Origin: Ktedonobacterales bacterium
GTDB taxonomy: Bacteria; Chloroflexota; Ktedonobacteria; Ktedonobacterales; JADMIN01
Assembly (NCBI GenBank): GCA_036378295.1
Contig: DASUWS010000232.1
Location: 10,387 to 74,386, forward strand
Reading direction: 5' to 3'
Length of the DNA: 64,000 nucleotides
Shown here: piece after piece, positions 1 through 64,000 of the stretch
Layout: every line of letters starts with the position of its first letter
Numbering within the stretch: position 1 is the stretch's first letter
Notes under the pieces: generated by a model
The model's database searches: none
What the model was told of the DNA's origin: nothing
The model's input: only the letters and a program-made list of their open reading frames with translations
Translations under genes and position numbers: made by a program

Positions 1-309
1 GAGCTTCCGTCCGAGACCGTGGCCACGAGCCTCCGGAGCGACATACATGCTGATGATGTAGCCCTTGTGCCGTGACTTGATGCCACCCTCGCGCCAGAGC
101 CACACCATGCCGACCAGCCTGTCGTTGTCGTCGTAGCCGCCGAATGCCGTCTGGTCGCTGGACTGGAGTCGCGCAATCGCCATTTCTGGTGGGCGCTGGC
201 TCTCCTCTTCCCAGGAGGAGCCAAACGCCTGCGGCTCCTCACGGAGCGCCCGCAAACGTAGCGCTCTATATTCCTCGACATCATCCACGGTCAGTACACG
301 TATCTCCAC
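1..309 (-). CDS. GNAT family N-acetyltransferase (C-terminal part runs off the window edge)
   Basis: The minus-strand translation reads VEIRVLTVDDVEEYRALRLRALREEPQAFGSSWEEESQ...DRLVGMVWLWREGGIKSRHKGYIISMYVAPEARGHGLGRKL. It has the GNAT acetyl-CoA motif (ARGHGLG). A GTG at 307-309 is preceded by AGGGGAG. The ORF is absent from the ORF track because it is truncated at position 1. Confidence 0.7.
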   Translation of the reverse strand, partial: MEIRVLTVDDVEEYRALRLRALREEPQAFGSSWEEESQRPPEMAIARLQSSDQTAFGGYDDNDRLVGMVWLWREGGIKSRHKGYIISMYVAPEARGHGLGRKL

Positions 310-419
310 GAAGCCTTGCTCCCCTTCCACTAGCCCCACAGTCCCCTGCTGTATGTGTCCGTATGCATCAGTATGCGCTAGCGGATGCCGCGATGTCTAT
401 CCGAGCACTACGGCGGCAG

Positions 420-1010
420 CTACTCGTTAATCAGCGACATGAACTCGGCCCGCGTGGCCGCGCCTCGCTGAAAGACGCCGCGCATAGCGCTCGTGACGGT
501 CACGCTGCCCGGCTTGCGAATTCCCCGCATGGTCATACAGAGGTGATCTGCCTTGATAACGACGCCGACGCCCGAAGGTTCGAGCGCGGACATGATCGCA
601 TCGGCAAGCTGGCTAGAGAGTCGCTCCTGAAGCTGCGGACGGCGGGCGAGAATCTCCAGCGCGCGCGCCAGCTTGGAGAGGCCAACGACCCGGCCATTGG
701 GGATATAGCCGACATGCGCGACCCCATGGAACGGCAGGAAGTGGTGCTCGCACATGCTATAGAAGGGGATATCCTTGACGATGACCATCTCCTGATGGCC
801 TTCCTCAAAGCCTACACGCAAAACGTCCTCTGGGTTCTGGTGCAGGCCGGAAAAGACCTCAGCATACATGTCAGCTACGCGGCGTGGGGTGTCGCGCAGG
901 CCCTCGCGCTCCGGGTCTTCGCCGATTGCCAGGATAATCTCACGCACAGCGCGGCGAATGCGGGCAATATCAAACGGTTGTGGCTCTGTCTCGCGCTCCT
1001 GAAGTGCCAT
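420..1010 (-). CDS. folE: GTP cyclohydrolase I (FolE type 1)
   Basis: 196 aa with the hallmark CEHHFLPF and [15 protein letters not shown] motifs and an LSKLARALE segment. GGAG lies upstream of the ATG. Confidence 0.93.
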
Positions 1011-1306
1011 TTCATTGCTCCAATATCGTTATCGCCTGTTCGGGTCCACATCGCGGTAGCGGGCACCCTTCACTTTACAAATGATAGTATAGCGCCAGGT
1101 TACAGCTACACGCGATAGAGCCGCACCCAATGTCCCTCAACGTCCCTCGACGTGGGGACTAGAGTGGCCTGTATCTATGGTATACTATGAGCAATTCCGC
1201 CGCAGAGTCGCGTAGACGGATGCCCTTGCTCCCGGCGATGACGGTAGCGCGACGTTGCGCACCGAGGCCTACACTACCTTGCGCTTTTCGCGAGAGGAGG
1301 CCTAAG
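1011..1306. promoter_or_regulatory. Divergent promoter region between folE and a small zinc-ribbon ORF
   Basis: There are two TATACT -10-like hexamers, one per strand: plus strand at about 1178-1183, and minus strand as the complement of about 1085-1090. The -35 elements are weak. Confidence 0.3.
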
Positions 1307-1537
1307 ATGCGTTGTGAAGAGTGCGGACGCGTAATCGAGAACGAGGAGATGTGGCGGCTCGGCGGCGACCCCAACGCGCCGACGTCACGTTCGATGCTCC
1401 AGATGTGCTGGGAATGCCGCACCAGGGGTGTACCAGCCTATCAGCAGAAGGCACAGGCAACGCCATCCACGCTCAGCAAGACCCTGATCGCCGAGATCAA
1501 TGAGGCTGTCGGCACATTCGAGCCAGGCGCGGCATAG
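1307..1537 (+). CDS. Small zinc-ribbon (CxxC...CxxC) protein, function unknown
   Basis: The protein reads MRCEECGRVIENEEMWRLGG...MCWECRTRG, with two CxxC pairs. A strong RBS (GAGAGGAGG) lies 6 nt upstream of the ATG at 1307. The longer track ORF from 1187 lacks an RBS. Confidence 0.45.
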   Translation: MRCEECGRVIENEEMWRLGGDPNAPTSRSMLQMCWECRTRGVPAYQQKAQATPSTLSKTLIAEINEAVGTFEPGAA

Positions 1538-1768
1538 GCAACGTAGTCGGCATTATCTGTACACATGAGACGAAGAGGCGTCCCGCAGCGAGCGGGACGC
1601 CTCGTGTTATGTCGCCGTAGTCGTCGTATCACTCCGCCACGATGCCACCGTCTATAAGGATGAGTCAGCCATCGGACCAGAGCGGCCGATTGATCTCAGA
1701 CCATATGATCATTCTTGTCGAATCATGTCTCTGATGATGGCAACACAAAGGGAGTGGAAGAGGGAGCA

Positions 1769-2218
1769 ATGAAACCACTAGACGATGACTTTGCAGCGCG
1801 CGTACGGAACAGCTTTGCCCGCCAACAGGCCATGGCCCTGCTGGGTGCCCAGATGACCAAGGTCCAGGCTGGAATGACGGAGATTGTGCTGCCATTTCGC
1901 GAAGCACTGACACAACAACATGGCTTCGTGCATGCAGGAATCATCACCGCCATTGCCGATTCGGCTAGTGGCTACGCCGCCCTGAGCTTGATGCCGCCGG
2001 ATGTGGGTGTTCTGACGATTGAATTCAAGGTCAATCTGCTCAGTCCAGCGGCAGGTGAGCGTTTCGTGGCACGAGGGCAGGTGGTGAAGCCAGGGCGCAC
2101 GATCATGGTCTGCACAGGTGAGGTGATTGCCGAGCGCGGCGATGGCACCCAGCAGACGGTGGCTCTGATCCAGACGACGATGATGGTCGTGCGTGACCGT
2201 GCTGCCATCTCCGATTAG
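1769..2218 (+). CDS. PaaI-family hotdog-fold acyl-CoA thioesterase
   Basis: The translation shows QQHGFVHAGIITAIADSASGYAA, TIEFKVNLLSPA and RFVARGQVVKPGRTIMVCTGEV, typical of PaaI/YbgC-like thioesterases. The internal ATG at 1769 is preceded by GGAAGAGGGAG. Confidence 0.8.
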   Translation: MKPLDDDFAARVRNSFARQQAMALLGAQMTKVQAGMTEIVLPFREALTQQHGFVHAGIITAIADSASGYAALSLMPPDVGVLTIEFKVNLLSPAAGERFVARGQVVKPGRTIMVCTGEVIAERGDGTQQTVALIQTTMMVVRDRAAISD

Positions 2219-2297
2219 AATGCTCTATTCCCTAGGAAGTTGGAGTGACTTGTGGCAATGCACCATTGAAGCATGACCCATGACCGATATCTCCAGG

Positions 2298-2495
2298 TCA
2301 GGGCATCCCATTCCCAATGTGATGATTGCTTAAGAGCCTGGCACTGCGGCAGTGTCGATGCCAGAACAGAGCGCGCAGCGGCAAACCGCCGAACAAGAGA
2401 CGGGTGAGCATTCCTCGCCAGCCCGCTTTATGCGCATACGTGACTGTATCTCTCAGCTCGGTACCCTGATCGACCGCTTGAACACGAATGCTCAT
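2298..2495 (-). pseudogene. Possible SRPBCC (polyketide cyclase/START-like) C-terminal fragment
   Basis: The 65-aa ORF contains VDQGTELRDTVTYAHKAGWRGMLTRLLF, which resembles only the C-terminal strands and helix of SRPBCC proteins. The N-terminal roughly 100 aa are absent, and the ORF sits 24 nt after the NDH-2 stop. Confidence 0.3.
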
Positions 2496-2519
2496 GGTCC
2501 TGCCTTCAACTCCAGCGCC

Positions 2520-3968
2520 TCACGTGGCGCCCGCTGGGTGGCTTTGCAGATCTCTCGCCGCCCGAACACCATGTTTGTCCAGACGCAGCTCACTGGTTTC
2601 TCGCCCAAACAGCCCGCTGATGAGCCAGTCAAGCAGCAGCTGGATACGGTTGCGCATCCCTGGAATGCGCCAAAGATAATAGCTATGCCAGAGAAGCCAC
2701 GCTGGTAGACCAGTCAGGATGAGGGGCCCAATGCGAGCCACACCAGTCCGTGTGCCGAGCAGCGCGAGGTGGCCCAGCGGACGGAAGCGGAACGGAGGAG
2801 GCTGCTTGGGTCCAAGCCTCGCAGCGACGGCGCGACCGACGTAGATACCCATGTGCTGAGCTGCCTGAGCTGTGGGCGGGATGGGTGCATGCGTCACGCC
2901 ATCGAACGCCCAGGCGCAGTCGCCAACAGCATAGACCTCTGGATGGTCTGGCAATCGCAGGTCACCATCTACGATGACGGCGCCGTTGTGCGCGTGTTGT
3001 ACAGGTAGCTGGCGTACGATATCCGGCGCGGTAATGCCCGCTGCCCAGAAGATAGTGCGCGCGGCGATTTCACCTGCTGAGGTGTGCACACGTCGCTCAG
3101 TTGCCGCTTCGACAGTGACCCCTGTTCGCACCTCGATGCCCTCGTCCTCCAGCACACGCTGCACAGATGCCGATGTTTCTGGTGCGTCCATTGGCACTAC
3201 GCGTGGAGCATGCCCGACAAGGACGACCCTCGGCCGCTCATCCGCTAGCCAGGGATACTGCTTGAACAAGCCAGAGACCAGGTAGTCGTGGATGACCGCA
3301 GCTAGCTCAATACCGGTATCACCTGCCCCGCTGACCACAAAGGTCAGCCACTCGCGGCGCTCCTCGGGATCCTGTGCGTTGTGCGCCGCCTCGATGGCAT
3401 CGATCAACCGGTTGCGCAATTCAATAGCATCGACTGGGGCGTGAAAGACGCGTGCGTGCTCGCGTAGCCCAGGCAGATCAGGGATAGCAGTGATACTTCC
3501 AAGGGCAACGATGAGCGTATCATACGGGCGAATCCCTGCTGTCGTCGTCACCTCACGGCCCTCCAGGTCAATCCCCAGCACCGCTGCTTGCAGGACATGG
3601 AAGCCCTGGCGGCGCTGTAGCGCACGGATCGGCACCACAATGTCATTGACTCCTGAGCGGCCGTCTGCCACTGTCCAGAGCAGAGGAGAGAAGAGCAGGC
3701 TGTTATCGCGGTCGACCATCAGAATGCTCACGTTCATGCCATTCAGGCGCTTATCTAGTTCCCGCGCCACTGCCAAGCCTCCAAAGCCTGCCCCCAGAAT
3801 CAGGATGCGGTGGCGCGCATGCTCATACTGGCCTGGCGTTTCGCTCACATGCCGCTTACGCCGCAACCTCCATCTACGGACGCCAGCGAGAGCAACTAAC
3901 GCCCCCATCACGGCTGCGGCCAGAGCCCCACTTGCATATGCAAGCGAACCAATGCGTCTCCTTTGCAT
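2520..3968 (-). CDS. ndh: Type II NADH dehydrogenase / FAD-dependent pyridine nucleotide-disulfide oxidoreductase with N-terminal TM helix
   Basis: Two Rossmann dinucleotide motifs are present (RILILGAGFGGLAVAREL and FVVSGAGDTGIELAA), plus AVGDCA near the C-terminus. The start was moved to the ATG at 3968, which is preceded by GGGAGGGG. Confidence 0.85.
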   Translation of the reverse strand: MQRRRIGSLAYASGALAAAVMGALVALAGVRRWRLRRKRHVSETPGQYEHARHRILILGAGFGGLAVARELDKRLNGMNVSILMVDRDNSLLFSPLLWTVADGRSGVNDIVVPIRALQRRQGFHVLQAAVLGIDLEGREVTTTAGIRPYDTLIVALGSITAIPDLPGLREHARVFHAPVDAIELRNRLIDAIEAAHNAQDPEERREWLTFVVSGAGDTGIELAAVIHDYLVSGLFKQYPWLADERPRVVLVGHAPRVVPMDAPETSASVQRVLEDEGIEVRTGVTVEAATERRVHTSAGEIAARTIFWAAGITAPDIVRQLPVQHAHNGAVIVDGDLRLPDHPEVYAVGDCAWAFDGVTHAPIPPTAQAAQHMGIYVGRAVAARLGPKQPPPFRFRPLGHLALLGTRTGVARIGPLILTGLPAWLLWHSYYLWRIPGMRNRIQLLLDWLISGLFGRETSELRLDKHGVRAARDLQSHPAGAT

Positions 3969-4297
3969 CCAAGCCCCTCCCGTCGGTGGCAACACGAGAT
4001 GATAGCGTCTGCCCACTGGCCACCCGGATGCCTGATATAAGTGCCGTACCGTCCCAAATTAGCTCACCTCACTACAACGAGAGCCCGATTGCGGCCCACA
4101 GGCGTACGTTGTGGTGGGGGTATCTTGGTTGGCAGCCAGTTAGGCGGCTCGTGCAGCAGCGTCACATCACAGACACGATGTGCCTACCAGAGGAAACTCG
4201 CAGGACGCTCGTAGGAGGTAGCCACCGCCTATCCCCTCCCAGCTAATCTCCTGCCGATTGCAGTGCGAGGTAGTTGCTGACCTCGGCTCCGCTCAAC

Positions 4298-4714
4298 TCA
4301 TCGGCGCCACAGAAGATAGCCGATGCCGTCGACCGTGCATGGGATACAAGGAATGCCACGTCGGCGCAGTTGTAGGCGTAGGCGCTGAATTCGCTCATCA
4401 AGCAGGTTCCTGGACATGCTCAGCGTGGCTGAAAGCTCATGGTGGCCGACGATACGCCCAGCATTGCGCAGGAGTTCGACCAAGAGCCTGTGCTCGTTGT
4501 GGGGAAGGGTGAGCCGCTGCCCATTCCACAAGACGGACTTGCTGGCCTCATCGAGCGTCAGGCCACCGAAACGGATCGCGCGCTTCGGTGGCGTCACCGA
4601 GATTCGCCGTTGAACCCTCCGGAACTCCAGCCCATGCCCGCTTTGGCCGAACTCCAAGCCACGCCGAGCCGCCCCGTTAGAGCCAGTCGATTGCTCATCT
4701 ATGAGTGTGTCCAT
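4298..4714 (-). CDS. Stand-alone OmpR/PhoB-type winged-helix DNA-binding protein (no receiver domain)
   Basis: The segment RFGGLTLDEASKSVLWNGQRLTLPHNEHRLLVELLRNAGRIVGHHEL...IQRLRLQL...VDGIGYLL matches the Trans_reg_C pattern. The N-terminal about 45 aa are non-homologous. Confidence 0.65.
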   Translation of the reverse strand: MDTLIDEQSTGSNGAARRGLEFGQSGHGLEFRRVQRRISVTPPKRAIRFGGLTLDEASKSVLWNGQRLTLPHNEHRLLVELLRNAGRIVGHHELSATLSMSRNLLDERIQRLRLQLRRRGIPCIPCTVDGIGYLLWRR

Positions 4715-5245
4715 TACATCGCCTTTCCGTGTGAGACGACCATACGCGCACCATCTGTCGTTCGCAACTGCTCAGCCGAAGACTTCACGTTGCACAAGAC
4801 ATGCCATGTCTCGCTGGATGATCGTGTTGGGATAGCCGGCTGTGGCATGCATCTCGGTATATTAGGCATATGGACGCTCACGCTGGCTCGCCCACTCTAC
4901 CTGGAACATCCTAACAAGCACTCTCCATGCCTTCTGCTATGAGGGCCTCGCCTCCTCCCTCCTCTGTGCCACAGAAAGCATAAAACCTCACGCACGGCCT
5001 CCTAGAGCACCACACGCTCCTCAAGTAGACTTGCGACGGGAAGGGCCAAGTGCACAACGCCTAGCCCCATGTCAAGCGGACCACGTCAATCTCCGGCCCA
5101 AGCTCCAGCGTATCCTTCCTTCCATGCCGACAATAACAGGCATGGATGCGGAGCGACGCGATGAGCACACCTGGCACAAAGCATGCACCACGTTGATTGC
5201 CATAGCCCAACGGGAAGAAGGCCAGCCCCGGAAGGGAGAACCCGT

Positions 5246-6883
5246 ATGCCAGCGTATCCCGCCCCAACACCTCACGCCAACACCACCCACCAGCTTGCGT
5301 CGCTGACCGCTGGACACAGGGTAATTGTCGCGAGCAATCGCGGTCCGGTCGAGTTTTACTATGCGCGAGATGGCCACCTCGCAACGAAGCGCGGTGCGGG
5401 CGGCGTGGTCACTGCGCTGGCCGCCTTGGCGCGTGATGTGCCGCTCACCTGGGTCGCGACGACGATGACCGCCGCCGATCGCGAGGCGTTCTCGGAGGCA
5501 CAAGCTTCAGCCCGCACCGTGCGCATCGGCCACCAGCCCCTCCAGGTGCGCTATGTTCCTGTTCCCCCGGAGATGTATCGACGCTACTACGATGAGATCA
5601 GCAATGAAATCCTCTGGTTTCTTCAGCACTACATGTGGAACCCAATCCGGTGGCCCACCTTCACTAAGGAACACGTCCACAGCTGGGATGAGGGATACCG
5701 CTCAGTCAACGAAGCGATCGCACGCGCAATTGTGGACGTGGCGCTCTCGGGCGCCAGGCACCAGCAACCCGATCCATTGGTTCGTGCGGAGCATGCCAGC
5801 GAAGGTGGCGCAAATAGCATCGTGATGCTGCAAGATTACCAGTTGTACCTCGTCTCCGCGCTTGTGCGCGCCCGTCTTCCCCGCGCGACCATCGAGCAGT
5901 TCATCCATATTCCCTGGCCAGCGAATCGCTACTGGGAATTTCTGCCCAGTCGCTTCGTTCACGAGATCTATGAGGGACTTGCAGGGAACGATGTCCTTGG
6001 CTTCCAAACGGTCAGCGACATGCGGAACTTTCTGGTGGGCGCGCGCGCTTTCCTGGCAGGGAGCCGGGTCGACTTCGACCGTCAAACCGTGGTGTGGCGG
6101 CGCCACCGCTTGCTGGTGCGTGTCTACCCGATTCCCACTGATGCGAGCGAGATCAGGCGCACACTTCTCTTGGCACCTGCGCGTGCGGGCGCACGAGAAC
6201 TGGGCGACCTCCTTGGCGACAAGCGGCAGGTCATCATGCGGGTGGATCGGCTCGACCCAAGCAAGAATATCGTCCGTGGATTCCTGGCTTACGAAACGCT
6301 GTTGCGCCGCTGGCCCGAGTTACGCGAGCAGGTCCACTTCCTTGCGTTCCTCATCCCTTCACGCCAGAGCCTGCCGATCTACCGCGCTTACCAGCGCGAG
6401 GTGCGTGATGTGATCCGCCGCATCAACACACAGTATCGCACCGAGGACTGGCAGCCCATCGTCGCCTTCTTCGAAAACAACCGCCCGCGCGCCCTGGCAG
6501 CCATGCGCCGGTATGATGTGTTGCTCGTGAACTCCATCATCGACGGAATGAACCTGGTGGCCAAAGAAGGACCAGCGGTCAACGAACGTCATGGCGTGCT
6601 CGTGCTCTCGCGCACAGCGGGAGCATTTGAACAACTCGCTGAGGTGGCGTTGCCCATCACCCCTACAGATATTGACGAGACAGCGACCGAGCTCTACGAG
6701 GCGCTACACATGTCAGACCACGAGCGCACACGACGGGCCGAACAAGCGCAAGCGATTGTCGAGGCGGAGACTCCGGTGGATTGGATGCTCGCACAACTGC
6801 GGGATGCCCTCGCGCAGCGGCGTGCACCGTCTCGTCACCCATCACCGCGTACCAGGCAAGCGCAAGACGTTCCGGTGTCATAG
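5246..6883 (+). CDS. otsA: Alpha,alpha-trehalose-phosphate synthase (GT20)
   Basis: The translation shows VIVASNRGPVEF, GGVVTAL, ISNEILWFLQHY, LQDYQLYLV, IHIPWP, RVDRLDPSKNI and DGMNLVAKE. The ATG at 5246 is preceded by GGAAGGGAG. Confidence 0.9.
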   Translation: MPAYPAPTPHANTTHQLASLTAGHRVIVASNRGPVEFYYARDGHLATKRGAGGVVTALAALARDVPLTWVATTMTAADREAFSEAQASARTVRIGHQPLQVRYVPVPPEMYRRYYDEISNEILWFLQHYMWNPIRWPTFTKEHVHSWDEGYRSVNEAIARAIVDVALSGARHQQPDPLVRAEHASEGGANSIVMLQDYQLYLVSALVRARLPRATIEQFIHIPWPANRYWEFLPSRFVHEIYEGLAGNDVLGFQTVSDMRNFLVGARAFLAGSRVDFDRQTVVWRRHRLLVRVYPIPTDASEIRRTLLLAPARAGARELGDLLGDKRQVIMRVDRLDPSKNIVRGFLAYETLLRRWPELREQVHFLAFLIPSRQSLPIYRAYQREVRDVIRRINTQYRTEDWQPIVAFFENNRPRALAAMRRYDVLLVNSIIDGMNLVAKEGPAVNERHGVLVLSRTAGAFEQLAEVALPITPTDIDETATELYEALHMSDHERTRRAEQAQAIVEAETPVDWMLAQLRDALAQRRAPSRHPSPRTRQAQDVPVS

Positions 6884-7053
6884 TCTGTGATAGTCATTCA
6901 TGGTCGTATCCAGGTCCAGGAGAACTCTCGGAACTCCCGTACTGGGCAGGCAGGGATGGCCATGCGTCAGATTCGAGCGATGGCCCATTCGTGGTCTGCC
7001 CCGCCTACCGCTAGGTCCAGACCCACTGGAGGCCAGCCTGGAAGGGATCATAT

Positions 7054-7087
7054 CCTCTCTATTCTCATGCTCAAGAGAATAGAGAGG
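7054..7087. terminator. Perfect 13-bp hairpin between convergent otsA and the SDR gene (bidirectional terminator candidate)
   Basis: CCTCTCTATTCTC (7054-7066), an 8-nt loop, then GAGAATAGAGAGG (7075-7087). Confidence 0.55.
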
Positions 7088-7139
7088 CAGCGGCGCCACT
7101 CACATCGCTCGGGCATCAGCCAGGTGGTACGTCACTGTA

Positions 7140-7937
7140 TCACTCCGCCGCGATGCCACCATCTACGAGGAAGAGCTGGCCAGTGGCGAAGCTGGAGGCG
7201 TCGGAGGCGAGATAGAGCGCGATCCCGGCAATCTCATGCGGCTGTCCGGTGCGGCCCATCGGCGTCGCCTGCCGAATCGCATTGCCGAAATAGGGATGCT
7301 CCAGCACCCCAGCGGTCATATCGGTGGCGATGTAGCCCGGCGCGATGGCATTGACACGCACGTGATGCCTGGCCCATTCGAGCGCGAACGTGCGGGTGAG
7401 CTGCGCGACGGCAGCCTTGCTCGCGCCATAGACAGCCATGCGCGGAGTGCCCACCACCGAAGCGACCGACGCCAAAGTGATGATCGAGCCGCCGCCCTGC
7501 TCAGCCATCCGCGCGGCAATGTTGGTGCAGAGGAAGAACGTTGCCTTGACGTTGGTATCCATGATCGCGTCCCACTCGTCCTCGGTGACTTCGGTGCTGC
7601 GCTTCCAGATGGGGCTGATACCCGCATTGCTGACCAGCACATCAACGCGATCAAAGGCGTGGTAGACCTGCTCAATCGCCTGTCGCATCTCATCCAGCTT
7701 CACCAGATCAGCCGTCACCGTGATCGCTCGCCGTCCGCGTGCGCGCACCTCATCCGCCACCTGCTCCAGCCGTTCCGCCGAGCGCGACACCAACGCCACA
7801 TCCGCGCCCGCATCAGCCAGTGCCAGGGCGATCACTCGCCCCAGCCCACGGCTCGCACCCGTCACCATCGCACGTCGCCCGGCCAGCGAAAACTGGTCAA
7901 AGACGCTCGGAATCTTCTCAGGTGTGTCCTCAGCCAT
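7140..7937 (-). CDS. Short-chain dehydrogenase/reductase (SDR) family oxidoreductase
   Basis: Present are the TGASRGLG cofactor motif, NAG, the catalytic YGASKAAV (YxxxK) and the C-terminal LFLVDGG. Confidence 0.9.
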   Translation of the reverse strand: MAEDTPEKIPSVFDQFSLAGRRAMVTGASRGLGRVIALALADAGADVALVSRSAERLEQVADEVRARGRRAITVTADLVKLDEMRQAIEQVYHAFDRVDVLVSNAGISPIWKRSTEVTEDEWDAIMDTNVKATFFLCTNIAARMAEQGGGSIITLASVASVVGTPRMAVYGASKAAVAQLTRTFALEWARHHVRVNAIAPGYIATDMTAGVLEHPYFGNAIRQATPMGRTGQPHEIAGIALYLASDASSFATGQLFLVDGGIAAE

Positions 7938-8002
7938 CGCAGATGCCTCCCTCCTTCGCCTGGCTCCTCGCGCACTGTTCCCGCATGCACTCCGGTCCGG
8001 TG

Positions 8003-9187
8003 CTATCCCTCGATACTGCGCACATGCTCCGGGTTGCGGACGGTCATGATCTCATAGCCATCAGCCGTGACGAGCACCATATCTTCCAGCCGCACGCCGC
8101 CCCAGCCGGGAATATAGATGCCTGGTTCGTTGCTAATGACGCTATTCGGCTCCAGTTGCTCGATCTTGGCCATCTCAGCGTCGGCTTCTGGCGTCTGCAC
8201 CCGTAGCCGCCCGGTAACAGGCAGCTCGTGAACCGCCAACCCGATGCCATGGCCCAGGCTATGGAAATACTGCTCGCCGTAGCCCGCTTCTTCGATGACC
8301 GCGCGTGCCGCCGCATCCACATCGCGCCCGCGCCGCACGCCATCCTGCAGCGCCTTGAAGCCCGCGTCCTGCGCCGCTCGGACGATCGCGTACAGTTCCT
8401 CCAGCTTCGGGTCAGGCTCCCCGATACAGAAGGTGCGCGTGGTATCCGAGCAGTAGCCATCCACACGGCAGCCAAAGTCAATCAGCAGTGGCTCGCCAGC
8501 GCGCACAGGGCGGTCAGTGGGGACGGCGTGTGGCTGCGCGGCGCCCGGACCGCACGCGACGATGGTCGGGAAGCTTGGGCCGCTCGCGCCTAGCTCGATC
8601 ATGTGCTGTTCCAGCAGCGTAGCGATCTCGCGCTCGGTCATGCCGACTTTGATCTCGGCCAACAACTGCTCGAAGGCGTCGTTGGCGATATCGGCGGCGC
8701 GGCGCATCGTCGCAATCTCCGCTTCATCTTTCATCGCGCGCACCAACTCGACCAGATCATCCGAAGGAATCAACTCGGCATCCGCGCCAAGCTCCTTCTG
8801 CACCCGGCTGTAGCGGTCGTAGGAGATCCACTCTTTTTCGAAGCCGAGACGATGTATGCCATCCGCCCGCACCGTGCTGGCGACCACGCTCCACGGCTGC
8901 GCCTTATCAGTCGAAAGCACCTGCACGCCGCTCGGCACGATCTCATCCTCGACGCCGCTCAACTGAAACGTGCCCGCAACCAGACCGAAGGTGTGAGGTG
9001 TGACCAGCACCCAGCCCGACGATTCGGTAATGTCGGTGTCGTGGGCGGTAAAGCCCGTCAGGTAGCGCCGGTTATACTGGCTCGTAATGAGCAGGCCATC
9101 CAGCCCCGCCTGTGCAATCGCCGCGCGCGTCCGCGCCAGCCGCCGTCCGTAGTCTGCCTCAGCCATGGGGTATGTTGTCCTCTCCAT
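8003..9187 (-). CDS. M24B family Xaa-Pro aminopeptidase/dipeptidase
   Basis: The Creatinase_N-like N-terminus reads RLARTRAAIAQAGLDGLLITSQYNRRYLTGF. The M24 metal ligands are in LIDFGCRVDGYCSDTTRT, HSLGHGIGLAVHE, NEPGIY and VRLEDMV. The first 148 codons of the track ORF overlap the next gene and were dropped. The ATG at 9187 is used; 9166 is an alternative. Confidence 0.88.
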   Translation of the reverse strand: MERTTYPMAEADYGRRLARTRAAIAQAGLDGLLITSQYNRRYLTGFTAHDTDITESSGWVLVTPHTFGLVAGTFQLSGVEDEIVPSGVQVLSTDKAQPWSVVASTVRADGIHRLGFEKEWISYDRYSRVQKELGADAELIPSDDLVELVRAMKDEAEIATMRRAADIANDAFEQLLAEIKVGMTEREIATLLEQHMIELGASGPSFPTIVACGPGAAQPHAVPTDRPVRAGEPLLIDFGCRVDGYCSDTTRTFCIGEPDPKLEELYAIVRAAQDAGFKALQDGVRRGRDVDAAARAVIEEAGYGEQYFHSLGHGIGLAVHELPVTGRLRVQTPEADAEMAKIEQLEPNSVISNEPGIYIPGWGGVRLEDMVLVTADGYEIMTVRNPEHVRSIEG

Positions 9188-9339
9188 CTGTGGGATTTCC
9201 GGGATGCATCCAGCATACATCAGCCGTGAGGCTGTTATCTGTATGACATGAGTATGACATGCCTCGGCCATTGTATACCAGCCAGCGATGCGGCACATGG
9301 CTTCTCGCGCCCTGAAAAGCTTCCGCCCGGCAAGTCGCA

Positions 9340-10596
9340 CTATCTGGAGCGAAGCGCAACCAGAGCCTCGTCGCTTTCCGCTTCCACCCGCCGCAGCCCA
9401 AGGAGAGCCGGTGACATAAGCCCGAGCAAGCCGGTCAACACGCATGCGAGAGCGGAGAGACCAATAACCAGAGGCGCTGAGCCCACGCCGAGCAGCAATC
9501 CACCTACTACTGCCCCAAGCGGCGCCGCTGCCGTGGTGAGGGTCGAACGCGCGCCAAAGAGGCCGCCACGAATGTGTTCTGGAACCAGCCGCTGCAAGAG
9601 TGACGTTTCGATTGCTGTATACGGTGCCCATGCACAGCCAGCGAGTGCCAGGAAGAGCATTGCCAATGGGAGTTGATGGAGAACTATCAGGGGGCTGAGC
9701 AAGGCTCCCCAGAGAACCGCGATCCCCGCAAGCAGGAGCCCTGGACGATGATAGCGCGCCACCAGGGTCGTTCCCAGTGCACCAATTACGGCACCAACCC
9801 CAAATCCCGTCCAGAGCAGGCCATAGCCAGTAGCCCCCGCGTGCAATATTGCCTGATTATAGACTGGCAAGGCGGCTTCCAGGGGGCCGTAGGAGAAAAA
9901 GAAGATAGCTGCCAATAGCGTGAGGGCGCGCAGATCTTTTCGGGCAAAGAGCAGCCCAAACCCCATCCAGCGTCCTCCAGAGTGCGCGCGGTTTCTGTCG
10001 TGCTGGCGTGGGATGTTGGGAAGCGTGAGCACTAACAGCCCCATGACGACAAAGCTCGCGGCATCAATGAGCAACGCCCAGGGTCCCCCCACCGCCGCGA
10101 CAACCACTCCCGCGATGACAGGACCGGCGAGAGCGGCAAACTGGAGATTGAATGAAGAGAGAGCGTTAGCCTGATCCAGTTCACTATCGGGCACGAGTGC
10201 GGGGAGCATGACCCGCACGCCAATCATCGTCACAGGCGAGAGCGCCCCGGCGCAGAGGGCCAGGACATAGATTTGCCACATCTGGAGAACACCCAGCGCA
10301 TTGAGGATCGGTACGAGCGCTATCACAAGCGCGCGCAAGAGATTATCGGCCCCCATCAGAAGACGCGGCTGCAGGTGATCCAACAGACGGCCGAGAAGGG
10401 GTCCGGTAAGGACGGCGGGCAACTCGAAACACAGAACGACGAGACCGACTATGGTGCCCGAACCCGTCAACTGCAAGACAAACCACAGGAGAGCGATAAC
10501 AGTGAATTGATCGCCAAAACGCGAGATGGCTTGTCCAAGCCAGAGGCGCAGATAGTCCCGGCGTCGCAGAGGAGAGGAAGGAGGGATGAGAGGCAC
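9340..10596 (-). CDS. MFS transporter (EntS/MFS_3-like, 12 TM)
   Basis: 418 aa and hydrophobic throughout. The N-terminus reads RRRDYLRLWLGQAISRFGDQFTVIALLWFVL, typical of the MFS_3 family. Confidence 0.8.
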   Translation of the reverse strand: MPLIPPSSPLRRRDYLRLWLGQAISRFGDQFTVIALLWFVLQLTGSGTIVGLVVLCFELPAVLTGPLLGRLLDHLQPRLLMGADNLLRALVIALVPILNALGVLQMWQIYVLALCAGALSPVTMIGVRVMLPALVPDSELDQANALSSFNLQFAALAGPVIAGVVVAAVGGPWALLIDAASFVVMGLLVLTLPNIPRQHDRNRAHSGGRWMGFGLLFARKDLRALTLLAAIFFFSYGPLEAALPVYNQAILHAGATGYGLLWTGFGVGAVIGALGTTLVARYHRPGLLLAGIAVLWGALLSPLIVLHQLPLAMLFLALAGCAWAPYTAIETSLLQRLVPEHIRGGLFGARSTLTTAAAPLGAVVGGLLLGVGSAPLVIGLSALACVLTGLLGLMSPALLGLRRVEAESDEALVALRSR

Positions 10597-10853
10597 AGCG
10601 TGCTTCCACCTTTCTGTCTGTCAGATATGCTCAGCCATCTTCGGGCCTGCTGTATCGATGCTTCTCTATGATAGGTTTCCTGGAGTGCCTGCGCTCCCCG
10701 GCAACACCTGTCCATGGCCAGGTTGCCGATGCTTTTGTCTTCATCCTCATGCCATAAACACTCGCACAGGCAGCTATGGACCATGAATATGACGAGGCTT
10801 GATTTATGATATGTGACATGATCGCACAACACCGTGAGCAATTCACAAGTGGT

Positions 10854-10859
10854 TATAAT
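10854..10859 (+). promoter_or_regulatory. Consensus -10 hexamer TATAAT upstream of the second MFS gene
   Basis: TATAAT at 10854-10859, then GAGGAGG at 10872-10878, then the GTG at 10883 or the ATG at 10889. Confidence 0.4.
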
Positions 10860-10882
10860 CTCCCGGAGTGTGAGGAGGCATA

Positions 10883-12196
10883 GTGGGGATGCTTCGCGTC
10901 TTGAGGCGGCCACAACTGGCACTGCTCTGGAGCAGTCAGGTGCTCTCGGCCATGGGCGATTATCTCTATACTATCGCCGTGCTCTGGATGGCGGTGCGGG
11001 TTGGCGGAAGCCAGGCAGGACTGGTCGCGGCGGCGGAATGGGGCGCGGCGCTGGCGTTCGGCCTGCTGGGTGGGGTCTATGCCGACCGCTGGAACCGGCG
11101 CACGGTTATGATCTGGACGGATGTCCTGCGCGGCGTGGTAGTGCTGGCACTGCCAGTGCTGGCCCATTTTCAAGCGCTGCATATCTGGCAATTCGTGATC
11201 GTGGCGATCCTGCTGGGCAGCGTCGGCACGCTCTTCGATCCCGCGCTACAGGCGAGCCTGCCCGCGCTCGTTGGTGAGACGGATACCCTCCGGGCTGCCA
11301 ACGGGCTGATGGATTTGACACGCCGCCTCGCCCGCGCCATCGGCCCCAGCACTGCTGGCCTCCTGATCCTCTTTTTGCCGCTCGAACAGTTCTTCACGCT
11401 GGATGCCATCAGCTTTGGGCTATCGGCGGTGGCTGTGCTCGCGCTGGGCAGCCGCTATGCCTGGAAGCCAGAGCGGGCAGCGGGCGCGCATCGCGGCCCA
11501 CGAGGAATTGTCGCCGATATCGCTGGGGCGGTGCGACTGGTGGTAGGACGTCGCGCGCTGACATGGATGCTGGCGGCTCTTGGCATCATCAACGGCTTAT
11601 GGTCAGTCGCGTTTACGCTAGGCACACCGCTGCTGGCGCAGCAAGCGCTCCATGAGGGAGTGGGCGCGTACGGATTGATCGTGGGCGCGTACGGCGTGGG
11701 AAACGCCGTAGCGAATCTGATAATTGGTAGCCTGCCTGGGCGTCGTCCCGTCATCTCGTTCTTTTCGGGTAAGCTCGTGCTCGGCGCGGGATTCCTGCTG
11801 GTGGCGAGCGCGCCTGTCCTCTGGGTGGCGCTGCTCGGTGCGGCCATCGCAGCGATAGGCGGGCCGATGGGTGATATTCCACTGGCGACCATGCTCCAGA
11901 CCGATCTGCCCGCGGGACAGCTTGGCAAAGTCTTCAGCCTCCGCGCAACCCTCAGCAGCGCGGGCGTCTTTCTCGGCACTCTGATCGCTGTGCCACTCTT
12001 CGCCCATGTAGATGTCCGGGTGGGGATCGCGCTCGCGGCGGCGCTCATGGTGACGCTCGGCGTTGCCGGGCTGGCGCGATTCTGGCCGGGAGAAGCGGTC
12101 GCCACAGAACAAAAGCGGCAGCAACTGGCTACCAACCCTGGTGAGGCCCTTCAGCTTGCAGAGGTCATCGAGGGCGAGGATGAACTGGTGAGATGA
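10883..12196 (+). CDS. MFS transporter (EntS/MFS_3-like), paralogue of the divergent neighbour
   Basis: 437 aa and hydrophobic. The N-terminus reads LRRPQLALLWSSQVLSAMGDYLYTIAVLWM and includes GGVYADRWNRR. The alternative start is the ATG at 10889. Confidence 0.8.
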   Translation: MGMLRVLRRPQLALLWSSQVLSAMGDYLYTIAVLWMAVRVGGSQAGLVAAAEWGAALAFGLLGGVYADRWNRRTVMIWTDVLRGVVVLALPVLAHFQALHIWQFVIVAILLGSVGTLFDPALQASLPALVGETDTLRAANGLMDLTRRLARAIGPSTAGLLILFLPLEQFFTLDAISFGLSAVAVLALGSRYAWKPERAAGAHRGPRGIVADIAGAVRLVVGRRALTWMLAALGIINGLWSVAFTLGTPLLAQQALHEGVGAYGLIVGAYGVGNAVANLIIGSLPGRRPVISFFSGKLVLGAGFLLVASAPVLWVALLGAAIAAIGGPMGDIPLATMLQTDLPAGQLGKVFSLRATLSSAGVFLGTLIAVPLFAHVDVRVGIALAAALMVTLGVAGLARFWPGEAVATEQKRQQLATNPGEALQLAEVIEGEDELVR

Positions 12197-12461
12197 TAGT
12201 GTGCCCTATCTCTGGCATCTTGCTGACAGCGCTCGCGTAGGTTGTCGTTGATGCTCATGGTGTTCAACCGTTGTGCAATCAATGCTCAAGCCAGCATGTT
12301 AGACAGATTTAGGCAGACCTTCAGGCCGCCCCTGCCACATCTGCAACTCTGCGGTGCAACGTGGCGTAGCCTTCACATGCTACAAATGTAGCGCGGCAGG
12401 ACAGCGGTACTGAAGGGAATAGCATCCAGACCAGAAGAGCATCAATGGAGGATATGTCGCT

Positions 12462-12800
12462 ATGGCGCAGATCATCAACACGAGCGAATTGCCTGGCAGC
12501 ACGTCGCATAAGTTCGAAGGCTATCGCTTTGGCGATGTTCACGTCTCGTTCTTCGTATCATCGACCCCACCGGGGCAGGGTCCCTCACTCCACAAACACA
12601 CCTACGAAGAGGTATTCGTCGTCTACGACGGGACGCTGACCTTCACCGTCGGCAATGAGTCTGTCGAAGTGACCGGTGGCCATATCGTCATCGTTCCGCC
12701 CGAAACGCCCCATAAGTTCACCAACACTGGCTCGGAAATCGCGCATCACGTCGATATTCACACCAGCGGCCAGATGGTGCAGACCTGGCTTGAGGAATGA
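12462..12800 (+). CDS. Cupin domain protein
   Basis: 112 aa with the cupin motifs GPSLHKHTYEEVFVV and GHIVIVPPETPHKFTN. Confidence 0.8.
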   Translation: MAQIINTSELPGSTSHKFEGYRFGDVHVSFFVSSTPPGQGPSLHKHTYEEVFVVYDGTLTFTVGNESVEVTGGHIVIVPPETPHKFTNTGSEIAHHVDIHTSGQMVQTWLEE

Positions 12801-13073
12801 AGAGAGTAGTCTGTGGATGAAGCTGGCGACGCGTGTCACCAAGATCTCGAAGGTGAATAACCAGCCCAGAGACGCCACACTTCCGAAAATCAACACCTAC
12901 CGGGGAAGAGAGTCGCAGAGCGCCGGGAGCAACAATCCTACTCCCGGAAGCGAAGCGCCTACTCCCTTCCCGTCATCCCTGGGTAGCACGAGCGGGGAGA
13001 TCGGCTATCCGTATGACCTCAAGGTGAGAACGGAGACTCTGGAACGGGAATACGCACGTATAAGGAGAACATC

Positions 13074-13946
13074 ATGACAACATCCCCACAGGGCGATCAG
13101 AACACCCAGAACTCACAGAGCACGCCAGGCTCTCATGGCTATGTTGCCGTGAACGGCCTGAATATGTACTACGAGATGCACGGCACTGGCACTGGCACTG
13201 GGAGCGGCAGTGACGTTCCGCTGGTGTTGCTGCATGGCGGGATGTCGGCAACGGGCACCTCGTTCGGCAAGCTGCTGCCCGGGCTTGCCCAGTCGCGCCG
13301 CATCATCGCCCTCGAACAGCAGGCGCATGGCCACACTGCCGACATCGACCGCCCACTTTCCATGGAGCAAATGGCGGACGACACCGCTGCCGCGCTTCAG
13401 CAGCTCGGCATCACGAACGCGGACATTCTCGGCTATAGCGTGGGCGCTGGAATTGCTCTGCAGGTCGCCATTCGACATCCAGAGATGGCGCGCAAGCTGG
13501 TGCTCATCTCGGTCACGTACAATAGCGCGGGACTCCATCCTGGACTTCAGGAGGGCATAGCGAACGTGACACCCGAAGCCTTCGCGGGCACCCCGTTCTA
13601 TGAAGAGTATCTGCAGATCGCGCCACGCCCAGAAGATTTTCCGAGGCTGGTCGAGAGGATGAAGCACCTGGATAGTCAGGTGCAGGATTGGCCCGCCGAA
13701 GCCATCCAGGCCATCAAGCCGCCCGTCCTGCTCATCATTGGCGACTCCGATATCATCCGGCCTGAGCATGCCGTCGAGATGTTTCGGCTGCTTGGCGGTG
13801 GTGTGATGGGTGATATGGCTGGCCTGCCCAACTCACAGCTCGCCATACTCCCCGGTACGACCCATATCACGGTGGTGCATCGCGCCGATTTGCTGCTCAC
13901 TATCATCCCAGCATTCCTCGATGCACCCATGCCTGAACCCAGATAA
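13074..13946 (+). CDS. Alpha/beta hydrolase fold protein
   Basis: Present are PLVLLHGG, the nucleophile elbow GYSVGAG, and a late GDSD...H pair. The RBS AAGGAG lies upstream. Confidence 0.85.
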   Translation: MTTSPQGDQNTQNSQSTPGSHGYVAVNGLNMYYEMHGTGTGTGSGSDVPLVLLHGGMSATGTSFGKLLPGLAQSRRIIALEQQAHGHTADIDRPLSMEQMADDTAAALQQLGITNADILGYSVGAGIALQVAIRHPEMARKLVLISVTYNSAGLHPGLQEGIANVTPEAFAGTPFYEEYLQIAPRPEDFPRLVERMKHLDSQVQDWPAEAIQAIKPPVLLIIGDSDIIRPEHAVEMFRLLGGGVMGDMAGLPNSQLAILPGTTHITVVHRADLLLTIIPAFLDAPMPEPR

Positions 13947-13990
13947 CTGCTACGATTCCCCCACAGCGTGAAGGTGGGAGCGGGCCGCGG

Positions 13991-14464
13991 CTATGCTGGC
14001 TGCTGGCCCGCCACCAACGTGCGGTAGCGCCAGATCAGGAAGATGGCAAACAACCCCGCGCCAATCAAGTTGAGGTAGCCAATCGCAAAGATAGGGACGA
14101 GCAGGGGATCGGGATTCTGCAGTTGGAAAAGGGGCGAGAAGCCGTGCATTACCTGATCGATCATGTTGCTCAGATAGAAGATGAACTCCGTCAACAGGAA
14201 GGTTAGCAACAGCCAATAGCCAGCCCGCCTACCGCGCGCCAGCAGCATCCATCCCAGCAGAAACCAGACGAATGTGACGACCATCAGCGACGTGCCGACG
14301 AGGGGCGGCGGCATCCGATGGGGGAAATAATACAGATGCAGGTAATAGGGGATTTGCGCGAGATAGTTGATGCCCACAACCACTAGAATAGAATACATCG
14401 CGATCCTATCCGCAAGATACTTCATGCCGTCCTCCATGCTGGCACGAATGACTACGAGTGCCAC
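13991..14464 (-). CDS. Integral membrane protein, unknown function (about 4 TM)
   Basis: 157 aa with four long hydrophobic segments. I recognise no family. Confidence 0.5.
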   Translation of the reverse strand: MALVVIRASMEDGMKYLADRIAMYSILVVVGINYLAQIPYYLHLYYFPHRMPPPLVGTSLMVVTFVWFLLGWMLLARGRRAGYWLLLTFLLTEFIFYLSNMIDQVMHGFSPLFQLQNPDPLLVPIFAIGYLNLIGAGLFAIFLIWRYRTLVAGQQPA

Positions 14465-14571
14465 CGTCAGATGTGTCTCTGCCTCCTAGTTCGGCTGTAG
14501 CATACCAGCGTCTTTTATCATAGCACCTGGGTGCGGTTCGCAGCACATGCGTATCATGACGGCACATCCAC

Positions 14572-14617
14572 TGTATACTTATCCCCAACTCAGGTGTATA
14601 CTTATCCCCAACTCAGG
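14572..14617. repeat. Perfect 23-bp tandem duplication
   Basis: TGTATACTTATCCCCAACTCAGG occurs at 14572-14594 and again at 14595-14617. Confidence 0.95.
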
Positions 14618-15040
14618 AATGGCTCAGCTTCATCTCATCCATTACCCCGACACTACGAAGCACGGTCGGTCCCCTCCTCCCAGATCAGCAGGCGATGGTG
14701 GAGAGTGGAGAGCGCGACTTCGTATGGCGTCGTGTGGCATCGTGAGGCTTGGTATGTCGCGGCAATATCATGGCAGGCGGATAGTTCACCTGGAAAATGC
14801 CTCGGAGCGCGCTGAGCGCGAGGAGCAGCGCTTCCGCCGGCGGCATGATCGCCTGCATCGCATGCGCCTGCTCCACTCCAACGACCCCTATCGGACGGAT
14901 GTCGCGGATGGCGATGATCTGGCGGACGCCGATGTGCTGGAAGACTGCCAGGACGATGGGTGACCGGTGATTCTTCCTGCTTCCTGTTCTCCTCCCCTTG
15001 TCGTTCACCACACATCCCACCACATCACGTCACCAGAGCC

Positions 15041-15073
15041 TCACATCTCACATCTCACATCTCACATCTCACA
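15041..15073. repeat. 7-bp microsatellite (TCACATC) x4.7
   Basis: Four complete copies of TCACATC plus a partial copy, read directly from the sequence. Confidence 0.95.
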
Positions 15074-15205
15074 GGCTGCCTAACACCTTGATCGCGTAGT
15101 CGATGGCGAGTGGCTTCCCGCACCGAGTTCTGTGAACTCCGTCATATCTTCCCAGGAGTATACTGGGGCCAATAACTGGCCGTCAGTAAGGGGAGACAGC
15201 CCACC

Positions 15206-16402
15206 ATGAGCAGCCAACGCCCTTCGATTCGACCACTTCTCGTGAGCCTTTGTCTGCTGGCAATGCTCCTGCTCGCCGCCTGTAGCGGGAATGCCAGCAG
15301 CGGCAACAACGGCTCGGACGCGAACCCGCCAAGCGCCACGCCTACGACCAGTGCGCCTTCCACGCCCACCCCAGTCAATGGGGATAGCGGAGGAGGAGGT
15401 CAGAGCGGCGGCGGCAATCCGACTCCGGTGCCGCTGAGCCAGTTCACCACCTACGCGGGCAGTCAGGACGGTATATTCTACGGCTTCAATGCCCAGACAG
15501 GCGCGCAGCGATGGCAGTACACCATCGCGGGAACGCCCAACAAGCCCTGGGCAGTGACCAACGCGGTCTACGTCTCGACGCAGTCGGGATACGTCTACGC
15601 CTTCTCGAAGTCAGGCTCGCTGCTTTGGAGCAAATCGGTCGGTGGCAGCACACTCAGCCGCCCAACCATGGATAGCGGGCTGGTCTACATCGGCACCGAT
15701 CAGGGGCGCGTCTTCGCACTGAACAGCACGACGGGAGATGTCGCCTGGGACTACACCACAGGCGGAATGATCAGCGGGACGATTCCCGTCGCAAATGGGG
15801 TGGCCTATACCTCCGCTGGCGGCAAGCTCTTCGCGCTGAAAGCGACCAACGGCTCGGTCATATGGAACGTCTCTATTGGCTCGGTCAGCGAGTTTACCTC
15901 ACCGACGGTGAGCAACAACGTCGTCTATATCGGCAATGATAGCGGAATTGTCTCGGCGCGCCGCACGAGCAATGGCTCGGAGCTATGGCACTTCCAGGCA
16001 GGCGGCCAGATATTTGGCAAGCCAGCGGTGGTGAATGGCGTCGTCTATTTCGGCGCGTCTGATCACTACGTCTACGCCGTAAATACGAGCAACGGCTCAC
16101 TGAAGTGGAAGTATCAGACCGGAGATAGCGTCAACGAGTCGCCAACCATCAACTACGGCATCGTCTACACCGCTTCGGCTGATGGCAAGCTCTACGCACT
16201 CGACGCCAGCAGCGGCACGCAGAAGTGGCATTTCAGTATTACCGGCCAGAAGGTCAGCGGAGGCTGGACTTCAGTGACGAGCGGATACGTCTACCTCGGC
16301 ATGAGCGATGGCCGGGTCTACGCGCTCAATGCCAGTACGGGACAGATCATCTGGAAAACCCAGACCAGCGCGGCTGTCACCTCGCCTGCCATTGGCCAAT
16401 AA
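15206..16402 (+). CDS. PQQ-like/BamB-like beta-propeller repeat lipoprotein
   Basis: The signal peptide carries a lipobox (LLLAACSGN), followed by an S/T/P/G linker. About 8 repeats follow the pattern G.VYA(LF)....G...W (YVYAFSKSGSLLW, RVFALNSTTGDVAW, KLFALKATNGSVIW, YVYAVNTSNGSLKW, KLYALDASSGTQKW, RVYALNASTGQIIW). Confidence 0.85.
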   Translation: MSSQRPSIRPLLVSLCLLAMLLLAACSGNASSGNNGSDANPPSATPTTSAPSTPTPVNGDSGGGGQSGGGNPTPVPLSQFTTYAGSQDGIFYGFNAQTGAQRWQYTIAGTPNKPWAVTNAVYVSTQSGYVYAFSKSGSLLWSKSVGGSTLSRPTMDSGLVYIGTDQGRVFALNSTTGDVAWDYTTGGMISGTIPVANGVAYTSAGGKLFALKATNGSVIWNVSIGSVSEFTSPTVSNNVVYIGNDSGIVSARRTSNGSELWHFQAGGQIFGKPAVVNGVVYFGASDHYVYAVNTSNGSLKWKYQTGDSVNESPTINYGIVYTASADGKLYALDASSGTQKWHFSITGQKVSGGWTSVTSGYVYLGMSDGRVYALNASTGQIIWKTQTSAAVTSPAIGQ

Positions 16403-16517
16403 GGAACGAGAATACCGGGATTCTCTCAAGGCGTGTCACAATTTCCCCTGTGGCACGTCCTCTTTTTGCCCGTTTTCCTGTGTATCGAATCGAGAAGGTG
16501 ACAGGTTATTCCTGAGT

Positions 16518-17216
16518 ATGAGTATGGACCACGAGATCACATTCACTCGCCATGGCGTATGGGCGGGAGTGCGCGCCTGCCTGCCGATTGCCCTTGGCGC
16601 GGGGGTTTACGGCTTCGTCTTCGGCATTCTCGCACGCCAGGCTGGCCTGAGTCTGGCCGAAGCGCTACTGATGAGCGCGATTGTCTTTGCCGGGTCATCG
16701 CAGTTGGTGGCGCTCAGTCTCTGGATTACACCGCTGCCCGTCGGTGCGCTGATCCTGACGACGCTGATCGTCAACCTGCGGCATCTGCTGATGGGCGCAT
16801 CGCTTCGCCCCTGGCTGGCGCGTTTACCGCGTGGGCGCATCTACGCGTCGCTCTTCTTCATGACCGATGAAAGCTGGGCGCTGACCCTCGGTTCGCTTGC
16901 CGCGGGCGCGGGCGACGGCGCGTTTCTGCTCGGCAGCGGTCTCACGCTGTACGTCTTCTGGGGAGCAACCACGGCGCTTGGCGAGTTGGCAAGCGGGCTG
17001 GTGAGCAATCCCGCGCAGTGGGGATTGGACTTCGCCTTCACTGCGGTCTTTCTGGTGCTGCTGGTGGGGCTGTGGCGCGGCAAATCGGATCTACTGCCGT
17101 GGGCGGTGGCGGCGGTCGTCGCGATTGCGGCGAAACACTGGCTTTCCGGTAATTGGTATATCCTCCTGGGCGGCCTGACCGGGAGTCTGGTGGGAGCTTT
17201 TCGCCATGCGGATTGA
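16518..17216 (+). CDS. azlC: AzlC family branched-chain amino acid permease subunit
   Basis: The translation shows GVRACLPIALGAGVYGFVFGILARQAGLSLAEALLMSAIVFAGSSQ. The start was moved to the ATG at 16518 because the track ORF start overlaps the preceding gene. Confidence 0.85.
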   Translation: MSMDHEITFTRHGVWAGVRACLPIALGAGVYGFVFGILARQAGLSLAEALLMSAIVFAGSSQLVALSLWITPLPVGALILTTLIVNLRHLLMGASLRPWLARLPRGRIYASLFFMTDESWALTLGSLAAGAGDGAFLLGSGLTLYVFWGATTALGELASGLVSNPAQWGLDFAFTAVFLVLLVGLWRGKSDLLPWAVAAVVAIAAKHWLSGNWYILLGGLTGSLVGAFRHAD

Positions 17217-17517
17217 TCTGGCCGCGCTGCTCGCCATCCTGGGCATGGGCGCCGTTACCTATCTGACTCGTGTCAGCGGCTTCTGGCTGCTTGGGCGCGT
17301 GACCCCAACGAAGCGCGTCGAGGCGTGGATGCAGGCCATTCCTGGCGCGGTACTGATCTCACTGATTGCCCCGGCGTTACTGGCGTCTGGCATGGTGGGG
17401 TTCATCGCCGCGGCAACCACGGTCCTCATAGCCGCGCGCACCCACAAATTGCTCCCGGCACTGCTGGCAGGCGTCGTCATAGTCGCGGCGGCGCGCCTGC
17501 TGTTCCATGCTGACTGA
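17206..17517 (+). CDS. azlD: AzlD family branched-chain amino acid transport protein
   Basis: 103 aa and hydrophobic (AILGMGAVTYLTRVSGFWLLGR). It overlaps the azlC stop by 11 nt, which is the classical azlCD arrangement. Confidence 0.8.
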   Translation: MRIDLAALLAILGMGAVTYLTRVSGFWLLGRVTPTKRVEAWMQAIPGAVLISLIAPALLASGMVGFIAAATTVLIAARTHKLLPALLAGVVIVAAARLLFHAD

Positions 17518-17641
17518 GCCATAACCCTGAAGCACGTCTCAATGCTGCGGCGAATGGCCAATACCCCTCTTCGCCCGGAGCCTGCATGCTCCGGCGCGCT
17601 CTCCCCTCACCCACAAAGCAACAACTCACCTGGGTTTGTTA

Positions 17642-18031
17642 TCACTCCGCGACGCCAGGCATCCACTGTTGAGCCCAGGTGGAGACCGCCTGCATCACAT
17701 CGCTCAGGGCTCGTCCAGCATCTGTTAGCTCATAGACAACCCGCACAGGCGGCCCTGGCTGCACCTCGCGTGTCACCATGCCCGTGGCTTCCAGCTCGCG
17801 CAGACGCTCGGTCAAGAGACGGTCGGAGATATTCGGCACGCGCGCGAGCAACTCGTTGAAGCGACATGGCCCATTGAGCAATACGAACAGGATCGCGCCA
17901 TTCCAGCGCCGCCCGATGAACTCTACGGCGCGCTGAAACTGGGTGCACGAAGCGCCACTGACTGCTGGAGTCGTGCCGGGCGTTCCGCACATGCCGTCGG
18001 TCACCTGCTCGCCCGTCTCATGCTCGGTCAT
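17642..18031 (-). CDS. HxlR family winged-helix transcriptional regulator
   Basis: The segment CTQFQRAVEFIGRRWNGAILFVLLNGPCRFNELLARVPNISDRLLTERLRELEATGMVTR matches the family. Confidence 0.88.
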   Translation of the reverse strand: MTEHETGEQVTDGMCGTPGTTPAVSGASCTQFQRAVEFIGRRWNGAILFVLLNGPCRFNELLARVPNISDRLLTERLRELEATGMVTREVQPGPPVRVVYELTDAGRALSDVMQAVSTWAQQWMPGVAE

Positions 18032-18229
18032 ACGATCCCTCCAGGCTCAATCTACTGTTCTCTTCCAGTGTATCACACACTTACCTTTCGTAGCCTACAC
18101 ACTTGACACGCGACGATTCCGGTCTTACTATGTCTACGTAAGCTACTAATTGTAGCCTGGATCTGCGGAACAATTTCTGCAAGCCGGGCTGATGAGCATC
18201 ATGCGTAGACGCATACAAGGGAACGAGAT

Positions 18230-18751
18230 ATGACTATTGCCTGGGCACTTCTGATCATTCGAGTTATCACCGGCGTGACACTGATCGCGCACGGCACACA
18301 GAAGCTCTTCGGCTGGTTCGGCGGGCCGGGATATGAGAAGTTCTCGCAGGGATTTGGCCGGCAGGGCTACAAGCCCGTCCAGTTGTGGACCAGCCTCGCC
18401 ATTCTGGGCGAGATTGGCGGCGGACTGGCGCTGGCGTTCGGCTTCCTGACACCGCTCGGAGCCGCTGGCGCACTTGGCGCGATGGTTATGGCCATCAAGA
18501 CGCACTGGAGCAACGGCTTCTTCAATATGAAAGGTGGCTTCGAGTATCCACTGGCGCTGCTAGCGATGAGCATTGCCGTTGGTCTCGCGGGACCCGGGCT
18601 GTATTCGCTCGATCATCTCTTTGGGATTGCCCTGCCACTGGCCCTCTTCATCGTCCTGGCCGTCGCGGCACTCGTCGTTGACGTGATCGGCATCCTCATC
18701 ACCCGCCCGTCAGCCACTACAGCGCAACCCGGCAAAGCGCACACCGCCTAG
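18230..18751 (+). CDS. DoxX family membrane protein
   Basis: The segment LLIIRVITGVTLIAHGTQKLFGWFGGPG matches DoxX. The gene is divergent from the HxlR regulator, a common pairing. Confidence 0.85.
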   Translation: MTIAWALLIIRVITGVTLIAHGTQKLFGWFGGPGYEKFSQGFGRQGYKPVQLWTSLAILGEIGGGLALAFGFLTPLGAAGALGAMVMAIKTHWSNGFFNMKGGFEYPLALLAMSIAVGLAGPGLYSLDHLFGIALPLALFIVLAVAALVVDVIGILITRPSATTAQPGKAHTA

Positions 18752-18838
18752 CCCCTGCCGCCTGGTCGGTGATCGGCCTACGCGGGAGGCCAGCACTCAG
18801 GAGAGATGCTGTGATCTTGCGCCAGCGCAGGCCAGTAG

Positions 18839-19978
18839 CTACGGGCGAAGACCTGCGCCACCAGCTCGCGGCGGGTACTCGTGCCATGCGCCATCCACAA
18901 AGTGGAGCAGCTCCCAGCGGAAATCTCCGTCAGCGTAGGGAGGTACCGCGTAATGTGCCGCAGCCCAGTACTCGCCTGGAGCCGCGCGGACCATCGAGCC
19001 GATGTGGGTAATGTCTGTGAAGGGCCAGTCTACGTTCTGCCATGACAGGTCCAGCGTGCCAGATGCGTGTTGGGAGGTGGCAATCACATCGTTCGGCCAA
19101 CGGGGATCAGACTCTTTCGGGTGTACCTTGACGAACGCCCAGGCGTCCATCCGGTCGAGGAGTACGATCTCCTGGGCCGCCGGGTCTGCTCCAGTCTGGA
19201 TGGAGTGCCATCCCGTGCCGTCATCCTGAAGCACGACCGCTGGTGGGGGTAAAGCCCCCCGAGAAAAGGACGGTTGCCATCCAGTGGCGTAGCCGGTTGT
19301 AGCGGACTGCATGCACAGAGCGCCAAGCAGGGCCCGGCCCGGTGCGGGTGTGGCAGTCCACTGGCCCTGCTGGTAATGTCCAATCGTCGAATCGTTGCGG
19401 TGAGGCCCCTTCGTGGACGCATTGCCGACGAGCCAGAGGTCATCTGGGCCAACAGGCACGAAATCCCATATCAGGGGTGTCGGAACAGTAACCGGCGTCC
19501 ATGTGTCATTCTGGTAATGCAGGAGCAGACTCCTGATCTGGCCACGCCAGGACCTCTCCGGGTTGACTACGATCCAGCCCTCATCCGCTGAGAGCATGCG
19601 GATGCCGCCAAAGTACGACCCACCTGTCGGCTGAAATGGAACCGCAACCTGCCGCCAATGGCCATCGACGTAGCGCAGCAGGTAGCTCCGGCTCTTGTCC
19701 TGGCTGAATCCCGTTACCCATCCGTCGTCTGGAGAGATCACAGCTATGCCATCCAGAAAAGCGATGGAGAGAGGGTCATCAACCGGCCGCCACGCATGGT
19801 CATGGTAGCGCATAATCAGGCCAGATTGCAGCGTATGGAAGTCGGGGGCAAAGACGCCCCCGACCAGCCATCCTTCGCTGGGTGAAGTCATGGTAAGCTC
19901 GAAGATGGTCGCCCGCTCCGGCAAGTCTACCGTGATTGGTTTCGATATGCTCTGATGCATTGCTTTCCCCTGCCACAT
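18839..19978 (-). CDS. Hypothetical protein with repeated GW(L/V/I)VG ... Y..G.W motifs (beta-propeller-like, Ycf48/BNR-like)
   Basis: The recurring pattern is EGWLVGG, DGWVTGF, EGWIVVN, DLWLVGN and GYATGW, alternating with RYHDHAWRPV, RYVDGHWRQV, HYQNDTWTPV, HYQQGQWTAT and HFVDGAWHEY. No signal peptide is seen. The alternative start is at 19960. Confidence 0.5.
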   Translation of the reverse strand: MWQGKAMHQSISKPITVDLPERATIFELTMTSPSEGWLVGGVFAPDFHTLQSGLIMRYHDHAWRPVDDPLSIAFLDGIAVISPDDGWVTGFSQDKSRSYLLRYVDGHWRQVAVPFQPTGGSYFGGIRMLSADEGWIVVNPERSWRGQIRSLLLHYQNDTWTPVTVPTPLIWDFVPVGPDDLWLVGNASTKGPHRNDSTIGHYQQGQWTATPAPGRALLGALCMQSATTGYATGWQPSFSRGALPPPAVVLQDDGTGWHSIQTGADPAAQEIVLLDRMDAWAFVKVHPKESDPRWPNDVIATSQHASGTLDLSWQNVDWPFTDITHIGSMVRAAPGEYWAAAHYAVPPYADGDFRWELLHFVDGAWHEYPPRAGGAGLRP

Positions 19979-20022
19979 TGAACCATGTCACACTGGGGAT
20001 CGCCCCACCTGAACCGTATCTT

Positions 20023-20583
20023 TCACACCGGCTGAAGCGGCTGATGTGGCGCGGCTGGCAGCTCGACGGTGATCGAGTCGCCCGGGCGCACCACACCGCC
20101 AGCGATCACCACCGCCATCACGCCCGCCTTGCGAATCAGGTTGCCCTGTGCGTCGCGATCCAGCACCGCCGCCATCAGACCCCGCTGAATGCCATCCAGT
20201 TGCGAGCAAGGGTTACGCAGGCCCGTGACCTCGATAATCGCCTGCTCGCCCAACCGCAGCCGCGCACCAGTGGGCAGGCCAAGCAGGTCCACACCCTGCG
20301 TGGTGATGTTCTCGCCCATCTGCCCAAACGCAACGGCGAAGCCCGCCGCGCGCAATGTATCATGGAGTTCGGCGTGAATCAGGTGTACCTGGCGCAGATT
20401 CGGCTGAAATGGGTTCTTCAGCACCCGCGAGCGATGCTTGACGGTCGTGCCCGCGTGCGCGTCGCCCGCGACGCCCAGCCCCTCCAGCAGTTGAATCTCC
20501 GCCTGGTTAGGTTTCGCCATGGTATGCGTCGCGCTGCTACTGACTGCCACGACACGCCCGTTCGCCGGATATTCCCGCTCCAT
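20023..20583 (-). CDS. MOSC domain-containing protein
   Basis: The translation shows GLGVAGDAHAG, RQVHLIHAEL, GENITTQGVDL, IEVTGLRNPCSQLD and VRPGDSITV. The ATG at 20583 lies 1 nt after the tpiA stop, and the track ORF's first 59 codons overlap tpiA. Confidence 0.85.
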   Translation of the reverse strand: MEREYPANGRVVAVSSSATHTMAKPNQAEIQLLEGLGVAGDAHAGTTVKHRSRVLKNPFQPNLRQVHLIHAELHDTLRAAGFAVAFGQMGENITTQGVDLLGLPTGARLRLGEQAIIEVTGLRNPCSQLDGIQRGLMAAVLDRDAQGNLIRKAGVMAVVIAGGVVRPGDSITVELPAAPHQPLQPV

Positions 20584-20584
20584 A

Positions 20585-21361
20585 TCAGGCGCTCTTTGCT
20601 CGAAGTGTCTGGCGCGCAATCTCGACGAAATCAGGCCGCAGGCTCGCGCCGCCAACCAGCGACCCATCGATATCGGGAATGGCAGCGAATGTAGCCGCGT
20701 TCGCCGTGGTGACGCTTCCGCCATACAGCACGCGCACGCCCGACGCCTCGACCGTGCCATACATCTCCACCAGCAGCGCGCGGATCAGCGCGGCAACATC
20801 CGCGGCATCCAGAGGTGTCGCGGCGCGTCCTGTGCCAATGGCCCAGACCGGCTCGTAGGCTACCACCAGTTCGTTCAGGCGCTCCGCGGGCAGGCCCTTC
20901 AGGCTGCCATAGACTTGTGAGGTGATGACGCGCTCCGTCCGGCCTGCGTCACGGTCTTCGAGGTGCTCGCCGACGCAGACGATGGGCCAGATATCATGCT
21001 CGAAGGCTGCCACAGCCTTGCGATTCACCAGATCATCGGTCTCGCCAAAGTAGGTACGTCGCTCAGAATGGCCGACGATGACGTAGTCGCACAGCCCCTG
21101 GAGCATCGTCGGCGAAACCTCACCAGTGAAGGCGCCCTGCTCTTCGTAATACATGTTCTGCGCGCCCAGCTTGATGTTCGTCCCCGTCAGCACCGCATGC
21201 ACCGCGGGCAGCGAAATCGTGGGCGGACAGAGCACAATCTCGACGCCGCGCACCGTCACCAGCTCGCTGAGCATGCTCGCGGCAAAGTCGCGCGCCTCGG
21301 TTGGGCCGAGATGCATCTTCCAGTTGCCCGCTACCATGGGCTTGCGATCACTCACCGGCAT
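20585..21361 (-). CDS. tpiA: Triose-phosphate isomerase
   Basis: Present are MVAGNWKMH, VGHSERR, CVGE, AYEPVWAIGTG and YGGSV. Confidence 0.95.
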   Translation of the reverse strand: MPVSDRKPMVAGNWKMHLGPTEARDFAASMLSELVTVRGVEIVLCPPTISLPAVHAVLTGTNIKLGAQNMYYEEQGAFTGEVSPTMLQGLCDYVIVGHSERRTYFGETDDLVNRKAVAAFEHDIWPIVCVGEHLEDRDAGRTERVITSQVYGSLKGLPAERLNELVVAYEPVWAIGTGRAATPLDAADVAALIRALLVEMYGTVEASGVRVLYGGSVTTANAATFAAIPDIDGSLVGGASLRPDFVEIARQTLRAKSA

Positions 21362-21391
21362 TCCTCCTCCATCCCTCCGTCTCCGTCACCG

Positions 21392-22597
21392 TCAAGCTCG
21401 CGCATCGCGGTCGCGTAGCGCCGCAACCCCGGGCAGCTCGCGCCCCTCCAGGAACTCCAGCGACGCGCCTCCGCCCGTCGAGACATGTGTCACCTTGTCG
21501 GCTGCGCCAGCCGCCTCAACCGCCGCCGCCGAATCGCCACCCCCGACAATCGTGATCGCGCCAGCCTCGGTTCGCTCCACGAGCAGCGCAATCAGCGCGT
21601 TGGTTCCCTGTGCGAATTTGGGGAACTCCGCGACGCCGAGCGTGCCGTTAAAGATGATCGTCTCCGCATCGGCGAGCACCTCGCCAAACGCGAGAATCGT
21701 CTGCGGGCCAACGTCGAGAATGCGCCAGCCCTCATGGATGTTATCGGGCGTCGTGATCGTGCGCTCGGCATCGTTGGAGAACTTCTCCCCGACCGCGACA
21801 TCCACCGGAAGCACGAAACGCTTGCCAGCGGCCTGTGCCTTCGCTTCGAGACGGCGCGCCTCGTCGAGCTTATCGTCTTCCACCAGCGAATCGCCGACGA
21901 ACAGCCCGTTCGCCTTGAAGAACGTGTTTGCCATACCCCCACCAATCAAGATGGCATCGGCGATATCTATCAGGCGATCCAGCACGGCAATCTTGTCAGA
22001 GACTTTCGCGCCGCCGGAAATGGCGACGAAGGGACGCTTCGGGTTTTCCAGCGCGGAGCCGAGGAAGTTCAGCTCTTTCTCCATCAGGAAGCCCGCGACG
22101 GCTGGCAGGTCATGGGCGACGCCCTCGGTGCTGGCGTGAGCGCGGTGCGCGGTGCCAAACGCATCGTTAACGTAGATATCGCCGAGCGCGGCAAGCTGCT
22201 GGGCGAAGTTGGGGTCATTTGCCTCTTCTTCGGGATGGAAGCGCAGGTTTTCGAGCAACAGCACCTGGCCAGGCTGGAGCGCCTTCGCCTGGGCCGTTAC
22301 CTCTGGTCCCACACAATCCGGCGCGAGCGCCACGGGTTGGCCAAGCAGCTCGCTCAGCCGCTCTGCGACGGGCTTGAGGCTGTATGTGGGGTTCACCTTG
22401 CCCTTGGGACGGCCCAGATGGCTCATCAGAATGACCGCGGCGCCGTTATCCAGCAGATAGCGAATAGTGGGGAGCGACGCGCGAATGCGTGTATCGTCGG
22501 TGATTGTGCCGCCCTCATCGAGCGGCACATTGAAATCTACGCGCACCAGCACATGCTTGCCCCGCACATCCACATCGCGTACGGTGGCTTTGTTCAT
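21392..22597 (-). CDS. pgk: Phosphoglycerate kinase
   Basis: Present are [47 protein letters not shown] and STGGGASLE. Confidence 0.96.
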
Positions 22598-22599
22598 AG

Positions 22600-23628
<1,029 letters not shown>

Positions 23629-23915
23629 TCAGAGCGAAAATCTGGAAACAGCCCAGGACGCGGCCCCATTGCCGCGCACCGCTCACCGAGGCTCAAGAGG
23701 CAGGCCAATACGCGCCTGTTTCGGCCCCGGCGCACCGGGAATATTGTATCACGCGAGACACCTCGCAGCGGAGAGCGGCGGGTGGCCTATTCCTCAGGCA
23801 AATCGAGGGCGGAAACGCGTCGCCCACGCACAGCCGATACAGTGGGCGTTATCATAGGTGTAGTGAGCGAGCGGACGCATCAGCAGATGCTTGGATGGTG
23901 TCAACCAGGGCGACA

Positions 23916-24527
23916 ATGGATACACACAGACTTGCGGATCTCACGCGTATCGGTGAAGTGGATGTACGGCGAGTCGCGGTGGCGCTGGCGCGGGCGTTTC
24001 AGGATGACCCGCTCATGCGCTACGCCATCCCGGACGCCAACGAGCGGCGGCGTATCTTGCCGTGGCTGATCAGCTTCAATGTGCGCTACGGCTGCCGCTA
24101 TGGCGAGGTCTATGCCACACCGGGATTCGCGGGCGCGGCGATCTGGTTGCCGCCGGAACATCCCACCTTCACCTTCTGGCGGATGGTGCGCGCGGGCATG
24201 CTCAGGGTGCCGCTACGGCTGGGCTGGCCCACCCTGCGGCGCATGATGGCGGTCGAGGGCACCGCGGCCGCGCTGCACACGCGATGCATGCCTGGCAAAC
24301 ATTGGTATCTCTCACAGATTGGCGTCGAGCCGTCACACCAGCGCCAGGGTGTCGCCTCGCGGCTGCTTCGCCCGATGCTCGCGCGAATTGATGCTGATGG
24401 GCTGTCCTGCTACCTGGAAACCGAGAACGAGGCGAATATCACACTCTACCAGCGCTTCGGCTTCCGAGTCGTCGCTGAGGACGCCATTGACGACGGCGGC
24501 CCGCATATCTGGGCGATGCTCCGCTAG
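23916..24527 (+). CDS. GNAT family N-acetyltransferase
   Basis: The C-terminal half reads WYLSQIGVEPSHQRQGVASRLLRPML...YLETENEANITLYQRFGF, giving the Q/R-x-x-G-x-A motif. The start is uncertain (ATG at 23916 or 23895). The track ORF start at 23607 overlaps the gap start and was rejected. Confidence 0.75.
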   Translation: MDTHRLADLTRIGEVDVRRVAVALARAFQDDPLMRYAIPDANERRRILPWLISFNVRYGCRYGEVYATPGFAGAAIWLPPEHPTFTFWRMVRAGMLRVPLRLGWPTLRRMMAVEGTAAALHTRCMPGKHWYLSQIGVEPSHQRQGVASRLLRPMLARIDADGLSCYLETENEANITLYQRFGFRVVAEDAIDDGGPHIWAMLR

Positions 24528-24550
24528 TCTCCCCAGACCTCACCCCCACC

Positions 24551-24571
24551 CCCTCTCCCACGGGGAGAGGG
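24551..24571. repeat. CCCTCTCCC/GGGAGAGGG hairpin (member of a dispersed hairpin family)
   Basis: A 9-bp perfect stem with a 3-nt loop, lying between the convergent GNAT and aspS genes. Confidence 0.8.
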
Positions 24572-24613
24572 AAACCAGAAACGTTGCCCGTTGGCCGCTC
24601 TGCTCGTCTGCGG

Positions 24614-24637
24614 CCCCTCCCCTCGCGGGGGGAGGGG
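24614..24637. repeat. CCCCTCCCC/GGGGAGGGG hairpin (family member)
   Basis: A 9-bp perfect stem with a 6-nt loop. A third small hairpin, GAGAGG-tccg-CCTCTC at 24645-24660, abuts the aspS stop. Confidence 0.8.
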
Positions 24638-24659
24638 GTAGGGGGAGAGGTCCGCCTCT

Positions 24660-26012
24660 CTATGGGCGCAAGCGATTAATATCGCGCGGAAAGAGTGTCG
24701 CCAGCTTCACTGACGGCAATCCGGTGAGCAGCGTGAGCAGACGCTCCAGCCCGATGGCGAAGCCGCCATGCGGAGGCATACCATAGCGGAATGCTTCCAG
24801 ATAATCGGCGAATGGCTCCGGCGAGATGCCGCGCTCAGCCAGTGCCGCCAGATAGTCTCCGTAGCGATGGAGCCGCTGCCCACCAGTCATCAACTCCATT
24901 CCGCGGAAGATCAGGTCCGCCGAGTTGGAGTACCCTGGCCGAGCGGGATCAGGGTGCGTGTAGAATGGGCGCTTGCTCATAGGATACCCCGTGACGAAGA
25001 GGAAGTCGCTGCCGTGCTCAGCGCGTGCCCACTCGCCGAGCCAGCGCTCATCCTGTGGCGAGAGGTCCGGCTCGCCTCGCACGTCCACCCCGTGCAACTG
25101 GAAGATCAATTCCTGTGCCTCAGCGAAGTGAATATGTGGAATCTCCGCGGGCACCTCTGGCAGCGTCACGCCCAGCAAGGCAAGGTCAGCGGCATTGGCG
25201 GCGCGGAATCGCTCCATCATCGCCGCCAACACCTCACGAGCAACCGCCATGACGGTGAAGTGGCTCTCGATGAAGCCCATCTCCATATCCAGGCTGACAT
25301 ACTCGTTGATATGGCGCGTGGTGTCGTGTGGCTCGGCGCGGAAAACCGGCCCAACCTCGAAGACGCGCTCGAAGACGCCAACCATGATCTGCTTGTAGAA
25401 CTGCGGACTCTGCGCCAGATACGCGGGACGGCCAAAGTAGTCCAGCGCGAAGACGTTGGCCCCGCCCTCAGTGGCCGATTCGACCAGCTTAGGCGACTGT
25501 ATCTCGGTGAAGCCGCGCGCGCTGAGCGCTTCGCGGAAGCCAGCCATCGCGCTCGCCCCAAGACGGAAGACGGCGCGGCGCGTGGGATGGCGCGTGGTGA
25601 TGACCGCCTCGTCCAGCAGCGTTGTCAGGTTCGCCTTCAGCTCGCGCTTGCCCAGCGTGACAGGCAACGTCTCGGTGACGGCGGTGAGCACAGTGATGCG
25701 CGGCTCCCGCAATTCGATGCCACCGGGCGCCTGGCTGGCGGTCGCCACAACCCCCTCCACCAGCAGGACGCTCTCGGGGCCAGCGTGCGCGGCACGCAGC
25801 GGCGCCAACTCATCCTCTGTGGCGGCGACTACCTGCACAATGCCCCAGCCATCGCGCAGGATGAGGAAGCTGATACCGCCCAGACGGCGCAATGCATGCA
25901 GCCAGCCCGCTATCTGGACGCGCTCGCCAACGTGCGCGGCGACCTCGCTGGAGGGAATGCGCGAGTTGGACGGGACAGAAATGGAAGACGACAGATCTGT
26001 CGGTGTAGGCAT
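24660..26012 (-). CDS. aspS: Aspartate--tRNA ligase, archaeal/type-2 (about 450 aa, possibly non-discriminating)
   Basis: An OB-fold N-terminus reads VQIAGWLHALRRLGGISFLILRDGWGIVQVV. The class II motifs are QSPQFYKQ, FRAEPHDTTRHINEY and GGFAIGLERL, and the C-terminus is FPRDINRLRP, as in AspRS2. AGGAG is the RBS and an in-frame TAG lies upstream. The T-box leader upstream fits an aaRS gene. Confidence 0.88.
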   Translation of the reverse strand: MPTPTDLSSSISVPSNSRIPSSEVAAHVGERVQIAGWLHALRRLGGISFLILRDGWGIVQVVAATEDELAPLRAAHAGPESVLLVEGVVATASQAPGGIELREPRITVLTAVTETLPVTLGKRELKANLTTLLDEAVITTRHPTRRAVFRLGASAMAGFREALSARGFTEIQSPKLVESATEGGANVFALDYFGRPAYLAQSPQFYKQIMVGVFERVFEVGPVFRAEPHDTTRHINEYVSLDMEMGFIESHFTVMAVAREVLAAMMERFRAANAADLALLGVTLPEVPAEIPHIHFAEAQELIFQLHGVDVRGEPDLSPQDERWLGEWARAEHGSDFLFVTGYPMSKRPFYTHPDPARPGYSNSADLIFRGMELMTGGQRLHRYGDYLAALAERGISPEPFADYLEAFRYGMPPHGGFAIGLERLLTLLTGLPSVKLATLFPRDINRLRP

Positions 26013-26248
26013 GAGAATGCTCCTATGCGTGTGCTAATCCTGGCCTGCCATCCTGTTTGCTGTTGATGCTGGGAAGGACGCCCCTGGCAGACCAGCCACA
26101 CTGGCATCACGCATTTCTCAGGCGTCTCCCCCCGGGTTGGCGTCCCCGGTATCGTCGTCGTCATCCATCGCATGTCTCTCCTTGAAACTGTCCCCTCTCC
26201 GTGTCGGGGAGGGGGAACACAACGGGCTGGGATGGGGTGGCGCGCGTA

Positions 26249-26278
26249 CAATCAATGCGCATGCAATCAATGCGCATA
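26249..26278. repeat. 15-bp tandem repeat (CAATCAATGCGCAT[G/A]) x2
   Basis: Copies lie at 26249-26263 and 26264-26278. Each contains the palindrome ATGCGCAT. The repeat sits immediately 3' (on the minus strand) of the T-box terminator U-tract. Confidence 0.9.
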
Positions 26279-26317
26279 CAAAAAGCCCTCATCCTCACAA
26301 TTCTGGAGGACGAGGGC
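26278..26317 (-). terminator. Intrinsic terminator of the T-box leader
   Basis: On the minus strand, GCCCUCGUCCUC (complement of 26306-26317), an 8-9 nt loop and GAGGAUGAGGGC (26285-26296) form 12 bp with one G-U pair. UUUUUGU follows at 26278-26284. Confidence 0.85.
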
Positions 26318-26459
26318 CTACGCGCCGGCTCGTGGTGCCACCACCATTCGCTCCGGTGCACTGCGATGCGAACCATACGCAACGGAGCCTCTCTGGCCAG
26401 CCATGATACGCTGACCATTCGCGCGCTAACGGGCGCATCCCGACTCCGGCTACTGAGCG

Positions 26460-26481
26460 CATAGGATCGGCATAGGATCGG
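26460..26481. repeat. 11-bp tandem duplication inside the T-box Stem I region
   Basis: The plus strand reads CATAGGATCGG twice. On the leader strand this is CCGAUCCUAUG twice, and each copy carries GAU. Confidence 0.9.
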
Positions 26482-26606
26482 CGCAGGTTCACCGGGTGGC
26501 TCTGGGAGGTCTGTCGGGCTGGTCCGCGTCGGCGCTCGCAGCATACGCGCCGCTCTCTGCATCGCTGGCAACAACCAAACGGTTCCCATCACAGCCGTAT
26601 AGCGCA

Positions 26607-26636
26607 ACTGTATCACATGACGAGGGGAGCTATCAA
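26607..26636 (-). promoter_or_regulatory. Candidate promoter for the aspS T-box leader
   Basis: On the minus strand, TTGATA (complement of 26631-26636) is followed by an 18-nt spacer and TACAGT (26607-26612). The -10 is preceded by TGA, which is extended -10 like. Confidence 0.45.
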
Positions 26637-26753
26637 GCACTCGTTGCCGCTCTCCTGGACAACAGGGCAGCCGTGTGGTAGCACGTGCCTGAACGGGTGC
26701 GCTACGTATCCGCATGCCTGGAGCAGATTGGAGAGATGAGGGAGGTCCATGCC

Positions 26754-27125
26754 ATGAGATTCGGTTTGTTCTTGCTGCGGTGGGCATTGAATGCTCTCGC
26801 GCTGCTTGGTGTCGCGTGGCTGCTGAAGGATATCCACGCGACGGTTGCAGGCGCTATCCTGGCGGCGTTGGTGATTGGCATTCTCAACGCGGTCATCGGC
26901 CCGATCCTCAGGCTGCTGACGTTCCCCATCACCATCGTGACGCTCGGCCTCTTTCTGCTGGTGATCAATGCGGTGCTCTTCTGGCTGGCATCGCTCATCA
27001 CCCCAGACTTCCAGGTGACGAGCCTGTTCGCGGTCATCGTGGGTTCGATCCTCTACTCGATCCTGACCACGATCATCTCCTTCGTTGTGCGCAGCCCCAG
27101 ACGATCTGACGCGGCCAATAAGTAG
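26754..27125 (+). CDS. Phage-holin-4_2/DUF360 family membrane protein
   Basis: The translation shows MRFGLFLLRWALNALALLGVAWLL, GILNAVIGPILRLLTFPITIVTLGLFLLVINAVLFWLAS and four TM segments. GGGAGG lies 8 nt upstream of the ATG at 26754. Confidence 0.7.
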   Translation: MRFGLFLLRWALNALALLGVAWLLKDIHATVAGAILAALVIGILNAVIGPILRLLTFPITIVTLGLFLLVINAVLFWLASLITPDFQVTSLFAVIVGSILYSILTTIISFVVRSPRRSDAANK

Positions 27126-27154
27126 GCACCTGGCTCTGGCGGGTTTGCATCTTT

Positions 27155-27179
27155 GCCTCTCTCCACACCGGAGAGGGGC
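27155..27179 (+). terminator. Hairpin GCCTCTCTCC/GGAGAGGGGC (family member) followed by a T-rich tract
   Basis: A 10-bp stem (one G-U pair) with a 5-nt loop, then TTACTATTTCTT, located 30 nt after the DUF360 stop. Confidence 0.6.
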
Positions 27180-27289
27180 TTACTATTTCTTGCTCGTGCG
27201 TGTGTGTCCTGGCCCATCTTGTGCTACAAAACTACTTTCGTGACATTGGCCATGTAACTCCTTGTACCAGACTCTGGAGAAATGTACAC

Positions 27290-27847
27290 ATGACAACGCA
27301 GCAGGCTACCCGGACGCACGCCAGCGCGCGCGTGAAGACCTATCCCGCGCCCAAGCAACTGGCCACACCAACCGATCTATCCCAGGACGATGTCAAGGCG
27401 ATTACCGAAGCGCTCAACCCATTGGTCGCGGATGCCTTCGCCCTCTACGTCAAGACCAAGAACTTCCACTGGCATCTCTCCGGCTCGCACTTCCGCGACT
27501 ACCATCTGCTCTTCGACGAGCACGCCGAGGCGATCTTCACCTCGATTGACACAGTGGCTGAGCGGGTTCGGCGCATTGGCGGCACGACAATCCGCAGCAT
27601 TGGCCATATCAGCCAGTTACAGACCATTCAGGATGATAATGACGAATTCGTGCCACCTGGCGAGATGGCGCGGCGGCTGATGGACGATAACGCGCATCTG
27701 GCGAAGATGCAGCGGGCAGCGCATCAGGTCTGCGAGCAGCATCGCGACGTGGCGACAGCGAGCGAGCTAGAGATCATCATCGACCAGACCGAGCGGCGCA
27801 CCTGGTTCCTCTATGAGGTCTGCCAGGGCATGGATAACACGCAGTAG
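27290..27847 (+). CDS. dps: Dps family DNA-protection/ferritin-like protein
   Basis: The segment LNPLVADAFALYVKTKNFHWHLSGSHFRDYHLLFDEHAEAIFTSIDTVAERVRRIGG carries the ferroxidase ligands. The ATG at 27290 is preceded by GGAGA. Confidence 0.9.
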   Translation: MTTQQATRTHASARVKTYPAPKQLATPTDLSQDDVKAITEALNPLVADAFALYVKTKNFHWHLSGSHFRDYHLLFDEHAEAIFTSIDTVAERVRRIGGTTIRSIGHISQLQTIQDDNDEFVPPGEMARRLMDDNAHLAKMQRAAHQVCEQHRDVATASELEIIIDQTERRTWFLYEVCQGMDNTQ

Positions 27848-27874
27848 CGCGCTGGCCAAACCGCACTCCCTGCA

Positions 27875-27898
27875 CCCCCTCCCTGCCCTGGGAGGGGG
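27875..27898 (+). terminator. Intrinsic terminator of dps (CCCCCTCCC/GGGAGGGGG family hairpin + T-tract)
   Basis: A 9-bp perfect stem with a 6-nt loop, followed by CTTTTTGTATC. Confidence 0.85.
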
Positions 27899-27939
27899 CT
27901 TTTTGTATCTGCTCGCGGTGAGCGGAGAGGAGATGGCCG

Positions 27940-30489
27940 CTATGCCGCTGGGCGCCTGCGCGGGTCGAGCAGATCACCGGTGGAGGCGCTGCTTGTTGGC
28001 GTCGCCTGCCCACCGGAGAGCGCGGCCTTGTTCACCACATTCGGGACGTAGTAGGTCAGCGTCAGGTTGGCGGTGCAGTACTGCGGGATGACGACATAGC
28101 CGCCCCACATCGTCAGGCCGGGCACGTCGCTCGTCGTCGCCGTTGGCCCCCCAACCTCATTCAGGGTGCCAGGAGCGCTGCCAGGCTGCACGATGTAGTA
28201 CCCCTGGCTTGTGGGCAGATAGCCGCCCGCCGGGCAGACACGCTCGCCACCAGGATACGGATTCGCCCCGCAGGTAGGGGTGGTGCTGGGTGGTGGGGGA
28301 GGATTGTGCGGATCACCCGGTTTGGTGCTATCCGCGGGTCCCGTGCACATCACTGTGCCGGAATCGAAACCGTCGGCATACTTGAGTTGTGCCCCGGCAG
28401 GCACATAGATCCGCACATAGTCTCGATAAGTCAGGAAACCAGCCGCCTGGGAATAGTTCTGGATATTATTCTTGATCGCTATCCGCAGATGGTGGGTCGC
28501 GCCGCCTTTGGTGTCGAGCGTAACGTCGTCTTTGATCGTTGTGGCAACGTAGGGTGATGCCTTCGAGATACTGACATTCACCTGCGAAACGAAGAGGCCG
28601 TCGATTCCGGACGTTGTGTCAATCGCGCCATCCGCATGCATCTTGCTCAGTTGCTTTTCGAGAGCCTTGTCGTTGAAGTAGATCTGCACCTCCTTGGAAC
28701 GCAAATCAGCCAGGAACTGCTTCGCCATCGGGATCAGCTCGCTCTTGGGCAGGTGGCGCACGTGATCTTCGAGCATCTTCTCAAGCTCTTGGGTGAAGCG
28801 GACGCGAATCGTGTTCTGCGAAGTCGTATAGTCGTTGAGGACCGCCCGCGCCCTGGCAATGCCCGCGGCGCTCTCCTCGTAGAAATGAATCTTGTCTACG
28901 AGGTTATCCGCCGTCACCTTCTCATTGAAGATCGGCACGACCAGCGGACCAGTAACCCGCAGCACGCTGGCGATAGCATCAGGTGTGAACTGGATGACGC
29001 CATCCACGTTGCTGCATGCCTCGTGGCTGTAGGCATCCATGATGAGCTTCGCCGAGGTCGGGAAGTCGGAGTTAAGATTCGCGTCGCGCAGGCCCCAGTT
29101 GGCGAACGGCCACCAACCGCGGTAGGCTTGCGGCGCGGGATTGTTGATGGCCCAGTTGTTCACGCCCTTCCCGCAGCCAGCCTTGCCATAGTCGATATCA
29201 TTCGCGCGCAGCAGCGTAATCGGCGCAACCTTGCCGTGATCAATGGTCAGGATACTGTAGAACCCCTCAAAGCCGCCCGTTCCGCGCAACTCGCCCTTAT
29301 CGAGCGTCTGTAGCAGGAAGTGGCGCGGAGCATCGGCGCCAGCCAGCCATCCGATCATGCTGAGGTAATCGTTGGACTGGGTGAAGATATCTTTGAAGCG
29401 CGGCATCAGCTCGATGGCTGTGCGCAACTGCTCCTTCTGCGAGGCGCTGATGGGCAAGCCGTCCACCTGGACGCCCGCGAGATCCTGCTGGATGCGATTG
29501 AAGATGATCTGGCCCTGCGCCAGCCCCTTCTGGAGCGATTCCACATCGCTCTGGGTGATCAACTCGCTATTCCCGTTACCAGCGGCACTGGCAGCGTGGA
29601 CACGATCAACCAGCGGCTTGGCGGAGTCCGCCAGCACCACACCCAGACTTGCCGCGTCATAGCCAACATTCGCGAGCTTCGTCACGCTATCCACCTGCGA
29701 GCCAACGCCCGGAACACGCGGCGCGAGCGAGAGCACCCAATCGGGATGCGTCAGTCTGTTCCGCAACTGCTGGAAGTCGCGCTGGGCGGCATGTAGTTCA
29801 GAGATCGCGCGGTTGATGGCCACCGGGTCGAAAGTAAAGCCCTTACTGGCCTCCCCGGTTGGGGTGGCGGTTGCGGTTCCAGTGGGCGTCGCCGTTGGCG
29901 TCGCCGTTGCGTTGGAGGACGTCGCCGTCTTGTCGCCAAGCGTGAGCGCCGTATTCGTGTCAATCACCTGATGATACGTCGCAGCCTTGATGGACTTCGG
30001 CATATCTGAGGAAGGGTGAATTGTAATAGTGGCTTGATCGAGTGTGCCGCCTTGCCGCTGGAGAAAGTAGGTATAAGGCGCATCGCCGAGCGCCTCGCCA
30101 TCGAGGAGCGAGGTGAGCGAGGTATTGTTGGACGTGACCCCGTCCAGCAGGCCAGAGAGATCGTTCTTGGCGTTGAGCAGATGGCGCACGCCGGACTGCC
30201 CCAGGCTCTTGAGCGTCGAATAGTCCTGAGCAGCGGAAACGACCGCCACCATACTGGGCAGCAGGATGGCGAGCAGCACTACGACGATGACCACAACGGC
30301 CCACCGGGGTAGCCGGCGTATTGGTCCGAGCCGCCGCGCGGTCCGGTCGCGCCACAGGTTCACCGTGGTAGCAGCACGAGAAACCAATGTATCTTCCTCA
30401 GTGGCATCTGGAGCGCCAATGGCGTATTGGGGTTGTTCCAATGGTCGCTCCGACGACACTGCGCTCTGGGTTATCGTACTATCGTCCAT
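27940..30489 (-). CDS. DUF4012-like large membrane-anchored extracellular protein
   Basis: 849 aa. An N-terminal TM helix reads WAVVVIVVVLLAILLPSMVAVV. A T/A/P linker follows, then a central region with PRHFLLQTLDKGELRGTGGFEGFYSILTIDHGKV, reminiscent of the DUF4012 core. The C-terminus is proline-rich. Confidence 0.6.
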   Translation of the reverse strand: MDDSTITQSAVSSERPLEQPQYAIGAPDATEEDTLVSRAATTVNLWRDRTARRLGPIRRLPRWAVVVIVVVLLAILLPSMVAVVSAAQDYSTLKSLGQSGVRHLLNAKNDLSGLLDGVTSNNTSLTSLLDGEALGDAPYTYFLQRQGGTLDQATITIHPSSDMPKSIKAATYHQVIDTNTALTLGDKTATSSNATATPTATPTGTATATPTGEASKGFTFDPVAINRAISELHAAQRDFQQLRNRLTHPDWVLSLAPRVPGVGSQVDSVTKLANVGYDAASLGVVLADSAKPLVDRVHAASAAGNGNSELITQSDVESLQKGLAQGQIIFNRIQQDLAGVQVDGLPISASQKEQLRTAIELMPRFKDIFTQSNDYLSMIGWLAGADAPRHFLLQTLDKGELRGTGGFEGFYSILTIDHGKVAPITLLRANDIDYGKAGCGKGVNNWAINNPAPQAYRGWWPFANWGLRDANLNSDFPTSAKLIMDAYSHEACSNVDGVIQFTPDAIASVLRVTGPLVVPIFNEKVTADNLVDKIHFYEESAAGIARARAVLNDYTTSQNTIRVRFTQELEKMLEDHVRHLPKSELIPMAKQFLADLRSKEVQIYFNDKALEKQLSKMHADGAIDTTSGIDGLFVSQVNVSISKASPYVATTIKDDVTLDTKGGATHHLRIAIKNNIQNYSQAAGFLTYRDYVRIYVPAGAQLKYADGFDSGTVMCTGPADSTKPGDPHNPPPPPSTTPTCGANPYPGGERVCPAGGYLPTSQGYYIVQPGSAPGTLNEVGGPTATTSDVPGLTMWGGYVVIPQYCTANLTLTYYVPNVVNKAALSGGQATPTSSASTGDLLDPRRRPAA

Positions 30490-30836
30490 GTGCGCACACC
30501 CTCTCCCGTATCCTTCACCACAGCGATGCTCTTAGCACGGCAGCTTGCAAAAATCATGCCCTGTGAGTATGCCAATGAATCTGTCAGCGCTTCACGTACG
30601 GCGCCCGTTGGGCTGAAGACGAATCATCGTGGCATGGCCAGAATACATCACCTGAAGGCGCATATCCGGGCGCATGCCACCACTCTAATTGACGAAGCGA
30701 GGGAACTCGTTGTTCACGTTTAGCCAAATGGATGAGTCATATTGAGAGACGACTGTGATATCAGCAAGACGGCGAAGGCCATCCATGTTCTACATCTTCT
30801 ACCCCGCCGCGATGTGTGGACTCCCGCGCCCAAGCG

Positions 30837-31499
30837 CTAGCTCAGACAGGCGTTAGCGCCCTGGAGATCGTTGAAGCAGCCGCCATCTTTGTTCAGAATG
30901 ACCACCTGGTGGATGTTGGAGAACTGCAACATCGTCTTGTCGATCTCGGCAGTGATGCGCGCGCCAGTGAGGTCGCCCGCAAGCTGAATAGCGCGGCAAA
31001 ACTTGATCGTCATCGTGCCCGGCGCCGATACGGTTGTGCCTTTGTGGTCGGGGTAGAGCTGGAAATCAGGTCCGCCGCAATTGGAGGCACCACTGAGCGA
31101 AGCGGTCAGCTCCGTGTAAAGGCCCATTGCCTTCTCCGAGGACGTTGGCCCAGCGATAAGCTGTTGCAGGGAAAACCGGGCGACGCCGAGATCCGGCGAG
31201 ACGCGGTGTACCGGAAAGACGGCGTTGACGTTGCTGTCCGAGTCGGGATGCTTCGAGAAATACACCAGGACTGGATTGCCGCTGGGGCGATTCGTCGTGG
31301 CGGTCGGCGCAACCGTCGCGGTGGACGCGGGACTGCCCGCCGTTGGGGTGGTATCTCCAGCGCCGCCCAGGCCTGAGTCCGAGCCGCCAGGAGATGCGCC
31401 GCACGCTGAGAGAGCGAGCAGCGCAGCGAGCAATCCGAGCGCCAGAGGGTGCGCTAACCTGCGGACGCGCGAGAAAGGAGCGGTACGACGCGGAAACAT
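30837..31499 (-). CDS. GerMN domain lipoprotein
   Basis: A lipobox is present (LLALSACGAS). The segment NPVLVYFSKHP...VFPVHRVSPDLGVARFSLQQLIAGPTSSEKAMGL matches GerMN. The start was taken at the ATG at 31499 (MFPRRTAPF...). Confidence 0.7.
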   Translation of the reverse strand: MFPRRTAPFSRVRRLAHPLALGLLAALLALSACGASPGGSDSGLGGAGDTTPTAGSPASTATVAPTATTNRPSGNPVLVYFSKHPDSDSNVNAVFPVHRVSPDLGVARFSLQQLIAGPTSSEKAMGLYTELTASLSGASNCGGPDFQLYPDHKGTTVSAPGTMTIKFCRAIQLAGDLTGARITAEIDKTMLQFSNIHQVVILNKDGGCFNDLQGANACLS

Positions 31500-31825
31500 A
31501 GCATACTTCCTTTCAAAGGCACCACGAGAAGAATGTGGACTGATGATCGCGATCTCCATACCGTTTCGATGACGGATGGGGATAAGTCAGAACGGATGAT
31601 GGCGGGCGAGCAGGACATGCCATGCTTTTGTGAATGCTGTTTTCAGCATACCCTTTGAGGGGACAGGAATATGTGGCAGTGCTCACAATGCGCCTGCGTG
31701 ATTGTACCGATCTGTTTCGCTGACGGCAGGCGCCTTCAGACGCTATACTTCGTATAGTTGTGGTAGGAGTCTGGGCCGCAGCCACGGGGCGCGGCCCGTT
31801 CTTTCGAGGAGACAGGATTGTCCAT

Positions 31826-32587
31826 ATGACCGATACGGCGGAAACACAGGGAGCGCAGAATGCTGCTACACCCAAGCGCGTGCTGATCGTGATGGCCCAT
31901 CCCGACGACGGCGAGTTTGGCAGTGGCGGGACGCTGGCACGCTGGGCCGCGGAAGGCCGCGATATCTATTACTGCCTGATTACCGACGGACAGGCGGGCG
32001 ACCAGGGCGACAAAGAGATTACCAGCGAGCAGCTTGCCGCGAAACGGCAGGTCGAGGCGCAGGCCGCCGCCGACGCGTTGGGGGTGAAGCATCCGGTGAT
32101 CTTCCTGCATTATCAGGACTCCCGGCTGGAGCCGACCCTGCAGCTTCGCTCGGATATCGCGCGGGTAATTCGTCGCGTGAAGCCCGACGTGGTGATCTGC
32201 CAGGACCCGACGCGCTACTGGAGTGGGCAGGGGTACGTCAACCATCCTGACCATCGCATCGCGGGCGAGGCAACGCTCGGCGCAATCATTCCGGTGGCGG
32301 GCACACGGCTGGCGTTCCCGGAACTGGCCGCAGAGGGCCTGGAGCCGCACGAGGTGAAGGAGGTCTACATCTCAGGCACGTCTGAGCCTGACCGCTGGGT
32401 GGATATCAGTAGCTATATGGAGCAGAAGATCGCGGCACTCAAGGCCCACAAGAGCCAGATGCGCGACTGGGATCCGACGGAGATGATGCGCCAGTGGGCC
32501 AAGGAGACAGCCAATGGCGCGCGCAAGTACGGCCACGAGATGGAATACGCCGAGGCGTACAAATACATCAATCGCGGGGACGGGTAG
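31826..32587 (+). CDS. PIG-L/LmbE family N-acetylglucosaminyl deacetylase
   Basis: Present are VLIVMAHPDDGEFGSGGTLARW, CLITDGQAG and NHPDHRIAGEA, which carry the zinc ligands. The ATG at 31826 is used. Confidence 0.85.
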   Translation: MTDTAETQGAQNAATPKRVLIVMAHPDDGEFGSGGTLARWAAEGRDIYYCLITDGQAGDQGDKEITSEQLAAKRQVEAQAAADALGVKHPVIFLHYQDSRLEPTLQLRSDIARVIRRVKPDVVICQDPTRYWSGQGYVNHPDHRIAGEATLGAIIPVAGTRLAFPELAAEGLEPHEVKEVYISGTSEPDRWVDISSYMEQKIAALKAHKSQMRDWDPTEMMRQWAKETANGARKYGHEMEYAEAYKYINRGDG

Positions 32588-32604
32588 ATAGCAGCGCTCC
32601 CTCA

Positions 32605-32627
32605 CCCCTCCCTGTATCGGGGAGGGG
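32605..32627. terminator. CCCCTCCC/GGGAGGGG hairpin + T-tract between convergent PIG-L and sufU genes
   Basis: An 8-bp stem with a 7-nt loop, followed by TATTTTCGCG. Confidence 0.7.
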
Positions 32628-32637
32628 TATTTTCGCG

Positions 32638-33042
32638 CTATTTTTGAGCCGCCAGCCGCTTCATACGTAGCTCGTGCGCGCCCTGCTTGAGTGTGCCAAG
32701 GGCAACCGTAGCGCAGGTGGGGCGAGCCATCACCACTTCGCGCCCAAGATCGTCTATGAGCGTCTCGAAGCTCAGCTGTTCGACCTCTTCTAGCGTCATC
32801 CCCTGCACCATTTCAGTCACATAGGATGCGGCAGCCATACTAATTGTGCAGCCCTCGCCCTCGAAGGAGACGGTTTCGATACGTCCCTCCGGGTCTACCG
32901 TGGCGAACATCTCCACCTTGTCGGCGCAGCCTGGATTGCCCCCCGTCTGATCGATATCGGCGTTTTCCAGTTTGCCCCGGTTGCGCGGGTTATTGTAGTG
33001 ATCGACGAGAAATTCGATGGCTTCCTGGCGATCCATACTCAT
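32638..33042 (-). CDS. sufU: SUF-type NifU/IscU-like Fe-S cluster scaffold (SufU)
   Basis: The segment FLVDHYNNPRNRGKLENADIDQTGGNPGCADKVEMF...EGEGCTISMAAAS...RPTCATVALGTL carries the three conserved Cys. The start is at MSMDRQ (33042). Confidence 0.85.
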   Translation of the reverse strand: MSMDRQEAIEFLVDHYNNPRNRGKLENADIDQTGGNPGCADKVEMFATVDPEGRIETVSFEGEGCTISMAAASYVTEMVQGMTLEEVEQLSFETLIDDLGREVVMARPTCATVALGTLKQGAHELRMKRLAAQK

Positions 33043-33186
33043 CGATAAGACCCTCTTTCCCAGTGTTCTCTCTATGCAATGATCATGTGTTCCTGATGTG
33101 GCGTTGCCGTGAGACGGACAAGGCGGCGCACCGGAATTCCCAGTGGCCACCTTGCAGTATACCGCGTCCAGTCGTTTCGCGGCGGA

Positions 33187-34095
33187 TCAGGCTTCCTCGC
33201 CCTGCTTGATCTGCGCGCCGACCAGATTGCCCCACTCCGTCCACGAGCCGTCATAGTTGCGCACGTTGGGATAGCCGAGCAGTTGGGTCAGCACGAACCA
33301 GGTATGCGCGGATCGCTCGCCAATGCGGCAGTACGCGACCACCTCTTTGTCAGGAGTAATGCCCTTGCCACCATAGATGGCGCGCAACTCGTCGGCAGAC
33401 TTGAAGGTGCCGTCCGGGTTGGCGGCGGTGGCCCAGGGAATGTTCTGCGCGCCGGGGATATGCCCTCCGCGCGATGCGCCCTCCTGCGGATAGTTCACCA
33501 TGTGTACCAGCTTGCCGGTATACTCGTCGGGCGAGCGCACATCCACCAGCGCCGCTGCGCCGCTCACCAGCTCTCCATCCAGCAGCCCTTCGACCTGGCG
33601 GCGGAAGGCGCGGATGGAAAGATCAGGCTGCTGCGCAGTGTAGGTGGTCGGCACGAACTGCGGAACCTCTTTGGTATACGGGCGGTTTTCAGCCTCCCAA
33701 AGCGTGCGCCCCCCGTTCATCAGCCGGGCGTCCCTGTGGCCATACATCTTGAAGAGCCAGTAGCTATAGGCGGCGTACCAGTTGTTCTTGTCGCCATAGA
33801 ACACGACGGTAGTATCGTTGCTGATACCATAGCGGCTCATCAGCGCCTCGAATGCCGCTTTATCCACGAAGTCGCGCCGCACCGGGTCCTGCACATCAGT
33901 ATGCCAGTCGAGCTTGACGGCATTCTGGATGTGGCCAACTGCCTCATAGAGCAGCGGGTCCTCATCGGCCTCGACGATACGAACCGACGGGTCGTTGAGG
34001 TGTTGGGCGACCCATTCTGTCGTTACCAGCACCTCTGGATGCGTGTATGCTGTAGTCTCCGTGGTTGTGCCTGTCGCGGTGTCTGCCATGCTCAT
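33187..34095 (-). CDS. Tandem-rhodanese thiosulfate/3-mercaptopyruvate sulfurtransferase
   Basis: Two rhodanese repeats are present, with GHIQNAV and [11 protein letters not shown], and the active-site loop [11 protein letters not shown]. Confidence 0.88.
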
Positions 34096-34587
34096 TCCTC
34101 CTCATATGCCGCACAATGCATATTTCCTGCGATGGATGCCGTGATCCGTTGTCTGACCGTGCCGGGAAATCCGTCCTTTTCCAGATGTATCGCGCCGCAC
34201 GGTGAACAGATCCCAGGTCAGCCGCCTTCTCTATTGTGCATATATCCTAGCAAAATAGTCAACATTGTAACAGCAATCACCCGCTGATCTGCGTAACGCC
34301 TGGAGGATAGCGACGGGGCATGCGAGGGGTACGCTACAGGCAGGGCGGAAGATTCGGTCTCGTGTTACGCGGCCTTTAGCGCTACCCCGCGAGATGATGA
34401 CGAGGTGAACAGTTGCAGGAGCACCTCATGCCCGGGGTCAACGAAACGATGCCATCAGCGCATGTCTCGCTCTGGCTGGTGCAGCCAGCCCCACGCCCCT
34501 CGTTGCCAGACAGCAACTGGATGACGATGGAACCATGATTGAACGAGCATGCGCCAGGACAACGCGGACCGAAACGAGTACAACCAC

Positions 34588-34612
34588 CGCGTGTCCCAGC
34601 GAGGGACACACG
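34588..34612 (-). terminator. Hairpin downstream of the secreted-protein gene
   Basis: On the minus strand CGUGUGUCCC-ucgcu-GGGACACGCG forms 10 bp with one G-U pair, followed by a moderately U-rich tract. Confidence 0.45.
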
Positions 34613-34641
34613 CTTACATGCCTGTGTATGGAGTGCGGTGG

Positions 34642-35832
34642 CTATTGCAGGATGGTAGCACAGTACGTGGTGTTGGGGCCGCTTGGGCTTGGACACTCCG
34701 TCGTCTGGGCGAATTGCAGCGCCTCGCCAAAGTCTTTGGTCGTGCCGGGATAGTTGCCGCCGTAGGTGAAGACCTTCGCAGATGCGTTATAGGCGAACCA
34801 GGGGTAGACGCAGAACGGCTGGCCGTAGTTGGCTGCCCCGCAATACTGGTTGACTTCGGCCTCGCCGCCATAATCGCTTACCGCTGCCCAGTGCTTCGGC
34901 TTGCTACCGTCACCGAACGTCACATCTTTCACGAGCAGAGGCGAGAAGCCGAGCCAGGACGGCAGATTATAGGAATCGCACGGCGGCTTTGTGGCGCTTC
35001 CCGGCACACAGAACTGCGAGGGCGGCTGGGCAAACTGGCTGGTATGCCCAATCTCCCAGACGAGGCTATTGGGTGTGTCGTAGACCAGGCCCCACTTGAG
35101 CGCGTTGCCAATAGTCTGGGTATCGTAGGCGGGCATCAGCGGGCCATCGGCCTGGCTGTTCAGGATGATCGTGCCGCTATGGCCTGTCGTGAGGTCGCTC
35201 ACCGTGATGTGCATGCCATCCTGCGCGGCAGTGACGTACTGGTGATCGGTGATGGTGTCGCCCGCGTGCATGAGGAGCGGCCCGCCGCTCGCCGAATCCG
35301 TCAGCATGGCATTGAACGCGGCGGACTCGGAGTCTCCATGCTGCGAGACTCTCCAGACAGGTGAGCAGGCGGTATAGACGCCCGGAGCATAGGTGACATT
35401 GAAGCCGCCGCCCGATGAGCACCCCTTGAGCATGCTGTTGGGATAGAACTGCAGCTCCAGAAAGGCCTGGTTGAAGAGGCTGTTCGGGTCGGTGACGGTG
35501 CCGCCAATCCAGAAGGTTGGCCCAACGCTATCGACGGGGGTTGCGCCGTCTGTCGGCAGCACAACAGTCCAGGTGATGTCGCGTGCGGAGCCAGGGCTAT
35601 CGGAAACGGGGTCGAGCTCCGGCTCATCGTGACCGGTGCAGCTATGCGTATACCAGACGTATTCCTGTGGATGGTGGCCAATACAGACGTTCTGCGCTTG
35701 CGAGGACGTCGAGGAGGTTTGACCTTGCGCGTGGGTGGGGATTCCTCGCGCTATCATACCGAATGCGAGGGCGGCCAGGAGTGCCGCGCCGAGGCTCAGT
35801 GGAAGGATTCGCCGGGTCAGGTGAACTGCCAT
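34642..35832 (-). CDS. Secreted Cys-rich protein of unknown function
   Basis: The signal peptide is MAVHLTRRILPLSLGAALLAALAFGMIARGIPTHAQG. At least 12 Cys are present, and the composition is mostly beta-type. I recognise no family. Confidence 0.6.
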   Translation of the reverse strand: MAVHLTRRILPLSLGAALLAALAFGMIARGIPTHAQGQTSSTSSQAQNVCIGHHPQEYVWYTHSCTGHDEPELDPVSDSPGSARDITWTVVLPTDGATPVDSVGPTFWIGGTVTDPNSLFNQAFLELQFYPNSMLKGCSSGGGFNVTYAPGVYTACSPVWRVSQHGDSESAAFNAMLTDSASGGPLLMHAGDTITDHQYVTAAQDGMHITVSDLTTGHSGTIILNSQADGPLMPAYDTQTIGNALKWGLVYDTPNSLVWEIGHTSQFAQPPSQFCVPGSATKPPCDSYNLPSWLGFSPLLVKDVTFGDGSKPKHWAAVSDYGGEAEVNQYCGAANYGQPFCVYPWFAYNASAKVFTYGGNYPGTTKDFGEALQFAQTTECPSPSGPNTTYCATILQ

Positions 35833-36512
35833 GCGCTTGTGCTTCCTCTCTGTTGTGAAGATGCGCCAGCAAGAACGAATCGCCGGAGATACGTGGAAAT
35901 GCCGATAGACCCACAGCCATATCTGCTACCGCAAGAGTACTTTGCCTGTATGCAATAACGCCGTTCGCGCCAAAACGTTTGCATCGCCTGGCTGTATTGA
36001 GAAGACGCCAGGCAGGACCAGTGCTCGCGTGCCATAGCACCTAGCCAGCGCAGGCGCTCACGAAAAGCGGGCCGCAACCGCTCGTTACTATCCAGCCTGT
36101 AAAGCCGCTGTGCCTTGAGGCCATACGGATGGAAGGGCTTGCGTTGGCTTCAGCCAGAAGCCCGTGAAGATTGCCGCTCTCGCTCGCTTGTGCGAGAATA
36201 CTGCCACAGGCACTTTGCACCTTCACCAACGTGAATAGTGTTTGCGGGTTCCACGGTAAATCGTTCCCGTGGGTAAAAGCACTAACGTCCTTTGGAAGTC
36301 GGTGCCAAACGGTGATCTGGGTTGCTTTAGAGGTCACACTCGCCCAGGGAGTTTGCAACGCCTCTTGGGGCCGGGCAGGCCCTTCAGGCGCTAACGTAGT
36401 GGGTTGCCACCAGCGTTGCCTGAGAATCCGCTACGGCTTTAGCCTATGCGGAGTGTCAATATCCAGCCCGTTGTCCTGGAATGAACTTTGCTGCTGATCG
36501 TGAAGTGTTCGG

Positions 36513-36548
36513 GAGTGGGTTGAGTGGGTTGAGTGGGTTGAGTGGGTA
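36513..36548. repeat. 9-bp tandem repeat (GAGTGGGTT) x4
   Basis: Three perfect copies plus GAGTGGGTA, inside a roughly 1-kb ORF-poor region. Confidence 0.95.
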
Positions 36549-36758
36549 TGGTGACACTGCGGCAGACGACGGCGCCAGCACGCCGAAGGAATGTGATGGC
36601 TCCTGGCTGAGCGCTGTGTGAGGAGGCAAGGGGCGCGGTCGAGAGAGCGCATCGCGGCCACACCTGGCGAGATATTCCAAGCAGGATCAGCATCCGAAGT
36701 TCAGCGCAATTGGCTGCGGCATAGCCTCTTTTGCTACCCACGTGTTCCCCGGGTGGAG

Positions 36759-36764
36759 TATAAT
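36759..36764 (+). promoter_or_regulatory. Consensus TATAAT -10 hexamer upstream of tatA
   Basis: TATAAT lies 80 nt upstream of the tatA ATG. There is no good -35. Confidence 0.35.
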
Positions 36765-36843
36765 CGCTCATATATGAGGTGAATACCTGGCAAGGTCATT
36801 GGGGATGCCAGCACCTCGACCACAGGAAATGGAGCGGAAGCTT

Positions 36844-37095
36844 ATGTTTGGTGGTTTACACTGGTACGACCTACTCGTACTGTTGGCGCTCGCGCTCCTG
36901 ATTTTTGGCCCGAAGCGGCTCCCCGAGATGGGATCCTCCATTGGGAAAACGATCAAGGAGTTCCAGCGATCGATGCGCGAGGTGAAGGAGCCGGAGCCTA
37001 CCGGGGCAGTCCCGCCCGCGACCTCTCAGGCCGCTCCTGAGTTGCCATCTGCCTCGGCGGTGAGCACGAGCCCGGCTGAAACTCCCAAGGATTAA
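36844..37095 (+). CDS. tatA: Twin-arginine translocase TatA/E subunit
   Basis: The segment MFGGLHWYDLLVLLALALLIFGPKRLPEMGSSIGKTIKEFQRSM is the canonical TM helix plus FGPKRLPE hinge plus amphipathic helix. Confidence 0.92.
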   Translation: MFGGLHWYDLLVLLALALLIFGPKRLPEMGSSIGKTIKEFQRSMREVKEPEPTGAVPPATSQAAPELPSASAVSTSPAETPKD

Positions 37096-37148
37096 GTCGG
37101 CGCGCGCTAGTCCAAGTACGGTTGGATGCGCAGTCCGGGGAGGAAACA

Positions 37149-37928
37149 ATGGCAGCGGAAGAACTGCACCAATTCGACCAGACCGCCGGAGATGAGGAGC
37201 CCGAAGGCGGTACGATGACGCTCATCGAGCACCTCGAAGAGTTGCGCGCCCGGATGATCAGGGCTGGGATCGCGGTGGCCGCTTGCGCTGTCGTTGGGTT
37301 TATCTTCTGGGATCGAATCATCGGTTTCCTCTTGCTGCCCCTCCCTGCCGCCGCTAACAAACTGCCAGGTGCGGCCCAAGGCCAACTGGTGGCCCACGAT
37401 ATCGGCGAGCCGTTTATGGTCGCGATCAAGGTAGGAATCGCCGTCGGCATTATGGTGGCCTCGCCGGTCATCCTCTACCAGACGTGGGCGTTTATCTCTC
37501 CCGCGCTGACCCGCCGCGAGCGCAAGTACGCCCTGCCCTTTACGCTGCTGGGCGTCGGCCTGTTCTTCGTTGGCATCACCGTCGGGTTTATCGTGCTGCG
37601 CTATCCAATTGACTGGCTGGTCAATTTCGGCAACGACCGGTTCATTCTGCTGACCGACGCGGATAGCTACTTCACGTTTGTGACGTACTTCCTGCTGGCG
37701 TTCGCGATTGTCTTCGAGTTGCCGCTCGTGCTGACATTCATGTCAGTAGTCGGCATCATCAACAGTACCATCCTGCGGCAGAAGCGGCTCTACATCCTTT
37801 TTGCGCTGTGGTTCCTCTCCTGCTTCATCACGCCTGGCGCTGATCCTTTCAGCCCCCTCATCATCGCCGCATCGTTTACCGTCCTGTTCGAGCTCTCCAT
37901 CATCCTGATGCGCGCCATCGGGCGGTAG
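37149..37928 (+). CDS. tatC: Twin-arginine translocase subunit TatC
   Basis: Present are MTLIEHLEELRARMI and six TM segments, with FISPALTRRERKY, FELPLVLTFM and ITPGADPFS. GGGGAGGAAACA precedes the ATG at 37149. Confidence 0.92.
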   Translation: MAAEELHQFDQTAGDEEPEGGTMTLIEHLEELRARMIRAGIAVAACAVVGFIFWDRIIGFLLLPLPAAANKLPGAAQGQLVAHDIGEPFMVAIKVGIAVGIMVASPVILYQTWAFISPALTRRERKYALPFTLLGVGLFFVGITVGFIVLRYPIDWLVNFGNDRFILLTDADSYFTFVTYFLLAFAIVFELPLVLTFMSVVGIINSTILRQKRLYILFALWFLSCFITPGADPFSPLIIAASFTVLFELSIILMRAIGR

Positions 37929-37971
37929 GCCAGGTCGCATTGCGCCGAGGCGTCGAGCGGAGCAGAGGAGA

Positions 37972-38742
37972 TCAGGCGAATACGCGGGCGAGCGCTTTGC
38001 GCAGGTCCGCTGAGAGTGGGTGACGCGCGCGGGGATGCTCGTAGAGCACAGGCGAGGATGGCGCCAGCACAGCGACGGCGCTGAGACGCTCCAGACGCCG
38101 CAGCAGGTCACGCGCATCGGCAAAGCCTCTTCGCCTGCAGGCGTCGTCGTCTCGCTGTTGAGCGAGCGCAGCCACCCCATTGAGCGCGGCGCGCAGGTGC
38201 TCCGCGGCGATCACATGCTCGCTCCCGTTCTTCAACACAAGGACGTTCATAGTTGACGCGGGCAGCTGGCGCAGCTTCTCCGAGAGAACGGCAGCCAGGC
38301 GCAGGTCGTCATGGGTCGTGGGTGGACGAAGATGACGCACCTCGACCGTGAACGATGTATGCGTCTTGAAGGTGACGCCGAAGTCGGGTCCGCGCTGGCG
38401 CTCCGCGAGATATGGCTCATAGACGAGCGTGAAAGCACGCTCAGTCAGGAGCCTGCGCGCCACGTCGAGTTCCGCCAGCAGATCAAAGTAGCCATCGTTC
38501 GCTGTGATACCCCGGAGCTTCTTGCCAATTTTGCCCTGGTATGTGTCGAGGAAGGCAGCAAAGCGCGGGCTTTCGATGGCCCAGGCGTGGCAGGGCGCCG
38601 CCAGCGGGGTCGTGCCGAAGAGCGTGGCGCTAAGCCGGGAGATTTCGCCGCGCTTCAGCCGGGGAGATGTTCGGTCTGGGGTTCCCGACGATGTTGTGGG
38701 GCGCATAGATGAGATGCTCCAAATGTCGTCGTCCGCTCGCAC
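37972..38742 (-). CDS. Hypothetical protein (possible PD-(D/E)xK-like core)
   Basis: I recognise no family. The segment ELDVARRL...VYEPYLAERQRGPDFGVTF...FTVEVRHL has an E / PD / E-x-R arrangement. The start is uncertain. Confidence 0.4.
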   Translation of the reverse strand: MRADDDIWSISSMRPTTSSGTPDRTSPRLKRGEISRLSATLFGTTPLAAPCHAWAIESPRFAAFLDTYQGKIGKKLRGITANDGYFDLLAELDVARRLLTERAFTLVYEPYLAERQRGPDFGVTFKTHTSFTVEVRHLRPPTTHDDLRLAAVLSEKLRQLPASTMNVLVLKNGSEHVIAAEHLRAALNGVAALAQQRDDDACRRRGFADARDLLRRLERLSAVAVLAPSSPVLYEHPRARHPLSADLRKALARVFA

Positions 38743-38938
38743 GGAGCTGATGCAAGGATACTACTACTCACTACCAACTATCACTACCAGTGCCAGCGCA
38801 TATTCATTGTAGAGCATATCGGCGCTGAGATGCGGGAAGAAATCTGCGGGAAATGCAGGAAAGACGGCACGCCGCAATCCCTGTTCGGAATCGCGGCGTG
38901 CGGAACGAAACCGGTAGCGCGGCTGCGCCATAGGGTGG

Positions 38939-39472
38939 CTAGCGATGGCCAGCCTTCGCGGCGCGCTTCTTCGGGTTGGGCTGTGGCTGGTATTGCGCTT
39001 TGATGCGCTCCTGCCGGTAGTATTCCAGATGGCCGGAATAGTGGCGGGTGAAGTAGAGGGCCCAGTAGATGGCGATGATCGCCAGCCAGACCAGCCAGCC
39101 ATAGCGCCAGATACGCCACGCGAAGAGCGAGGAGTCGAGCGCATAACGCGCGCCAATCAGAATCCAGCCGACGAGTGCGAGCGGCCAGAGCTGATTCATG
39201 AACTTGGTCATGAGATACTTGTGCAGCGTATGATGACCAAAGAAGCGTCTGCGTCCTTCGAGCGCGTAGTAGAGTGGAATGAGCAGGCCAAGTCCGCAGA
39301 AGATCATCCAGGGCAGATAAAAGTGAAAGGTCTCCGGATGACCAGAAGGCGTGCTAGCGCCCGCTGAAACCGGGTCCGTAAATAACCAGGCGACGATCTT
39401 ATCCATGGATCCTGCCATCCTCCAGTTGCCGTACTCAATCGTCGTGTGCCCGTTCGCTTCTGGCACGGACAC
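38939..39472 (-). CDS. Integral membrane protein, unknown function
   Basis: 177 aa, with about 4 Trp- and Tyr-rich hydrophobic helices and a basic C-terminal tail. Confidence 0.5.
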   Translation of the reverse strand: MSVPEANGHTTIEYGNWRMAGSMDKIVAWLFTDPVSAGASTPSGHPETFHFYLPWMIFCGLGLLIPLYYALEGRRRFFGHHTLHKYLMTKFMNQLWPLALVGWILIGARYALDSSLFAWRIWRYGWLVWLAIIAIYWALYFTRHYSGHLEYYRQERIKAQYQPQPNPKKRAAKAGHR

Positions 39473-39690
39473 TTATCCTGGTCATTCTATCAGACCCACG
39501 GCAGCCGGTCAAATGCGGGTATATTCGAGCAGAGTGGGGCAGAGTCGCGGCATATTGGGGAAGAACGATGGCGTAGCCCGTACTTCGTGTTATACTGGGC
39601 GGCGTGAGATGAGCCGGAGCAGGCTATAATGGGGCCACACGGGCACACCGGACGCAATAGCGCGAGTGGCCAGCAACGGAGGGAACAGGC

Positions 39691-40785
39691 ATGCGACGCA
39701 GGGGGCAACACATCATTGGCAAAGGCTGGTGTGGGCTATGGGCGCTGATGATGCTGCTGCTAATGGTGGGGAGTGCATTCACGGCACGGACAGCGCATGC
39801 TGATCCTGCCAATGGCAAGATGCAAGTGGTTGTGCCAAATCCGTCCGGTGGGACTGTGCAAGGGCCGGTACATGCGAATGTCTCGGTAACAGGAACTGCG
39901 ACAACCGCAGGGGCGACCTTCGCGCTGGGCTGGGCCAAGCAATCCGATGGATGCGCAACCGGGTTTACCCCCTTCGATGGCACGCAGCCAGTCACCGCGG
40001 ATAGCAGCGGCAACTTCACGGCCACGTTTGTCTGGCCAGACGCCGCGGATACGACAGGCGCGCTCTATCTGATCTGTGCGCGGGATACCGCGAATCCGGA
40101 CACAAATGTGATTACGGCTGACCAGACATTCCAGGTGGCCGGCGCGAGTGCCCCACAGATCACCCTCCAACGGGCGCCTCTGCCGACGACGACAGCCACG
40201 GCAACGCCTCCGAAAGGCTTCCACGCGAATGGACCGGTACAGGTGAACGGCAAGGGCTTTTTCCCCGTGGGCACGCAGATAGCCATCTATGTGACAGCCA
40301 GCACGACATTCTCCGCGCAAGATCTCCAATCGAACACCCCGCTCAAGACCGTAGATGGCTCGTCGATTGTCTCAGATGGCCAGGGACAGTTCACGGCAGT
40401 CGTCACCCTGCCAGGCACCACCGGTAAGTGGTTCGTCCATGCCGTCTCGACGGATAGCACAACCCAGGGGCAGACGGCATTTCCTCCATCGTTGGTCACG
40501 ACGCGGGCGATTCAAATCGACGATCCGCTGCCAACTCCCACGCCCATACTGACCCCCACAACCACACCTGCCGCCGGAACCGGGACAACGCCTGGCGATA
40601 AGACATCATCCGGCGACGGCATGCGGGTCGTGGCGATTGCGGGACTCGGCATCTTGAGCCTGATCCTCTTCATCGTCGGCGGCATTCTGGTCGCCTCGGT
40701 GGTGCTCGGCCCACGCACACCGCCCAAACTGGATAGCGGAACGCGGTCGCAGCCCGGAGCCATACGCTCCGGCCCACAGTGGTAG
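39691..40785 (+). CDS. Cell-surface protein with signal peptide, Ig-like/beta-rich ectodomain, T/P linker and C-terminal TM anchor
   Basis: The N-terminus WCGLWALMMLLLMVGSAFTARTAHA is a signal peptide. A PTPTPILTPTTTPAAGTGTTPG linker follows, then the TM helix VVAIAGLGILSLILFIVGGILVASVVL. Confidence 0.6.
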   Translation: MRRRGQHIIGKGWCGLWALMMLLLMVGSAFTARTAHADPANGKMQVVVPNPSGGTVQGPVHANVSVTGTATTAGATFALGWAKQSDGCATGFTPFDGTQPVTADSSGNFTATFVWPDAADTTGALYLICARDTANPDTNVITADQTFQVAGASAPQITLQRAPLPTTTATATPPKGFHANGPVQVNGKGFFPVGTQIAIYVTASTTFSAQDLQSNTPLKTVDGSSIVSDGQGQFTAVVTLPGTTGKWFVHAVSTDSTTQGQTAFPPSLVTTRAIQIDDPLPTPTPILTPTTTPAAGTGTTPGDKTSSGDGMRVVAIAGLGILSLILFIVGGILVASVVLGPRTPPKLDSGTRSQPGAIRSGPQW

Positions 40786-40863
40786 GAGAACGAAGCCACT
40801 CGTCATCGGGGAGGGCTCTGAACAAACAGGACTGGGCGCGGCGACACCAAAGCCATCGGCCAG

Positions 40864-42345
40864 TTAGAGCTCACCCTGCAGGGCGCGGAGCTTCTCGGCG
40901 GAGAGCACCTGGAACTTGAGCAGGAGCGACGCGAGATCTTCATCTTTGCCGGTGGCCGCCAACTCCTGTTTGATGCGCCCGAGCGACGCGATCTGTTGCG
41001 GGGTGACCAGACCACGGCTGACGAGTAGCGCGGCCAGCAATTGGTCAGGGCTGAGGAACTTGAAGAGCAAGGCTAGCTCGCCCAACTTGAACTGCATACC
41101 AACACCCGTAAGCATCTGCTGGATGCCGCGCAATGCCTCAAGCTTCTGTTCGGTGAGCATCGAGCCTTCCACCAGGACTGTGCTCAGCGCGCGCTCGGTC
41201 GGGGTTCCTGTATAACCGTCGGGGATTCCCGGATAACCGCCGCCATTACCCCTGGGCATGGCAGGGATGCGCTGTGTTAGCTCTTGCGGGCCCGCGTCTA
41301 TGCGCCTGAATTGGCTCGCCTGGCTCTGCTGCCGCTCGATCTGCTGGAACGTCGCCTCGGGAACAATGCTCGTCACCTGATCGTCTTCGTCCGGCGGAAT
41401 CCAGACATCGACGATCTGCTGGTCGTCATGGCCGTTCTGTGAGACAGGTGAAGCGCTATATGGTGAGGAAGACGGCTGATGACCGTACTGCCTGTTCTGG
41501 CCGTAAGACTCCTGCTGGATGTGATGTGCCTGCTCTAGCGCGCCGAATTGCTGCATCTCTGGCTGCCGGAACCCGATCGGCTCCGCCTGCGCGGGCCGGC
41601 CAAACGGATTGCTGGGCGCTGCTGTGCCGTTTCCCGCGAACGGGTTGACATCGTATGGCTGCGCAAATGGCGAATTGCTATCGCTCTGGCCGCCAGAAAA
41701 AGGATTCGCTGAGACGGGTTGCGCGAACGGCGAGCTATTCAGCGGCTGCGCGAAGGGCGACGGCTGGGCATGCTGTGGATGTGAGGAATAGGGTGGAACC
41801 GACGGCTGGCTGAACGGGGAAGACGATTGCTGGCCCAATGGCGCGGGCAGGCCGAGCGCCGCACCGAGCGGCGGAATCGAACCAGGGGTGCCGACTCCGG
41901 GCAGTGCACCACCCAGCGGTATACGCTGGCGCACGGCATCCAGCACTCTCTGAAACTCGTGGATGCCCCGGACCTCCACATCGGCCAGCGCCCGCGCGGC
42001 AGGGTCGAAATCAGGGTCGAGCGCATTCGCCGGACTGATGAAGCGGAAGGTCATTACCTGAAGCGAGCGCCCGCGCCGTTGCGCATCCAGCGCCACCCAG
42101 AACTCACGCCGCCCTGCCGTCGCATTGCCGAGGTCCACCAACACGAGCGCCACCAATTGCTTGCCCAGCATGCCAAATAGCTCAACGGGGGTACGTGCCG
42201 CACGCACATCGTAGCCAGTCATACGAAGTTGAGAGAGCAGAGGAACCGCAATCGTATCATCACGCTCGAACAGAACGACCAGCGGTGTCGTCGAAGTCCC
42301 CATGTCAGTGGCGAAGCCGGTTCCCGGCGCTGGAAGTATAGCCAT
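40864..42345 (-). CDS. Pseudo-receiver (REC-like) domain protein with Q/P/S-rich linker and C-terminal MshEN/T2SSE_N-like repeats
   Basis: The N-terminus PLVVLFERDDTIAVPLLSQLRMTGYDVRAA...ALVLVDLG has a receiver-like topology. About 200 aa of low complexity follow (SPFAQP repeats). The C-terminus reads LTEQKLEALRGIQQ...LGELALLFKFLSPDQLLAALLVSRGLVTPQQI...LLLKFQVLSAEKLRALQGEL. The start is uncertain (42345 or 42303). Confidence 0.5.
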   Translation of the reverse strand: MAILPAPGTGFATDMGTSTTPLVVLFERDDTIAVPLLSQLRMTGYDVRAARTPVELFGMLGKQLVALVLVDLGNATAGRREFWVALDAQRRGRSLQVMTFRFISPANALDPDFDPAARALADVEVRGIHEFQRVLDAVRQRIPLGGALPGVGTPGSIPPLGAALGLPAPLGQQSSSPFSQPSVPPYSSHPQHAQPSPFAQPLNSSPFAQPVSANPFSGGQSDSNSPFAQPYDVNPFAGNGTAAPSNPFGRPAQAEPIGFRQPEMQQFGALEQAHHIQQESYGQNRQYGHQPSSSPYSASPVSQNGHDDQQIVDVWIPPDEDDQVTSIVPEATFQQIERQQSQASQFRRIDAGPQELTQRIPAMPRGNGGGYPGIPDGYTGTPTERALSTVLVEGSMLTEQKLEALRGIQQMLTGVGMQFKLGELALLFKFLSPDQLLAALLVSRGLVTPQQIASLGRIKQELAATGKDEDLASLLLKFQVLSAEKLRALQGEL

Positions 42346-42452
42346 TGGCGGTCTGCATCCCTCCCTCAACGAATAGCAGAACTCTACGTGCCCGAGGTCC
42401 TTTCAGGCGGCGTTGCCCGTGGCATCCAGTATAGCACACTCGTTGTAGCTGT

Positions 42453-43757
42453 CTATGCCCATTCGGTACTGCCCACGAACAGATGGCCGCCCAGGTACGT
42501 CGCCGCGACGAGGTTGACACCGAAGTGATAGGCCAGCTCACGCTCATCCGCTCCGCGCATCACGATCACATCACAGCGTTTACCAGGCTCCAGGCTACCT
42601 ATCTCATCCTCCATCGCCAGCGCCGCCGCGCCGCCGCGCGTGGCCGCGGTAAGTGCTTCATCCAGTGTCATGCCCATCGCGCTCACCGCCAGCGCAATCA
42701 TCATCTGCATGTTCTCAGAGTAGCTCGTGCCTGGATTGAAGTCGGTCGCTAGCGCCACGCGCACCCCATGCTCACGCAGCCGTCGCGCGGATGGATAGGC
42801 GACGCTGAGCGAGAAGGAGCAGCCGGGCAGCAGCGTGCCGACGACGCCTGCCCCGTTCAGCAGATCAAGCTCCTCGTCGGACGCGAAGTCGAGATGATCG
42901 GCGGAGACGGCGCGCAATTCGGCGGCGAGACGCGCGCCCCCCGTGGGACCAAGCTGGTTGGCGTGCAGTTTGAGGGCATAGCCGAGGGCGCGGGCCTGTT
43001 CAAGAATACGCCGCGCCTCTTCGACGGTGAATGCGGTACGCTCGCAGAAGACATCGCAGAAACGCGCATCGGCGGCGAACGCTGGCAGCATCCGCTCACA
43101 CACGAGGTCTACATACGCGGTGCGGTCGCGGGGATGGTCGCGAAACTCTGGGGGCAGGGTATGCGCGCCGAGAAACGTCGGCACGACCGTCGGAAGATTC
43201 GGCGCCGTGGCCAGCTCGCGCATGACCGCCAGGCAGCGCGCTTCACTCTCAGGGGCCAGCCCATAGCCGGTCTTGCCCTCGACGGTGGTTGTGCCGTGCG
43301 CGGCGAACGATTCCAGACGGCTGCGGCCAAGGGAGAGCAACGCCTCTTCGGGCGCGGCGCGGGTCGCGCGCACCGTGCTAAGGATGCCACGGCCCTGCCG
43401 CGCCAACTCTTCATACGAGACTCCCATATGGCGCAGTTGAAACTCTTCGGCACGGTCGCCAGCAAAGACGAAATGGGTATGCGAATCGACGAAACCAGGG
43501 AGAACAGCACACCCGCCGGCATCGTGACGTTGCTCTGGGGAAAGCGCCTCGATGGCAACCGCCCGCGCCAGATCGGCCTCCGGCCCCACCCAGACAATGC
43601 GTCCCTCCTGAGCGGCAAGCGCCCCCTTGGGGATGACGCCGAGCGGGCCGCTCCCATAGCGCTCAGGGGCAACCGTCACCAGACGCGAGATGCCAGTGAG
43701 CACGAAATCGGCAGCAAGGCGAGAGTCCGTCGCTGTATTGTTGGCGTCGAAATGCAT
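42453..43757 (-). CDS. hutI: Imidazolonepropionase
   Basis: Present are GFVDSHTHFVFAGDRAEEF...GILSTVRATR, KLHANQL, ADHLDF and ATDFNPGTS. The start was taken at MHFDANN (43757). Confidence 0.85.
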   Translation of the reverse strand: MHFDANNTATDSRLAADFVLTGISRLVTVAPERYGSGPLGVIPKGALAAQEGRIVWVGPEADLARAVAIEALSPEQRHDAGGCAVLPGFVDSHTHFVFAGDRAEEFQLRHMGVSYEELARQGRGILSTVRATRAAPEEALLSLGRSRLESFAAHGTTTVEGKTGYGLAPESEARCLAVMRELATAPNLPTVVPTFLGAHTLPPEFRDHPRDRTAYVDLVCERMLPAFAADARFCDVFCERTAFTVEEARRILEQARALGYALKLHANQLGPTGGARLAAELRAVSADHLDFASDEELDLLNGAGVVGTLLPGCSFSLSVAYPSARRLREHGVRVALATDFNPGTSYSENMQMMIALAVSAMGMTLDEALTAATRGGAAALAMEDEIGSLEPGKRCDVIVMRGADERELAYHFGVNLVAATYLGGHLFVGSTEWA

Positions 43758-43901
43758 GGCATGTTCCTGAACTGGCTGGCGGCTGAAAACCGCGCCTAAG
43801 CGCCTCACGTGCTCCGCTGTGTTCGGCGAGAAAGCCCGCCTTCCCACGAGCGGGATGTCTAGCTCCCCTTTCCCATAGAGAGAGGAAAGGGTGCGGTGAG
43901 C

Positions 43902-44678
43902 CTATCTCCCCACCCAGGCGGGCTGGCGCTTTTCGAGGAAGGCACACATCCCTTCCTGCGCATCCATAGCCATCGCGTTCATGCTCATGACCTCTTTGGC
44001 ATAGGCGTAGGCTTTGGGCTGGTCGAGATCGATCTGGGTGTAGAAGGCCTGTTTGCCCAGGGCGACGGTTAGCGGACTGGCCGACGCAATCGAGAGGGCA
44101 AGCTCACGCGTCGCGCTCTCCAACTGGTCCACCGGTACAACGGTGTTGACCAGTCCCCAGTCGGCGGCGGTCTCCGCGGAGATGAGCTTGCCTGTCATGA
44201 GCATCTGGAGTGCGCGCTTGCGCCCGATGGCACGGCTGAGGGCCACCATCGGTGTCGTGCAGAAGAGACCAATCTTGACGCCAGGCGTACCAAAGGTCGC
44301 CTCTTCGGCGGCGACGGCGAGATCGCAGGTAGCCACAAGCTGGCATCCAGCAGCCGTAGCGATGCGCTGGACGCGGGCAATCACCGGCTGTGGGATGGTC
44401 TGTACGGCGTCCATCAGCTCGGTGCAAAGATCGAAGACGGCGCGATAGCGATTGATGTCGCCATCCACCAGCTCGCGCAGGTCATGTCCGGCGGAAAACG
44501 CGGGACCGTTGGCCGCCAGCACCACCACGCGCACATCCGGTTCACTGCTGAGTGTGCGCAGAGCATCGGTCAGCTCGCGCATCATGTCGCTGGAGAGGGC
44601 ATTGCGGCGCTCAGGGCGGTTCATGGTGATGGTAGCGACGGGTGCGTCGCGCTCGATCAGAATGGAGTCGTACGCCAT
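43902..44678 (-). CDS. Enoyl-CoA hydratase/isomerase (crotonase) family protein
   Basis: Present are ATITMNRPERRNAL, FSAGHDLRE, ATAAGCQL and FGTPGVKIGLF. Confidence 0.9.
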   Translation of the reverse strand: MAYDSILIERDAPVATITMNRPERRNALSSDMMRELTDALRTLSSEPDVRVVVLAANGPAFSAGHDLRELVDGDINRYRAVFDLCTELMDAVQTIPQPVIARVQRIATAAGCQLVATCDLAVAAEEATFGTPGVKIGLFCTTPMVALSRAIGRKRALQMLMTGKLISAETAADWGLVNTVVPVDQLESATRELALSIASASPLTVALGKQAFYTQIDLDQPKAYAYAKEVMSMNAMAMDAQEGMCAFLEKRQPAWVGR

Positions 44679-44730
44679 TGTAAGTTCTCCTTGTGAAATG
44701 CTCTAACGTGGTGTGACTCGCGATGGACGA

Positions 44731-45255
44731 CTAAAGCGTGGCCAGCTTCTTCTTTAGCGCGGCGGCGACATTGTCGGTGACGATGCCATCGAGATCGCCA
44801 TGAAGGCGGGCCACCTCTTTGAGGAGTGTGGCGCTGACAAACAAGTAACGCAGGTCGGTGATGATCATGACCGTCTCGATCTCTGGCGCGAGCTTGCGAT
44901 TCATGAGCGCCTGTTGGAACTCCAGCTCGAAATCAGTGACGGCACGTAACCCCCGAACGATGGACTGAGCGCCGACGGAGCGGGCGAAATCGATGACCAG
45001 CCCCTCGAACAGCTCGACCCGCACGTTGGTCAGCTTTTCCTCGGTGACGGTCTCGTGCCAGAGCTGAACGCGCTCCTCAGCGGAGAACAAGAGCTTCTTG
45101 CTGGGTGTGGCGTAGACAGCGATGATGAGCTCATCCGCGAGGTTCGCCGCCCTCTTCGCGATATCGAGATGTCCCCGATGTACCGGATCGAAGCTGCCCG
45201 GGTAAACTGCTACCAGGCGGTGATGCTCTCGCGTCGTGGTTGGATCATGCGCCAT
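44731..45255 (-). CDS. coaD: Pantetheine-phosphate adenylyltransferase
   Basis: Present are VAVYPGSFDPVHRGHLDI, IVRGLRAVTDFELEFQ and ISATLLKEV. The start is uncertain; the ORF extends to 45336. Confidence 0.9.
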   Translation of the reverse strand: MAHDPTTTREHHRLVAVYPGSFDPVHRGHLDIAKRAANLADELIIAVYATPSKKLLFSAEERVQLWHETVTEEKLTNVRVELFEGLVIDFARSVGAQSIVRGLRAVTDFELEFQQALMNRKLAPEIETVMIITDLRYLFVSATLLKEVARLHGDLDGIVTDNVAAALKKKLATL

Positions 45256-45549
45256 GCCCCGACTCGCGTCGTCTCGTCGCATCGCTCTCTCACTTTCCGT
45301 GCGGGCCATCTGCTCGTGCGGGCCTTCAAGGTGCATCTCGACGCTTTCTGGATGCGTGCAAGACGCCCTCGCACACCATCATGCTCGTACCGCAATTCTA
45401 GCACTTTATCCGATACGCGGCGCTCAGTTCACATCCATCGACTCCGACTCAGTCAGGATGGAGCGCGCCAGAAAAAAGCACCCCTCCTCCAGTTGCCCGG
45501 AGAAGGGATGCTCTTGATGCTCACTTGATGCCATGGAGCCAGCGGTGAG

Positions 45550-47619
45550 CTAGACGCGAATCTCCTCTACCTGAGACAGGTTGATGAAGAGGTCGCAGCT
45601 TTGCCGCAGGATCATCGAAGCGGCGTCGTCGAAGGCGGCCACCTCCACCCGTACGCCGCGATCAGAACAGTATTCGAGCAGCGGTAGGAAGTCGCTGTCG
45701 CCACTGACCAGTACGACGGTATCGAGCGAGCCAGCATCCACCAGCCGCACGATATCCATGCACAGATCGAGATCCATATCAGCCTTGCGCGCGCCGCTGG
45801 CAAAGGTCTTGTAATTCTTGGTCGTGATGCGATAGCCAACGCCCTTCACCGCCGAGAGGAAGGTCTGCTCGGCGTGGGGGTCGGGGTTGGTCGGCGCATA
45901 GGCATGCGCGCGAATCAGTCGCCGATTGCCACGCAGGAAGTCGAGCAGGCGACCAAAATCGATGCTCATTCGCTGGCTGCGCGCCGAATAGAGCAGGTTC
46001 GCGACATCCACGAAGACGCCAACTCGCTCCGTCGAGGGGAACACCGGCAGCGCCACCGTCATGGCAGGCGGATTTTGCTGGCGACGCAGCTCACTGAGCA
46101 GCCGATCGGTCTGTTGGGCGATGGCATTGGTGATGATCGTGCCCAACTGATTGGCCGACATCGGCGGCGCTTCACCCGCCCGCTCACCACGCCGGACTCG
46201 CGTCGTCGTCTCATGCAGCGGCGTCGCCACTCCAGCGGACTGCGGGCCGAATCCATGCGCGAAGGACGGCTCTGGTGAGCCAAAGGGGCTTTCTGGCTCC
46301 TGCACGTGTCCTTGCGCGGTCGCCATATTCCATGGCGATTCCGGGTAGTGCGCGGCGGGCGTCGAAGGACGCGAGGTGCGTGCGCGTGGCGCGGGGGTAT
46401 ACGGCGCGTAGCCAGCCTCCTCATAGCCCTTGGCGCCGGACGTGTAGCCGTTGCCCAGATCGCGGTCATGCGCATAGGTCACCGTCGTCTCCGGCACCAC
46501 GTACGGAGTGGGCTGGCGCGGTGCTGGTTCCTCGTGGCCGCCCTGCTCTTCGCCCTCGGCCTCCCCAGTCTCGGACTCCTGCGCATGAGCGCCCCGACCC
46601 CGACGACGGCGGCGACGGCGAGATGCGCTCTCACGCTCCGTCTGGTCTTCTCCTTCGGTTGTTTCCTCAGCCGCGGCGGGCGCTTGCTCCTCGCGAGCTT
46701 CTGGCGTTTCCACGGCTTCCACGGCCTGTGGGGTTTCTGGCGCTTCTGGCGCTTCTGGCGCGGCTGCGGTCTCAGGGGAAGCCGCCTCGGCGCTCTCGAT
46801 CGGAACGGTCAGGATTTCGGCCTGACCCTCTTCCTCCGCTGGAGCCGTTTCCGCCTGTGCGGATGGCGGCGGAGTCATCAACGTTGGCGGGGTGGCGCGC
46901 CAGCCACTGAGGCGCTCTGGGCGCACCCCTGTTTGCCCGGCGGCTGGCTGCGAGCGCGGGCGATCAAAGCGGTAGCGGCGTGGAGCCGGCAGCGGCGACT
47001 CTTCCTGTGGCGCGGCAGCAGATTCGAGCGCGGGTTCAGCCGTTGCGGACGGCTGCTCCGGAGCAGCCTGATGCCCCGCCGCCTGAGACATCGCATCGAG
47101 ATGGGCCAGAATGGCGGCATCCAGCGGCAGCGGCTCCATGGCGGGGAACGACTCCACCAGCGGATTCTCTGGCTTCTCAGTCGCCTCAATGTCGGCGGGT
47201 CCGGCGGTCTCGGGCGCTCCGACGGTAGTGACGTTCGGAAGCAACTGAACGTCCAGCGTCTCGGCCTTACCGCGACGGCGCGTATTCGCGTTCCGCCGCC
47301 CGCGTGTGCTGGGACGCTTAGGTGTCTCCGTCACTGGCGCTGGCGCAGTCGCGACCGCATCTGCCGCGGTCTGCTGGGCGGCTGGCGTCGCGGGAACCTC
47401 AGCGGCGGGAGCAACCGTCGCCTGCTCACCATGCTGCTCACCTGATTGTTCTTTCGCTTCATGCTGGTCTTTGGGCTTGCGGCTCCGGCTGGATGTATGC
47501 CGCCTGCGCGCGGGCCGTGATGTCCCAGCCTTTGGCGCGCCGCTTTCTGCGCCACCTGGCGCTGTGTTTTCTGTCGTCCCTGGCGCTTGCTGCGTAGGGT
47601 CTTGTTGATCTTGTGTCAT
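45550..47619 (-). CDS. NYN (LabA-like) domain protein with about 480-aa disordered N-terminal region
   Basis: The C-terminal 170 aa read VGVFVDVANLLYSA...KADMDLDLCMDIV...VVLVSGDSDFLPLLE, which carries the NYN/PIN-like acidic residues. The N-terminus is A/P/E/T/R-rich with an RRRRRRGRG stretch. AGGAG precedes the ATG at 47619. Confidence 0.75.
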   Translation of the reverse strand: MTQDQQDPTQQAPGTTENTAPGGAESGAPKAGTSRPARRRHTSSRSRKPKDQHEAKEQSGEQHGEQATVAPAAEVPATPAAQQTAADAVATAPAPVTETPKRPSTRGRRNANTRRRGKAETLDVQLLPNVTTVGAPETAGPADIEATEKPENPLVESFPAMEPLPLDAAILAHLDAMSQAAGHQAAPEQPSATAEPALESAAAPQEESPLPAPRRYRFDRPRSQPAAGQTGVRPERLSGWRATPPTLMTPPPSAQAETAPAEEEGQAEILTVPIESAEAASPETAAAPEAPEAPETPQAVEAVETPEAREEQAPAAAEETTEGEDQTERESASRRRRRRRGRGAHAQESETGEAEGEEQGGHEEPAPRQPTPYVVPETTVTYAHDRDLGNGYTSGAKGYEEAGYAPYTPAPRARTSRPSTPAAHYPESPWNMATAQGHVQEPESPFGSPEPSFAHGFGPQSAGVATPLHETTTRVRRGERAGEAPPMSANQLGTIITNAIAQQTDRLLSELRRQQNPPAMTVALPVFPSTERVGVFVDVANLLYSARSQRMSIDFGRLLDFLRGNRRLIRAHAYAPTNPDPHAEQTFLSAVKGVGYRITTKNYKTFASGARKADMDLDLCMDIVRLVDAGSLDTVVLVSGDSDFLPLLEYCSDRGVRVEVAAFDDAASMILRQSCDLFINLSQVEEIRV

Positions 47620-47971
47620 GTCGTCTCCTGCTTCTGCCGCGGGCAGGGGCGCAGAGCGGTGTGGCGGGGAGGTTGAATATGCGCCTGGGGGAAACCAGAT
47701 GTATCGCAACGCGCTGCTGTAAAGCTCTTTCGCGCTCTGCCTGAAGCAAGTCTGCAGTCTCTTTACTGGCTTTCAGCGCTGAAGCAGAATCCCGTCGCGT
47801 CAGCCCGTCATTCCCTGGCCGATCTCAACCCAACCTCAACCCTCTCCCACTACCCTTCCGGCATTCCGCCCTCCGTGGCGGAAGCGCTACCCTGTGCGGG
47901 CCTGATGTCTGTTTGTCTGTCTGTGCGCTGCCGGAGCAGCACATCAGGAACGATTTCAGAGCGCTCCTAGA

Positions 47972-48688
47972 TCAGGAGCGATGCTCTGAAGTCAGTGATT
48001 GTGCCGTATTCATGCTGTCGGGACGGTTGCCATTACTGCGTGCGGGCGAGCCATCAGGGGTGCCGGGCGCATCAGGCGATTGATGCGCTGCACGCGAAAG
48101 CTTCAGCCAGACGACCACAATGCGCTGCACCGAGGTGAACACACTAGTCACTGCGAGCAACAGCAACGTCCAGATGAGCCACTGCTCGGCTCCCAGGATG
48201 AGTCCTACAGCCAGCACCAGCACGCGCTCTGGCCGGGCCATCAGGCCGCTTTTCATTTCCAGGCCCAGTCCCTCAGCCCGCGCGCGCGCATAGCTGACCA
48301 TCAGCGACCCCAGGCCGGCAATATATGCCAGGGCCAGGGTCCATGCCTTCTCCGTTGACGATGGCAAGGTGTTGACATAGAGGATGACGCCGAGAATGAC
48401 AATACCCTCGGAATAGCGATCCAGTGTCGAATCAAAGAAAGCGCCAAATGTAGTCTTTTGATTGCGTACACGCGCCAGCGCGCCATCCACCATGTCAAAC
48501 ATTCCAGCGAATAGAAGCAGCACCCCGCCCAGGCGCAATGCGCCCATCGCCAGAACCGCCGCCGTAATCGCGTTGAGCAGCAACCCAAGCACAGTCGCCA
48601 TATTCGGAGTCATGCCTATCGCCGCCAGCGGCCTTACTACCATCTCGGCAATGTGGCGCGCGGTCTGTTGTACGCGTGGCCCGAACAT
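47972..48688 (-). CDS. CDP-alcohol phosphatidyltransferase (phosphatidylinositol-phosphate synthase-like)
   Basis: The signature D-x2-DG-x2-AR-x8-G-x3-D-x3-D appears in FDMVDGALARVRNQKTTFGAFFDSTLDRYSE. Six TM segments are present. The gene is last in the ino1/pimA-like gene string. Confidence 0.8.
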   Translation of the reverse strand: MFGPRVQQTARHIAEMVVRPLAAIGMTPNMATVLGLLLNAITAAVLAMGALRLGGVLLLFAGMFDMVDGALARVRNQKTTFGAFFDSTLDRYSEGIVILGVILYVNTLPSSTEKAWTLALAYIAGLGSLMVSYARARAEGLGLEMKSGLMARPERVLVLAVGLILGAEQWLIWTLLLLAVTSVFTSVQRIVVVWLKLSRAAHQSPDAPGTPDGSPARSNGNRPDSMNTAQSLTSEHRS

Positions 48689-48826
48689 ACGTGCTCCTCG
48701 TTGCGTGCTGCTTCTATTGTACCACTCTCTGTCCCAGGGTTATGGTCTGGAATTTCAGGAACTCGCTTCTGTGAGCGATTCTGATCCCCCAAAAGGTGCG
48801 CGCATGGCCCATCAGGCCCAATCGCA

Positions 48827-50086
48827 TCAGCCGTCCATCATCATCCGCGAGAGATGATCCGGGGCGATGCTCTTCGAGTGCTCTTCTAGCAGCGGCAAAG
48901 CGGCTGCGGCAGGACGCGTGATCTGGCGTCCCCACGCGGGAGTATACTCCGCCCGCAGCTCACAATAATAGTTGAGCACCTGGTCGGCCACATGCTCCCA
49001 GCCAAAGTCTTTCGCGCGCTCTCGGGCTGCCGCCGCCAGGCGCGCGCGCTCACTCTCGTCATCTAGCAAATGACAGACCGCCCACGCCAGTTGCTCGTGG
49101 TTCTTTGGCGCGACCAGGAGGCCATCGCGGCGATTGCGAATCACCGAGCGGAACCCTGGAATATCAGAAGCCACCACCGCGCGCCCGGAGGCCATCGCCT
49201 CCAGCAAGACAATGCCCTGGCTCTCACCACCCGTATTCGGCGCGCAGAAAACATCCGCCGTAGCGTATAGCGACGGAAGCTGCTCCGCTGGCACGCGCCC
49301 CAGGAAGATGACATCGCGCCACCCCGCCTGAGCCACGTAGGTCTGGAAGCCAACTCGCTGTGGTCCGTCGCCGCCGATCAGGAAGCGCGTCTGGGGGTAG
49401 TGCTGGCGAATAATGGGAATCGCTCGCAGCAGGTACTTCAGCCCTTTGCGCTGCTCCAGCCGCCCCAGGAAGACGATAGTGAACCGATCATCCTGGGAAT
49501 ACTGAGCCAGTGGCGCGACGCCCTCGTGGAAGCGCCCCAGATCAACCCCATTTGGGATGATGCGGTACTCACCGGGGAAGAAACGCGAGACGAACTCCGC
49601 CGCGGCGGGCGAGACGGCGATGCGCCCGTGGAGTCGCCGGAAGTACCGCCCCAGCAATGGCTTGGCGGAATAGTACGCCCAATCGCTGGTCGAGGTCAGG
49701 CTGCGGCGCGCCCAGGCGTGGAAGGTTCCGACATAAATGGTATTGGTGACGCCGGTCAGGCGGAGCATGGTCAGCGGCAGGGCGGAGGCGAGCGGCTCGT
49801 GCAGATGCAGCACGTCGAACTGCTCCCGCCGCAACAGCGAGCGGATGCGTCCTCGCCAGTCAGGAGCGACCGCGACGCGCGCCACCGAGCCATTTACCCG
49901 GACAGGTGCCGCCCATCCCAGCTTGTACACCCCATATTCCACCTGACGGGAGCGCAGCCCGGTCGCCGGGGTGAGGATGCGCACGGTATTCCCCCGGCTA
50001 CGCAACTCCGCGGCCAGATGCGCTATATGATCCTGTACGCCCCCTGGATAGCTCCAGTCATAGGGCGAGACGAGTCCGATCTTCAC
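48827..50086 (-). CDS. pimA: GT4 glycosyltransferase, PimA-like (phosphatidylinositol alpha-mannosyltransferase candidate)
   Basis: The N-terminus MKIGLVSPYDWSYPGGVQDHIAHLAAELRSRGNTVRILTP closely mirrors the PimA N-terminus. The C-terminal GT-B motif reads ESQGIVLLEAMASGRAVVASDIPG. Confidence 0.7.
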   Translation of the reverse strand: MKIGLVSPYDWSYPGGVQDHIAHLAAELRSRGNTVRILTPATGLRSRQVEYGVYKLGWAAPVRVNGSVARVAVAPDWRGRIRSLLRREQFDVLHLHEPLASALPLTMLRLTGVTNTIYVGTFHAWARRSLTSTSDWAYYSAKPLLGRYFRRLHGRIAVSPAAAEFVSRFFPGEYRIIPNGVDLGRFHEGVAPLAQYSQDDRFTIVFLGRLEQRKGLKYLLRAIPIIRQHYPQTRFLIGGDGPQRVGFQTYVAQAGWRDVIFLGRVPAEQLPSLYATADVFCAPNTGGESQGIVLLEAMASGRAVVASDIPGFRSVIRNRRDGLLVAPKNHEQLAWAVCHLLDDESERARLAAAARERAKDFGWEHVADQVLNYYCELRAEYTPAWGRQITRPAAAALPLLEEHSKSIAPDHLSRMMMDG

Positions 50087-50221
50087 CGTGCGCCTTCCTG
50101 CCAGTTTGCCACATCAATAGTGCTGATCCACGACCGGGATGCTGCTATAGACGATCCCGGTAGGCTCATACTGAATGGTTGGATTGACCGCAACGTCCCA
50201 CTAGATGCGGAGTCGCTGCAT

Positions 50222-51157
50222 TTAACGTACCGCACTGGCTGAGAGAGGCATACGTGTGCTCCGCTGGAGAGCAAAGCCACCAATGCGGGCGATTGCGGTG
50301 CGCCGGGGCTCCATTTGCTCGAACGTCGCCCCACCTCCGTATACCATGCGGTGTGAAACAAAGGCAACATACTCCCTGGCCTGCCAGTAACGCCCCTCGG
50401 GCGCGGTCCGACGCGCCTCGACCGCCCGCCGGAACTCGGCAGCGTTGTGCCCTGGGAAGACCGTGCGGGCGCAGCCGACCGCCGTCGTCGTATGGGCATC
50501 GCTGCTACCAGTCTCTGCCCAATGATATACCGTGCGCGCAAGCGTCATCGCGACCCGCGACGAGCCAATGCCCGCGAAGCTGCCATTGAGCGTCTCGATG
50601 CCATCGGGATGCACCTCAGGCTGGCGCAGCAGGCGATTCATCACCTTGCGCTGGACACTATGGCGAAAGACGGGATTGAAGGGGTGGGCGATAATCGCGA
50701 GACCTCCCTGCGCATGCACCAGCTCGATGCTGCGCTCGATGCTCAGATCGGGCGGGACGCGCTTTTCCAGGAAGAGCGCGAGCATATGCCCCTCGCGCGT
50801 GCTAATCTCTTCGCCGACAATCACCTCGAAGGGGTAGTCACGTTGTGCCGCCAGGTCGCGCGCGCGCAACGCGCCCTCGATGGTGTCGTGGTCGGTAATA
50901 GCGATCACGTCGAGCGGGGTATACGTCTCGACGAAACTCAGCACTTCCTCCACCGAGCCAGTACCATCGCTGTAGTTGGTGTGCATATGCACATCGGCCA
51001 GCCCGTCACCGGGTTGGTGCTCCAGAGTAACGTTGGCGGCCTCGTCGCGCTCGTAGGATCCTGCGATAGTCTCCTCGTAGACGTCTTCGTTTACGCTCGC
51101 GTTCTCTGACTCACGCGATGGTCTGCCGATGAATTCATTGCTGGATGTACTCTTCAT
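50222..51157 (-). CDS. PHP (polymerase/histidinol-phosphatase) domain metal-dependent phosphoesterase
   Basis: The PHP ligand motifs are DVHMHTNYSDG, AITDHDT, GEEIST, IIAHP and GSSDAH. The start was taken at MKSTSS (51157). Confidence 0.8.
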   Translation of the reverse strand: MKSTSSNEFIGRPSRESENASVNEDVYEETIAGSYERDEAANVTLEHQPGDGLADVHMHTNYSDGTGSVEEVLSFVETYTPLDVIAITDHDTIEGALRARDLAAQRDYPFEVIVGEEISTREGHMLALFLEKRVPPDLSIERSIELVHAQGGLAIIAHPFNPVFRHSVQRKVMNRLLRQPEVHPDGIETLNGSFAGIGSSRVAMTLARTVYHWAETGSSDAHTTTAVGCARTVFPGHNAAEFRRAVEARRTAPEGRYWQAREYVAFVSHRMVYGGGATFEQMEPRRTAIARIGGFALQRSTRMPLSASAVR

Positions 51158-51211
51158 GAGTTGTGTCTCTCTTCGCACTCCCTGCCTGCGCTTCCACGCC
51201 CTGCGTGTCGC

Positions 51212-52201
51212 TCAAGCGGACGGAATGGCTGATTGCTTCGCTGGCTGGTCGTTTGTTGTCGTGCGTGGCATGCTCTGAGCGACGCTCTGCCGCTCGCCAG
51301 TTTCCCAGATGGGTGCCAGCGTTGAAACCCACTGCTCTGGATGTGCCACAATGAGCCGCTCTAGCTGCTCGATAAACTTGCTCATCGCCTGTGTGATGGC
51401 GACTTCGGTACGGGCGCGCGTGGCTGCGCTGCCAGCGTGCTCTGAATCCACATGCTCCGGCTGAACATGCAGCGGGATGACAACCCCGTGTGACCGGCCC
51501 CGGCCAAGCCGCCACGAAAAAGACGCGAGAATCGGGGCGCCGGTCTTGAGCGCGAGGGAGAATGCCGACGTTGGCAGGCGTGCTGGCTCACCAAAGAACG
51601 GCACTTCTATGCTCGATCCGATGATGTAGCGGTCGGATGCCACCAATACCAGTTCGTTGCGCTTGAGCGCGTTCATCATCTCGCGCAGGGTTTCGCGACT
51701 GTCTGCCGGAAGCAGGCGCATGTTGTGGTGTTCGCGGGTCTTGCAGAACCACTCGTAGAGTGCTTCTGGCTGCATCCGCTCGACGGGCGTTGTCATTTGA
51801 TAGCCAAGCGCGCCGAGCCGGGACGCGCCATACTCGAAGTTGCCAAAGTGCGCGCTGACGATGATCGCCCCGCGTCCCTGGCGCATCACCTCATGGATGA
51901 TCGGCTCGCCTTCGGTAGTCCATCCCGCAAGCACCTGCTTATCGGTGAGATGCCGCCCGCGCAGGAAATCCACATAGTTCAGCACCATATGCTCGAAGAC
52001 ACCCCGCGAGGCACGATGGAGAGCAACGGGGTCGCTGGCAAGCGTGGGAACATGGCGTAGGTTGCGCTCCACCCGGCGACGAAGCTGGCCACCGAAAGCC
52101 CAGATGAGCATACCAATCAGTTGTGCACCGGGGTACACCAGCCACAGTGGTAAGAAAGGTACGATGGCTCCCGCCAGGCGGAAGGCGCGCAACTTAGCCA
52201 T
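51212..52201 (-). CDS. LpxL/HtrB/PatA-family lysophospholipid (lauroyl/palmitoyl) acyltransferase, copy 2
   Basis: The Lip_A_acyltrans pattern is present (RNLRHV, GAIIVSAHFGNFEY, PAD, FFGEPARLPTS). The ATG at 52201 overlaps the upstream stop through ATGGCTAA. Confidence 0.75.
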   Translation of the reverse strand: MAKLRAFRLAGAIVPFLPLWLVYPGAQLIGMLIWAFGGQLRRRVERNLRHVPTLASDPVALHRASRGVFEHMVLNYVDFLRGRHLTDKQVLAGWTTEGEPIIHEVMRQGRGAIIVSAHFGNFEYGASRLGALGYQMTTPVERMQPEALYEWFCKTREHHNMRLLPADSRETLREMMNALKRNELVLVASDRYIIGSSIEVPFFGEPARLPTSAFSLALKTGAPILASFSWRLGRGRSHGVVIPLHVQPEHVDSEHAGSAATRARTEVAITQAMSKFIEQLERLIVAHPEQWVSTLAPIWETGERQSVAQSMPRTTTNDQPAKQSAIPSA

Positions 52202-53159
52202 GTGTCTGTTCTCCGGATGCCTGATTGGCTGCCGCGACGGGCAACAGCCCGGTCGTGTCGCTCTGGAGAGCGGGCTCACCATCTTCTGGCCAGAACCGGC
52301 GGAACATTTCCCACTGATCAGGATACTGTCGAATAACTTCCTCCATCGCATCGAACATCCGTTGCATCAACCTGACCGTGTCAGCCTGCTTGTCACCGGT
52401 GTTCTCCGGGAAGATGGGCGACATCGCTCCTATATAATACGTGCTGGAGTAGTTTTTGTCGTAACGACAATAGCCTGGAAGAATCGCCGCGCCAGATTTC
52501 AGGGCCAACTGGGCGATACCACCCGGAACATAACACGTTTTGCCAAAGAAGGTTACTGGCACGCCCTGGCCAACGGGCAATGGCTTATCCACCGCAACAG
52601 CGACGACGCGATTCTCTTGCAGCGCGCGCAAGATACGGCGCGGTGTCTTTTCGATGCGAATAATCCCCAGGCCCAGCTTACCGCGCTGCTCCATGACCAG
52701 TTTATCCATGCGCGGGTCTTCGAATGATTCGACGATGATATCAATCGGGACGTGGCTGCGCACCATGACCGCGGCAACATCCCACGCGCCGAAGTGAAAC
52801 GAAACCAGGATGACGCCTTTGCCAGGGGCGAGCGCCTCATCGATGTGACGGAACGCGCCCGGTGGCGGCGTGACATCCTTCATGCGCGCCAGCAACTCGT
52901 CAAACGTCGCATTGGGAAGATAGAAGAAGTCAGAGATATAGCGGCCATAGTTGCGCCAGGATTGCCGCGCCAGCCGCCGCGCCCGCACGTCGTTCTCAGG
53001 CACACCGAGCACCTGCGCCATGTTCGCGATAGTCGCGTGTCGCTTTTCTGCCCAGCCATAATAGATCAGCACGGTGATCGGACCAGCGATAGCCAGCCGT
53101 ACCGGGCGCGGCACATGGCCAGCGAGCCAGCTTGCCAAACGGGTAAGATAATAAACCAA
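52194..53159 (-). CDS. LpxL/HtrB/PatA-family acyltransferase, copy 1
   Basis: Present are IANMAQVLG, GVILVSFHFGAWD, the catalytic H-x4-D-like FHFGAWD, and FFGKTCYVPGGIAQLA. Confidence 0.75.
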   Translation of the reverse strand: MVYYLTRLASWLAGHVPRPVRLAIAGPITVLIYYGWAEKRHATIANMAQVLGVPENDVRARRLARQSWRNYGRYISDFFYLPNATFDELLARMKDVTPPPGAFRHIDEALAPGKGVILVSFHFGAWDVAAVMVRSHVPIDIIVESFEDPRMDKLVMEQRGKLGLGIIRIEKTPRRILRALQENRVVAVAVDKPLPVGQGVPVTFFGKTCYVPGGIAQLALKSGAAILPGYCRYDKNYSSTYYIGAMSPIFPENTGDKQADTVRLMQRMFDAMEEVIRQYPDQWEMFRRFWPEDGEPALQSDTTGLLPVAAANQASGEQTHG

Positions 53160-53492
53160 CGGCTCGCTCCTTCGATGCGTCCTCGGCAGGCGGAGCAGCG
53201 AATACCTGCGGACGAATTGCGTGTCTCCGGCGTGTCCGGCGGCTTCTCGGTACTGAGACTGCCGGGGAGAGCGTATCAGCAGTTGCTCCGGATACGCAAC
53301 AGTACTGCGAGAAATGGGTGAGCCAAAACAGTGTTCCGTCGTTACAGAGCATCCGCGGGAGCCAGGCCGCAGGCTAAAGACGCGTGGCTAATCCCGTCCG
53401 CTCGATACTAGCTCGGCGGGCGAGCAAGTGTGCTCACTGGGGTTAGCCATGGCCTTCAGGCTACGGCGCGCTCCTGCCTGATACTCGATGGA

Positions 53493-54668
53493 CTATTCTG
53501 CCTTGGGCATATCCTGCACGGTGACGGGCTTCTCGTTGTAGCCGTTGGCCGTTGCGTGGGCCTTCGTCTCGGCAGCGGGCTGCGTGTCCTGGCTGAACTC
53601 CCTGATGAACTCTTCAGTCATCAGGCGAGCCTGCTCGTCGGTGTACTGGATGGCCGGTGACTTCATGAAGTAGGCCGACGGACCAAGCAACGCCCCGCCG
53701 ACACCCGCATCCTTCGCCAGCTTGGCGCAGCGAACCGCGTCGATGACGACACCCGCCGAGTTGGGCGAATCCCACACTTCGAGCTTCAGCTCGGCATTCA
53801 GCGGCACATCGCCAAAGGTGCGGCCCTCCAGGCGAATGTAGGCCCACTTGCGGTCCGTCAGCCAGGCCACATAGTCACTCGGACCGATGTGGACGTTATC
53901 GGCGCCAATATCGTAGTCGAGCTGGCTCGTGACGGCATTCGTCTTGGAGATCTTCTTGGATTCGAGGCGGTCACGCTCGAGCATGTTGTAGAAGTCGGTG
54001 TTGCCGCCGACGTTGAGCTGCATCGTGCGCTCCAGCCGAACGCCACGCTCGCGGAAGAGGCGCGTCAGCGTGCGGTGGACAATCGTCGCACCAACCTGGC
54101 TCTTGATGTCGTCGCCAACAACCGGAAGATTCGCCTGCTCGAAGCGCTCGCGCCAGTACTGCTCGCGCCCGATGAAGACCGGGATGCAGTTCACGAAAGC
54201 GCAGCCAGCCTGCAGCACCTGCTCCACATACCACTTGGTGGCTGTCTCGCTGCCAACAGGCAGATAATTGATCACGACATCGGTGCCGGTGTCCTGCAAC
54301 ACTTTGACGATATCGGCGGTCTTGCCAGGAGCCTTGGTAATGACCTGCGAGAGATACTTGCCCAGGCCGTCATGCGTCATGCCCCGCTCGACCATGACGC
54401 CCTTCGTGGGGACGCTGGCGAACTTATAGGTGTTGTTCTGGCCGGAGAAGATTGCCTCGCTGAGATCCTTGCCGACTTTATCCGCGTCGATGTCAATCGC
54501 GGTGGAGAACTCGATATCGCTAATGTGATAGCCACCAAGGTTGACGTGCATCAGCCCTGGAACGAAGTCATCATCGGCGGCGTTCTTGTAATACTCGACG
54601 CCCTGCACGAGGGACGACGCGCAATTGCCCACGCCGACGATGCCCACGCGCACTTTCTTCTTGCCCAA
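53493..54668 (-). CDS. ino1: myo-Inositol-1-phosphate (inositol-3-phosphate) synthase
   Basis: Present are [39 protein letters not shown] and LNVGGNTDF. The likely start is the TTG at 54666-54668, 9 nt after AGGAGG; the track ORF extends to 54713. Confidence 0.9.
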
Positions 54669-54767
54669 GTTGCTATGCCTCCTGAAATAGGACTGTGTGC
54701 AAACTACTGCCATCGCAACCCAGGATCATCGGGTGCGATGACGGCGAACCCCTCAAATCCAGATCAT

Positions 54768-55196
54768 TTAGAATTGTCGTGCGGGCCGTGTGCCGGCTGG
54801 CTTGCCCGCAGATGCGCCCGGCGCACCTGATGCTTCCGATACGTCCGATGCGTCCGATCCACCTGCCGATGCTGGCGCCGCTATCGCTGGGATGCCACTG
54901 ACGACATCGGCTAGCTGGCGCAGGCATTGCTGACAACGGGCAACATCGAGCGAGCAATACACTTGCCGTCCCTGACGCCGTGTCCGCACGAGCCCGTTGC
55001 GCCGCAGAATCGCCAGATGCCACGAAACTAATGGCTGGCTAATCAGCAATTGCTGCGTCAGGTCCGTGACGTTTACCTCCTGGCTGTCGGCCAGAATACG
55101 TACGATGTTCAACCGCACCTTATCGGCCAGCGCTCGCGTCAGTTTTTCGAGTTCGGTGTAATCCTGCCAGCCGTCAGGTGTGCCTGTCTGCGTCAT
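54768..55196 (-). CDS. ArsR/SmtB family transcriptional regulator
   Basis: The segment LADKVRLNIVRILADSQEVNVTDLTQQLLISQPLVSWHLAILRRNGLVRTRRQGRQVYCSL matches the family. The gene lies directly upstream of ino1 on the same strand. Confidence 0.85.
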   Translation of the reverse strand: MTQTGTPDGWQDYTELEKLTRALADKVRLNIVRILADSQEVNVTDLTQQLLISQPLVSWHLAILRRNGLVRTRRQGRQVYCSLDVARCQQCLRQLADVVSGIPAIAAPASAGGSDASDVSEASGAPGASAGKPAGTRPARQF

Positions 55197-55278
55197 TCGC
55201 TCCGCCTTCAGCCGACGAGGAGGAGCACATACCCGCACTACGTTGTGCTGATCTCCCGCCTGGATACATCAAACTGCG

Positions 55279-55315
55279 CTATATAAACAAATCCTATATA
55301 AAGGATCGCTATATA
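55279..55315. promoter_or_regulatory. AT-rich operator/promoter-like element: three CTATATA repeats at 15-bp spacing around an ATCCT-N6-AGGAT inverted repeat
   Basis: CTATATA occurs at 55279, 55294 and 55309. The inverted repeat ATCCTATATAAAGGAT lies at 55291-55306. This is the most AT-rich stretch in the window, 85-120 nt upstream of the ArsR start. Confidence 0.5.
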
Positions 55316-55561
55316 TGTACCCTAGTTACCCAGGCTTGTCAAGAGGTGGCACGCGAGTTTGTGCGAACTGGTGAGGATCATCTGAACCTGCGCAGGCTGG
55401 TCGCCTCCTGGCCGTTGGGGGAGTGACGGCACTGCCGGAAAGACGGGCGCGCGATCAGCCCCGGACATGTAGACTGGCGACAAGGTGGGCAGTCGCATTG
55501 CGACGCGAGATGCAATGCGAGACGATGCCGGCGATCATGATGAGGATTCGAGGGGCGAACC

Positions 55562-56065
55562 ATGCGGGGATTTTACTGGCTAATCGACGGGATGCTGGCG
55601 GGCTGCGCGCGTCCCGGTAGCAGCGCGATCAGACGCGATGGCGCATTGGACGGCGACGACGCTCTGACAGCGCTGGATGCCGATCTGGCATGGCTGCGCG
55701 AGCGAGGCATCGGTGCCGTGCTGTCGATGACCGAGGCGCCACTCGCAACCGAAGCACTCGAACGCCACGGGCTGGAGTCACTCCACCTGCCCGTAGATGA
55801 TATGACCGCGCCCTCTCCCGAGCAGTTCGACCACGCCCTGCGCTTCATCGACTGGCAGCGGGTGCGCGGCAGGGCTGTGGTGGTGCATTGCAGGATGGGC
55901 CAGGGACGCACGGGCGTCGTATTGGCGGCATATCTCGTGCGGATGGGCGCGACGCCTGCCCAGGCACTCAGCCGGGTGCGGGCGATATGTCCGGGGGCGG
56001 TGAGCAGCCCAGAGCAAGAGCGGGCACTCGACGCCTTTGCGATCCGCCGCGACTGGATCGTTTGA
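55562..56065 (+). CDS. Dual-specificity (CX5R) phosphatase family protein
   Basis: The active-site P-loop is VVHCRMGQGRTG (HCxxGxxRT), and an upstream D lies in LPVDDMTAP. Confidence 0.8.
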   Translation: MRGFYWLIDGMLAGCARPGSSAIRRDGALDGDDALTALDADLAWLRERGIGAVLSMTEAPLATEALERHGLESLHLPVDDMTAPSPEQFDHALRFIDWQRVRGRAVVVHCRMGQGRTGVVLAAYLVRMGATPAQALSRVRAICPGAVSSPEQERALDAFAIRRDWIV

Positions 56066-56242
56066 CGAGACATCCTTCCCGGCTTCCGCTTCGCCTTGAC
56101 GCCTTGAAGCGCAGTGCAATATCAGATACCATGGCAACACACTTGCGACACACCGCATGCTGCATCGTACAATAATGGGCGATTCGGCAAAGCATTGAGC
56201 ATGAGGGGCTGCAACCACGAGGAAGTTGAGAAGTAGCGACTG

Positions 56243-57346
56243 ATGTACGCATCGATATTGGCGGGGGGCAGCGGGACGCGCCTCTGGCCCTTGAGCACCC
56301 AGCAAACCCCGAAACAGTTTCTCCGGCTGATGAGCGATCAGACGATGCTGCAGGAGACGGTCGAGCGGGTCGCGCCGTTCGTTGCGTCCGATCAGGTCTA
56401 CGTCGTGACGTTCGCGCAGTACCGCCAGGCTGTGGCCGAGCAGCTCCCTGCCTTGCCAGTCGATCATATTCTGGCGGAGCCTGTCGGGCGAGGCACCGCT
56501 GCCTCGATTGGCCTGGCCGCGACGCTCATTGCCGCCCGTGAACCCACTGCCATTATGGGCTCATTCCACGCCGACGCCGCGATTGCCGATGTCGCTGGCT
56601 TCCGCCACGCGCTGGCCTTTGCCGAGCAGGTGGCGCGTGAGGGCTATCTGGTGACGCTGGGCTGCACGCCCACCTACGCCGAGACCGGCTATGGCTACAT
56701 CCAGGCGGGCGCGCCGCTGGCCACCTGGCAAGGATTGGATGCCTACCATGTGAGCCGGTTCGTCGAGAAGCCGCAGCGCGCAGTGGCTGAGGAGTATCTG
56801 CGGGCAGGCAAGTACTCGTGGAATTCGGGCATCTTTGTCTGGCGCGTTGACCGCATCCTCGAGGAGATGCGCCGCTATGTCCCGCAGGTTGCCAGCGTGC
56901 TGGACGAGATCGGCGCCGCCGCACAGCAGACGGGTGGCCGAATGACGGCGGACGTAGAGCACGTGATGCAGCGGGCCTGGCCGCGATTGACGGAGAACGT
57001 GACCATTGACGTCGGCATCATGGAGCGCGCCGACCGCATCGCCGTTATCCCCGTCTCAGTCGGCTGGAATGATATCGGCAGTTGGGCGCAGGTCGCGACG
57101 CTGCATCCCCGGAATGACGCAGGCAATACCGTTGTGGGTCTGAGCCCTGAGCAGCATTTGAGCGTCCAGACGAGCGATACGCTGATTTTCAGCACGACGG
57201 GGCGGAAGATCGCAACAGCGGGCGTTGAGGGGCTGGTGATCGTGGATACCCCAGAGGGGGTGTTAGTCTGTGCCAAGGAACAGGTGCAGCTCGTGAAAGA
57301 CCTGGCTGAGCAGGCAAAGCAGGCACAGCAAAAGCCAGAAAGCTAG
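56243..57346 (+). CDS. manC: Mannose-1-phosphate guanylyltransferase (GDP-mannose pyrophosphorylase)
   Basis: Present are ILAGGSGTRLWPLS....PKQF, GYGYI, RFVEKP, WNSGIFVW and VGWNDIGSW. The size (367 aa) fits a ManC without a PMI domain. Confidence 0.88.
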   Translation: MYASILAGGSGTRLWPLSTQQTPKQFLRLMSDQTMLQETVERVAPFVASDQVYVVTFAQYRQAVAEQLPALPVDHILAEPVGRGTAASIGLAATLIAAREPTAIMGSFHADAAIADVAGFRHALAFAEQVAREGYLVTLGCTPTYAETGYGYIQAGAPLATWQGLDAYHVSRFVEKPQRAVAEEYLRAGKYSWNSGIFVWRVDRILEEMRRYVPQVASVLDEIGAAAQQTGGRMTADVEHVMQRAWPRLTENVTIDVGIMERADRIAVIPVSVGWNDIGSWAQVATLHPRNDAGNTVVGLSPEQHLSVQTSDTLIFSTTGRKIATAGVEGLVIVDTPEGVLVCAKEQVQLVKDLAEQAKQAQQKPES

Positions 57347-57516
57347 CTCAACGGCATATCTGATCAGCAGATGGGATATCTGTCTCAATAAGCGAAACGT
57401 GACCCAACAACCGCGCGGGCATCATGCTATACTGATGGGTACTGGGGCGACATCGCGGGATGTGATAGCGGGGCAGATCGCGTGGGCATCTGCGGTGAGA
57501 GGCGCGAAAGAATACC

Positions 57517-58266
57517 ATGGCCAGGTCCAGAGTGACGGCAACGAACCGACTTGCCAATATCATCGAAGTGATTGAACTGGGACGCCGCACGGGATTGCTT
57601 TCCACTGAACGGGACGCAAATGGTCTGGAAGAAGGCGAGATCTACTTCGTATCAGGGCACCCCATCTACGCCACCCTCGGTTCACTAGTTGGCCGTGACG
57701 CACTCAACGTGCTCGTGCGCTGGGGAGATTGCCGCTTCGCGTTTGAGACATCGGCGCCCCGCCCCATCCCGAATGTCTCCGGTGTCCTGCCTGCTATCGA
57801 CAGCAGCGGCGCACCGTATGGCGTCAGCACAGGCTACGAAGGCGGACAGCAATCTGAGCCGACCTCCCGGCCCCCGGCGTCTGCGCCCAATAGCGGTGCG
57901 AGTGGATCTGGCTGGGGCTATGGGAGTAGCTCGCCCAACATGATGCCTGGCGTGAACGCCAGCACACCGAACATGGGCAATTCCGGAATCTGGGGCTACT
58001 CTTCTCCACCTTCCCCGCCGGCAAGCTCTGGCTATCTTCCCAGACAACACCATCCCGCCGAGCAGCAAGTGCCCCGCCGCGCTCCGGATGTGCGCGACCT
58101 GCGGACGATTGTGGCTACCTATGGCCTCTCGCGCGGTCATCGCACGTTACTATTGCTGGCGAACGGGCAACATACCGTCGGAGACATGGCGCGCCTGTCG
58201 TCAAAGAGCATCGAAGAGGTGCTCCAACTGCTGAGTGACCTGCAGGGTTTTGGACTGATCTACTAG
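57517..58266 (+). CDS. DUF4388 domain protein with S/P/G-rich linker
   Basis: The N-terminus LANIIEVIELGRRTGLLSTER...GEIYFVSGHPIYATLGSLVGRDALNVLVRWGDCRFAFE is typical of DUF4388. A C-terminal helical module reads HTVGDMARLSSKSIEEVLQLLSDLQGFGLI. Confidence 0.7.
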   Translation: MARSRVTATNRLANIIEVIELGRRTGLLSTERDANGLEEGEIYFVSGHPIYATLGSLVGRDALNVLVRWGDCRFAFETSAPRPIPNVSGVLPAIDSSGAPYGVSTGYEGGQQSEPTSRPPASAPNSGASGSGWGYGSSSPNMMPGVNASTPNMGNSGIWGYSSPPSPPASSGYLPRQHHPAEQQVPRRAPDVRDLRTIVATYGLSRGHRTLLLLANGQHTVGDMARLSSKSIEEVLQLLSDLQGFGLIY

Positions 58267-58495
58267 ATGTAGATGGTTCAGTAGTTCGCAGCAATCAGAG
58301 AGCCGGGGATGGCGCTGCCTGGTATACTACCCGAAAGTACTGAAGATATCCCGATGGACCGGTTCCTGATGGCACCATTAGGTGTTCTTAACCATAACCC
58401 TCCATGGGCAGCGGTCTCCGAATACTTGTTTTTTTTCGCGATGGTTGAGACGTTCCGCGCGATATTATGGCCCGGTGAATTGAGGTGCTTCATTG

Positions 58496-60496
58496 ATGGC
58501 TCAGGCGAAAAAAGGTGCGCGACGACGGTTGCCACTTTCGGCACGGCTGACTTTGCTCGTGCTCTTTGCCGCACTCATTCCGCTGGCAGCGGTTGTCGGC
58601 ATCAACGATTATTTTGCGCGCGGAACCCTGCTGAACCAGGGCCACGCCGCACTCTCCACCGATGCCAACGCCAAAGCGACGCTCGTTCAGACCTATATCC
58701 GCGAGCGACTACTCGATGGTCAGGCGCTGGCATCACTGCCCACAGCAATATCGATGCTGGCATGTATTGACCTGCCCACGCCGCCACCAACGCTCGCCTG
58801 TGATACACAGGGCATCCTGTACAAAGAATCGTCACAGCGTGCGCTTGCCGTGGGCATGGTGCGCGACAGCAACTATACCCTGTGGAGCATCTACGACGCC
58901 GCTGGCCATATGCGGTTGACCTCCAACACTGATGTCCAGAAGAGCGCTCCGCCGCCAACGAAAGATGACCTCGATCAGGTGCTCAAGCAGGGCAAACAGC
59001 GCGTGTCTCAGGTTTATTATGATCCGGCGACGAGACACGCGTTTGTGCGGCTCTACACTCCCATCACCGCCCTTGATCCCGCCACGACCAGGCCGACAGG
59101 GCCAGCTCTGGGCTTCCTGCAGTCAACGATCAATCTCGACTACGTTTGGAATATCGTCAACGGGGAGCAGGGGCTGAATGGCACCGGTAGCTATGCCTTC
59201 ATGACCGATGAGAACGGCATCGTGATGGCTGATCCGAACCAGAATGACCTGTTCACCGCGGTGCTTCCGCTGGGTGCCGACACGCAGAACCAGATCACCA
59301 GTGAGAAGCGCTTCGGGACAACCAATCAAGTGCAGCAGCGTGTCTTGCCAGGCGTCCAGTCGTCGCTTGCCTCACAGAAATCAGAGGATACATTCGAGGG
59401 TATCGCGCAGCCCGGCGCCAGCGCACAGTATCAGTTCGTGCGGGTGCGGCTCAAGGAGGTGCCCTGGTCATATTTCGTGCTCAGCCCCGTCGCGACAGTG
59501 ACACGAGTGGCCGACGACCAGATTCGCACCTCGCTGCTCTCCGCCGCAGTCATTGCCATCGTGGCCATACTCATCGGTCTCTTTGTCGGCAACCGGACCA
59601 CACGCCCGGTTCGCGGATCGGTCGATGAGCTGCAAGGCGCCGCCGCCGCGCTGAAGGAGCTGGCCTCGCGCCAGGAAGGCTCCGCTGGCGAGCAGCACTG
59701 GGTGGTAGACGCCTGTCGCACTGGCCTGGAGAGTATCCGCTATCTCTCGGATGCGATGAATCAGGCTGCCCACCGCATCATCGACGCCAGCAACTGGTTC
59801 AATGACTACTGGGACCGTCTGACCGAAGATCAGGCGCGCCGCACGGTACAACATCTGACGGAGTTGGCACACTACATCGACGAAGCCGCGAGCCGGCAGC
59901 AGGCAAGCAACGACCGCATGGATAAGGCCATTACGGTGACACAGCAGGTGTCGGATCAGCTTGTCTCGGGCGCTTCGGCAGCGAATCGCAGCGCCAGCCA
60001 GCTTGAGCAGGTCGTGGATGATTTGCAGCATCTCGTGGGTGGCAGCCACCAGCCGAGCCAGATGCCGAGAGGGAACACACCCGGCGCTGGCATGCCTGGC
60101 GGGCGTTCGCAGCCAGTCGGGGCGCCATCCACTCGCCCCGGCGGGAGCCGCAGTCAGATGGGTGGCCAGATGGGTGGCCAGATGGGGCGGGCGCCGCAGG
60201 CTCCGGTTCATTTCGGCCAGATGGACCCCAGGGGGCCAACGAGCCAGCGAGGCGGGCCGCCTTCCCAGCGTGGTGGGCCACCATCCCAACGCGGGCCTGG
60301 TGCGCGTTCATTCCGTAATGCGCCCAGCCAATTTGGTCCGCCCGATGGTTATGGCAACGAGTATGGGCCAGGTGGACCACGCTCCAGAATGCAACCGGGC
60401 TATGGCAATGAGCATGGTCCGGGCGGTCCCCGCTCCAGGATACAGCCAGACGACCAGTGGGGCGCTCCCGCCGGCACGGGCTGGGATGATCGCTGA
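58496..60496 (+). CDS. Membrane sensor-like protein: N-terminal TM, Cache-like periplasmic domain, second TM, coiled-coil (MCP-like) region, G/P/Q-rich repetitive tail
   Basis: The TM helices are LTLLVLFAALIPLAAVV and LLSAAVIAIVAILIGLFVG. The extracytoplasmic region runs about 300 aa. The cytoplasmic heptad-rich segment lacks the conserved MCP hairpin. The tail carries GGQMGGQMG, SQRGGPP x2 and a 17-aa repeat, GYGNE(Y/H)GPGGPRSR(M/I)QP, x2. The ATG at 58496 lies 8 nt after GAGGTG. Confidence 0.6.
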   Translation: MAQAKKGARRRLPLSARLTLLVLFAALIPLAAVVGINDYFARGTLLNQGHAALSTDANAKATLVQTYIRERLLDGQALASLPTAISMLACIDLPTPPPTLACDTQGILYKESSQRALAVGMVRDSNYTLWSIYDAAGHMRLTSNTDVQKSAPPPTKDDLDQVLKQGKQRVSQVYYDPATRHAFVRLYTPITALDPATTRPTGPALGFLQSTINLDYVWNIVNGEQGLNGTGSYAFMTDENGIVMADPNQNDLFTAVLPLGADTQNQITSEKRFGTTNQVQQRVLPGVQSSLASQKSEDTFEGIAQPGASAQYQFVRVRLKEVPWSYFVLSPVATVTRVADDQIRTSLLSAAVIAIVAILIGLFVGNRTTRPVRGSVDELQGAAAALKELASRQEGSAGEQHWVVDACRTGLESIRYLSDAMNQAAHRIIDASNWFNDYWDRLTEDQARRTVQHLTELAHYIDEAASRQQASNDRMDKAITVTQQVSDQLVSGASAANRSASQLEQVVDDLQHLVGGSHQPSQMPRGNTPGAGMPGGRSQPVGAPSTRPGGSRSQMGGQMGGQMGRAPQAPVHFGQMDPRGPTSQRGGPPSQRGGPPSQRGPGARSFRNAPSQFGPPDGYGNEYGPGGPRSRMQPGYGNEHGPGGPRSRIQPDDQWGAPAGTGWDDR

Positions 60497-60524
60497 TCGC
60501 CAATCTTGCTCATCTCCGACCTCA

Positions 60525-60550
60525 CCCCCTCCCCCAGTACAGGGAGGGGG
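60525..60550. terminator. CCCCCTCCC/GGGAGGGGG hairpin + T-rich tract between convergent genes
   Basis: A 9-bp perfect stem with an 8-nt loop, followed by TTGTCTTTAGGCTTCTTTTG. Confidence 0.75.
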
Positions 60551-60571
60551 TTGTCTTTAGGCTTCTTTTGG

Positions 60572-62107
60572 CTACAGCCAGGTAGAAGGGAGGAAGAGTC
60601 TGCGCCGCAGATGCTCGTAGCGAAAGGATATCTTGCGCTCCTGGAGTTCCGGTGGAGGTGGCACGAGCGGCTGCTGCCAGTACCAGGGTCGAATGAAACG
60701 CTCGCCTTTGTCCGCGGCCTGAAGCGCCAGAAGCCACTCTTTACGCACCTCTGGGGAGTGTGCCGACGCTCCTGACCAGAGCAAGTGGAAGACATTCGCC
60801 GCGCGAATCATCTCCGAGAGTTGCCGCTCGTAGTTGACCCCAGCCTCTAACAAATCGTCGTGGTAGGAGATGATGCCCAGCTTCTCGTACGTTTCGCGGG
60901 CCTGGCGCATCGCCTCGCGGTCGCGGTGGCTGTAGGAGATGAAGACCGCATCGAAGGCGTTGCTGGTGACGGCAACTCCATGCGGAATATTCAGCGATAC
61001 GGTGGAGGCGCCGGAGCGAAACGAAAACGAGACGTCGATGGTGCAGATAGGCGAGACACGCTCGGCATAGATGTCGATCCAGCCGCGCTGTATTGTTCCA
61101 GCCAGATCCTGCGCTCCCGAGTAGCGGAAGAGCGAGCGGTGCCACTCCCCGCGCCAGATGAAGCTATCCTGCGCGGGCGAGAAGGTGACGCCCGCCATAT
61201 GAGGCTCGATGGTGAGCTCGACATTGCGGGCAATCTTGCGCAATGACTGCCCCAGCGCCACCACCGGCGCGCTGCCCAGCTCAGTAAATGTTCCGGCGTC
61301 CTGTTGCACCTGCACGAGCTGCGCTGGAAGGTGGGTGTAGACCAGCAACGTTTGTGGCGCCACCACTGGCGTCGCATTGGGATGATACGTGGAGAATTGC
61401 AGCGTTTCGGCCGCCGGTGATGGGCCACCGTATGCTCCCGGAGGCGCCGCAGGTTGCGCGCCCGATATGTCTGGCAGTCCGCCAGGAGCATGCGGAGGGG
61501 GTGCGGCTCGTGGCGCGGGCGGGGGTACAGCGCCTGGCGCGGGTGGTGGCGGGGGCGCGGCGGGTGGTGGTGCTGCTGGCTGCTCAGGGTAGGGCGCGGG
61601 TGGGGCAGGCGGCTCCGGGGGCTCTGGGGGCGCCGCTCGTGCCCGTTCTTCTTCTATGGCGGGCCAGTCATACTCTTCTACCTCTTCTACGGACGGCGCT
61701 TCCACACTCTCCGGTGCTGGTGGCGCTGGGAACTGGTCCGCGCGTGTGGGGGCGAAGATCATGGCGGCAAGTTGCTGTGGTGAGAGGTGTTCAGCGTTGA
61801 TGAACCGCCATTCGACCATCTCTAGTGAGAGCGATGTCTGCCGAATCGCCACGGCCATCAAAGCGGTATCCGCAAGCGACGAGGAATCCGCAAGCAGCCG
61901 GACCACTGATGGCGAGGTGAGCAGCTCAGGAGACACCAGCGTGATCACCATACTGTAGTGCGCAAGCGCATCAGTATCGAGCGCGAAGAACGTCACATTG
62001 TCGCGACGATCAAATACGAGATGCGGTACATAGATCTGTGCCGCCGTGATGAAGGACTCCGCGAATTGCTTATCCTGACTGGCATGGATGACCAGAACTC
62101 CCGCCAT
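60572..62107 (-). CDS. Two-TIR-domain protein: N-terminal degenerate TIR-like domain, proline-rich linker, beta-rich middle domain, C-terminal TIR_2 domain
   Basis: The C-terminal domain reads AVFISYSHRDREAMRQARETYEKLGIISYHDDLLEAGVNYERQLSEMIRAANVFHLLWSGASAHSPEVRKEW, which follows the TIR_2 pattern and keeps Glu at the catalytic position. The N-terminal domain reads VLVIHASQDKQFAESF...VITLVSPELLTSPSVVRLL, the same topology with Leu in place of the Glu. The linker is about 70 aa of P/A. GGGAGGG lies 6 nt upstream of the ATG at 62107. Confidence 0.75.
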   Translation of the reverse strand: MAGVLVIHASQDKQFAESFITAAQIYVPHLVFDRRDNVTFFALDTDALAHYSMVITLVSPELLTSPSVVRLLADSSSLADTALMAVAIRQTSLSLEMVEWRFINAEHLSPQQLAAMIFAPTRADQFPAPPAPESVEAPSVEEVEEYDWPAIEEERARAAPPEPPEPPAPPAPYPEQPAAPPPAAPPPPPAPGAVPPPAPRAAPPPHAPGGLPDISGAQPAAPPGAYGGPSPAAETLQFSTYHPNATPVVAPQTLLVYTHLPAQLVQVQQDAGTFTELGSAPVVALGQSLRKIARNVELTIEPHMAGVTFSPAQDSFIWRGEWHRSLFRYSGAQDLAGTIQRGWIDIYAERVSPICTIDVSFSFRSGASTVSLNIPHGVAVTSNAFDAVFISYSHRDREAMRQARETYEKLGIISYHDDLLEAGVNYERQLSEMIRAANVFHLLWSGASAHSPEVRKEWLLALQAADKGERFIRPWYWQQPLVPPPPELQERKISFRYEHLRRRLFLPSTWL

Positions 62108-62286
62108 GGGAACCCTCCCTTCGCACCGCTTCAGAGGCTCTTTAACTTCCAGGGACAAGCATGCGACGAGGTTGGAGCGGTGTCAAGGGCTGGCGAGTAT
62201 CCACGCCGAGCGCGCGATGCGACGGTGGACAGACCACGCGCCACTGCGTGATCAAGGCATTGTTATGCTCCTCCGCGTTGTGCCTC

Positions 62287-64000
62287 CTATACAGGCGGCG
62301 GGAAGTGGCGGTTACGTCCGCCGCGCGGCCAGGTGACGCGCCCATACCGGGCGGGCTTTTCTGTGCCTGCACGGTGGTTCGTACCGCTCGTGTGCGGCTG
62401 TTGCTCGTCAGCAGCCTCGGTGACGGCCTGTTCCTCATCGGGCGTAGTTGGCCTGCTGTTCGGCTTGCTGCGCGACAACTTCCGCGGCCGTACTAGCCGG
62501 GCAACGTTGCCGATGGCCCCCGATGGCTGCGGCTCGCGGGCGACTGCCTGTTGTGGGCTGGTGGCGGGCCAGCCCTCTGACCAGCGGATCGCGGGCAAGA
62601 GCACCGTAAAGGTGCTGCCCTGGCCCGGCTGACTATGTACCGAGATCTCGCCCTGGTGCGTCTCGGCAATCCATTTGCCAATCGCCAGACCCAGGCCGCT
62701 GCCCTGCTGATCGCGAACGCGCGCCTGATCGGCGCGATAGAAGCGCTCGAAGATATGTGGCCGCGCCTCCGGCGGGATACCAATGCCCGTATCGGTGATG
62801 CTAAATGCGGCAAGGTTGCCATTGCGGCTCACGGCGATACGTATCTTGCCCCCCGCCGGCGTGTATTTGATGGCGTTATCGATCAAAATCACTGCGAGCT
62901 GCCGGAGTTGTCCCGGATCGCCCAGCACGGTCACTGGCTCCAGATTGAGCACGGAGAAGTGGATATTCTTGCGGCGCGCCTCGACGAGCGCCTGACCCTG
63001 ACGGAAGACCTCCATCGCCAGTTGATCCAGCTCCACGGGCTCGCGTCGTCCGCGAAGCTGGTCATCAAGCCAGTTTTCGCGCAGGCCATACTTCGCGCCG
63101 TCGGCGGCATCGACCCGCGCCAGCAACAGCAGGTCATTCACCAGCGCGGCCATGCGCTCGGCCTCGCCGTAGCCATCTTCGAGCATCTCCTGCCGATCCT
63201 CGCCAGGCAGATCGGGCGCCTGGCGCAGGAAATCGAACGTCGTCTTGATGGTGGTCAGCGGGGCGCGCAGCTCATGCGACGCGTCTGCGACAAATCGGCG
63301 TTGCGCGCTTGAGACACGCTCGAGAGCTTCGAGCATCTCGTTGAAGGTCACGACCAGCTCACCGATCTCGTCGCGCGGACCCGAATAGTTCACGCGGGTA
63401 CCCAATCCGGCGCGGTGGGCGCTAGCGGCAATTGCGCGGGCTGCGCGCGTGACCGATGAGACCGGGCGCATACCGCTTTCGGCGATAAACCAGCCGCCTA
63501 TCAGCGCAAAGAGCACAGCAATAATACTGCCGACGATGAGCAGACGACTGAGCGTGTTGAGCGCGCTATTCATGTCATCGAGCGGCTTGGCGACCAGCAC
63601 TACCCCGATAACCTGCTGTGAGGCAGTGTTCGGAGAGATCGTGGCCGTGGGCAGCGCCGTATCTGTGGGGCTGCCAACGTTACTCGACGAGCCAGCTGTA
63701 CCTGTAGGATTGCCAGCATCACTCGGCGAGCCAGCGGCAGGAGGAACGCTCGCGTCCGCGACCGTGATCGGCTGGACGTAGATGGCCAGCAGCGAGCCTG
63801 TATTGCCTGGGGCGGGCGCGGTATACATGCCCGGGGTTCCCTGCAATGCCTGATCGATCACCGGAACATTCAGCGGCAAGCCAACATCCTTGATCACAGG
63901 CGCGACAAATTTCGTAGTGCCCTTGACATTGAGCACTTCGAAGGGGAGGTCGATACGCCCCAGCACACCAGCCCTGCTCTTGAGTATATTCTCGATCTTC
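62287..64000 (-). CDS. Sensor histidine kinase (HAMP-HisKA-HATPase_c), N-terminus beyond the window edge
   Basis: Present are the H-box FVADASHELRAPLT, the N-box LIDNAIKYTP, G1 DTGIGIP and G2 GSGLGLAI. A TM helix plus a HAMP region reads LLIVGSIIAVLFALIGGWFIAESGMRPV. The frame stays open to position 64000. An unusual tail of about 100 aa follows the ATPase domain. Confidence 0.9.
   Translation of the reverse strand, partial: KIENILKSRAGVLGRIDLPFEVLNVKGTTKFVAPVIKDVGLPLNVPVIDQALQGTPGMYTAPAPGNTGSLLAIYVQPITVADASVPPAAGSPSDAGNPTGTAGSSSNVGSPTDTALPTATISPNTASQQVIGVVLVAKPLDDMNSALNTLSRLLIVGSIIAVLFALIGGWFIAESGMRPVSSVTRAARAIAASAHRAGLGTRVNYSGPRDEIGELVVTFNEMLEALERVSSAQRRFVADASHELRAPLTTIKTTFDFLRQAPDLPGEDRQEMLEDGYGEAERMAALVNDLLLLARVDAADGAKYGLRENWLDDQLRGRREPVELDQLAMEVFRQGQALVEARRKNIHFSVLNLEPVTVLGDPGQLRQLAVILIDNAIKYTPAGGKIRIAVSRNGNLAAFSITDTGIGIPPEARPHIFERFYRADQARVRDQQGSGLGLAIGKWIAETHQGEISVHSQPGQGSTFTVLLPAIRWSEGWPATSPQQAVAREPQPSGAIGNVARLVRPRKLSRSKPNSRPTTPDEEQAVTEAADEQQPHTSGTNHRAGTEKPARYGRVTWPRGGRNRHFPPPV

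Follow-up and report, generated by a model that had tools for sequence, protein, structure and literature searches.

The aspS locus and its leader

The window, that is, the whole 64,000-nt stretch of DNA analysed, carries the gene aspS on its minus strand. The 450-aa product matches the NCBIfam aspartate--tRNA(Asn) ligase models NF003483 (532 bits; cut-off 353) and TIGR00458 (386 bits; cut-off 368), and its homologues are named aspartate--tRNA(Asn) ligase. Both cut-offs are exceeded, in agreement with the initial annotation, which had called the gene archaeal-type, and the enzyme is predicted to be a nondiscriminating aspartyl-tRNA synthetase (AspRS) that charges tRNA-Asp and tRNA-Asn. The asparaginyl enzyme, AsnRS, is absent from Chloroflexi (PMC2494555). 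No tRNA genes were found in the 64-kb window. The features of the leader upstream of aspS are presented in Table 1.

Table 1. Features of aspS and its leader in the window
Feature	Position	Strand	Description
Promoter candidate	26607..26636	-	-35 TTGATA (26636-26631), 18-nt spacer, extended -10 TG-n-TACAGT ending at 26607
Asp T-box riboswitch (predicted)	26303..26601	-	RF00230 full-length match and clade alignment
K-turn	26595-26584	-	GCUGUGAUGGGA, pairs with UCCCAGAGC according to the covariance model
AG bay	26559-26551	-	CAGAGAGCG
Distal loop	26543-26533	-	UGCUGCGAGCG
Specifier	26511-26509	-	GAC (Asp), upstream of aspS
AGUA	26457-26448	-	T-box element
F-box	within 26436-26421	-	T-box element
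Stem III	26389-26350	-	T-box element
T-box core, UGGC bulge	26348-26329	-	AAUGGUGGUGGCACCACGAG
T-box terminator	26278..26318	-	Arms GGCCCUCGUCCUC (26318-26306) and GAGGAUGAGGGCU (26296-26284), then UUUUUGU to 26278
15-nt tandem repeat	26242..26281	-	2.7 copies (TRF); lineage-specific filler
GC-rich hairpin	26192..26214	-	CCCCUCCCC-gacac-GGAGAGGGG; dispersed hairpin family
Mini-ORF Shine-Dalgarno	26176..26183	-	AAGGAGAG, 7 nt before the mini-ORF ATG
Mini-ORF	26118..26168	-	MDDDDDTGDANPGGDA; 16 codons and stop; 7 Asp codons and 1 Asn codon
alpha	26120..26131	-	GGGGAGACGCCU; last four mini-ORF codons and U of the stop; 5' strand of alpha:beta
L1 / P0 5' strand	26096..26123	-	GCCUGAGAAAUGCGUGAUGCCAGUGUGG; stop codon and downstream; shares GCCU with alpha
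H5	26086..26095	-	CUGGUCUGCC; 5' arm of hairpin H5:H3; columns 67-75 of alignment A1
beta	26071..26084	-	GGGGCGUCCUUCCC; complements alpha except for one bulged C; inside the H5:H3 loop
L3	26050..26070	-	AGCAUCAACAGCAAACAGGAU; CA-rich, G-poor loop
H3	26040..26049	-	GGCAGGCCAG; 3' arm of hairpin H5:H3
P0 3' strand and aspS initiation region	26009..26034	-	GCACACGCAUAGGAGCAUUCUCAUGC; SD AGGAG 26024-26020, ATG 26012-26010
aspS	24660..26012	-	Predicted nondiscriminating (archaeal-type) aspartyl-tRNA synthetase, 450 aa

The promoter candidate that had been pointed out earlier, TTGATA-N18-(TG)TACAGT, is present. A scan for the promoter consensus found 1 site against 0.2 expected, and the same arrangement, TTGAC...TGnTAtAGT, aligns in the relatives.

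A T-box with an aspartate specifier

The search of the window with all 4227 Rfam families gave RF00230 (T-box) as the only match at E<=1e-4. The match covers model positions 1-219 with 49.9 bits; E is 8.6e-10 in a search of the region and 6.1e-8 over both strands of the entire window. It was obtained in the sensitive mode, as the Rfam gathering score for RF00230 is 93 and a default search at that cut-off yields nothing in the T-box region. The check that the initial annotation had proposed, a search with RF00230, was positive by E-value, at a score below the gathering score. The ten relatives that matched scored between 46 and 63 bits, every one below 93; the gathering cut-off skips a whole clade of bona fide T-boxes rather than setting apart this copy.

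Every canonical T-box element listed for the minus strand in the initial annotation lies at the position given there. Its GA motif, GCGAUGC, is also present, but adjoins the AG bay, and the K-turn aligned by the model is GCUGUGAUGGGA instead. In Stem I the order is GCUGUGAUGGGA ... GAC-C-UCCCAGAGC, with a K-turn at the base and a specifier loop that presents GAC. CAGAGAGCG and UGCUGCGAGCG match the AGAGA and distal-loop positions of the model and are conserved across the clade, as a platform for the tRNA elbow would be. Of 80 genome loci, 77 have the T-box core TGG[C/T]ACCACG ahead of aspS; counted over all related Chloroflexota loci, the number is 143. The terminator hairpin and the UUUUUGU after it had been correctly described; both are conserved in all aligned relatives, and the terminator is formed in the minimum-free-energy fold. 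CUCGUCCUC belongs to the antiterminator 3' strand as well as to the terminator 5' arm, so that the two structures would exclude each other. We concluded that the element upstream of aspS is a T-box with an Asp specifier, as far as alignment and covariance model can tell.

The base after the specifier is C and not the usual A or purine, a deviation common to about 12 relatives. Specifiers of the related leaders were parsed by regular expression, which left loci with two T-box cores unresolved; about 113 of the 125 parsed leaders have GAC in the corresponding place and 6 relatives have AAC (Asn), so that GAC and AAC toggle within the clade. The switch to AAC shows that selection to sense tRNA-Asn acts on aspS. 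In some loci two T-box cores are merely 95-190 nt apart, which is too close for two complete T-boxes. A second tandem duplication in the window (11 nt, 2.2 copies) lies inside the T-box at 26459-26482.

The spacer between the T-box terminator and aspS

Between the U-run and the aspS ATG there are 265 nt, the figure given earlier, and the view that this is unusually long holds for the clade: loci that lack a mini-ORF (see below) typically have about 110 nt between T-box core and aspS, and those that possess one have 198-419 nt. The 15-bp tandem repeat noticed before was found again by TRF with period 15. The closest relatives lack it, and their sequence at this place is unrelated. The CCCCTC...GAGGGG hairpin, likewise noticed before, belongs to a family that occurs 5 times in the window where 0.1 sites would be expected; this copy is common to only two loci among the relatives, L001 and L161. 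Both repeats lie between the T-box terminator and the Shine-Dalgarno (SD) sequence of the mini-ORF, a segment of 97-186 nt that is unrelated in sequence among members of the window's sublineage and has a mean pairwise identity of 0.34 among relatives that are 85-99% identical. The repeats and the GC-rich hairpin are thus, by this comparison, lineage-specific and confined to a hypervariable segment.

The initial annotation had called the spacer repeat-filled and had offered two explanations, a second regulatory layer or repeat insertion. The repeats are real and insertion may account for them and for the GC-rich hairpin, but not for the rest of the spacer, whose main content, an SD sequence, an ORF and a downstream fold, had been overlooked. 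There are indications of a second layer in this overlooked part, and they are unrelated to the repeats. Two longer spacer ORFs, of 113 and 208 aa, were rejected: they run into the T-box or the start of aspS, and the relatives do not preserve them as ORFs.

A conserved mini-ORF rich in Asp and Asn codons

The mini-ORF lies between the T-box terminator and aspS, its stop codon (26120-26118) being 106 nt upstream of the aspS ATG. It begins ATG GAT GAC GAC GAC GAT and ends with TGA, and 8 of its 16 codons specify Asp or Asn (D/N). Mini-ORFs of this kind were found in the window and in about 40 loci of Ktedonobacteria type, and a purine-rich, SD-like motif stands 4-10 nt before the ATG in every locus inspected. 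Culturable relatives with the module are Dictyobacter alpinus, D. aurantiacus, D. kobayashii and Ktedonobacter robiniae (loci L033, L041, L037 and L056). Their density is 1.59 per kb in the spacers between T-box and aspS and 0.016 per kb elsewhere in the same loci, a difference of about 96-fold. The long spacers of relatives outside the Ktedonobacteria were searched for a D/N mini-ORF and none was found.

In the sublineage of the window, the variable sites of the mini-ORF are distributed over the three codon positions as 0/2/5, most changes are third-position and synonymous, and the mean identity is 0.92 in the ORF against 0.34 in the adjoining upstream flank. Close relatives differ by exchanges of D for N and vice versa, as in MDHDNDRDDNDLWEGV and MDHDNNRDDNNLWEGV. 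The frame stays open throughout alpha in 23 of 23 loci, a test that does not discriminate, as 20 of the 23 have an open +1 frame too. Judged by these substitutions, the mini-ORF is conserved in the manner of a coding sequence, and it is probably translated.

The seven GAY codons match the GAC specifier of the T-box. With just one Asn codon, the mini-ORF of this genome would mostly duplicate the Asp signal of the T-box.

Interleaved helices downstream of the mini-ORF

The end of the mini-ORF, alpha, is complementary to beta, which lies in the loop of the hairpin H5:H3. In alignment A1, 93.9% of the cells of alpha:beta (columns 14-25) are paired and both sides have changed in 6 of 12 pairs; for H5:H3 the values are 96.6% and 6 of 9 pairs. 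Helices slid along the alignment as controls are 38-48% paired, and the observed values were reached by 0 of 500 shuffles, a control that overstates significance because the compared sequences are related. RNAalifold recovers H5:H3 independently, and the RNAduplex energy of alpha:beta in the window is -21.1 kcal/mol. The length of L3 varies from about 8 to 30 nt across the relatives in A1. In one locus, L137, the sequences are unrelated, yet the two helices interleave in the same way. These comparative data strongly support a covarying, pseudoknot-type fold in which alpha:beta and H5:H3 interleave. As the two helices share no nucleotides, they may also coexist permanently as a static pseudoknot with no switch.

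The position of the D/N codons relative to alpha bears on whether a stalled ribosome would leave alpha free. At the first D/N codon it would do so in all 23 loci, and with the helicase edge set at +8 the same holds for 128 of the 151 D/N codons. Depending on the edge assumed, 15-42% of the D/N codons are close enough to alpha for a stalled ribosome to unwind it, and these do not fit a simple stalling model.

No intrinsic terminator with a U-run was found after H3 in the window or in the relatives, and a terminator scan from 26118 to 26012 gave nothing save a weak hairpin inside aspS. For this reason we did not classify the mini-ORF and its fold as a classical transcription attenuator. Two other functions for the fold were considered and rejected: mimicry of a tRNA anticodon in the beta loop, where no GUC or GUU is conserved, and programmed frameshifting at the pseudoknot, as no conserved slippery heptamer precedes alpha.

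A competing pairing, P0, connects the region of the mini-ORF stop codon with the aspS initiation region. In the window UGAGAAAUGC pairs with GCAUUCUCA, which is located between the aspS SD and AUG; the duplex (-21.1 kcal/mol, z -2.3) is iso-energetic with alpha:beta, and P0 appears in the minimum-free-energy folds. In each of the 10 sublineage members the stop region and the aspS SD/AUG are paired, by different sequences. Nevertheless, P0 is much weaker than alpha:beta and H5:H3, with z < -2 in only 8 of 23 loci. In a group of four loci (L092, L096, L101 and L108) the aspS SD is predicted to be free in every state, so the output cannot be start-site occlusion in every lineage. Direct pairing of beta with the SD as a general sequestering mechanism is unsupported (mean z -0.27), except in L122 and L131, where beta itself pairs with the aspS ribosome-binding site with z about -2.1. 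The logic modelled for these two loci is the same as that of P0: alpha:beta would free the aspS ribosome-binding site.

Proposed mechanism and alternative explanations

We consider it probable that aspS is under two sensors in series on one leader RNA, the T-box and the mini-ORF with its pseudoknot. In the first step, uncharged tRNA-Asp read by the GAC specifier would stabilise the antiterminator, and RNA polymerase would pass the terminator. The read-through RNA would carry the translated mini-ORF, and in it two folds would compete. In one, alpha pairs with beta and interleaves with H5:H3 as an H-type pseudoknot; in the other, H5:H3 is extended by P0 into a long hairpin that covers the start site of aspS. 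With an ample supply of Asp-tRNA-Asp and Asn-tRNA-Asn, the ribosome would run through alpha to the stop codon and block alpha:beta; the long hairpin would then shut the aspS ribosome-binding site and keep expression low. When either charged tRNA is scarce, the ribosome would stall at D/N codons, which start at codon 2, and leave alpha free. The pseudoknot would then form and exclude P0, both sterically and through the nucleotides that P0 has in common with alpha, and translation of aspS would follow. The direction of this switch and translation initiation as its output are what we infer from the arrangement of the pairings.

The enzyme is predicted to make Asp-tRNA-Asp and also Asp-tRNA-Asn, the precursor of Asn-tRNA-Asn, so the mini-ORF would add a read-out of tRNA-Asn, a signal beyond the reach of an Asp T-box. 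We therefore propose tentatively, with slightly less than even confidence, that the module is an undescribed class of cis-regulatory RNA of Ktedonobacteria, a dual-input translational attenuator that has the pseudoknot as anti-sequestrator and acts in series with a T-box; depending on the lineage, tRNA-Asn would be sensed by this module or by the switch of the specifier from GAC to AAC.

One alternative, the second option of the initial annotation, is that the T-box alone is functional and that the 265-nt spacer is a 5' UTR swollen by insertions of repeats and hairpins. The 15-nt repeats and the GC-rich hairpin, lineage-specific and placed in the hypervariable segment, would agree with this, and 112 of the 143 relatives have a T-box alone with a short spacer. 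Yet the 3' 160 nt of the spacer are conserved over about 40 loci, and the enrichment of D/N-rich ORFs with SD and ATG, the coding-type substitutions and the compensatory changes in two helices already contradict this explanation, which we regard as scarcely credible. It is also very improbable that a protein or ligand binds the pseudoknot, as in autoregulation by AspRS through tRNA mimicry, with the run of GAY/AAY codons acting as an RNA motif. Synthetase autoregulation through an operator RNA is known, E. coli thrS being the case of tRNA mimicry, and the pseudoknot is well conserved and, with no nucleotides shared between its helices, could be static. Against such a site, beta varies among GCGUCC, GCGCCC, GCGCGC, GUGUCC and GCACAC with no conserved anticodon-like GUC/GUU, the D/N run is always accompanied by an SD, an in-frame ATG and a stop after alpha, and third-position variation fits coding.

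The other two alternatives accept the mini-ORF and differ in what it controls. One, which we rate as unlikely, is that mini-ORF and pseudoknot govern premature Rho-dependent termination, or RNA decay, rather than translation initiation; L3 and beta would form a Rho loading site that the pseudoknot conceals and the hairpin state uncovers. The tna, mgtA and corA leaders are the cases for comparison. The lack of an intrinsic terminator after H3 in every locus, the aspS SD that is never sequestered in the L092 group and the C/A-rich L3 loops of many loci favour a role of Rho, and leader peptides without terminators in Actinobacteria have been proposed to act via Rho (PMC1262725). On the other hand, L3 is short and its sequence is not conserved, and the pairing of the stop region with the aspS SD/AUG in all ten relatives of the window lineage points to control of translation. 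Translational coupling would have the opposite polarity: a ribosome ending at the mini-ORF stop would melt P0 and open aspS, whose translation would then depend on the mini-ORF being translated to its end, and stalling at D/N codons would lower expression. In the window lineage the stop codon lies within the P0 5' strand, so that a terminating ribosome must unwind P0, and masking of the stop region raises the predicted accessibility of the SD in several loci (in the window from 0.29 to 0.44). Such coupling, however, would be anti-homeostatic for a synthetase whose T-box switches on with uncharged tRNA-Asp; it leaves the strongly covarying alpha:beta helix without a role and the pairing of beta with the ribosome-binding site in L122 and L131 unexplained, and the enrichment of codons for the enzyme's own products points to relief under starvation, as in every known leader-peptide attenuator. 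We judge it distinctly improbable.

Comparison with known systems

T-boxes and leader-peptide attenuators are the two classic readers of tRNA charging and are usually treated as alternatives belonging to different phyla. To our knowledge, the anti-TRAP operon of B. subtilis is the only established case of both on one leader. In the literature we found no report of an Asp/Asn leader peptide or of a T-box combined with a leader peptide on aspS.

The upstream half of the aspS leader resembles the T-boxes of RF00230 in its K-turn, specifier loop, distal tRNA-elbow platform, T-box bulge and terminator, and differs from them in the sub-threshold score of the whole clade, in the C after the specifier of the window and in the GAC/AAC toggle. 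Asn-specific T-boxes on nondiscriminating AspRS/GatCAB operons in Clostridium were reportedly described by Saad and colleagues in 2012.

Leader-peptide transcription attenuators control the synthetase genes pheST in gamma-proteobacteria and leuS and trpS in Streptomyces (PMC1262725). They too have a short ORF in which codons for the synthetase's own amino acid are over-represented and which overlaps alternative RNA folds; they end, however, in an intrinsic terminator and U-run, which the fold of the aspS leader does not have after it, and they have no T-box in series and respond to a single amino acid each.

The closest known cases are rtpA/rtpLP of B. subtilis and the LEU element upstream of leuA in Actinobacteria (Seliverstov et al. 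2005, PMC1262725). In the LEU element, too, regulatory codons form a run in an upstream ORF, the RNA has a conserved pseudoknot or an alternative hairpin, the SD of the regulated gene takes part in a base stem, and an intrinsic terminator is lacking. Of these traits, the interleaved helices are strongly supported in the aspS leader, and support for the SD stem (P0) is confined to some lineages, that of the window among them. The partner of the SD in LEU is the codon run itself, whereas here this run is unpaired and alpha and the stop region pair instead; moreover, LEU is without a T-box, regulates a biosynthetic gene and has a mechanism that is itself unproven. No sequence similarity was found between LEU and the aspS leader module.

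In rtpA/yczA (anti-TRAP) of B. subtilis, a Trp T-box is followed by rtpLP, which has three Trp codons (Chen and Yanofsky 2003, 2004, via PMC10327191); the account in PMC10327191 says on mechanism only 'tRNA-dependent ribosome stalling'. There, as we propose for aspS, a T-box terminator is followed by a short ORF that is rich in codons for the same amino acid and gates translation downstream. In their Science (2003) and Mol Cell (2004) papers, Chen and Yanofsky are said to have found that completed translation of rtpLP represses and stalling relieves. The rtpLP stop codon adjoins the regulated SD and the terminating ribosome blocks it directly, whereas the mini-ORF stop is 106 nt from the aspS ATG and its signal would pass through a covarying alternative of pseudoknot and hairpin instead of direct steric blocking. 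The mini-ORF device is thus like rtpLP in logic and a different device in construction. Further differences are that the gene regulated here is the synthetase itself, that the leader's D/N codons are read by two tRNAs, tRNA-Asp and tRNA-Asn, each of them a substrate of the enzyme, and that the host belongs to the Chloroflexota and not to the Bacillota.

If our proposal is correct, the same stacking of T-box and leader peptide has appeared independently in Chloroflexota, on a synthetase gene, and one leader integrates an uncharged-tRNA signal at the level of transcription with the supply of charged tRNA at the level of translation. The enzyme would serve two tRNAs of which the T-box reads one, and a mixed Asp/Asn mini-ORF can report both. 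The comparison also yields an RNA motif, supported by covariation, for which Rfam has no entry, and it suggests a model for organisms with the indirect Asn-tRNA-Asn pathway, in which one synthetase has to be balanced against two demands.

The T-box leader of aspS

The initial annotation had proposed a T-box leader in front of an archaeal-type aspS, and both calls proved right. The AspRS exceeds both NCBIfam equivalog cut-offs for aspartate--tRNA(Asn) ligase, the name also borne by its closest homologues, whose hosts are Ktedonobacterales and other Chloroflexota. The default Rfam search detected neither RF00230 nor any other family in the window; the sensitive search gave a full-length match to RF00230 (model positions 1-219, 49.9 bits; gathering score, 93), with E = 8.6e-10 for the region and 6.1e-8 window-wide, the sole hit in the window at E<=1e-4. 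Since full-length matches of 46-63 bits were obtained in 10 related aspS leaders (L001, L009, L010, L033, L056, L092, L096, L122, L130 and L159), the low score is a lineage trait and not decay; as all tested aspS T-boxes of this Chloroflexota clade score below 93 bits, annotation by gathering score would miss them. The AG bay, AGUA, F-box and T-box core AAUGGUGGUGGCACCACGAG were seen in the window sequence as previously listed, as was the terminator, which is 13 bp long and followed by UUUUUGU; the GA motif had been misplaced, the K-turn being GCUGUGAUGGGA with its partner UCCCAGAGC. The positions of these and other features are summarized in the following table.

Features of the aspS leader and its surroundings, in window numbering
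Feature	Position	Strand	Remark
Phage_holin_4_2 family gene	26754-27125	+	small membrane protein, divergent from aspS
Sigma-70-type promoter	26636-26607	-	TTGATA, 18 nt, TG-n-TACAGT; consensus scan
RF00230 match	26601-26303	-
K-turn	26595-26584	-
Specifier	26509-26511		next base 26508
11-nt tandem duplication	26459-26482		GCCGAUCCUAU x 2.2
15-nt tandem repeat	26242-26281
CCCCTC/GAGGGG hairpin	26192-26214
Mini-ORF Shine-Dalgarno	26183-26176	-	AAGGAGAG; 7 nt before ATG
Mini-ORF	26168-26118	-	ATG GAT GAC GAC GAC GAT ACC GGG GAC GCC AAC CCG GGG GGA GAC GCC TGA
Alpha	26131-26120	-	last four mini-ORF codons; complementary to beta
H5:H3 hairpin	26095-26086 with 26049-26040	-	present 3' of every mini-ORF
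Beta	26084-26071	-	pyrimidine-rich start of H5:H3 loop
aspS	26012-24660	-	nondiscriminating archaeal-type AspRS
Other CCCCTC...GAGGGG copies	24614-24637, 27876-27897, 32605-32627, 60526-60549

Among 160 fetched loci encoding relatives of the window AspRS, the core TGG[C/T]ACCACG occurs upstream of aspS in 143, including 77 of 80 genome loci, and an alignment of 32 leaders retains the whole architecture from the extended -10 promoter through the terminator. The specifier is GAC in about 113 of 125 parsed leaders, and AAC (Asn) stands at this position, about 200-250 nt upstream of the T-box core, in six (L006, L057, L097, L103, L130 and L144), all with a UGGU bulge. Thus, the aspS T-box of this clade reads tRNA-Asp or, by a single transition, tRNA-Asn. 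The base 3' of GAC is the canonical A in 101 leaders and C or U in about 12; the conserved purine is so replaced in the window, its nearest relative L001, and L037, L041, L067, L068, L072, L111, L138, L145 and L148. The 11-nt duplication in the window T-box is exact, lies in the loop of variable length that separates Stem I from the AGUA/F-box region, and is not found in L001. Seven loci (L048, L064, L066, L075, L076, L141 and L155) carry paired T-box core motifs upstream of aspS at a spacing of 95-190 nt, insufficient room for a pair of whole T-boxes; duplication of the antiterminator/terminator module may account for them.

An Asp/Asn mini-ORF in the spacer

The unusually long spacer of 265 nt between terminator and aspS had been described as filled with repeats. 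The 15-nt tandem repeat and the CCCCTC/GAGGGG hairpin are indeed there, but this description left out the essential part of the spacer, namely a conserved Asp/Asn (D/N) mini-ORF and, coupled with it, a covarying fold of pseudoknot type. The mini-ORF encodes MDDDDDTGDANPGGDA, and about 40 relatives, almost all labelled Ktedonobacteria, have a similar ORF at the same place, with products such as MDNDGDDNDREEGTEHL in Dictyobacter alpinus, MESDDGNDDDDNNTINILGST in Ktedonobacter robiniae, and MNDEDADDNDNDDNDDNDRRVCAL, MDHDNDRDDNDLWEGV and MDHDNNRDDNNLWEGV elsewhere. Counting ORFs with an ATG start, 6-40 codons, at least 4 D/N residues and at least 25% D/N, we found 1.59 per kb in the T-box-to-aspS spacers against 0.016 per kb in the remainder of these loci, both strands counted, a roughly 96-fold enrichment. 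Spacers with a mini-ORF are about 200-420 nt long, those without one typically about 110 nt, and a purine-rich Shine-Dalgarno-like motif precedes the ATG by 4-10 nt in every instance printed.

Within the window sublineage (AspRS 85-99% identical), the peptide is nearly invariant. Codons 2-12 have 0, 2 and 5 variable sites at codon positions 1, 2 and 3, respectively, and the third-position changes are mostly synonymous (GAC/GAT, GGG/GGA, AAC/AAT). The mini-ORF has a mean pairwise identity of 0.92, the segment 3' of it 0.64, and that between the terminator and the mini-ORF Shine-Dalgarno 0.34. Judged by these sequence features, the mini-ORF is probably translated. The 15-nt repeats and the hairpin fall in the 0.34-identity segment, which is 97-186 nt long and unrelated in sequence from one relative to the next; they are lineage-specific filler.

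Hairpins of the CCCCTC...GAGGGG family occupy 5 sites in the window (0.1 expected), and the copy 23 nt past the aspS stop codon may serve as the aspS terminator. Similar GC-rich hairpins fill the spacer of the related locus L091. In another relative, L100, a 15-nt tandem array (1100-1250) that reads (IGNSV)n in one frame fills the 504-nt T-box-to-aspS spacer, in which no D/N mini-ORF was found. Beyond the Phage_holin_4_2 gene lies a ferritin-like gene, and this synteny with aspS holds throughout the sublineage (L161-L170).

A covarying fold and the aspS start site

Two covarying helices emerged when 23 distinct modules were aligned by MAFFT without supervision. For alpha:beta, 93.9% of the cells are paired and both sides have changed in 6 of 12 pairs; for H5:H3, which RNAalifold recovered independently, the values are 96.6% and 6 of 9. 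When the partners were slid by 1-3 columns, pairing fell to 38-48%, and none of 500 shuffles reached the observed pairing. Along the RNA the strands follow one another as alpha, H5, beta, H3, so that the helices interleave as in an H-type pseudoknot. This topology is retained even in the variant locus L137 (1382-1500), in which all four strands are unrelated in sequence and alpha, GGAAUACACCUG, lies not within the mini-ORF but just 3' of its stop. In all 23 aligned loci the mini-ORF extends entirely through alpha, so a ribosome completing it must unwind alpha:beta. The peptide ends EEG, WEG, WER and GDA are explained by this pairing, as these residues are encoded by GGAAGG-like RNA.

Single-sequence folds add a third, weaker helix, P0, between the stretch from the mini-ORF stop to H5 and that from H3 to the aspS AUG; together with H5:H3 it makes up one long hairpin. 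The window partners are UGAGAAAUGC and GCAUUCUCA, the latter separating the aspS Shine-Dalgarno from the AUG, of which the G is paired too; the duplex has -21.1 kcal/mol (z -2.3), the same energy as alpha:beta, and GCCU is common to P0 and alpha. Since the gap between H5 and beta is only 1-2 nt, the long helix and alpha:beta should, on geometric grounds, be mutually exclusive. In all ten sublineage members, the stop region can pair with the Shine-Dalgarno/AUG region of aspS by different sequences (AAUGC/GCAUU, GGAUAC/GUAUUU, CCUGAA/UUCAGG, GAGAC/GUCUC); over the 23 modules the support is mixed, with z below -2 in 8 and a mean of -1.3. Beta does not generally pair with the Shine-Dalgarno directly (mean z -0.27 across modules); it does so strongly in L122 and L131, which have an alpha-like start region. 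Both predicted modes of sequestration would follow one logic, in which formation of alpha:beta frees the aspS start site. In L092, L096, L101 and L108 the long hairpin stops immediately 5' of the Shine-Dalgarno, which is predicted to be unpaired in all states; therefore, the output of the module may differ between lineages.

A possible sensor in series with the T-box

Support is good for the anatomy and moderate for the proposed mechanism, in which the T-box is followed in series by a second sensor, made up of mini-ORF and fold and based on the ribosome. Uncharged tRNA-Asp would cause read-through of the T-box terminator. On read-through transcripts, ample Asp-tRNA-Asp and Asn-tRNA-Asn would allow translation of the mini-ORF to its end; the ribosome would occupy alpha, preventing the pseudoknot, and the long hairpin (or beta) would shut the start site of aspS. 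With too little of either charged tRNA, the ribosome would stall in the D/N run, from codon 2 or 3, leaving alpha free for the pseudoknot to form and aspS to be translated. We infer this polarity, and translation initiation as the output. The geometry of stalling is compatible with it: in all 23 loci, a ribosome halted at the first D/N codon would leave alpha uncovered, and the same holds for 128 of the 151 D/N codons if its helicase edge is set at +8 relative to the A-site codon, or for 87 if it is set at a conservative +13. Chloroflexi are without AsnRS and make Asn-tRNA-Asn from Asp-tRNA-Asn (PMC2494555), so that one AspRS serves two tRNAs, whereas the T-box reads only one. The six AAC specifiers show that sensing of tRNA-Asn at aspS is under selection, and in L130 a D/N mini-ORF accompanies such an Asn T-box.

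The ORF enrichment, the covarying helices and the coding-type substitution pattern contradict a non-functional spacer. That the module acts on Rho-dependent termination or on RNA decay would agree with the lack of an intrinsic terminator, the CA-rich L3 loops and the free Shine-Dalgarno of the L092 group, and we regard it as unlikely. Opposite polarity, or simple coupling in which the terminating ribosome melts P0, is mechanically possible, but it would be anti-homeostatic and leaves no role for alpha:beta, which makes it quite improbable. That the pseudoknot binds a protein and the GAY run is incidental seems very improbable, given the coding features of the ORF and the lack of any conserved motif resembling an anticodon.

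Comparison with known systems

In full-text literature searches, neither an Asp/Asn leader peptide nor a combination of T-box and leader on aspS was found to have been described. The closest system in logic is the anti-TRAP operon of B. subtilis, in which the leader stop adjoins the target Shine-Dalgarno; here it lies 106 nt upstream of the aspS ATG, and RNA structure would carry the signal. The classical leader-peptide attenuators of the synthetase genes pheST, leuS and trpS end in an intrinsic terminator (PMC1262725), and since the window module has none, we do not class it with them. The closest in anatomy is the predicted actinobacterial LEU element, with leader ORF, pseudoknot and Shine-Dalgarno stem; it is without a T-box, which the window module has, and its own codon run pairs with the Shine-Dalgarno (PMC1262725).

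What the first reader, a model, noticed from the sequence alone, without database searches (positions are those of the whole stretch)
47972..57346. Complete, syntenic inositol-phospholipid / PIM-type glycolipid gene cluster
Six co-oriented minus-strand genes encode the following, in transcription order:
- an ArsR regulator
- inositol-1-phosphate synthase (ino1)
- two PatA/LpxL-family acyltransferases, whose reading frames overlap by 8 nt through ATGGCTAA
- a PHP phosphoesterase
- a PimA-like GT4, whose N-terminus is almost superimposable on the PimA motif M-x-IG-x-V-x-PY-x-x-x-PGGVQ-x-H
- a CDP-alcohol phosphatidyltransferase carrying the full DG-x2-AR...G-x3-D-x3-D signature

On the other strand lie a CX5R phosphatase and manC, which makes the PimA donor GDP-mannose.

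In mycobacteria, pgsA1-patA-pimA form an operon but ino1 and manC lie elsewhere. Here, essentially all steps from glucose-6-phosphate to an acylated phosphatidylinositol mannoside sit in one locus. No IMPase (SuhB/ImpA-type) gene is present. That fits the Ins-1-P + CDP-DAG -> PIP -> PI route. To my knowledge, such a compact arrangement in a non-actinobacterial-looking genome has not been characterised.
Basis: partly seen in the sequence, partly recalled or inferred. Interest (0 to 1): 0.75.

Follow-up and report, generated by a model that had tools for sequence, protein, structure and literature searches.

The report
Chloroflexota phosphatidylinositol-mannoside lipid gene cluster
A soil Ktedonobacterales (Chloroflexota) genome carries a conserved gene cluster that very probably makes phosphatidylinositol and an acylated mannosylated form of it, lipids usually regarded as an actinobacterial hallmark, and the cluster contains a good candidate for a pathway phosphatase that is still unidentified in mycobacteria.

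Summary
Seven (not six) co-oriented minus-strand genes encode ArsR, Ino1, two PatA-like acyltransferases (8-nt ATGGCTAA overlap), a PHP phosphoesterase, a PimA-like GT4 and a CDP-alcohol transferase. A CX5R phosphatase and ManC lie on the other strand.

- The GT4 matches M. smegmatis PimA at E 1e-60 (40.5% identity), against 1e-17 for MshA and 1e-14 for PimB'. It keeps the PimA-specific residues.
- The transferase scores 135-159 bits on inositol-phosphate-using synthase models against 27 bits on PgsA. It keeps every inositol-phosphate pocket residue of M. tuberculosis PgsA1.

The organism is an uncultured Ktedonobacterales bacterium. The seven-gene core recurs in ten other Ktedonobacterales loci and as one tightly overlapping operon in a Limnocylindrales MAG. 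Dehalococcoidia-labelled contigs carry Ino1, a fused double acyltransferase, PHP, PimA and PIPS.

PHP sits immediately upstream of PimA in all three classes. That makes it the best candidate for the PIP phosphatase, which is reported as unidentified in mycobacteria. This role is inferred, not shown. The CX5R phosphatase is not conserved.

Verdict: a new variant of a known pathway, uncharacterised in the literature I could search, and moderately interesting.

The parts
54768..55238 (-). ArsR/SmtB-family winged-helix regulator. This is the longest ORF; the probable real start is the ATG at 55196, preceded by GGCGGAG.
   Evidence: PF01022/PF12840 and NF033788 at 83 bits, above its cut-off of 55. 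It is the first gene of the cluster in all Ktedonobacterales loci and in the Limnocylindrales operon L098.
55279..55342 (-). Putative arsR-ino1 promoter with an operator-like array. It has -35 TTGACA (55342-55337), a 17-nt spacer and -10 TACATA (55319-55314). Three TATATAG copies sit at exact 15-nt spacing (55315-55309, 55300-55294, 55285-55279), and the first overlaps the -10.
   Evidence: The block is invariant across four Ktedonobacterales species, while the flanking spacer is not alignable. TATATAG occurs only four times in the 64-kb window, three of them here. Sequence read. Function is inferred.
53493..54713 (-). Ino1, myo-inositol-1-phosphate synthase (glucose-6-phosphate to 1L-Ins-1-P, which is D-Ins-3-P). 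Gene callers start it at 54668.
   Evidence: PF01658 E 2e-36. TIGR03450 scores 545 bits, aligned end to end but below the actinobacterial equivalog cut-off of 638. It is 82-92% identical in Ktedonobacterales loci and 67-68% in L090 and L092.
53160..53492 (-). 333-nt spacer between ino1 and the first acyltransferase. It holds a conserved block around 53240-53310 (GTTGCGTATCCGGAGCAA at 53300-53283) and a conserved RBS/start region. It is probably an internal promoter.
   Evidence: Alignment of four species. No Rfam family matched. The consensus scan found no promoter here, so the assignment is weak.
52194..53159 (-). Acyltransferase 1 (AT1), PatA/LpxL family.
   Evidence: PF03279 E 9e-40. The best NCBIfam model is the PIM acyltransferase PRK07920 at 137 bits, below its cut-off of 209. 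The best solved structure is PatA, E 3e-22. PatA H126, D131, E149 and R164 are kept, E200 becomes D, and H284 becomes E (residue roles from PMC4792965).
51212..52201 (-). Acyltransferase 2 (AT2), PatA/LpxL family. It starts inside the stop region of AT1 (ATGGCTAA, 8-nt overlap).
   Evidence: PF03279 E 8e-32 and PRK07920 at 125 bits. PatA E 1e-14. H126, D131 (as E), E149 and R164 are kept, and E200 becomes D. AT2 is only 24% identical to AT1, so they are old paralogues. In L090 the two are fused in the same order into one 608-aa protein that passes the PRK07920 cut-off.
50222..51157 (-). PHP-family metal-dependent phosphoesterase (TrpH/YciV-like, with a PHP_C domain). It has no membrane segment, and its N- and C-terminal tails are variable and disordered. 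It is the candidate phosphatidylinositol-phosphate phosphatase.
   Evidence: PF02811 plus PF13263. His, Asp and Glu residues in the positions expected of PHP metal ligands are invariant in 15 homologues (H57, H59, D64, H90, E116, H124, H158, D220, H222). The AlphaFold model has a mean pLDDT of 63.7, with core blocks mostly 60-90. Its nearest folds are RNase AM, TM0559 and BVU_3505. A PHP gene lies directly upstream of the PimA gene in Ktedonobacterales, Limnocylindrales (4-nt overlap) and Dehalococcoidia-labelled contigs (4-nt overlap in L099).
48827..50086 (-). PimA-like GT4 glycosyltransferase (predicted reaction: GDP-mannose plus PI gives PIM1).
   Evidence: M. smegmatis PimA E 1e-60 over residues 1-374, 40.5% identity. 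These residues are conserved: Y9, P14-G15-G16, Q18, the inositol-phosphate loop N63-G-S-V-A-R68, H118, R196, E199, R201, K202 and E274-S275...E282. Tyr9, Ser275 and the long beta3-alpha3 loop are what distinguish PimA from PimB' (PMC2988379).
47972..48688 (-). Phosphatidylinositol-phosphate synthase-like CDP-alcohol phosphatidyltransferase (CDP-DAG plus Ins-P gives PIP plus CMP).
   Evidence: PF01066. NCBIfam scores: AIP synthase 159, BT1523 PIP synthase 155, PIP synthase 135, PgsA 27 bits. The best solved structures are mycobacterial PgsA1 entries 6h5a and 6h53 (6h53 is M. tuberculosis PgsA1), E 4e-26 to 5e-26, 36.5% identity. D68, D71, D89, D93, R94, S132, Y133, R137, R152, R155 and R195 are all kept, and K135 becomes R (roles from PMC6506517). 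Hydrophobic segments are consistent with a polytopic membrane protein.
56243..57346 (+). ManC-type mannose-1-phosphate guanylyltransferase without a PMI domain. It supplies GDP-mannose.
   Evidence: PF00483 plus PF22640. TIGR01479 scores 302 bits over model positions 2-350 of 467. It lies within 5 kb of the cluster in L007-L010, L013 and L087 but not in the other classes, so it is a loosely linked accessory.
55562..56065 (+). Dual-specificity/CX5R phosphatase (DUSP23-like). It is probably not a conserved component.
   Evidence: PF22785, PF22784 and PF00782. Best PDB matches are 25xa and DUSP23. It is present next to the cluster only in L001 and L007-L009. It is absent from L010-L015, L087, L090 and L098.

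Best explanation
This is a biosynthetic cluster for phosphatidylinositol and an acylated phosphatidylinositol mannoside in a Ktedonobacterales (Chloroflexota) bacterium. The proposed steps are:

1. Ino1 converts glucose-6-phosphate to inositol phosphate.
2. The CDP-alcohol transferase condenses inositol phosphate with CDP-diacylglycerol to give phosphatidylinositol phosphate (PIP).
3. The PHP-family metallophosphoesterase removes the inositol 3-phosphate to give PI.
4. The PimA orthologue transfers mannose from GDP-mannose, supplied by the neighbouring ManC, to inositol O-2 to give PIM1.
5. The two anciently diverged PatA-like acyl-CoA acyltransferases add one or two fatty acids, giving Ac1PIM1 or Ac2PIM1.
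6. The ArsR-type protein probably represses its own promoter through a TATATAG array.

What is shown by sequence: family assignment and retention of catalytic and substrate-pocket residues for Ino1, PIPS, PimA and both acyltransferases, and conserved synteny in three Chloroflexota classes.

What is inferred: the PHP substrate, the sugar donor, the acylation positions, co-transcription and regulation.
For: Family assignments:
- PimA matches at E 1e-60, a gap of about 135 bits over any other solved GT4. The PimA-specific residues are kept (PMC2988379).
- All inositol-phosphate pocket and metal ligands of M. tuberculosis PgsA1 are kept (PMC6506517).
- The PatA catalytic His and acid and the substrate residues E149 and R164 are kept in both acyltransferases (PMC4792965).

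Synteny:
- The full seven-gene core is present in nine Ktedonobacterales species MAGs and in L087.
- The same seven genes form one operon with abutting or 4-nt-overlapping genes in a Limnocylindrales MAG.
- Dehalococcoidia-labelled contigs carry Ino1, a fused AT1-AT2, PHP, PimA and PIPS.
- L099 and L093 carry PHP-PimA-PIPS.
- The fused acyltransferase passes the curated PIM-acyltransferase cut-off.
- In L092 a second, unrelated PHP phosphatase of the HisJ type sits beside ino1-pimA.

Pathway logic:
- The only enzymatic step of the PgsA1-type route with no gene assigned is PIP to PI. PHP is the only hydrolase conserved in the cluster.
- Cultured Ktedonobacteria (Dictyobacter) have PI as a major polar lipid, plus unidentified glycolipids and phospholipids (PMC12453558).
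Against: - There is no biochemical or lipid evidence for this organism, which is an uncultured MAG.
- PIPS, both acyltransferases and Ino1 all score below the curated equivalog cut-offs of NCBIfam.
- PHP relatives at 35-46% identity are widespread in Patescibacteria, Dormibacterota, Anaerolineae and Archaea with no PIPS, Ino1 or PimA within 10 kb.
- In a crude NJ tree the PimA-linked PHPs are not a separate clade.
- Several Chloroflexota PimA-PIPS pairs have no PHP nearby (L094, L096, L097).
- The closest characterised PHP relatives act on nucleotides (RNase AM, pAp phosphatase).
- In this window the genes are separated by 54-333 nt. No promoters or terminators could be called, so operon structure is unproven.
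- No PimB-type second mannosyltransferase is present.
Confidence: 0.65

Rival explanations
1. The cluster does make PI and PIM, but the PHP protein is not the PIP phosphatase. On this reading it is one of three things. It could be an inositol-monophosphatase substitute. It could be a nucleotide-directed hydrolase, a functional counterpart of the Nudix hydrolase encoded next to pimA in mycobacteria. Or it could be a housekeeping RNase AM/pAp-phosphatase-like enzyme that merely travels with pimA. PIP would then be dephosphorylated by an unlinked enzyme, for example a PgpA-like enzyme as in Bacteroides, or by the neighbouring CX5R phosphatase.
For: - The nearest characterised relatives of the PHP are RNase AM/TrpH and the pAp 3'-phosphatase Cv1693.
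- The family is widespread without any link to inositol genes.
- The tree does not separate linked from unlinked members.
- Some PimA-PIPS pairs lack a neighbouring PHP.
- Bacteroides uses a PgpA-like PIP phosphatase (PMC9246714).
- A CX5R phosphatase lies next door here. From general knowledge, the related PTPMT1 dephosphorylates phosphatidylglycerophosphate.
Against: - PHP is immediately upstream of PimA in three Chloroflexota classes and is translationally coupled to it (4-nt overlaps) in two lineages.
- A second, unrelated PHP phosphomonoesterase subfamily is independently recruited beside ino1-pimA.
- The PIPS keeps the phosphate-binding arginines. A PIP intermediate, and therefore a PIP phosphatase, is required and free inositol is not.
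- The CX5R phosphatase is syntenic only in the closest relatives.
Confidence: 0.25
2. The GT4 and the acyltransferases act on something other than PI with mannose. Possibilities are a different sugar donor, glycosylation of PIP before dephosphorylation, or synthesis of another inositol-containing glycolipid or a soluble inositol glycoside. The end product would then not be a PIM in the mycobacterial sense.
For: - Identity to PimA is only 40%.
- Donor specificity cannot be read from the sequence. In PimB' the purine is bound only through main-chain atoms.
- ManC is only loosely linked and is absent from the cluster in other classes.
- GT4-PHP pairs also occur in Roseiflexus with a non-PimA GT4 next to a GT2 and a DedA protein. 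This suggests a general pattern of a glycosyltransferase paired with a phosphatase acting on a phosphorylated acceptor.
- PatA H284 is not conserved in AT1.
Against: - The acceptor-side PimA signature is fully conserved: Tyr9, Gln18, the inositol-phosphate loop and Glu199.
- Ser275, which PMC2988379 links to accommodation of the mannose in PimA, is kept.
- PimA is constantly paired with PIPS across Chloroflexota.
- Two lipid-type acyltransferases and a polytopic PIPS argue for a membrane lipid rather than a soluble solute.
Confidence: 0.08
3. The genes are neighbours without a shared function. The co-orientation would be incidental, and the annotations would reflect generic GT4, LpxL and CDP-alcohol transferase family membership.
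For: In this window the intergenic gaps are 54-333 nt, and no operon-level signals could be called.
Against: The same gene set is conserved over protein identities of 35-70% in three classes. Gene fusion and overlapping reading frames occur elsewhere. The residue-level matches are specific.
Confidence: 0.02

Closest known systems
Mycobacterial and corynebacterial early PIM pathway (pgsA1 Rv2612c, patA Rv2611c, pimA Rv2610c operon, with ino1 and manC elsewhere)
   Same: It shares the same three enzyme families with the same catalytic and substrate-binding residues: a PIP synthase that uses inositol phosphate, PimA and PatA. It follows the same two-step PI route through PIP (PMC6506517, PMC4792965, PMC2988379).
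   Different: - The gene order differs.
- ino1, an ArsR regulator and (loosely) manC are brought into the locus.
- There are two divergent PatA paralogues instead of one.
- A PHP phosphoesterase sits directly before pimA.
- From general knowledge, the HIT and Nudix genes that flank the mycobacterial operon have no counterpart here.
- No PimB' is present.
- The host is a Chloroflexota bacterium.
- Identities are only 25-40%, and the proteins fall below the NCBIfam equivalog cut-offs.
Bacteroides thetaiotaomicron inositol-lipid cluster BT_1522-BT_1526 (Heaver et al. 2022, PMC9246714)
   Same: MIPS and a PIP synthase are encoded together with the phosphatase needed to turn PIP into PI. The window's transferase scores 155 bits on the BT1523 model.
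   Different: The Bacteroides phosphatase is PgpA-like, whereas here the candidate is a PHP-family enzyme. Bacteroides goes on to inositol sphingolipids through an IPC synthase. This cluster goes on to mannosylation and acylation.
Archaeal archaetidylinositol-phosphate synthase pathway
   Same: The best-scoring NCBIfam model for the transferase is the AIP synthase (159 bits). Relatives of the PHP family are common in Archaea.
   Different: The score is below the AIP synthase cut-off of 180. Cultured Ktedonobacteria have fatty-acid-based polar lipids (PMC12453558), so CDP-diacylglycerol is the expected donor. The archaeal PHP relatives are not linked to AIP synthase genes within 10 kb.
TrpH/YciV (RNase AM) and Cv1693-type PHP phosphoesterases
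   Same: The fold and the predicted metal-ligand pattern are the same. These are the closest solved structures. The chemistry is comparable: removal of a phosphomonoester from a secondary ring hydroxyl of a molecule that also carries a phosphodiester or phosphate elsewhere (pAp compared with PI-3-P). That comparison is inference.
   Different: The match covers mainly the N-terminal 70 residues at E 1e-8 to 1e-13. The scores lie far below the equivalog cut-offs (60 against 375, and 50 against 400). The genomic context is lipid biosynthesis rather than RNA or sulfur metabolism.

Membership tests
PimA (GT4 phosphatidylinositol alpha-mannosyltransferase) | GT-B, GT4 two-domain architecture | tested here: met
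   PF13439 (E 5e-24) plus PF00534 (E 1e-39).
PimA (GT4 phosphatidylinositol alpha-mannosyltransferase) | Closer to PimA than to MshA, PimB' or generic GT4 enzymes | tested here: met
   PimA scores 209 bits (E 1e-60) over the full length. Sucrose-phosphate synthase scores 74, MshA 66 and PimB' 56. A control GT4 from Roseiflexus gives no PimA hit. No tree against reference sequences could be built.
PimA (GT4 phosphatidylinositol alpha-mannosyltransferase) | PimA-specific acceptor and donor residues: Tyr9 (Asp in PimB'), the extended beta3-alpha3 inositol-phosphate loop, Ser275 (Gly in PimB'), His118, R196/K202 and EX7E | tested here: met
   All are conserved with no gap in the loop. The criteria come from PMC2988379.
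PimA (GT4 phosphatidylinositol alpha-mannosyltransferase) | [quoted passage not shown] | not testable with these tools
   This needs an enzyme assay or lipid MS.
Phosphatidylinositol-phosphate synthase (PgsA1/PIPS, class I CDP-alcohol phosphotransferase) | D1xxD2GxxAR...GxxxD3xxxD4 motif | tested here: met
   Residues 65-90, DMVDGALARVRNQKTTFGAFFDSTLD.
Phosphatidylinositol-phosphate synthase (PgsA1/PIPS, class I CDP-alcohol phosphotransferase) | Inositol-phosphate pocket: R94 (specific to Ins-P users), S132, K135, R137, R152, R155, R195 | tested here: met
   All are conserved, with K135 becoming R. The criteria come from PMC6506517.
Phosphatidylinositol-phosphate synthase (PgsA1/PIPS, class I CDP-alcohol phosphotransferase) | Reaches the curated NCBIfam equivalog cut-off | tested here: not met
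   PIPSynth scores 135 against a cut-off of 170, the AIP synthase model 159 against 180, and BT1523 155 against 350. It belongs to the Ins-P-using clade but to none of the three curated equivalogs. PgsA scores only 27 bits.
PatA (PIM acyltransferase, LpxL/PF03279 family) | PF03279 domain, with PatA as the closest characterised relative | tested here: met
   AT1: E 9e-40, with PatA at E 3e-22 against LpxM/LpxL at 1e-11. AT2: E 8e-32, with PatA at 1e-14 against 1e-6.
PatA (PIM acyltransferase, LpxL/PF03279 family) | Catalytic H126-E200 relay and the PIM-binding residues E149, R164 and H284 | tested here: inconclusive
   H126, E149 and R164 are kept in both. E200 is replaced by Asp in both. H284 becomes Glu in AT1 and is not aligned in AT2 (PMC4792965).
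PatA (PIM acyltransferase, LpxL/PF03279 family) | Reaches the NCBIfam PRK07920 cut-off of 209 bits | tested here: not met
   AT1 scores 137 bits and AT2 125 bits. The fused AT1-AT2 orthologue in L090 reaches 269 bits, but that is summed over two domains.
Myo-inositol-1-phosphate synthase (Ino1/MIPS) | PF01658 catalytic domain and a full-length match to bacterial Ino1 | tested here: met
   PF01658 E 2e-36. TIGR03450 aligns over model positions 1-355 of 355 at 545 bits, below the actinobacterial 'mycothiol_INO1' cut-off of 638. PF07994 was not detected.
PHP-family metallophosphoesterase | PHP domain with conserved metal-binding His, Asp and Glu residues | tested here: met
   PF02811 plus PF13263. 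H57, H59, D64, H90, E116, H124, H158, D220 and H222 are invariant in 15 sequences. Their metal-ligand role is inferred from their positions in the fold. Foldseek hits are all PHP folds.
PIP phosphatase (functional class; the only known bacterial example is the PgpA-like BT_1525) | Homology to BT_1525/PgpA | tested here: not met
   No PgpA (PF04608) hit was found among the cluster proteins. The PHP protein would be a non-homologous analogue, not a member.
PIP phosphatase (functional class; the only known bacterial example is the PgpA-like BT_1525) | Hydrolyses the inositol 3-phosphate of PIP | not testable with these tools
   Only genomic association is available: PHP lies directly upstream of PimA in three Chloroflexota classes.

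The most novel reading that the evidence does not exclude
The most novel reading has two linked parts, set against a background claim.

Background: Chloroflexota possess an old, vertically inherited PIM-type glycolipid pathway of their own.

Part 1: a PHP-family metallophosphoesterase, translationally coupled to PimA, is the PIP 3-phosphatase. This step is still unassigned in mycobacteria, and the enzyme would be non-homologous to the PgpA-like enzyme of Bacteroides.

Part 2: the two PatA paralogues, which are fused in some lineages, carry out the two successive acylations. That would make AT2 or AT1 a lead for the inositol acyltransferase, which is also unidentified in mycobacteria.
Probability: 0.33. 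Interest if true: 0.75.

Novelty: new variant of a known kind. Interest (0 to 1): 0.55.

Why it matters
- **Taxonomic reach.** PIMs and their early biosynthetic enzymes are treated as an actinobacterial speciality and as drug targets in M. tuberculosis. A conserved PimA-PIPS core in several Chloroflexota classes widens the distribution of this lipid family. The proteins are more similar to one another than to mycobacterial PimA. This also gives a genetic explanation for the PI and 'unidentified glycolipids' reported in Ktedonobacteria chemotaxonomy.

- **Testable enzyme candidates.** Two pathway steps have no assigned gene in mycobacteria.
  - The PIP phosphatase is described as 'yet-unidentified' or 'unknown' in PMC6506517 and PMC7502851. 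The candidate here is the PHP protein.
  - The second PIM acyltransferase has 'not been identified' according to PMC9490103. The candidate here is one of the two PatA paralogues.

- **Limits.** The mycobacterial operon has no PHP gene, so a PHP-type phosphatase would not necessarily solve the mycobacterial case. The authors of PMC9490103 expect their inositol acyltransferase to be periplasmic and unrelated to PatA.

Tried and rejected
- **Regulatory signals.** An Rfam scan of 44-60 kb at E<=0.1 found nothing. The sigma-70 and terminator consensus scan gave counts at or below the shuffled expectation and nothing in the intergenic regions.

- **CX5R phosphatase as the PIP phosphatase or a core part.** Rejected as a conserved component. 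It is syntenic only in L001 and L007-L009.

- **Genome scan with the PHP alignment.** It found the Ktedonobacterales clusters. Beyond them it returned only relatives at 46% identity or less, with no PIPS, Ino1 or PimA within 10 kb and with unrelated neighbours. Those were found later through the GT4 representative search.

- **NJ tree of PHP proteins.** PimA-linked and unlinked members are not separated. All bacterial members are about 35-40% identical, so the tree is uninformative.

- **Structure prediction and Foldseek for PHP.** These confirmed only the generic PHP fold. The model is of modest quality (pLDDT 63.7).

- **Roseiflexus GT4-PHP pairs.** The GT4 there is generic, with sucrose-phosphate synthase as its best hit. 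This is a different system, recorded only as a parallel.

- **Guanine-binding residues.** I recalled D253 and K256 of PimA from memory as guanine contacts, and they are not conserved. I could not verify them in the literature held, and PimB' binds the base through main-chain atoms only. No conclusion on the donor was drawn.

- **Not achieved.**
  - I could not establish whether cultured Ktedonobacteria (Ktedonobacter, Dictyobacter, Thermogemmatispora) carry the cluster.
Bit-score gaps and diagnostic residues were used instead.

Full report
**1. What is in the sequence**

Their domain content is as claimed (Pfam, NCBIfam).

On the minus strand, in transcription order:
- an ArsR/SmtB regulator (54768-55238, probable ATG at 55196);
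- Ino1 (53493-54713; PF01658; TIGR03450 545 bits, aligned end to end);
- two PF03279 acyltransferases, AT1 (52194-53159) and AT2 (51212-52201);
- a PHP phosphoesterase (50222-51157; PF02811 plus PF13263);
- a GT4 glycosyltransferase (48827-50086);
- a CDP-alcohol phosphatidyltransferase (47972-48688).

That is seven genes, not the 'six' stated.

On the plus strand lie a CX5R dual-specificity phosphatase (55562-56065) and a ManC-type guanylyltransferase without a PMI domain (56243-57346).

The ATGGCTAA overlap between AT1 and AT2 is present. Independent gene calls on identical soil-metagenome contigs agree with it. No IMPase signature occurs anywhere in the window. PF07994 was not detected.

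The flanking genes are unrelated: TatC, an amidohydrolase, a crotonase, CoaD and a NYN-domain protein on one side, and DUF4388, Cache and TIR proteins on the other.

**2. Organism**

The PHP protein is 100% identical to a protein of an NCBI 'MAG TPA: Ktedonobacterales bacterium'. All of the 120 best database hits shown for the GT4, PHP and transferase that carry an organism name are from Ktedonobacterales; many carry none. Identical clusters occur on farmland and other soil metagenome contigs.

**3. Tests of the family assignments**

*GT4.* It matches M. smegmatis PimA at E 1e-60 (209 bits) over residues 1-374. The next solved GT4 scores 74 bits, MshA 66 and PimB' 56. Identity to PimA is 40.5% over 358 positions.

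The features that PMC2988379 uses to separate PimA from PimB' are all PimA-like:
- Tyr9, which is Asp in PimB';
- the long beta3-alpha3 inositol-phosphate loop, N63-G-S-V-A-R68, with no gap;
- Ser275, which is Gly in PimB'.

Also conserved are P14-G15-G16, Q18, H118, R196, E199, R201, K202 and the EX7E glutamates. As a control, a generic Chloroflexota GT4 from Roseiflexus does not hit PimA at E<=1e-12.

*CDP-alcohol transferase.* It scores 159, 155 and 135 bits on the AIP synthase, BT1523 PIP synthase and PIP synthase models, against 27 bits on PgsA. Its best solved relatives are the mycobacterial PgsA1 entries 6h5a and 6h53 (6h53 is M. tuberculosis PgsA1), at E 4e-26 to 5e-26 and 36.5% identity.

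It keeps the four motif aspartates. It also keeps every residue that PMC6506517 places in the inositol-phosphate pocket: R94, S132, Y133, K135 (as R), R137, R152, R155 and R195. It is therefore an inositol-phosphate-using enzyme. That implies a PIP intermediate and a need for a PIP phosphatase. It lies below the curated cut-off of each of the three equivalog models, so it is a divergent member of that clade.

*Acyltransferases.* Both have PatA as their best characterised relative (E 3e-22 and 1e-14, against 1e-11 and 1e-6 for lipid A acyltransferases). Both keep PatA H126, D131 (D or E), E149 and R164, with Asp in place of E200. H284 is not kept in AT1. They are only 24% identical to each other, so they are old paralogues rather than a recent duplication. 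Both lie below the PRK07920 cut-off.

**4. Comparative genomics: the main new result**

*Within Ktedonobacterales.* A genome scan seeded with the PHP family, followed by tblastn of all cluster proteins against the returned loci, was run. It shows the complete core ArsR-Ino1-AT1-AT2-PHP-PimA-PIPS, followed by the NYN gene, in nine Ktedonobacterales species-representative MAGs. A tenth locus, L087, has the same core. Protein identities fall to 40-70%.

ManC is within 5 kb in six of these loci. The CX5R phosphatase is present in only the three closest, so it is not a conserved component.

*Beyond Ktedonobacterales.* An exhaustive representative search with the GT4 was run, followed by name look-ups. 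The nearest relatives outside Ktedonobacterales are 43-52% identical, which is closer than mycobacterial PimA. Every one of them that carries an organism name is a Chloroflexota MAG (Dehalococcoidia, Limnocylindrales or 'Chloroflexota bacterium'); several carry none.

| Locus | Source | Gene arrangement |
|---|---|---|
| L098 | Limnocylindrales MAG | ArsR-PIPS-Ino1-AT-AT-PHP-PimA as one operon, with abutting or 4-nt-overlapping genes |
| L090, L091 | Dehalococcoidia-labelled contigs | Ino1, a single 608-aa acyltransferase, PHP, PimA, PIPS |
| L099 | Unnamed 2.28-Mb contig whose PimA shares a 90% cluster with a Dehalococcoidia-named protein | PHP-PimA (4-nt overlap)-PIPS |
| L093 | Metagenome contig | Frameshifted PHP-PimA-PIPS |
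| L092 | Metagenome contig | HisJ-type PHP phosphatase (NF004981, 278 bits), unrelated to the cluster's PHP, divergent from Ino1-PimA |
| L096 | Metagenome contig | AT-AT-PimA-PIPS, no PHP |
| L094, L097 | Metagenome contig; Chloroflexota MAG | PimA-PIPS only |
| L095 | NCBI MAG contig (GCA_030157225.1), organism not determined | PimA alone |

In the fused 608-aa acyltransferase of L090, the N-terminal half is most like AT1 and the C-terminal half most like AT2. The fused protein passes the PIM-acyltransferase cut-off.

The PimA-PIPS pair is therefore the conserved core in Chloroflexota. The window shows the fullest version of the cluster. PHP directly upstream of PimA is the most persistent additional association.

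**5. Mechanism**

The best-supported model is the PgsA1-type route:
1. Ino1 makes inositol phosphate.
2. PIPS makes PIP from CDP-diacylglycerol.
3. A phosphatase makes PI.
4. PimA adds mannose, with GDP-mannose supplied by ManC.
5. The two acyltransferases add fatty acids.

I assign the phosphatase step to PHP for four reasons:
- It is the only pathway step without a gene.
- PHP is the only hydrolase conserved in the cluster.
- It is translationally coupled to PimA in two lineages.
- A second PHP subfamily has been recruited independently beside ino1-pimA.

PHP has invariant His, Asp and Glu residues in the positions expected of metal ligands. It has no membrane segment. Its closest characterised relatives remove a ring phosphomonoester from pAp or act as RNase AM. 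The chemistry is plausible but the substrate is inferred.

Evidence against the assignment:
- The family is widespread without linkage to inositol genes.
- A crude tree does not separate linked from unlinked members.
- Some PimA-PIPS pairs lack a neighbouring PHP.

The fusion of AT1 and AT2 argues that both act in the same pathway. Whether they acylate the mannose 6-OH and the inositol 3-OH, as in Ac1PIM and Ac2PIM, is speculation. No PimB-type enzyme is present, so the predicted product stops at acylated PIM1 unless other genes contribute.

**6. Regulation**

Upstream of arsR there is a perfect -35 TTGACA, a 17-nt spacer and a -10 TACATA. These are followed by three TATATAG copies at exact 15-nt spacing, the first overlapping the -10. 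The block is invariant in four species, while the rest of the spacer is not alignable. This looks like an autoregulated ArsR operator.

A second conserved block lies in the 333-nt ino1-AT1 spacer, which suggests an internal promoter. Co-transcription is untested.

**7. Literature**

- PI is a major polar lipid of cultured Ktedonobacteria (Dictyobacter), together with unidentified glycolipids and phospholipids (PMC12453558).
- Heaver et al. describe bacterial inositol lipids as largely limited to Actinobacteria, Spirochaetes and now Bacteroidetes. They identified a PgpA-like PIP phosphatase in Bacteroides (PMC9246714).
- In mycobacteria the PIP phosphatase is 'yet-unidentified' or 'unknown' (PMC6506517 and PMC7502851).
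- Searches combining PIM or PIP synthase with Chloroflexi or Ktedonobacteria found no relevant paper. The library searched is incomplete.
- Automatic JGI annotation already names these proteins PimA and PIP synthase.

**8. Verdict**

This is a new variant of a known pathway: a Chloroflexota version of the early PIM pathway. It has its own gene set, namely ino1, a regulator, two PatA paralogues and a PHP phosphoesterase. It is not categorically new.

Its value lies in extending PIM-type lipids beyond Actinobacteria. It also offers concrete, cheaply testable candidates for one or two enzyme steps that remain unassigned in mycobacteria.

Noticed in passing
window 55279-55342 (minus strand): Upstream of arsR there is a perfect -35 TTGACA, a 17-nt spacer and a -10 TACATA, followed by three TATATAG repeats at exact 15-nt spacing. 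This AT-rich block is invariant in four Ktedonobacterales species inside an otherwise unalignable spacer. It is a likely ArsR autoregulatory operator.
   Followed up: partly
window 53160-53492: The 333-nt spacer between ino1 and the first acyltransferase contains a conserved block (around 53240-53310, including GTTGCGTATCCGGAGCAA). It also has a conserved RBS plus TTG start. It may be an internal promoter. No Rfam family matched.
   Followed up: partly
window 45550-47709 (minus strand): A NYN-domain protein lies directly downstream of the PIP synthase gene in the Ktedonobacterales loci whose contigs extend that far. It has a C-terminal NYN domain (PF01936) and a roughly 550-residue Pro/Ala/Glu/Thr-rich, apparently disordered N-terminal region. 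It is 63-82% identical across those loci. It is absent from the clusters of other classes. Any link to the lipid genes is unknown.
   Followed up: no
window 55495-55518: A short inverted repeat, GCATTGC-N10-GCAATGC, lies about 45 nt upstream of the CX5R phosphatase start. It may be a regulatory site for the divergent gene.
   Followed up: no
L034 7263-10708 and L052 8661-10711 (Roseiflexus / Roseiflexaceae MAGs): A related PHP gene overlaps the end of a generic GT4 gene by 4 nt. The best solved match of that GT4 is sucrose-phosphate synthase, not PimA. In L034 a GT2 and a DedA/VTT membrane protein precede the pair. This is a different glycosyltransferase-plus-PHP module of unknown product.
   Followed up: partly
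L090 7252-9078: The two PatA-like acyltransferases of the window are fused, in the same order, into one 608-aa protein in a Dehalococcoidia-labelled lineage. This Rosetta-stone fusion indicates that the two enzymes act together.
   Followed up: yes
L092 5923-6639: A histidinol-phosphatase-type PHP protein (NF004981, 278 bits) is transcribed divergently from an ino1-pimA pair. It is unrelated at sequence level to the cluster's PHP. This is a second, independent association of a PHP phosphomonoesterase with these genes.
   Followed up: partly
L098 8152-13491: In the Limnocylindrales MAG, a 1779-aa protein with PMT/PMT_2 (GT-C, polyprenyl-phosphate-mannose-type) domains lies convergent to the end of the PimA operon. 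A TMEM260-like gene follows it. These could be enzymes that extend the glycolipid outside the membrane.
   Followed up: no
window 60572-62158 (minus strand): A 528-aa protein has a C-terminal TIR domain (PF13676) and a long proline-rich linker. It sits next to a Cache-domain protein with a Gly/Pro/Gln-rich tail (58493-60496) and a DUF4388 protein (57517-58266). None appears related to the lipid cluster.
   Followed up: no

Follow-up and report, generated by a model that had tools for sequence, protein, structure and literature searches.

We identified a bacterial protein in which a beta-sandwich and a glutamate-bearing C-terminal TIR domain, together an obligate module of a large protein family, are joined through a long disordered linker to a second, degenerate TIR domain at the N-terminus. 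The gene lies in a stretch of 64,000 nucleotides of DNA from an uncultured Ktedonobacterales lineage (the window), and no conserved partner gene accompanies the module. Immunity and cell death depend centrally on TIR domains in animals, plants and bacteria alike, and the activity of these domains is set by the parts that are attached to them. The protein may be a self-contained TIR effector that is controlled by oligomerisation and carries a non-catalytic, regulatory TIR in cis, a reading whose chances we put at about even; we infer its enzymatic activity, its control through oligomerisation and the regulatory part played by the N-terminal TIR.

The coding sequence of the double-TIR protein occupies positions 60572..62107 of the minus strand (511 amino acids and a stop codon). 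In the list of open reading frames, its frame (60572..62158, minus strand) begins at a TTG codon. The true start is the ATG at 62107, as shown by a Shine-Dalgarno-like GGGAGGG read off the sequence five nucleotides upstream of this ATG (62113..62119, minus strand) and by homologues that share the methionine. Searches with the protein identified 93 homologues (top match E = 9e-181) and gave no match in NCBIfam; a phmmer search of the PDB with the whole protein as a single sequence returned low-complexity matches to the proline-rich linker only, and solved TIRs were reached with profiles instead. The full-length AF2 model consists of three confident domains and a disordered linker (pTM 0.43). 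The model has no N-terminal helix ahead of the first TIR strand, at which the protein starts directly, and the protein is probably soluble and cytoplasmic.

The linker (residues 121-232; 61412..61747, minus strand) was delimited by AF2 pLDDT and by composition. It comprises about 110 amino acids, not the roughly 70 given in an earlier note on this DNA, of which 36% are proline and 22% alanine. No secondary structure was predicted for it (pLDDT 42-74), and both its length and its sequence differ across homologues. According to a motif scan of the homologues, 25 of the 64 full-length family members, orthologues and paralogues alike, have W-x(0-3)-[ILM]-E-[EQ]-E-R in their linker; in the translated query the motif reads WPAIEEER (residues 148-155; 61643..61666, minus strand).

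The sandwich-TIR module

The middle domain, which the earlier note had called beta-rich and uncharacterised, is a beta-sandwich with one inserted helix (residues 233-365; 61013..61411, minus strand; AF2 domain model and profile) of the Ig-like/E-set type. Modelled as a single domain, it reached a pLDDT of 89 and a pTM of 0.80. The size of about 150 amino acids proposed before is to be corrected to about 135 amino acids of ordered sandwich; what comes after it is a loop of about 20 amino acids, which leads from the sandwich to the TIR (residues 366-385; 60953..61012, minus strand; pLDDT and alignment). Residues 368-382 of this loop have a pLDDT below 50, and the same stretch is variable in the homologue alignment. 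The sandwich has no match in Pfam, NCBIfam or the PDB sequences, no PADLOC model spans it, and its structural matches are generic Ig-like and weak (TM about 0.4, best E = 7e-3). As there is no informative structural neighbour, any role assigned to the sandwich is a guess.

An exhaustive search with the sandwich profile returned at least 2,841 cluster representatives (50% identity), 1,915 of which at E ≤ 1e-10. This search, like another that took the wider family as its seed, was more useful than a word-indexed search with the middle-domain profile, which returned mostly fragments with little taxonomy. A TIR of the query's type directly follows the sandwich in 131 of the 137 top matches, which makes the pair an obligate module; the remaining six matches end within 90 amino acids of the sandwich match. 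With the middle-domain HMM the query reaches 228.6 bits and with the HMM of the C-terminal TIR 165 bits, although the query is itself among the sequences from which both were built. It contains the motifs of the module family (FxSYSHxD, FxLxWS, S-x5-EW-x2-AL and F[IV]xP-x2-W) as well as the conserved tail. In a sample of 63 module proteins the most frequent fusion partner was Pkinase (19/63, about 30%), with FHA and DUF4062 found five times each and WD40, TPR, HSP70, T2SSE and NPHP3_N also seen. Other fusions of the module are to STAND, REC or GAF domains or to a second TIR. Strong PADLOC matches of wider-family members (PD-T4-6, mad6, MkoA and PglW) fell on kinase domains and were rejected as uninformative on the module. 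The family is spread over soil bacteria, including Chloroflexota, Acidobacteriota, Myxococcota and Planctomycetota. On the evidence of these profile searches, the beta-sandwich is the hallmark of a large family of TIR proteins that carries no annotation in any domain library searched, and it is the part of the protein that tells most about it.

The C-terminal TIR (residues 386-490; 60638..60952, minus strand) is supported by PF13676, its profile, Foldseek and dN/dS. As the earlier note had proposed, it fits TIR_2: the Pfam model (PF13676) matches residues 388-484 with E = 1e-13 and 52.3 bits against a cutoff of 28. By sequence, the C-terminal TIR profile matches plant TIR, Cat1, SPARTA and SARM1 chains, and the nearest solved TIRs are weak matches (at most 25 bits, E ≥ 1.7e-4). 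Foldseek searches with the full-length model, in which the aligned query TIR is not specified, gave a probability of 1.00 against SPARTA TIR-APAZ, AbTir, SARM1, MyD88 and RPP1, with the SPARTA and SARM1 TIRs as best matches. The superposition on AbTir, likewise with either query TIR, had an rmsd of 1.9 A over 94 columns, and the RPS4/RRS1 heterodimer 4c6t is among the matches with no aligned query range given.

The equivalent of the catalytic glutamate in the C-terminal TIR is Glu457 (codon 60737..60739, minus strand; alignment and translation), which aligns with the glutamate of the plant RPV1/RUN1 TIR motif 'SRWCLDEL'. A glutamate occupies this position in 218 of 220 module TIRs, in which FxSYSHxD, D417, G423, FxLxWS, S451, A461-L462, P474 and W477 are likewise conserved. 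Four residues before Glu457, where the WxxxE motif has its aromatic residue, the query has Glu453. The same position holds Glu in 73 of the 81 Ktedonobacterales family members and Phe or Tyr in 104 of the 139 wider-family members. Characterised NADase TIRs also have an aromatic residue here, and with Glu453 in its place the domain could have altered chemistry or no catalysis. TLR-type TIRs retain a WxxxE-like motif yet have no NADase activity, and a glutamate at the catalytic position is therefore necessary but not sufficient. Taken over the whole family, the conservation suggests that the C-terminal TIR, itself conserved, is probably catalytic.

The TIR is followed by a conserved tail, 'RKISFRYEHLRRRLFLPSTWL' (residues 491-511; 60575..60637, minus strand), which was recognised by its dN/dS and its invariant residues (I493, S494, F495, Y497, L500, R502, P507, T509 and W510). 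In the wider family a related 'LRRLHFQR' comes after the TIR. The tail is the most constrained segment of the protein, with 86% identity and a dN/dS of 0.075 among orthologues; the corresponding dN/dS is 0.16-0.22 for the module, 0.16 for the C-terminal TIR, about 0.34 for the N-terminal TIR and 0.40 for the linker, all rough values because dS among the orthologues is near saturation (0.8-2.1).

The degenerate N-terminal TIR

The N-terminal domain (residues 1-120; 61748..62107, minus strand) is supported by AF2, homologous N-domains and profiles. It is modelled by AF2 as five strands alternating with helices, with a pLDDT mostly above 90; the Foldseek query was the full-length model. The domain alone has no match in Pfam, the profile of the query clade has no significant hhalign match to the C-terminal TIR profile (probability 0.5%), and homologue P0075 carries a genuine receiver domain (REC) at the same position. 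These results would suit a flavodoxin-like or receiver-like domain of a generic kind, whose likeness to a TIR goes no further than the beta-alpha layout. We nevertheless consider this reading very unlikely, since the query-clade profile aligns with the other N-domains of the family over 113 columns (probability 98.2%, E = 5e-14). Those other N-domains in turn match the C-terminal TIR profile (97.6%), 26 of 38 of them match TIR_2 individually, and the N-domain profile of the family matches the solved TIRs Cat1, PdTIR, TcpB and AbTIR (E 1e-7 to 3e-5). In addition, the strand-helix motif 'LLSPeAL-SP-v' is in register with the canonical 'SxWVxxE' copies. As the direct comparison with the C-terminal TIR is not significant, homology is shown through the intermediate N-domains, and the N-terminal domain is a divergent TIR by transitive homology only.

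Pfam, profiles and alignment confirmed the earlier note in its distinction between two TIR-type domains, the C-terminal one with the catalytic glutamate and the N-terminal one with a leucine in its place. In the hhalign register with the canonical N-terminal TIR 'SSEWVRQE' and the translation, this residue is Leu71 (codon 61895..61897, minus strand), and Ser67 stands at the position of the WxxxE tryptophan. Of 64 N-domains, 35 have a hydrophobic residue at the catalytic position, 19 have Asp and 8 have Glu (residue census V19, D19, L12, E8, A2, I2, Y1). The N-domains closest to that of the query have a hydrophobic residue there, except for P0014 and P0017, whose N-domains are canonical Glu-bearing TIRs.

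The N-terminal TIR is absent from orthologue L011, and apart from the receiver domain in P0075, other family members have TPR, GAF or kinase domains where it stands in the query. Judged by this comparison of architectures, it is a variable and swappable accessory input domain, and the conserved core consists of the beta-sandwich and the C-terminal TIR. In the query clade the dN/dS values indicate that the N-terminal TIR is under relaxed constraint and about as free to vary as the linker. As it is still modelled as a confident fold, it may have retained an unrecognised function.

Genomic context and candidate partners

The neighbours of the gene in the window encode a dCache-like protein, a DUF4388/PatA_N protein, a HAMP-HisKA-HATPase kinase, an NTP-transferase, a DSP-phosphatase and ArsR; the first three had been recognised in the earlier note as a Cache-like sensor, a DUF4388 protein and a histidine kinase. 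The orthologues lie in the same block, which consists of RR, histidine kinase and TIR genes, followed on the opposite strand by dCache, PatA_N, NTP-transferase, DSP-phosphatase, ArsR and Ino1 genes. This block is common to the eight orthologue loci that were compared by sequence (six of which are long enough to span it), and gene-call annotation shows it at the P0018 locus as well. It contains signalling and sugar-metabolism genes and no defence or mobile genes. The flanking genes of the orthologues are 67-94% identical to those of the window and the module is 64-77% identical, about the same rate of change.

In all orthologue loci the TIR gene is directly downstream of and co-directional with the histidine kinase gene; the two are separated by about 180 bp in the window and by 88 bp in L001. 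This arrangement would be consistent with a non-enzymatic TIR scaffold or adaptor, similar to MyD88/Mal, that couples an output to the adjacent two-component system, to the dCache protein or to the PatA_N protein; so would the fusion of the module to Ser/Thr kinase, FHA, REC and GAF domains across the superfamily and the glutamate that replaces the WxxxE aromatic residue in the query family. Such a scaffold appears doubtful to us because Glu457 and a dozen surrounding residues are near-absolutely conserved over thousands of proteins, a pattern expected of an active site rather than of an interface. Synteny with flanks that are themselves 67-94% identical can also reflect simple inheritance. 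The paralogues (43-61% identical) and the distant members that were examined lie in unrelated contexts without a recurring neighbour, and none of them has a dCache, DUF4388 or histidine kinase gene next to it. A functional partnership with the three flanking genes was therefore rejected as unsupported, and the sensor and the kinase are probably not partners.

Promoter and terminator scans gave no evidence that would settle co-transcription of the kinase and TIR genes. The sigma-70 promoter scan between the two genes, which is uninformative for this phylum, found nothing. The terminator-like scan identified a GC-rich hairpin that is likely a terminator (60524..60551, no strand assigned), located where the dCache gene, which ends at 60496, and the TIR gene, which ends at 60572, converge. 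It has a 10-bp stem with eight GC pairs and a T-rich tail on the plus strand.

Glu-bearing bacterial TIRs are known mostly from defence systems, and the query could accordingly be an antiphage or abortive-infection effector, either a ThsB-like signaller with a distant receptor or a single-gene sensor of infection that depletes NAD+ upon recognition through the sandwich or the N-terminal TIR. Several observations in the family are compatible with this. The genes that flank paralogue L005 encode a DUF4062-AAA_16-TPR STAND protein and a further TIR_2 protein, paralogue L004 adjoins a WYL regulator and an IS605/TnpB element, the paralogues L011 and L015 occur in one MAG, so that the family is expanded within a genome, and STAND-fused members exist in the wider superfamily. 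PADLOC gave weak matches that cover the TIR part only, namely SAVED_TIR (E = 6e-6, profile positions 11-97 of 404) and ThsB models (best E = 0.0075 and 0.024, not significant, over 37-60 residues of the first TIR strand and helix); a SAVED domain was not found in the query with Pfam, and the sandwich, as stated above, is covered by no PADLOC model. We judge a role in phage defence unlikely for this gene, whose orthologues keep to the stable block described above and whose module evolves about as fast as its neighbours. A ThsA, SIR2, SLOG, Macro, SAVED or Ago partner was found neither here nor near the homologues examined. The window, in agreement with the earlier note, has no ThsA, SIR2, SLOG or Macro partner and no further TIR, and none of the 14 homologue loci with called genes has a ThsA-type gene (SIR2 or Macro with SLOG). 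It had been set beforehand that orthologues in a conserved context would count against the antiphage framing of the earlier note, and because the orthologues lie in a fixed block without defence genes, that framing fails for the query gene. The gene has been inherited vertically in its uncultured Ktedonobacterales lineage, where it stands alone and is not part of a multi-gene defence operon; it encodes a lineage-specific protein and is not an evident defence system.

Proposed mechanism and relation to known TIR systems

In the self-contained effector that we propose, the functional core would be the Ig-like beta-sandwich fused to the distinctive TIR and its conserved tail. The C-terminal TIR, presumed active, would act as other Glu-bearing TIRs do and cleave or convert NAD+ or a similar nucleotide when copies of the protein associate and form composite active sites. 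The beta-sandwich would be an integral helper of the TIR, providing an interface for assembly or a site for a ligand, and not an exchangeable sensor. The region N-terminal to the module would serve as the input that controls assembly, a place taken elsewhere by kinase, FHA, TPR, WD40, STAND NTPase, REC, GAF or TIR domains and in the query by the second TIR on its flexible linker of about 110 residues, a TIR that in the query clade has lost the catalytic glutamate (Leu71). This N-terminal TIR would most likely offer a non-catalytic surface for TIR-TIR interaction, through which it could cap and inhibit the C-terminal TIR in cis or nucleate assembly in trans, comparable to RRS1-RPS4.

A broader reading is possible and is put forward tentatively. 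The module could represent a new and widespread class of TIR enzymes in soil bacteria, in which the sandwich contributes to a composite unit for catalysis or ligand binding, gating is provided by phospho-signalling of a eukaryote-like kind (Hanks kinases, FHA) or by an in-cis pseudo-TIR, and an NAD+-derived signal or NAD+ depletion acts in development or stress and not only in phage defence. If this is true, the query would be a single-chain bacterial counterpart of the plant pair of active and inactive TIRs. The locus in any case points to a large TIR subfamily in which most attached domains are Ser/Thr kinases, FHA and other domains of signalling, not the known sensors of defence systems. 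The study of a single member could bring to light a new mode of control over TIR catalysis and could also show whether housekeeping or developmental signalling is among the roles of bacterial TIRs, and an active and a degenerate TIR in one chain would make a simple system for the regulation of an active TIR by a pseudo-TIR.

The architecture of the query, which the earlier note did not recognise as described, was not found in Pfam, NCBIfam, PADLOC or the literature searched, and the literature searched on bacterial proteins with two TIRs, on TIRs associated with a beta-sandwich and on TIRs of Ktedonobacteria contained no description either. Dictyostelium TirE has two diverged tandem TIRs in one polypeptide that are incompletely recognised by Pfam HMMs (PMC13142454). 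Compared by description and leaving homology aside, TirE resembles the query in having two diverged TIRs per chain, but it is eukaryotic, carries RCC1 repeats, and has directly tandem TIRs without a beta-sandwich or long linker (PMC13142454).

AbTir, TcpB/BtpA and PdTIR share with the C-terminal TIR of the query the TIR_2 fold, the FxSYSHxD first strand and the glutamate at the catalytic position. In these proteins the TIR is preceded by a coiled-coil or by nothing, whereas the query TIR has the sandwich before it and the conserved tail after it; the query family also has ExxxE where TIRs of this type have WxxxE, and sequence similarity to solved TIRs is weak. Thoeris ThsB is likewise a standalone bacterial TIR protein with a catalytic glutamate. 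Unlike ThsB, the query has no adjacent ThsA or receptor and lies in no defence island, and it has a beta-sandwich and a second TIR. TIR-SAVED/Cap, SPARTA TIR-APAZ, TIR-STING, TIR-STAND/Avs and SARM1 resemble the proposed effector in that the assembly of a TIR output is governed by an attached input. The query, however, has no SAVED, APAZ, STING, NTPase or ARM/SAM part, and none of these sensor-fused systems contains the beta-sandwich.

The RPS4/RRS1 pair of plants, in which the inactive RRS1 TIR controls the RPS4 TIR, is similar in combining a Glu-bearing TIR with one that has no catalytic glutamate. The two plant TIRs are located on separate NLR proteins that are encoded by paired genes, whereas the query holds both TIRs in one chain, connected by a disordered linker.

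Domain architecture of the double-TIR protein

The TIR gene lies in a minus-strand ORF (60572..62158), and the ATG at 62107 is its real start, because a Shine-Dalgarno sequence (GGGAGGG, minus strand) is located 5 nt upstream and the homologues share that Met. The product is 511 aa long. A Pfam search of the whole protein recognized a single domain, TIR_2 (residues 388-484, E = 1e-13, 52.3 bits with a cutoff of 28); an NCBIfam search gave no match, and PADLOC gave weak matches in the TIR part only (SAVED_TIR, E = 6e-6; ThsB, E = 0.0075). The full-length AlphaFold2 model, built from an 85-sequence alignment (mean pLDDT 80, pTM 0.43), contains three confidently modelled domains: an alpha/beta domain (residues 1-120), a beta-sandwich with one inserted helix (residues 233-365) and a second alpha/beta domain (residues 386-490). 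Foldseek comparison of the model with the PDB identified the TIR domains of SPARTA TIR-APAZ, AbTir, SARM1, MyD88, RPP1 and the RPS4/RRS1 heterodimer. Two TIR-type domains around a beta-rich middle domain had been described in an earlier note, and the Pfam, profile and AlphaFold2 assignments bear this out with small corrections.

The Glu of the 'S-R-W-C-L-D-E-L'-type motif is catalytic in TIR NADases, and the Trp of WxxxE usually lies four residues before it. In the C-terminal TIR profile, 'S-x-E-V-R-K-E-W' aligns with 'S-R-W-C-L-D-E-L' of the plant TIRs RPV1 and RUN1, so that Glu457 falls on the catalytic Glu, as had been proposed. Glu457 is kept in 218 of 220 related TIRs, in which FxSYSHxD, D417, G423, FxLxWS, S451, A461-L462, P474 and W477 are also conserved. 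The Trp position is occupied by Glu453 in the Ktedonobacterales family of the query and by Phe or Tyr in the wider module family. A conserved tail follows the TIR ('RKISFRYEHLRR..PSTW' in the query, 'LRRLHFQR' in the wider module family).

The N-terminal domain of the query, searched alone, had no Pfam match, and the profile of its clade gave no direct match to the C-terminal TIR profile. TIR_2 is matched individually by 26 of 38 homologous N-domains, some of which also match ThsB_TIR, TIR or DUF4062, and the family N-domain profile matches the solved TIRs Cat1, PdTIR, TcpB and AbTIR (E from 1e-7 to 3e-5). The profile of the query clade aligns with the other N-domains (98.2% probability, E = 5e-14), which in turn match the C-terminal TIR profile (97.6%). 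Judged from these profiles, homology of the query N-domain to TIRs is clear via intermediates. In the same register, the catalytic Glu is replaced by Leu71 and the Trp by Ser67, which bears out the active-plus-degenerate description of the earlier note (Glu457 versus Leu71). Over 64 N-domains the catalytic-Glu column holds V19, D19, L12, E8, A2, I2 and Y1, and some relatives (proteins P0014, P0044 and P0076) carry a canonical 'SxWVxxE' motif.

The two halves of the protein are joined by a disordered linker (residues 121-232; 36% Pro, 22% Ala) of about 110 aa, longer than the roughly 70 aa first estimated. Amid its variable sequence the motif WPAIEEER is conserved (residues 148-155; 61643-61666, minus strand). 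Of 64 family members of full length, 25 have the pattern W-x(0-3)-[ILM]-E-[EQ]-E-R in the linker, orthologues and paralogues alike, and it may be a docking motif. The orthologue at locus L008 (10001-11608, contig CAVPDP010000023.1) has two frameshifts, both inside the Pro-rich linker, and its called gene is a 301-aa fragment (P0015); one possible explanation is homopolymer errors of long-read assembly rather than a real pseudogene.

The beta-sandwich-TIR module

Modelled alone, the beta-sandwich folds very confidently (pLDDT 89, pTM 0.80). Its sequence had no match in Pfam, NCBIfam or the PDB, in agreement with its initial description as uncharacterised, and its structural neighbours are only generic Ig-like/E-set domains such as PapD/Caf1M chaperones, CARDB and transglutaminase N-domains (TM about 0.4, E >= 7e-3). 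When 1.84 billion cluster representatives were searched exhaustively with its profile, the beta-sandwich was found in 2,841 proteins (E <= 1e-10 for 1,915). Of the 137 best new matches, 131 have the same TIR subtype directly after the beta-sandwich, and the remaining six stop no more than 90 residues after the match and are apparently truncated; the two domains thus form an obligate module. Protein P0244 (264 aa, Logan assembly) is a fragment 99% identical to the query middle domain; its presence in a public sequencing-run assembly indicates that the query's organism, or one very close to it, was sampled independently.

Among 63 sampled module proteins, the module is accompanied by Ser/Thr kinase (19), FHA (5) and DUF4062 (5) domains, and by WD40, TPR and HSP70; single proteins carry T2SSE, zinc ribbons or a TIR-STAND(NPHP3_N) prefix, and an extra upstream TIR is present in 4 of 131. 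In P0094 (1378 aa, 1.12-Mb NCBI contig), modules at 296-573 and 1044-1318 flank a Ser/Thr kinase (617-829). Named sources are Pyrinomonadaceae and Thermoanaerobaculia (Acidobacteriota), Polyangiaceae, Planctomycetota and Ktedonobacterales. Database names are just 'TIR domain-containing protein' or 'hypothetical', PADLOC models match in the TIR or kinase parts only, and no description of the module or of a bacterial double-TIR protein was found in the searchable literature. The larger interest of the locus lies in the large, unannotated module family that its 'unknown' domain defines.

Within the immediate family, the N-terminal TIR is replaced by a receiver domain (P0075), TPR, GAF or kinase in other members, and it is missing altogether from the syntenic orthologue L011. 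Among syntenic orthologues dN/dS was 0.34 for the N-terminal TIR, 0.40 for the linker, 0.22 for the beta-sandwich, 0.16 for the C-terminal TIR and 0.075 for the tail, values that are rough as dS is near saturation. Because of these ratios, the domain replacement and the absence in L011, it is the module that forms the constant, effector-like core, the N-terminal TIR being an accessory input. At L011 (about 9800-10963, contig CAVRAI010000001.1) linker and module are kept and stops occur upstream in every frame; a correct assembly would mean that this lineage can do without the N-terminal TIR.

Genomic context of the query and its relatives

The neighbours (a dCache-like protein, a DUF4388/PatA_N protein and a HAMP-HisKA-HATPase kinase) are as first described, and an NTP-transferase, a dual-specificity phosphatase, an ArsR regulator and inositol-1-phosphate synthase (Ino1) lie farther away. 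The dCache-like gene (58493-60496, plus strand) scores below the Pfam cutoff (24 versus 45 bits). Its product is 71-75% identical in every full-length orthologue locus, shows weak coiled-coil-type matches to ZorA/MotA models and ends in a low-complexity tail of ~130 aa, rich in Gly, Pro, Gln and Arg, with near-repeats 'GYGNE[YH]GPGGPRSR[MI]QP'. A GC-rich hairpin (10 bp, T-rich tail; 60524-60551) lies exactly between the stop of this gene (60496) and that of the convergent TIR gene (60572) and is plausibly their shared terminator. The histidine kinase ORF (62287-63966, minus strand, 559 aa) has a tentative GTG start near the window edge; orthologous kinases are 695-719 aa long. A response regulator gene lies upstream of the kinase in relatives, and the equivalent place here would be past the window end.

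The full-length family comprises 93 matches, the organism-named ones nearly all from Ktedonobacterales MAGs, and only 11 loci occur among 185,579 species-representative genomes. Two MAG proteins labelled 'Nitrososphaerota archaeon' (P0020) and 'Proteobacteria bacterium' (L016), on contigs of 5.7 kb and 2.7 kb, are 55-73% identical to Ktedonobacterales proteins; both contigs were probably misbinned and are unlikely to be true occurrences. The family divides into orthologues (module identity 64-77%) and paralogues (43-61%), and one MAG holds both types (L011 and L015). Orthologues lie in a constant block of response regulator, histidine kinase and TIR gene, with dCache, PatA_N, NTP-transferase, DSP-phosphatase, ArsR and Ino1 on the opposite strand, and the flanking proteins are 67-94% identical to those of the window. 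Paralogues are found in unrelated places with no recurring neighbour, and more distant module proteins are standalone as well.

The query is a lineage-specific, vertically inherited TIR protein. The original interpretation is partly supported: its Glu-bearing/degenerate TIR pair stands, and for the query gene the orthologues in a fixed block are the pattern named there as one that would speak against a defence role. The main rival to an NAD+-processing mechanism is a pure scaffolding role in signalling, possibly together with the neighbouring two-component system, followed by a defence role, either as a single-gene system or with a partner encoded elsewhere. The wider family may include defence proteins, since the paralogues at L004 and L005 have suggestive neighbours. 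At L004 these are a WYL regulator and TnpB. At L005, paralogue P0049 has a 940-aa DUF4062-AAA_16-TPR STAND-type protein upstream and a 317-aa TIR_2 protein downstream (5038-7860 and 11725-12678), a neighbourhood suggestive of a conflict system, unlike that of the query. DUF4062 was recently reported to be a TIR-like NADase family (bioRxiv 10.64898/2026.05.01.722283). Near the distant module protein P0090, locus L021 encodes a small protein with an NADase_transloc (PF25302) match and a PnuC-type NMN transporter (10279-10695, 13160-13900), which could be a link to NAD metabolism or coincidence.

Proposed mode of action

In known TIR enzymes, active sites form by self-association and attached sensor domains govern them. 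By analogy with this behaviour, we infer that the module may be an assembly-dependent NAD+-processing unit and that the N-terminal domains would control its assembly. The substitution by Glu453 at the WxxxE position and the weak similarity to characterised TIRs are the main grounds for caution. In the query, the non-catalytic TIR on its long tether would control assembly, acting in cis or in trans by way of TIR-TIR contacts, by analogy with the RRS1/RPS4 pair.
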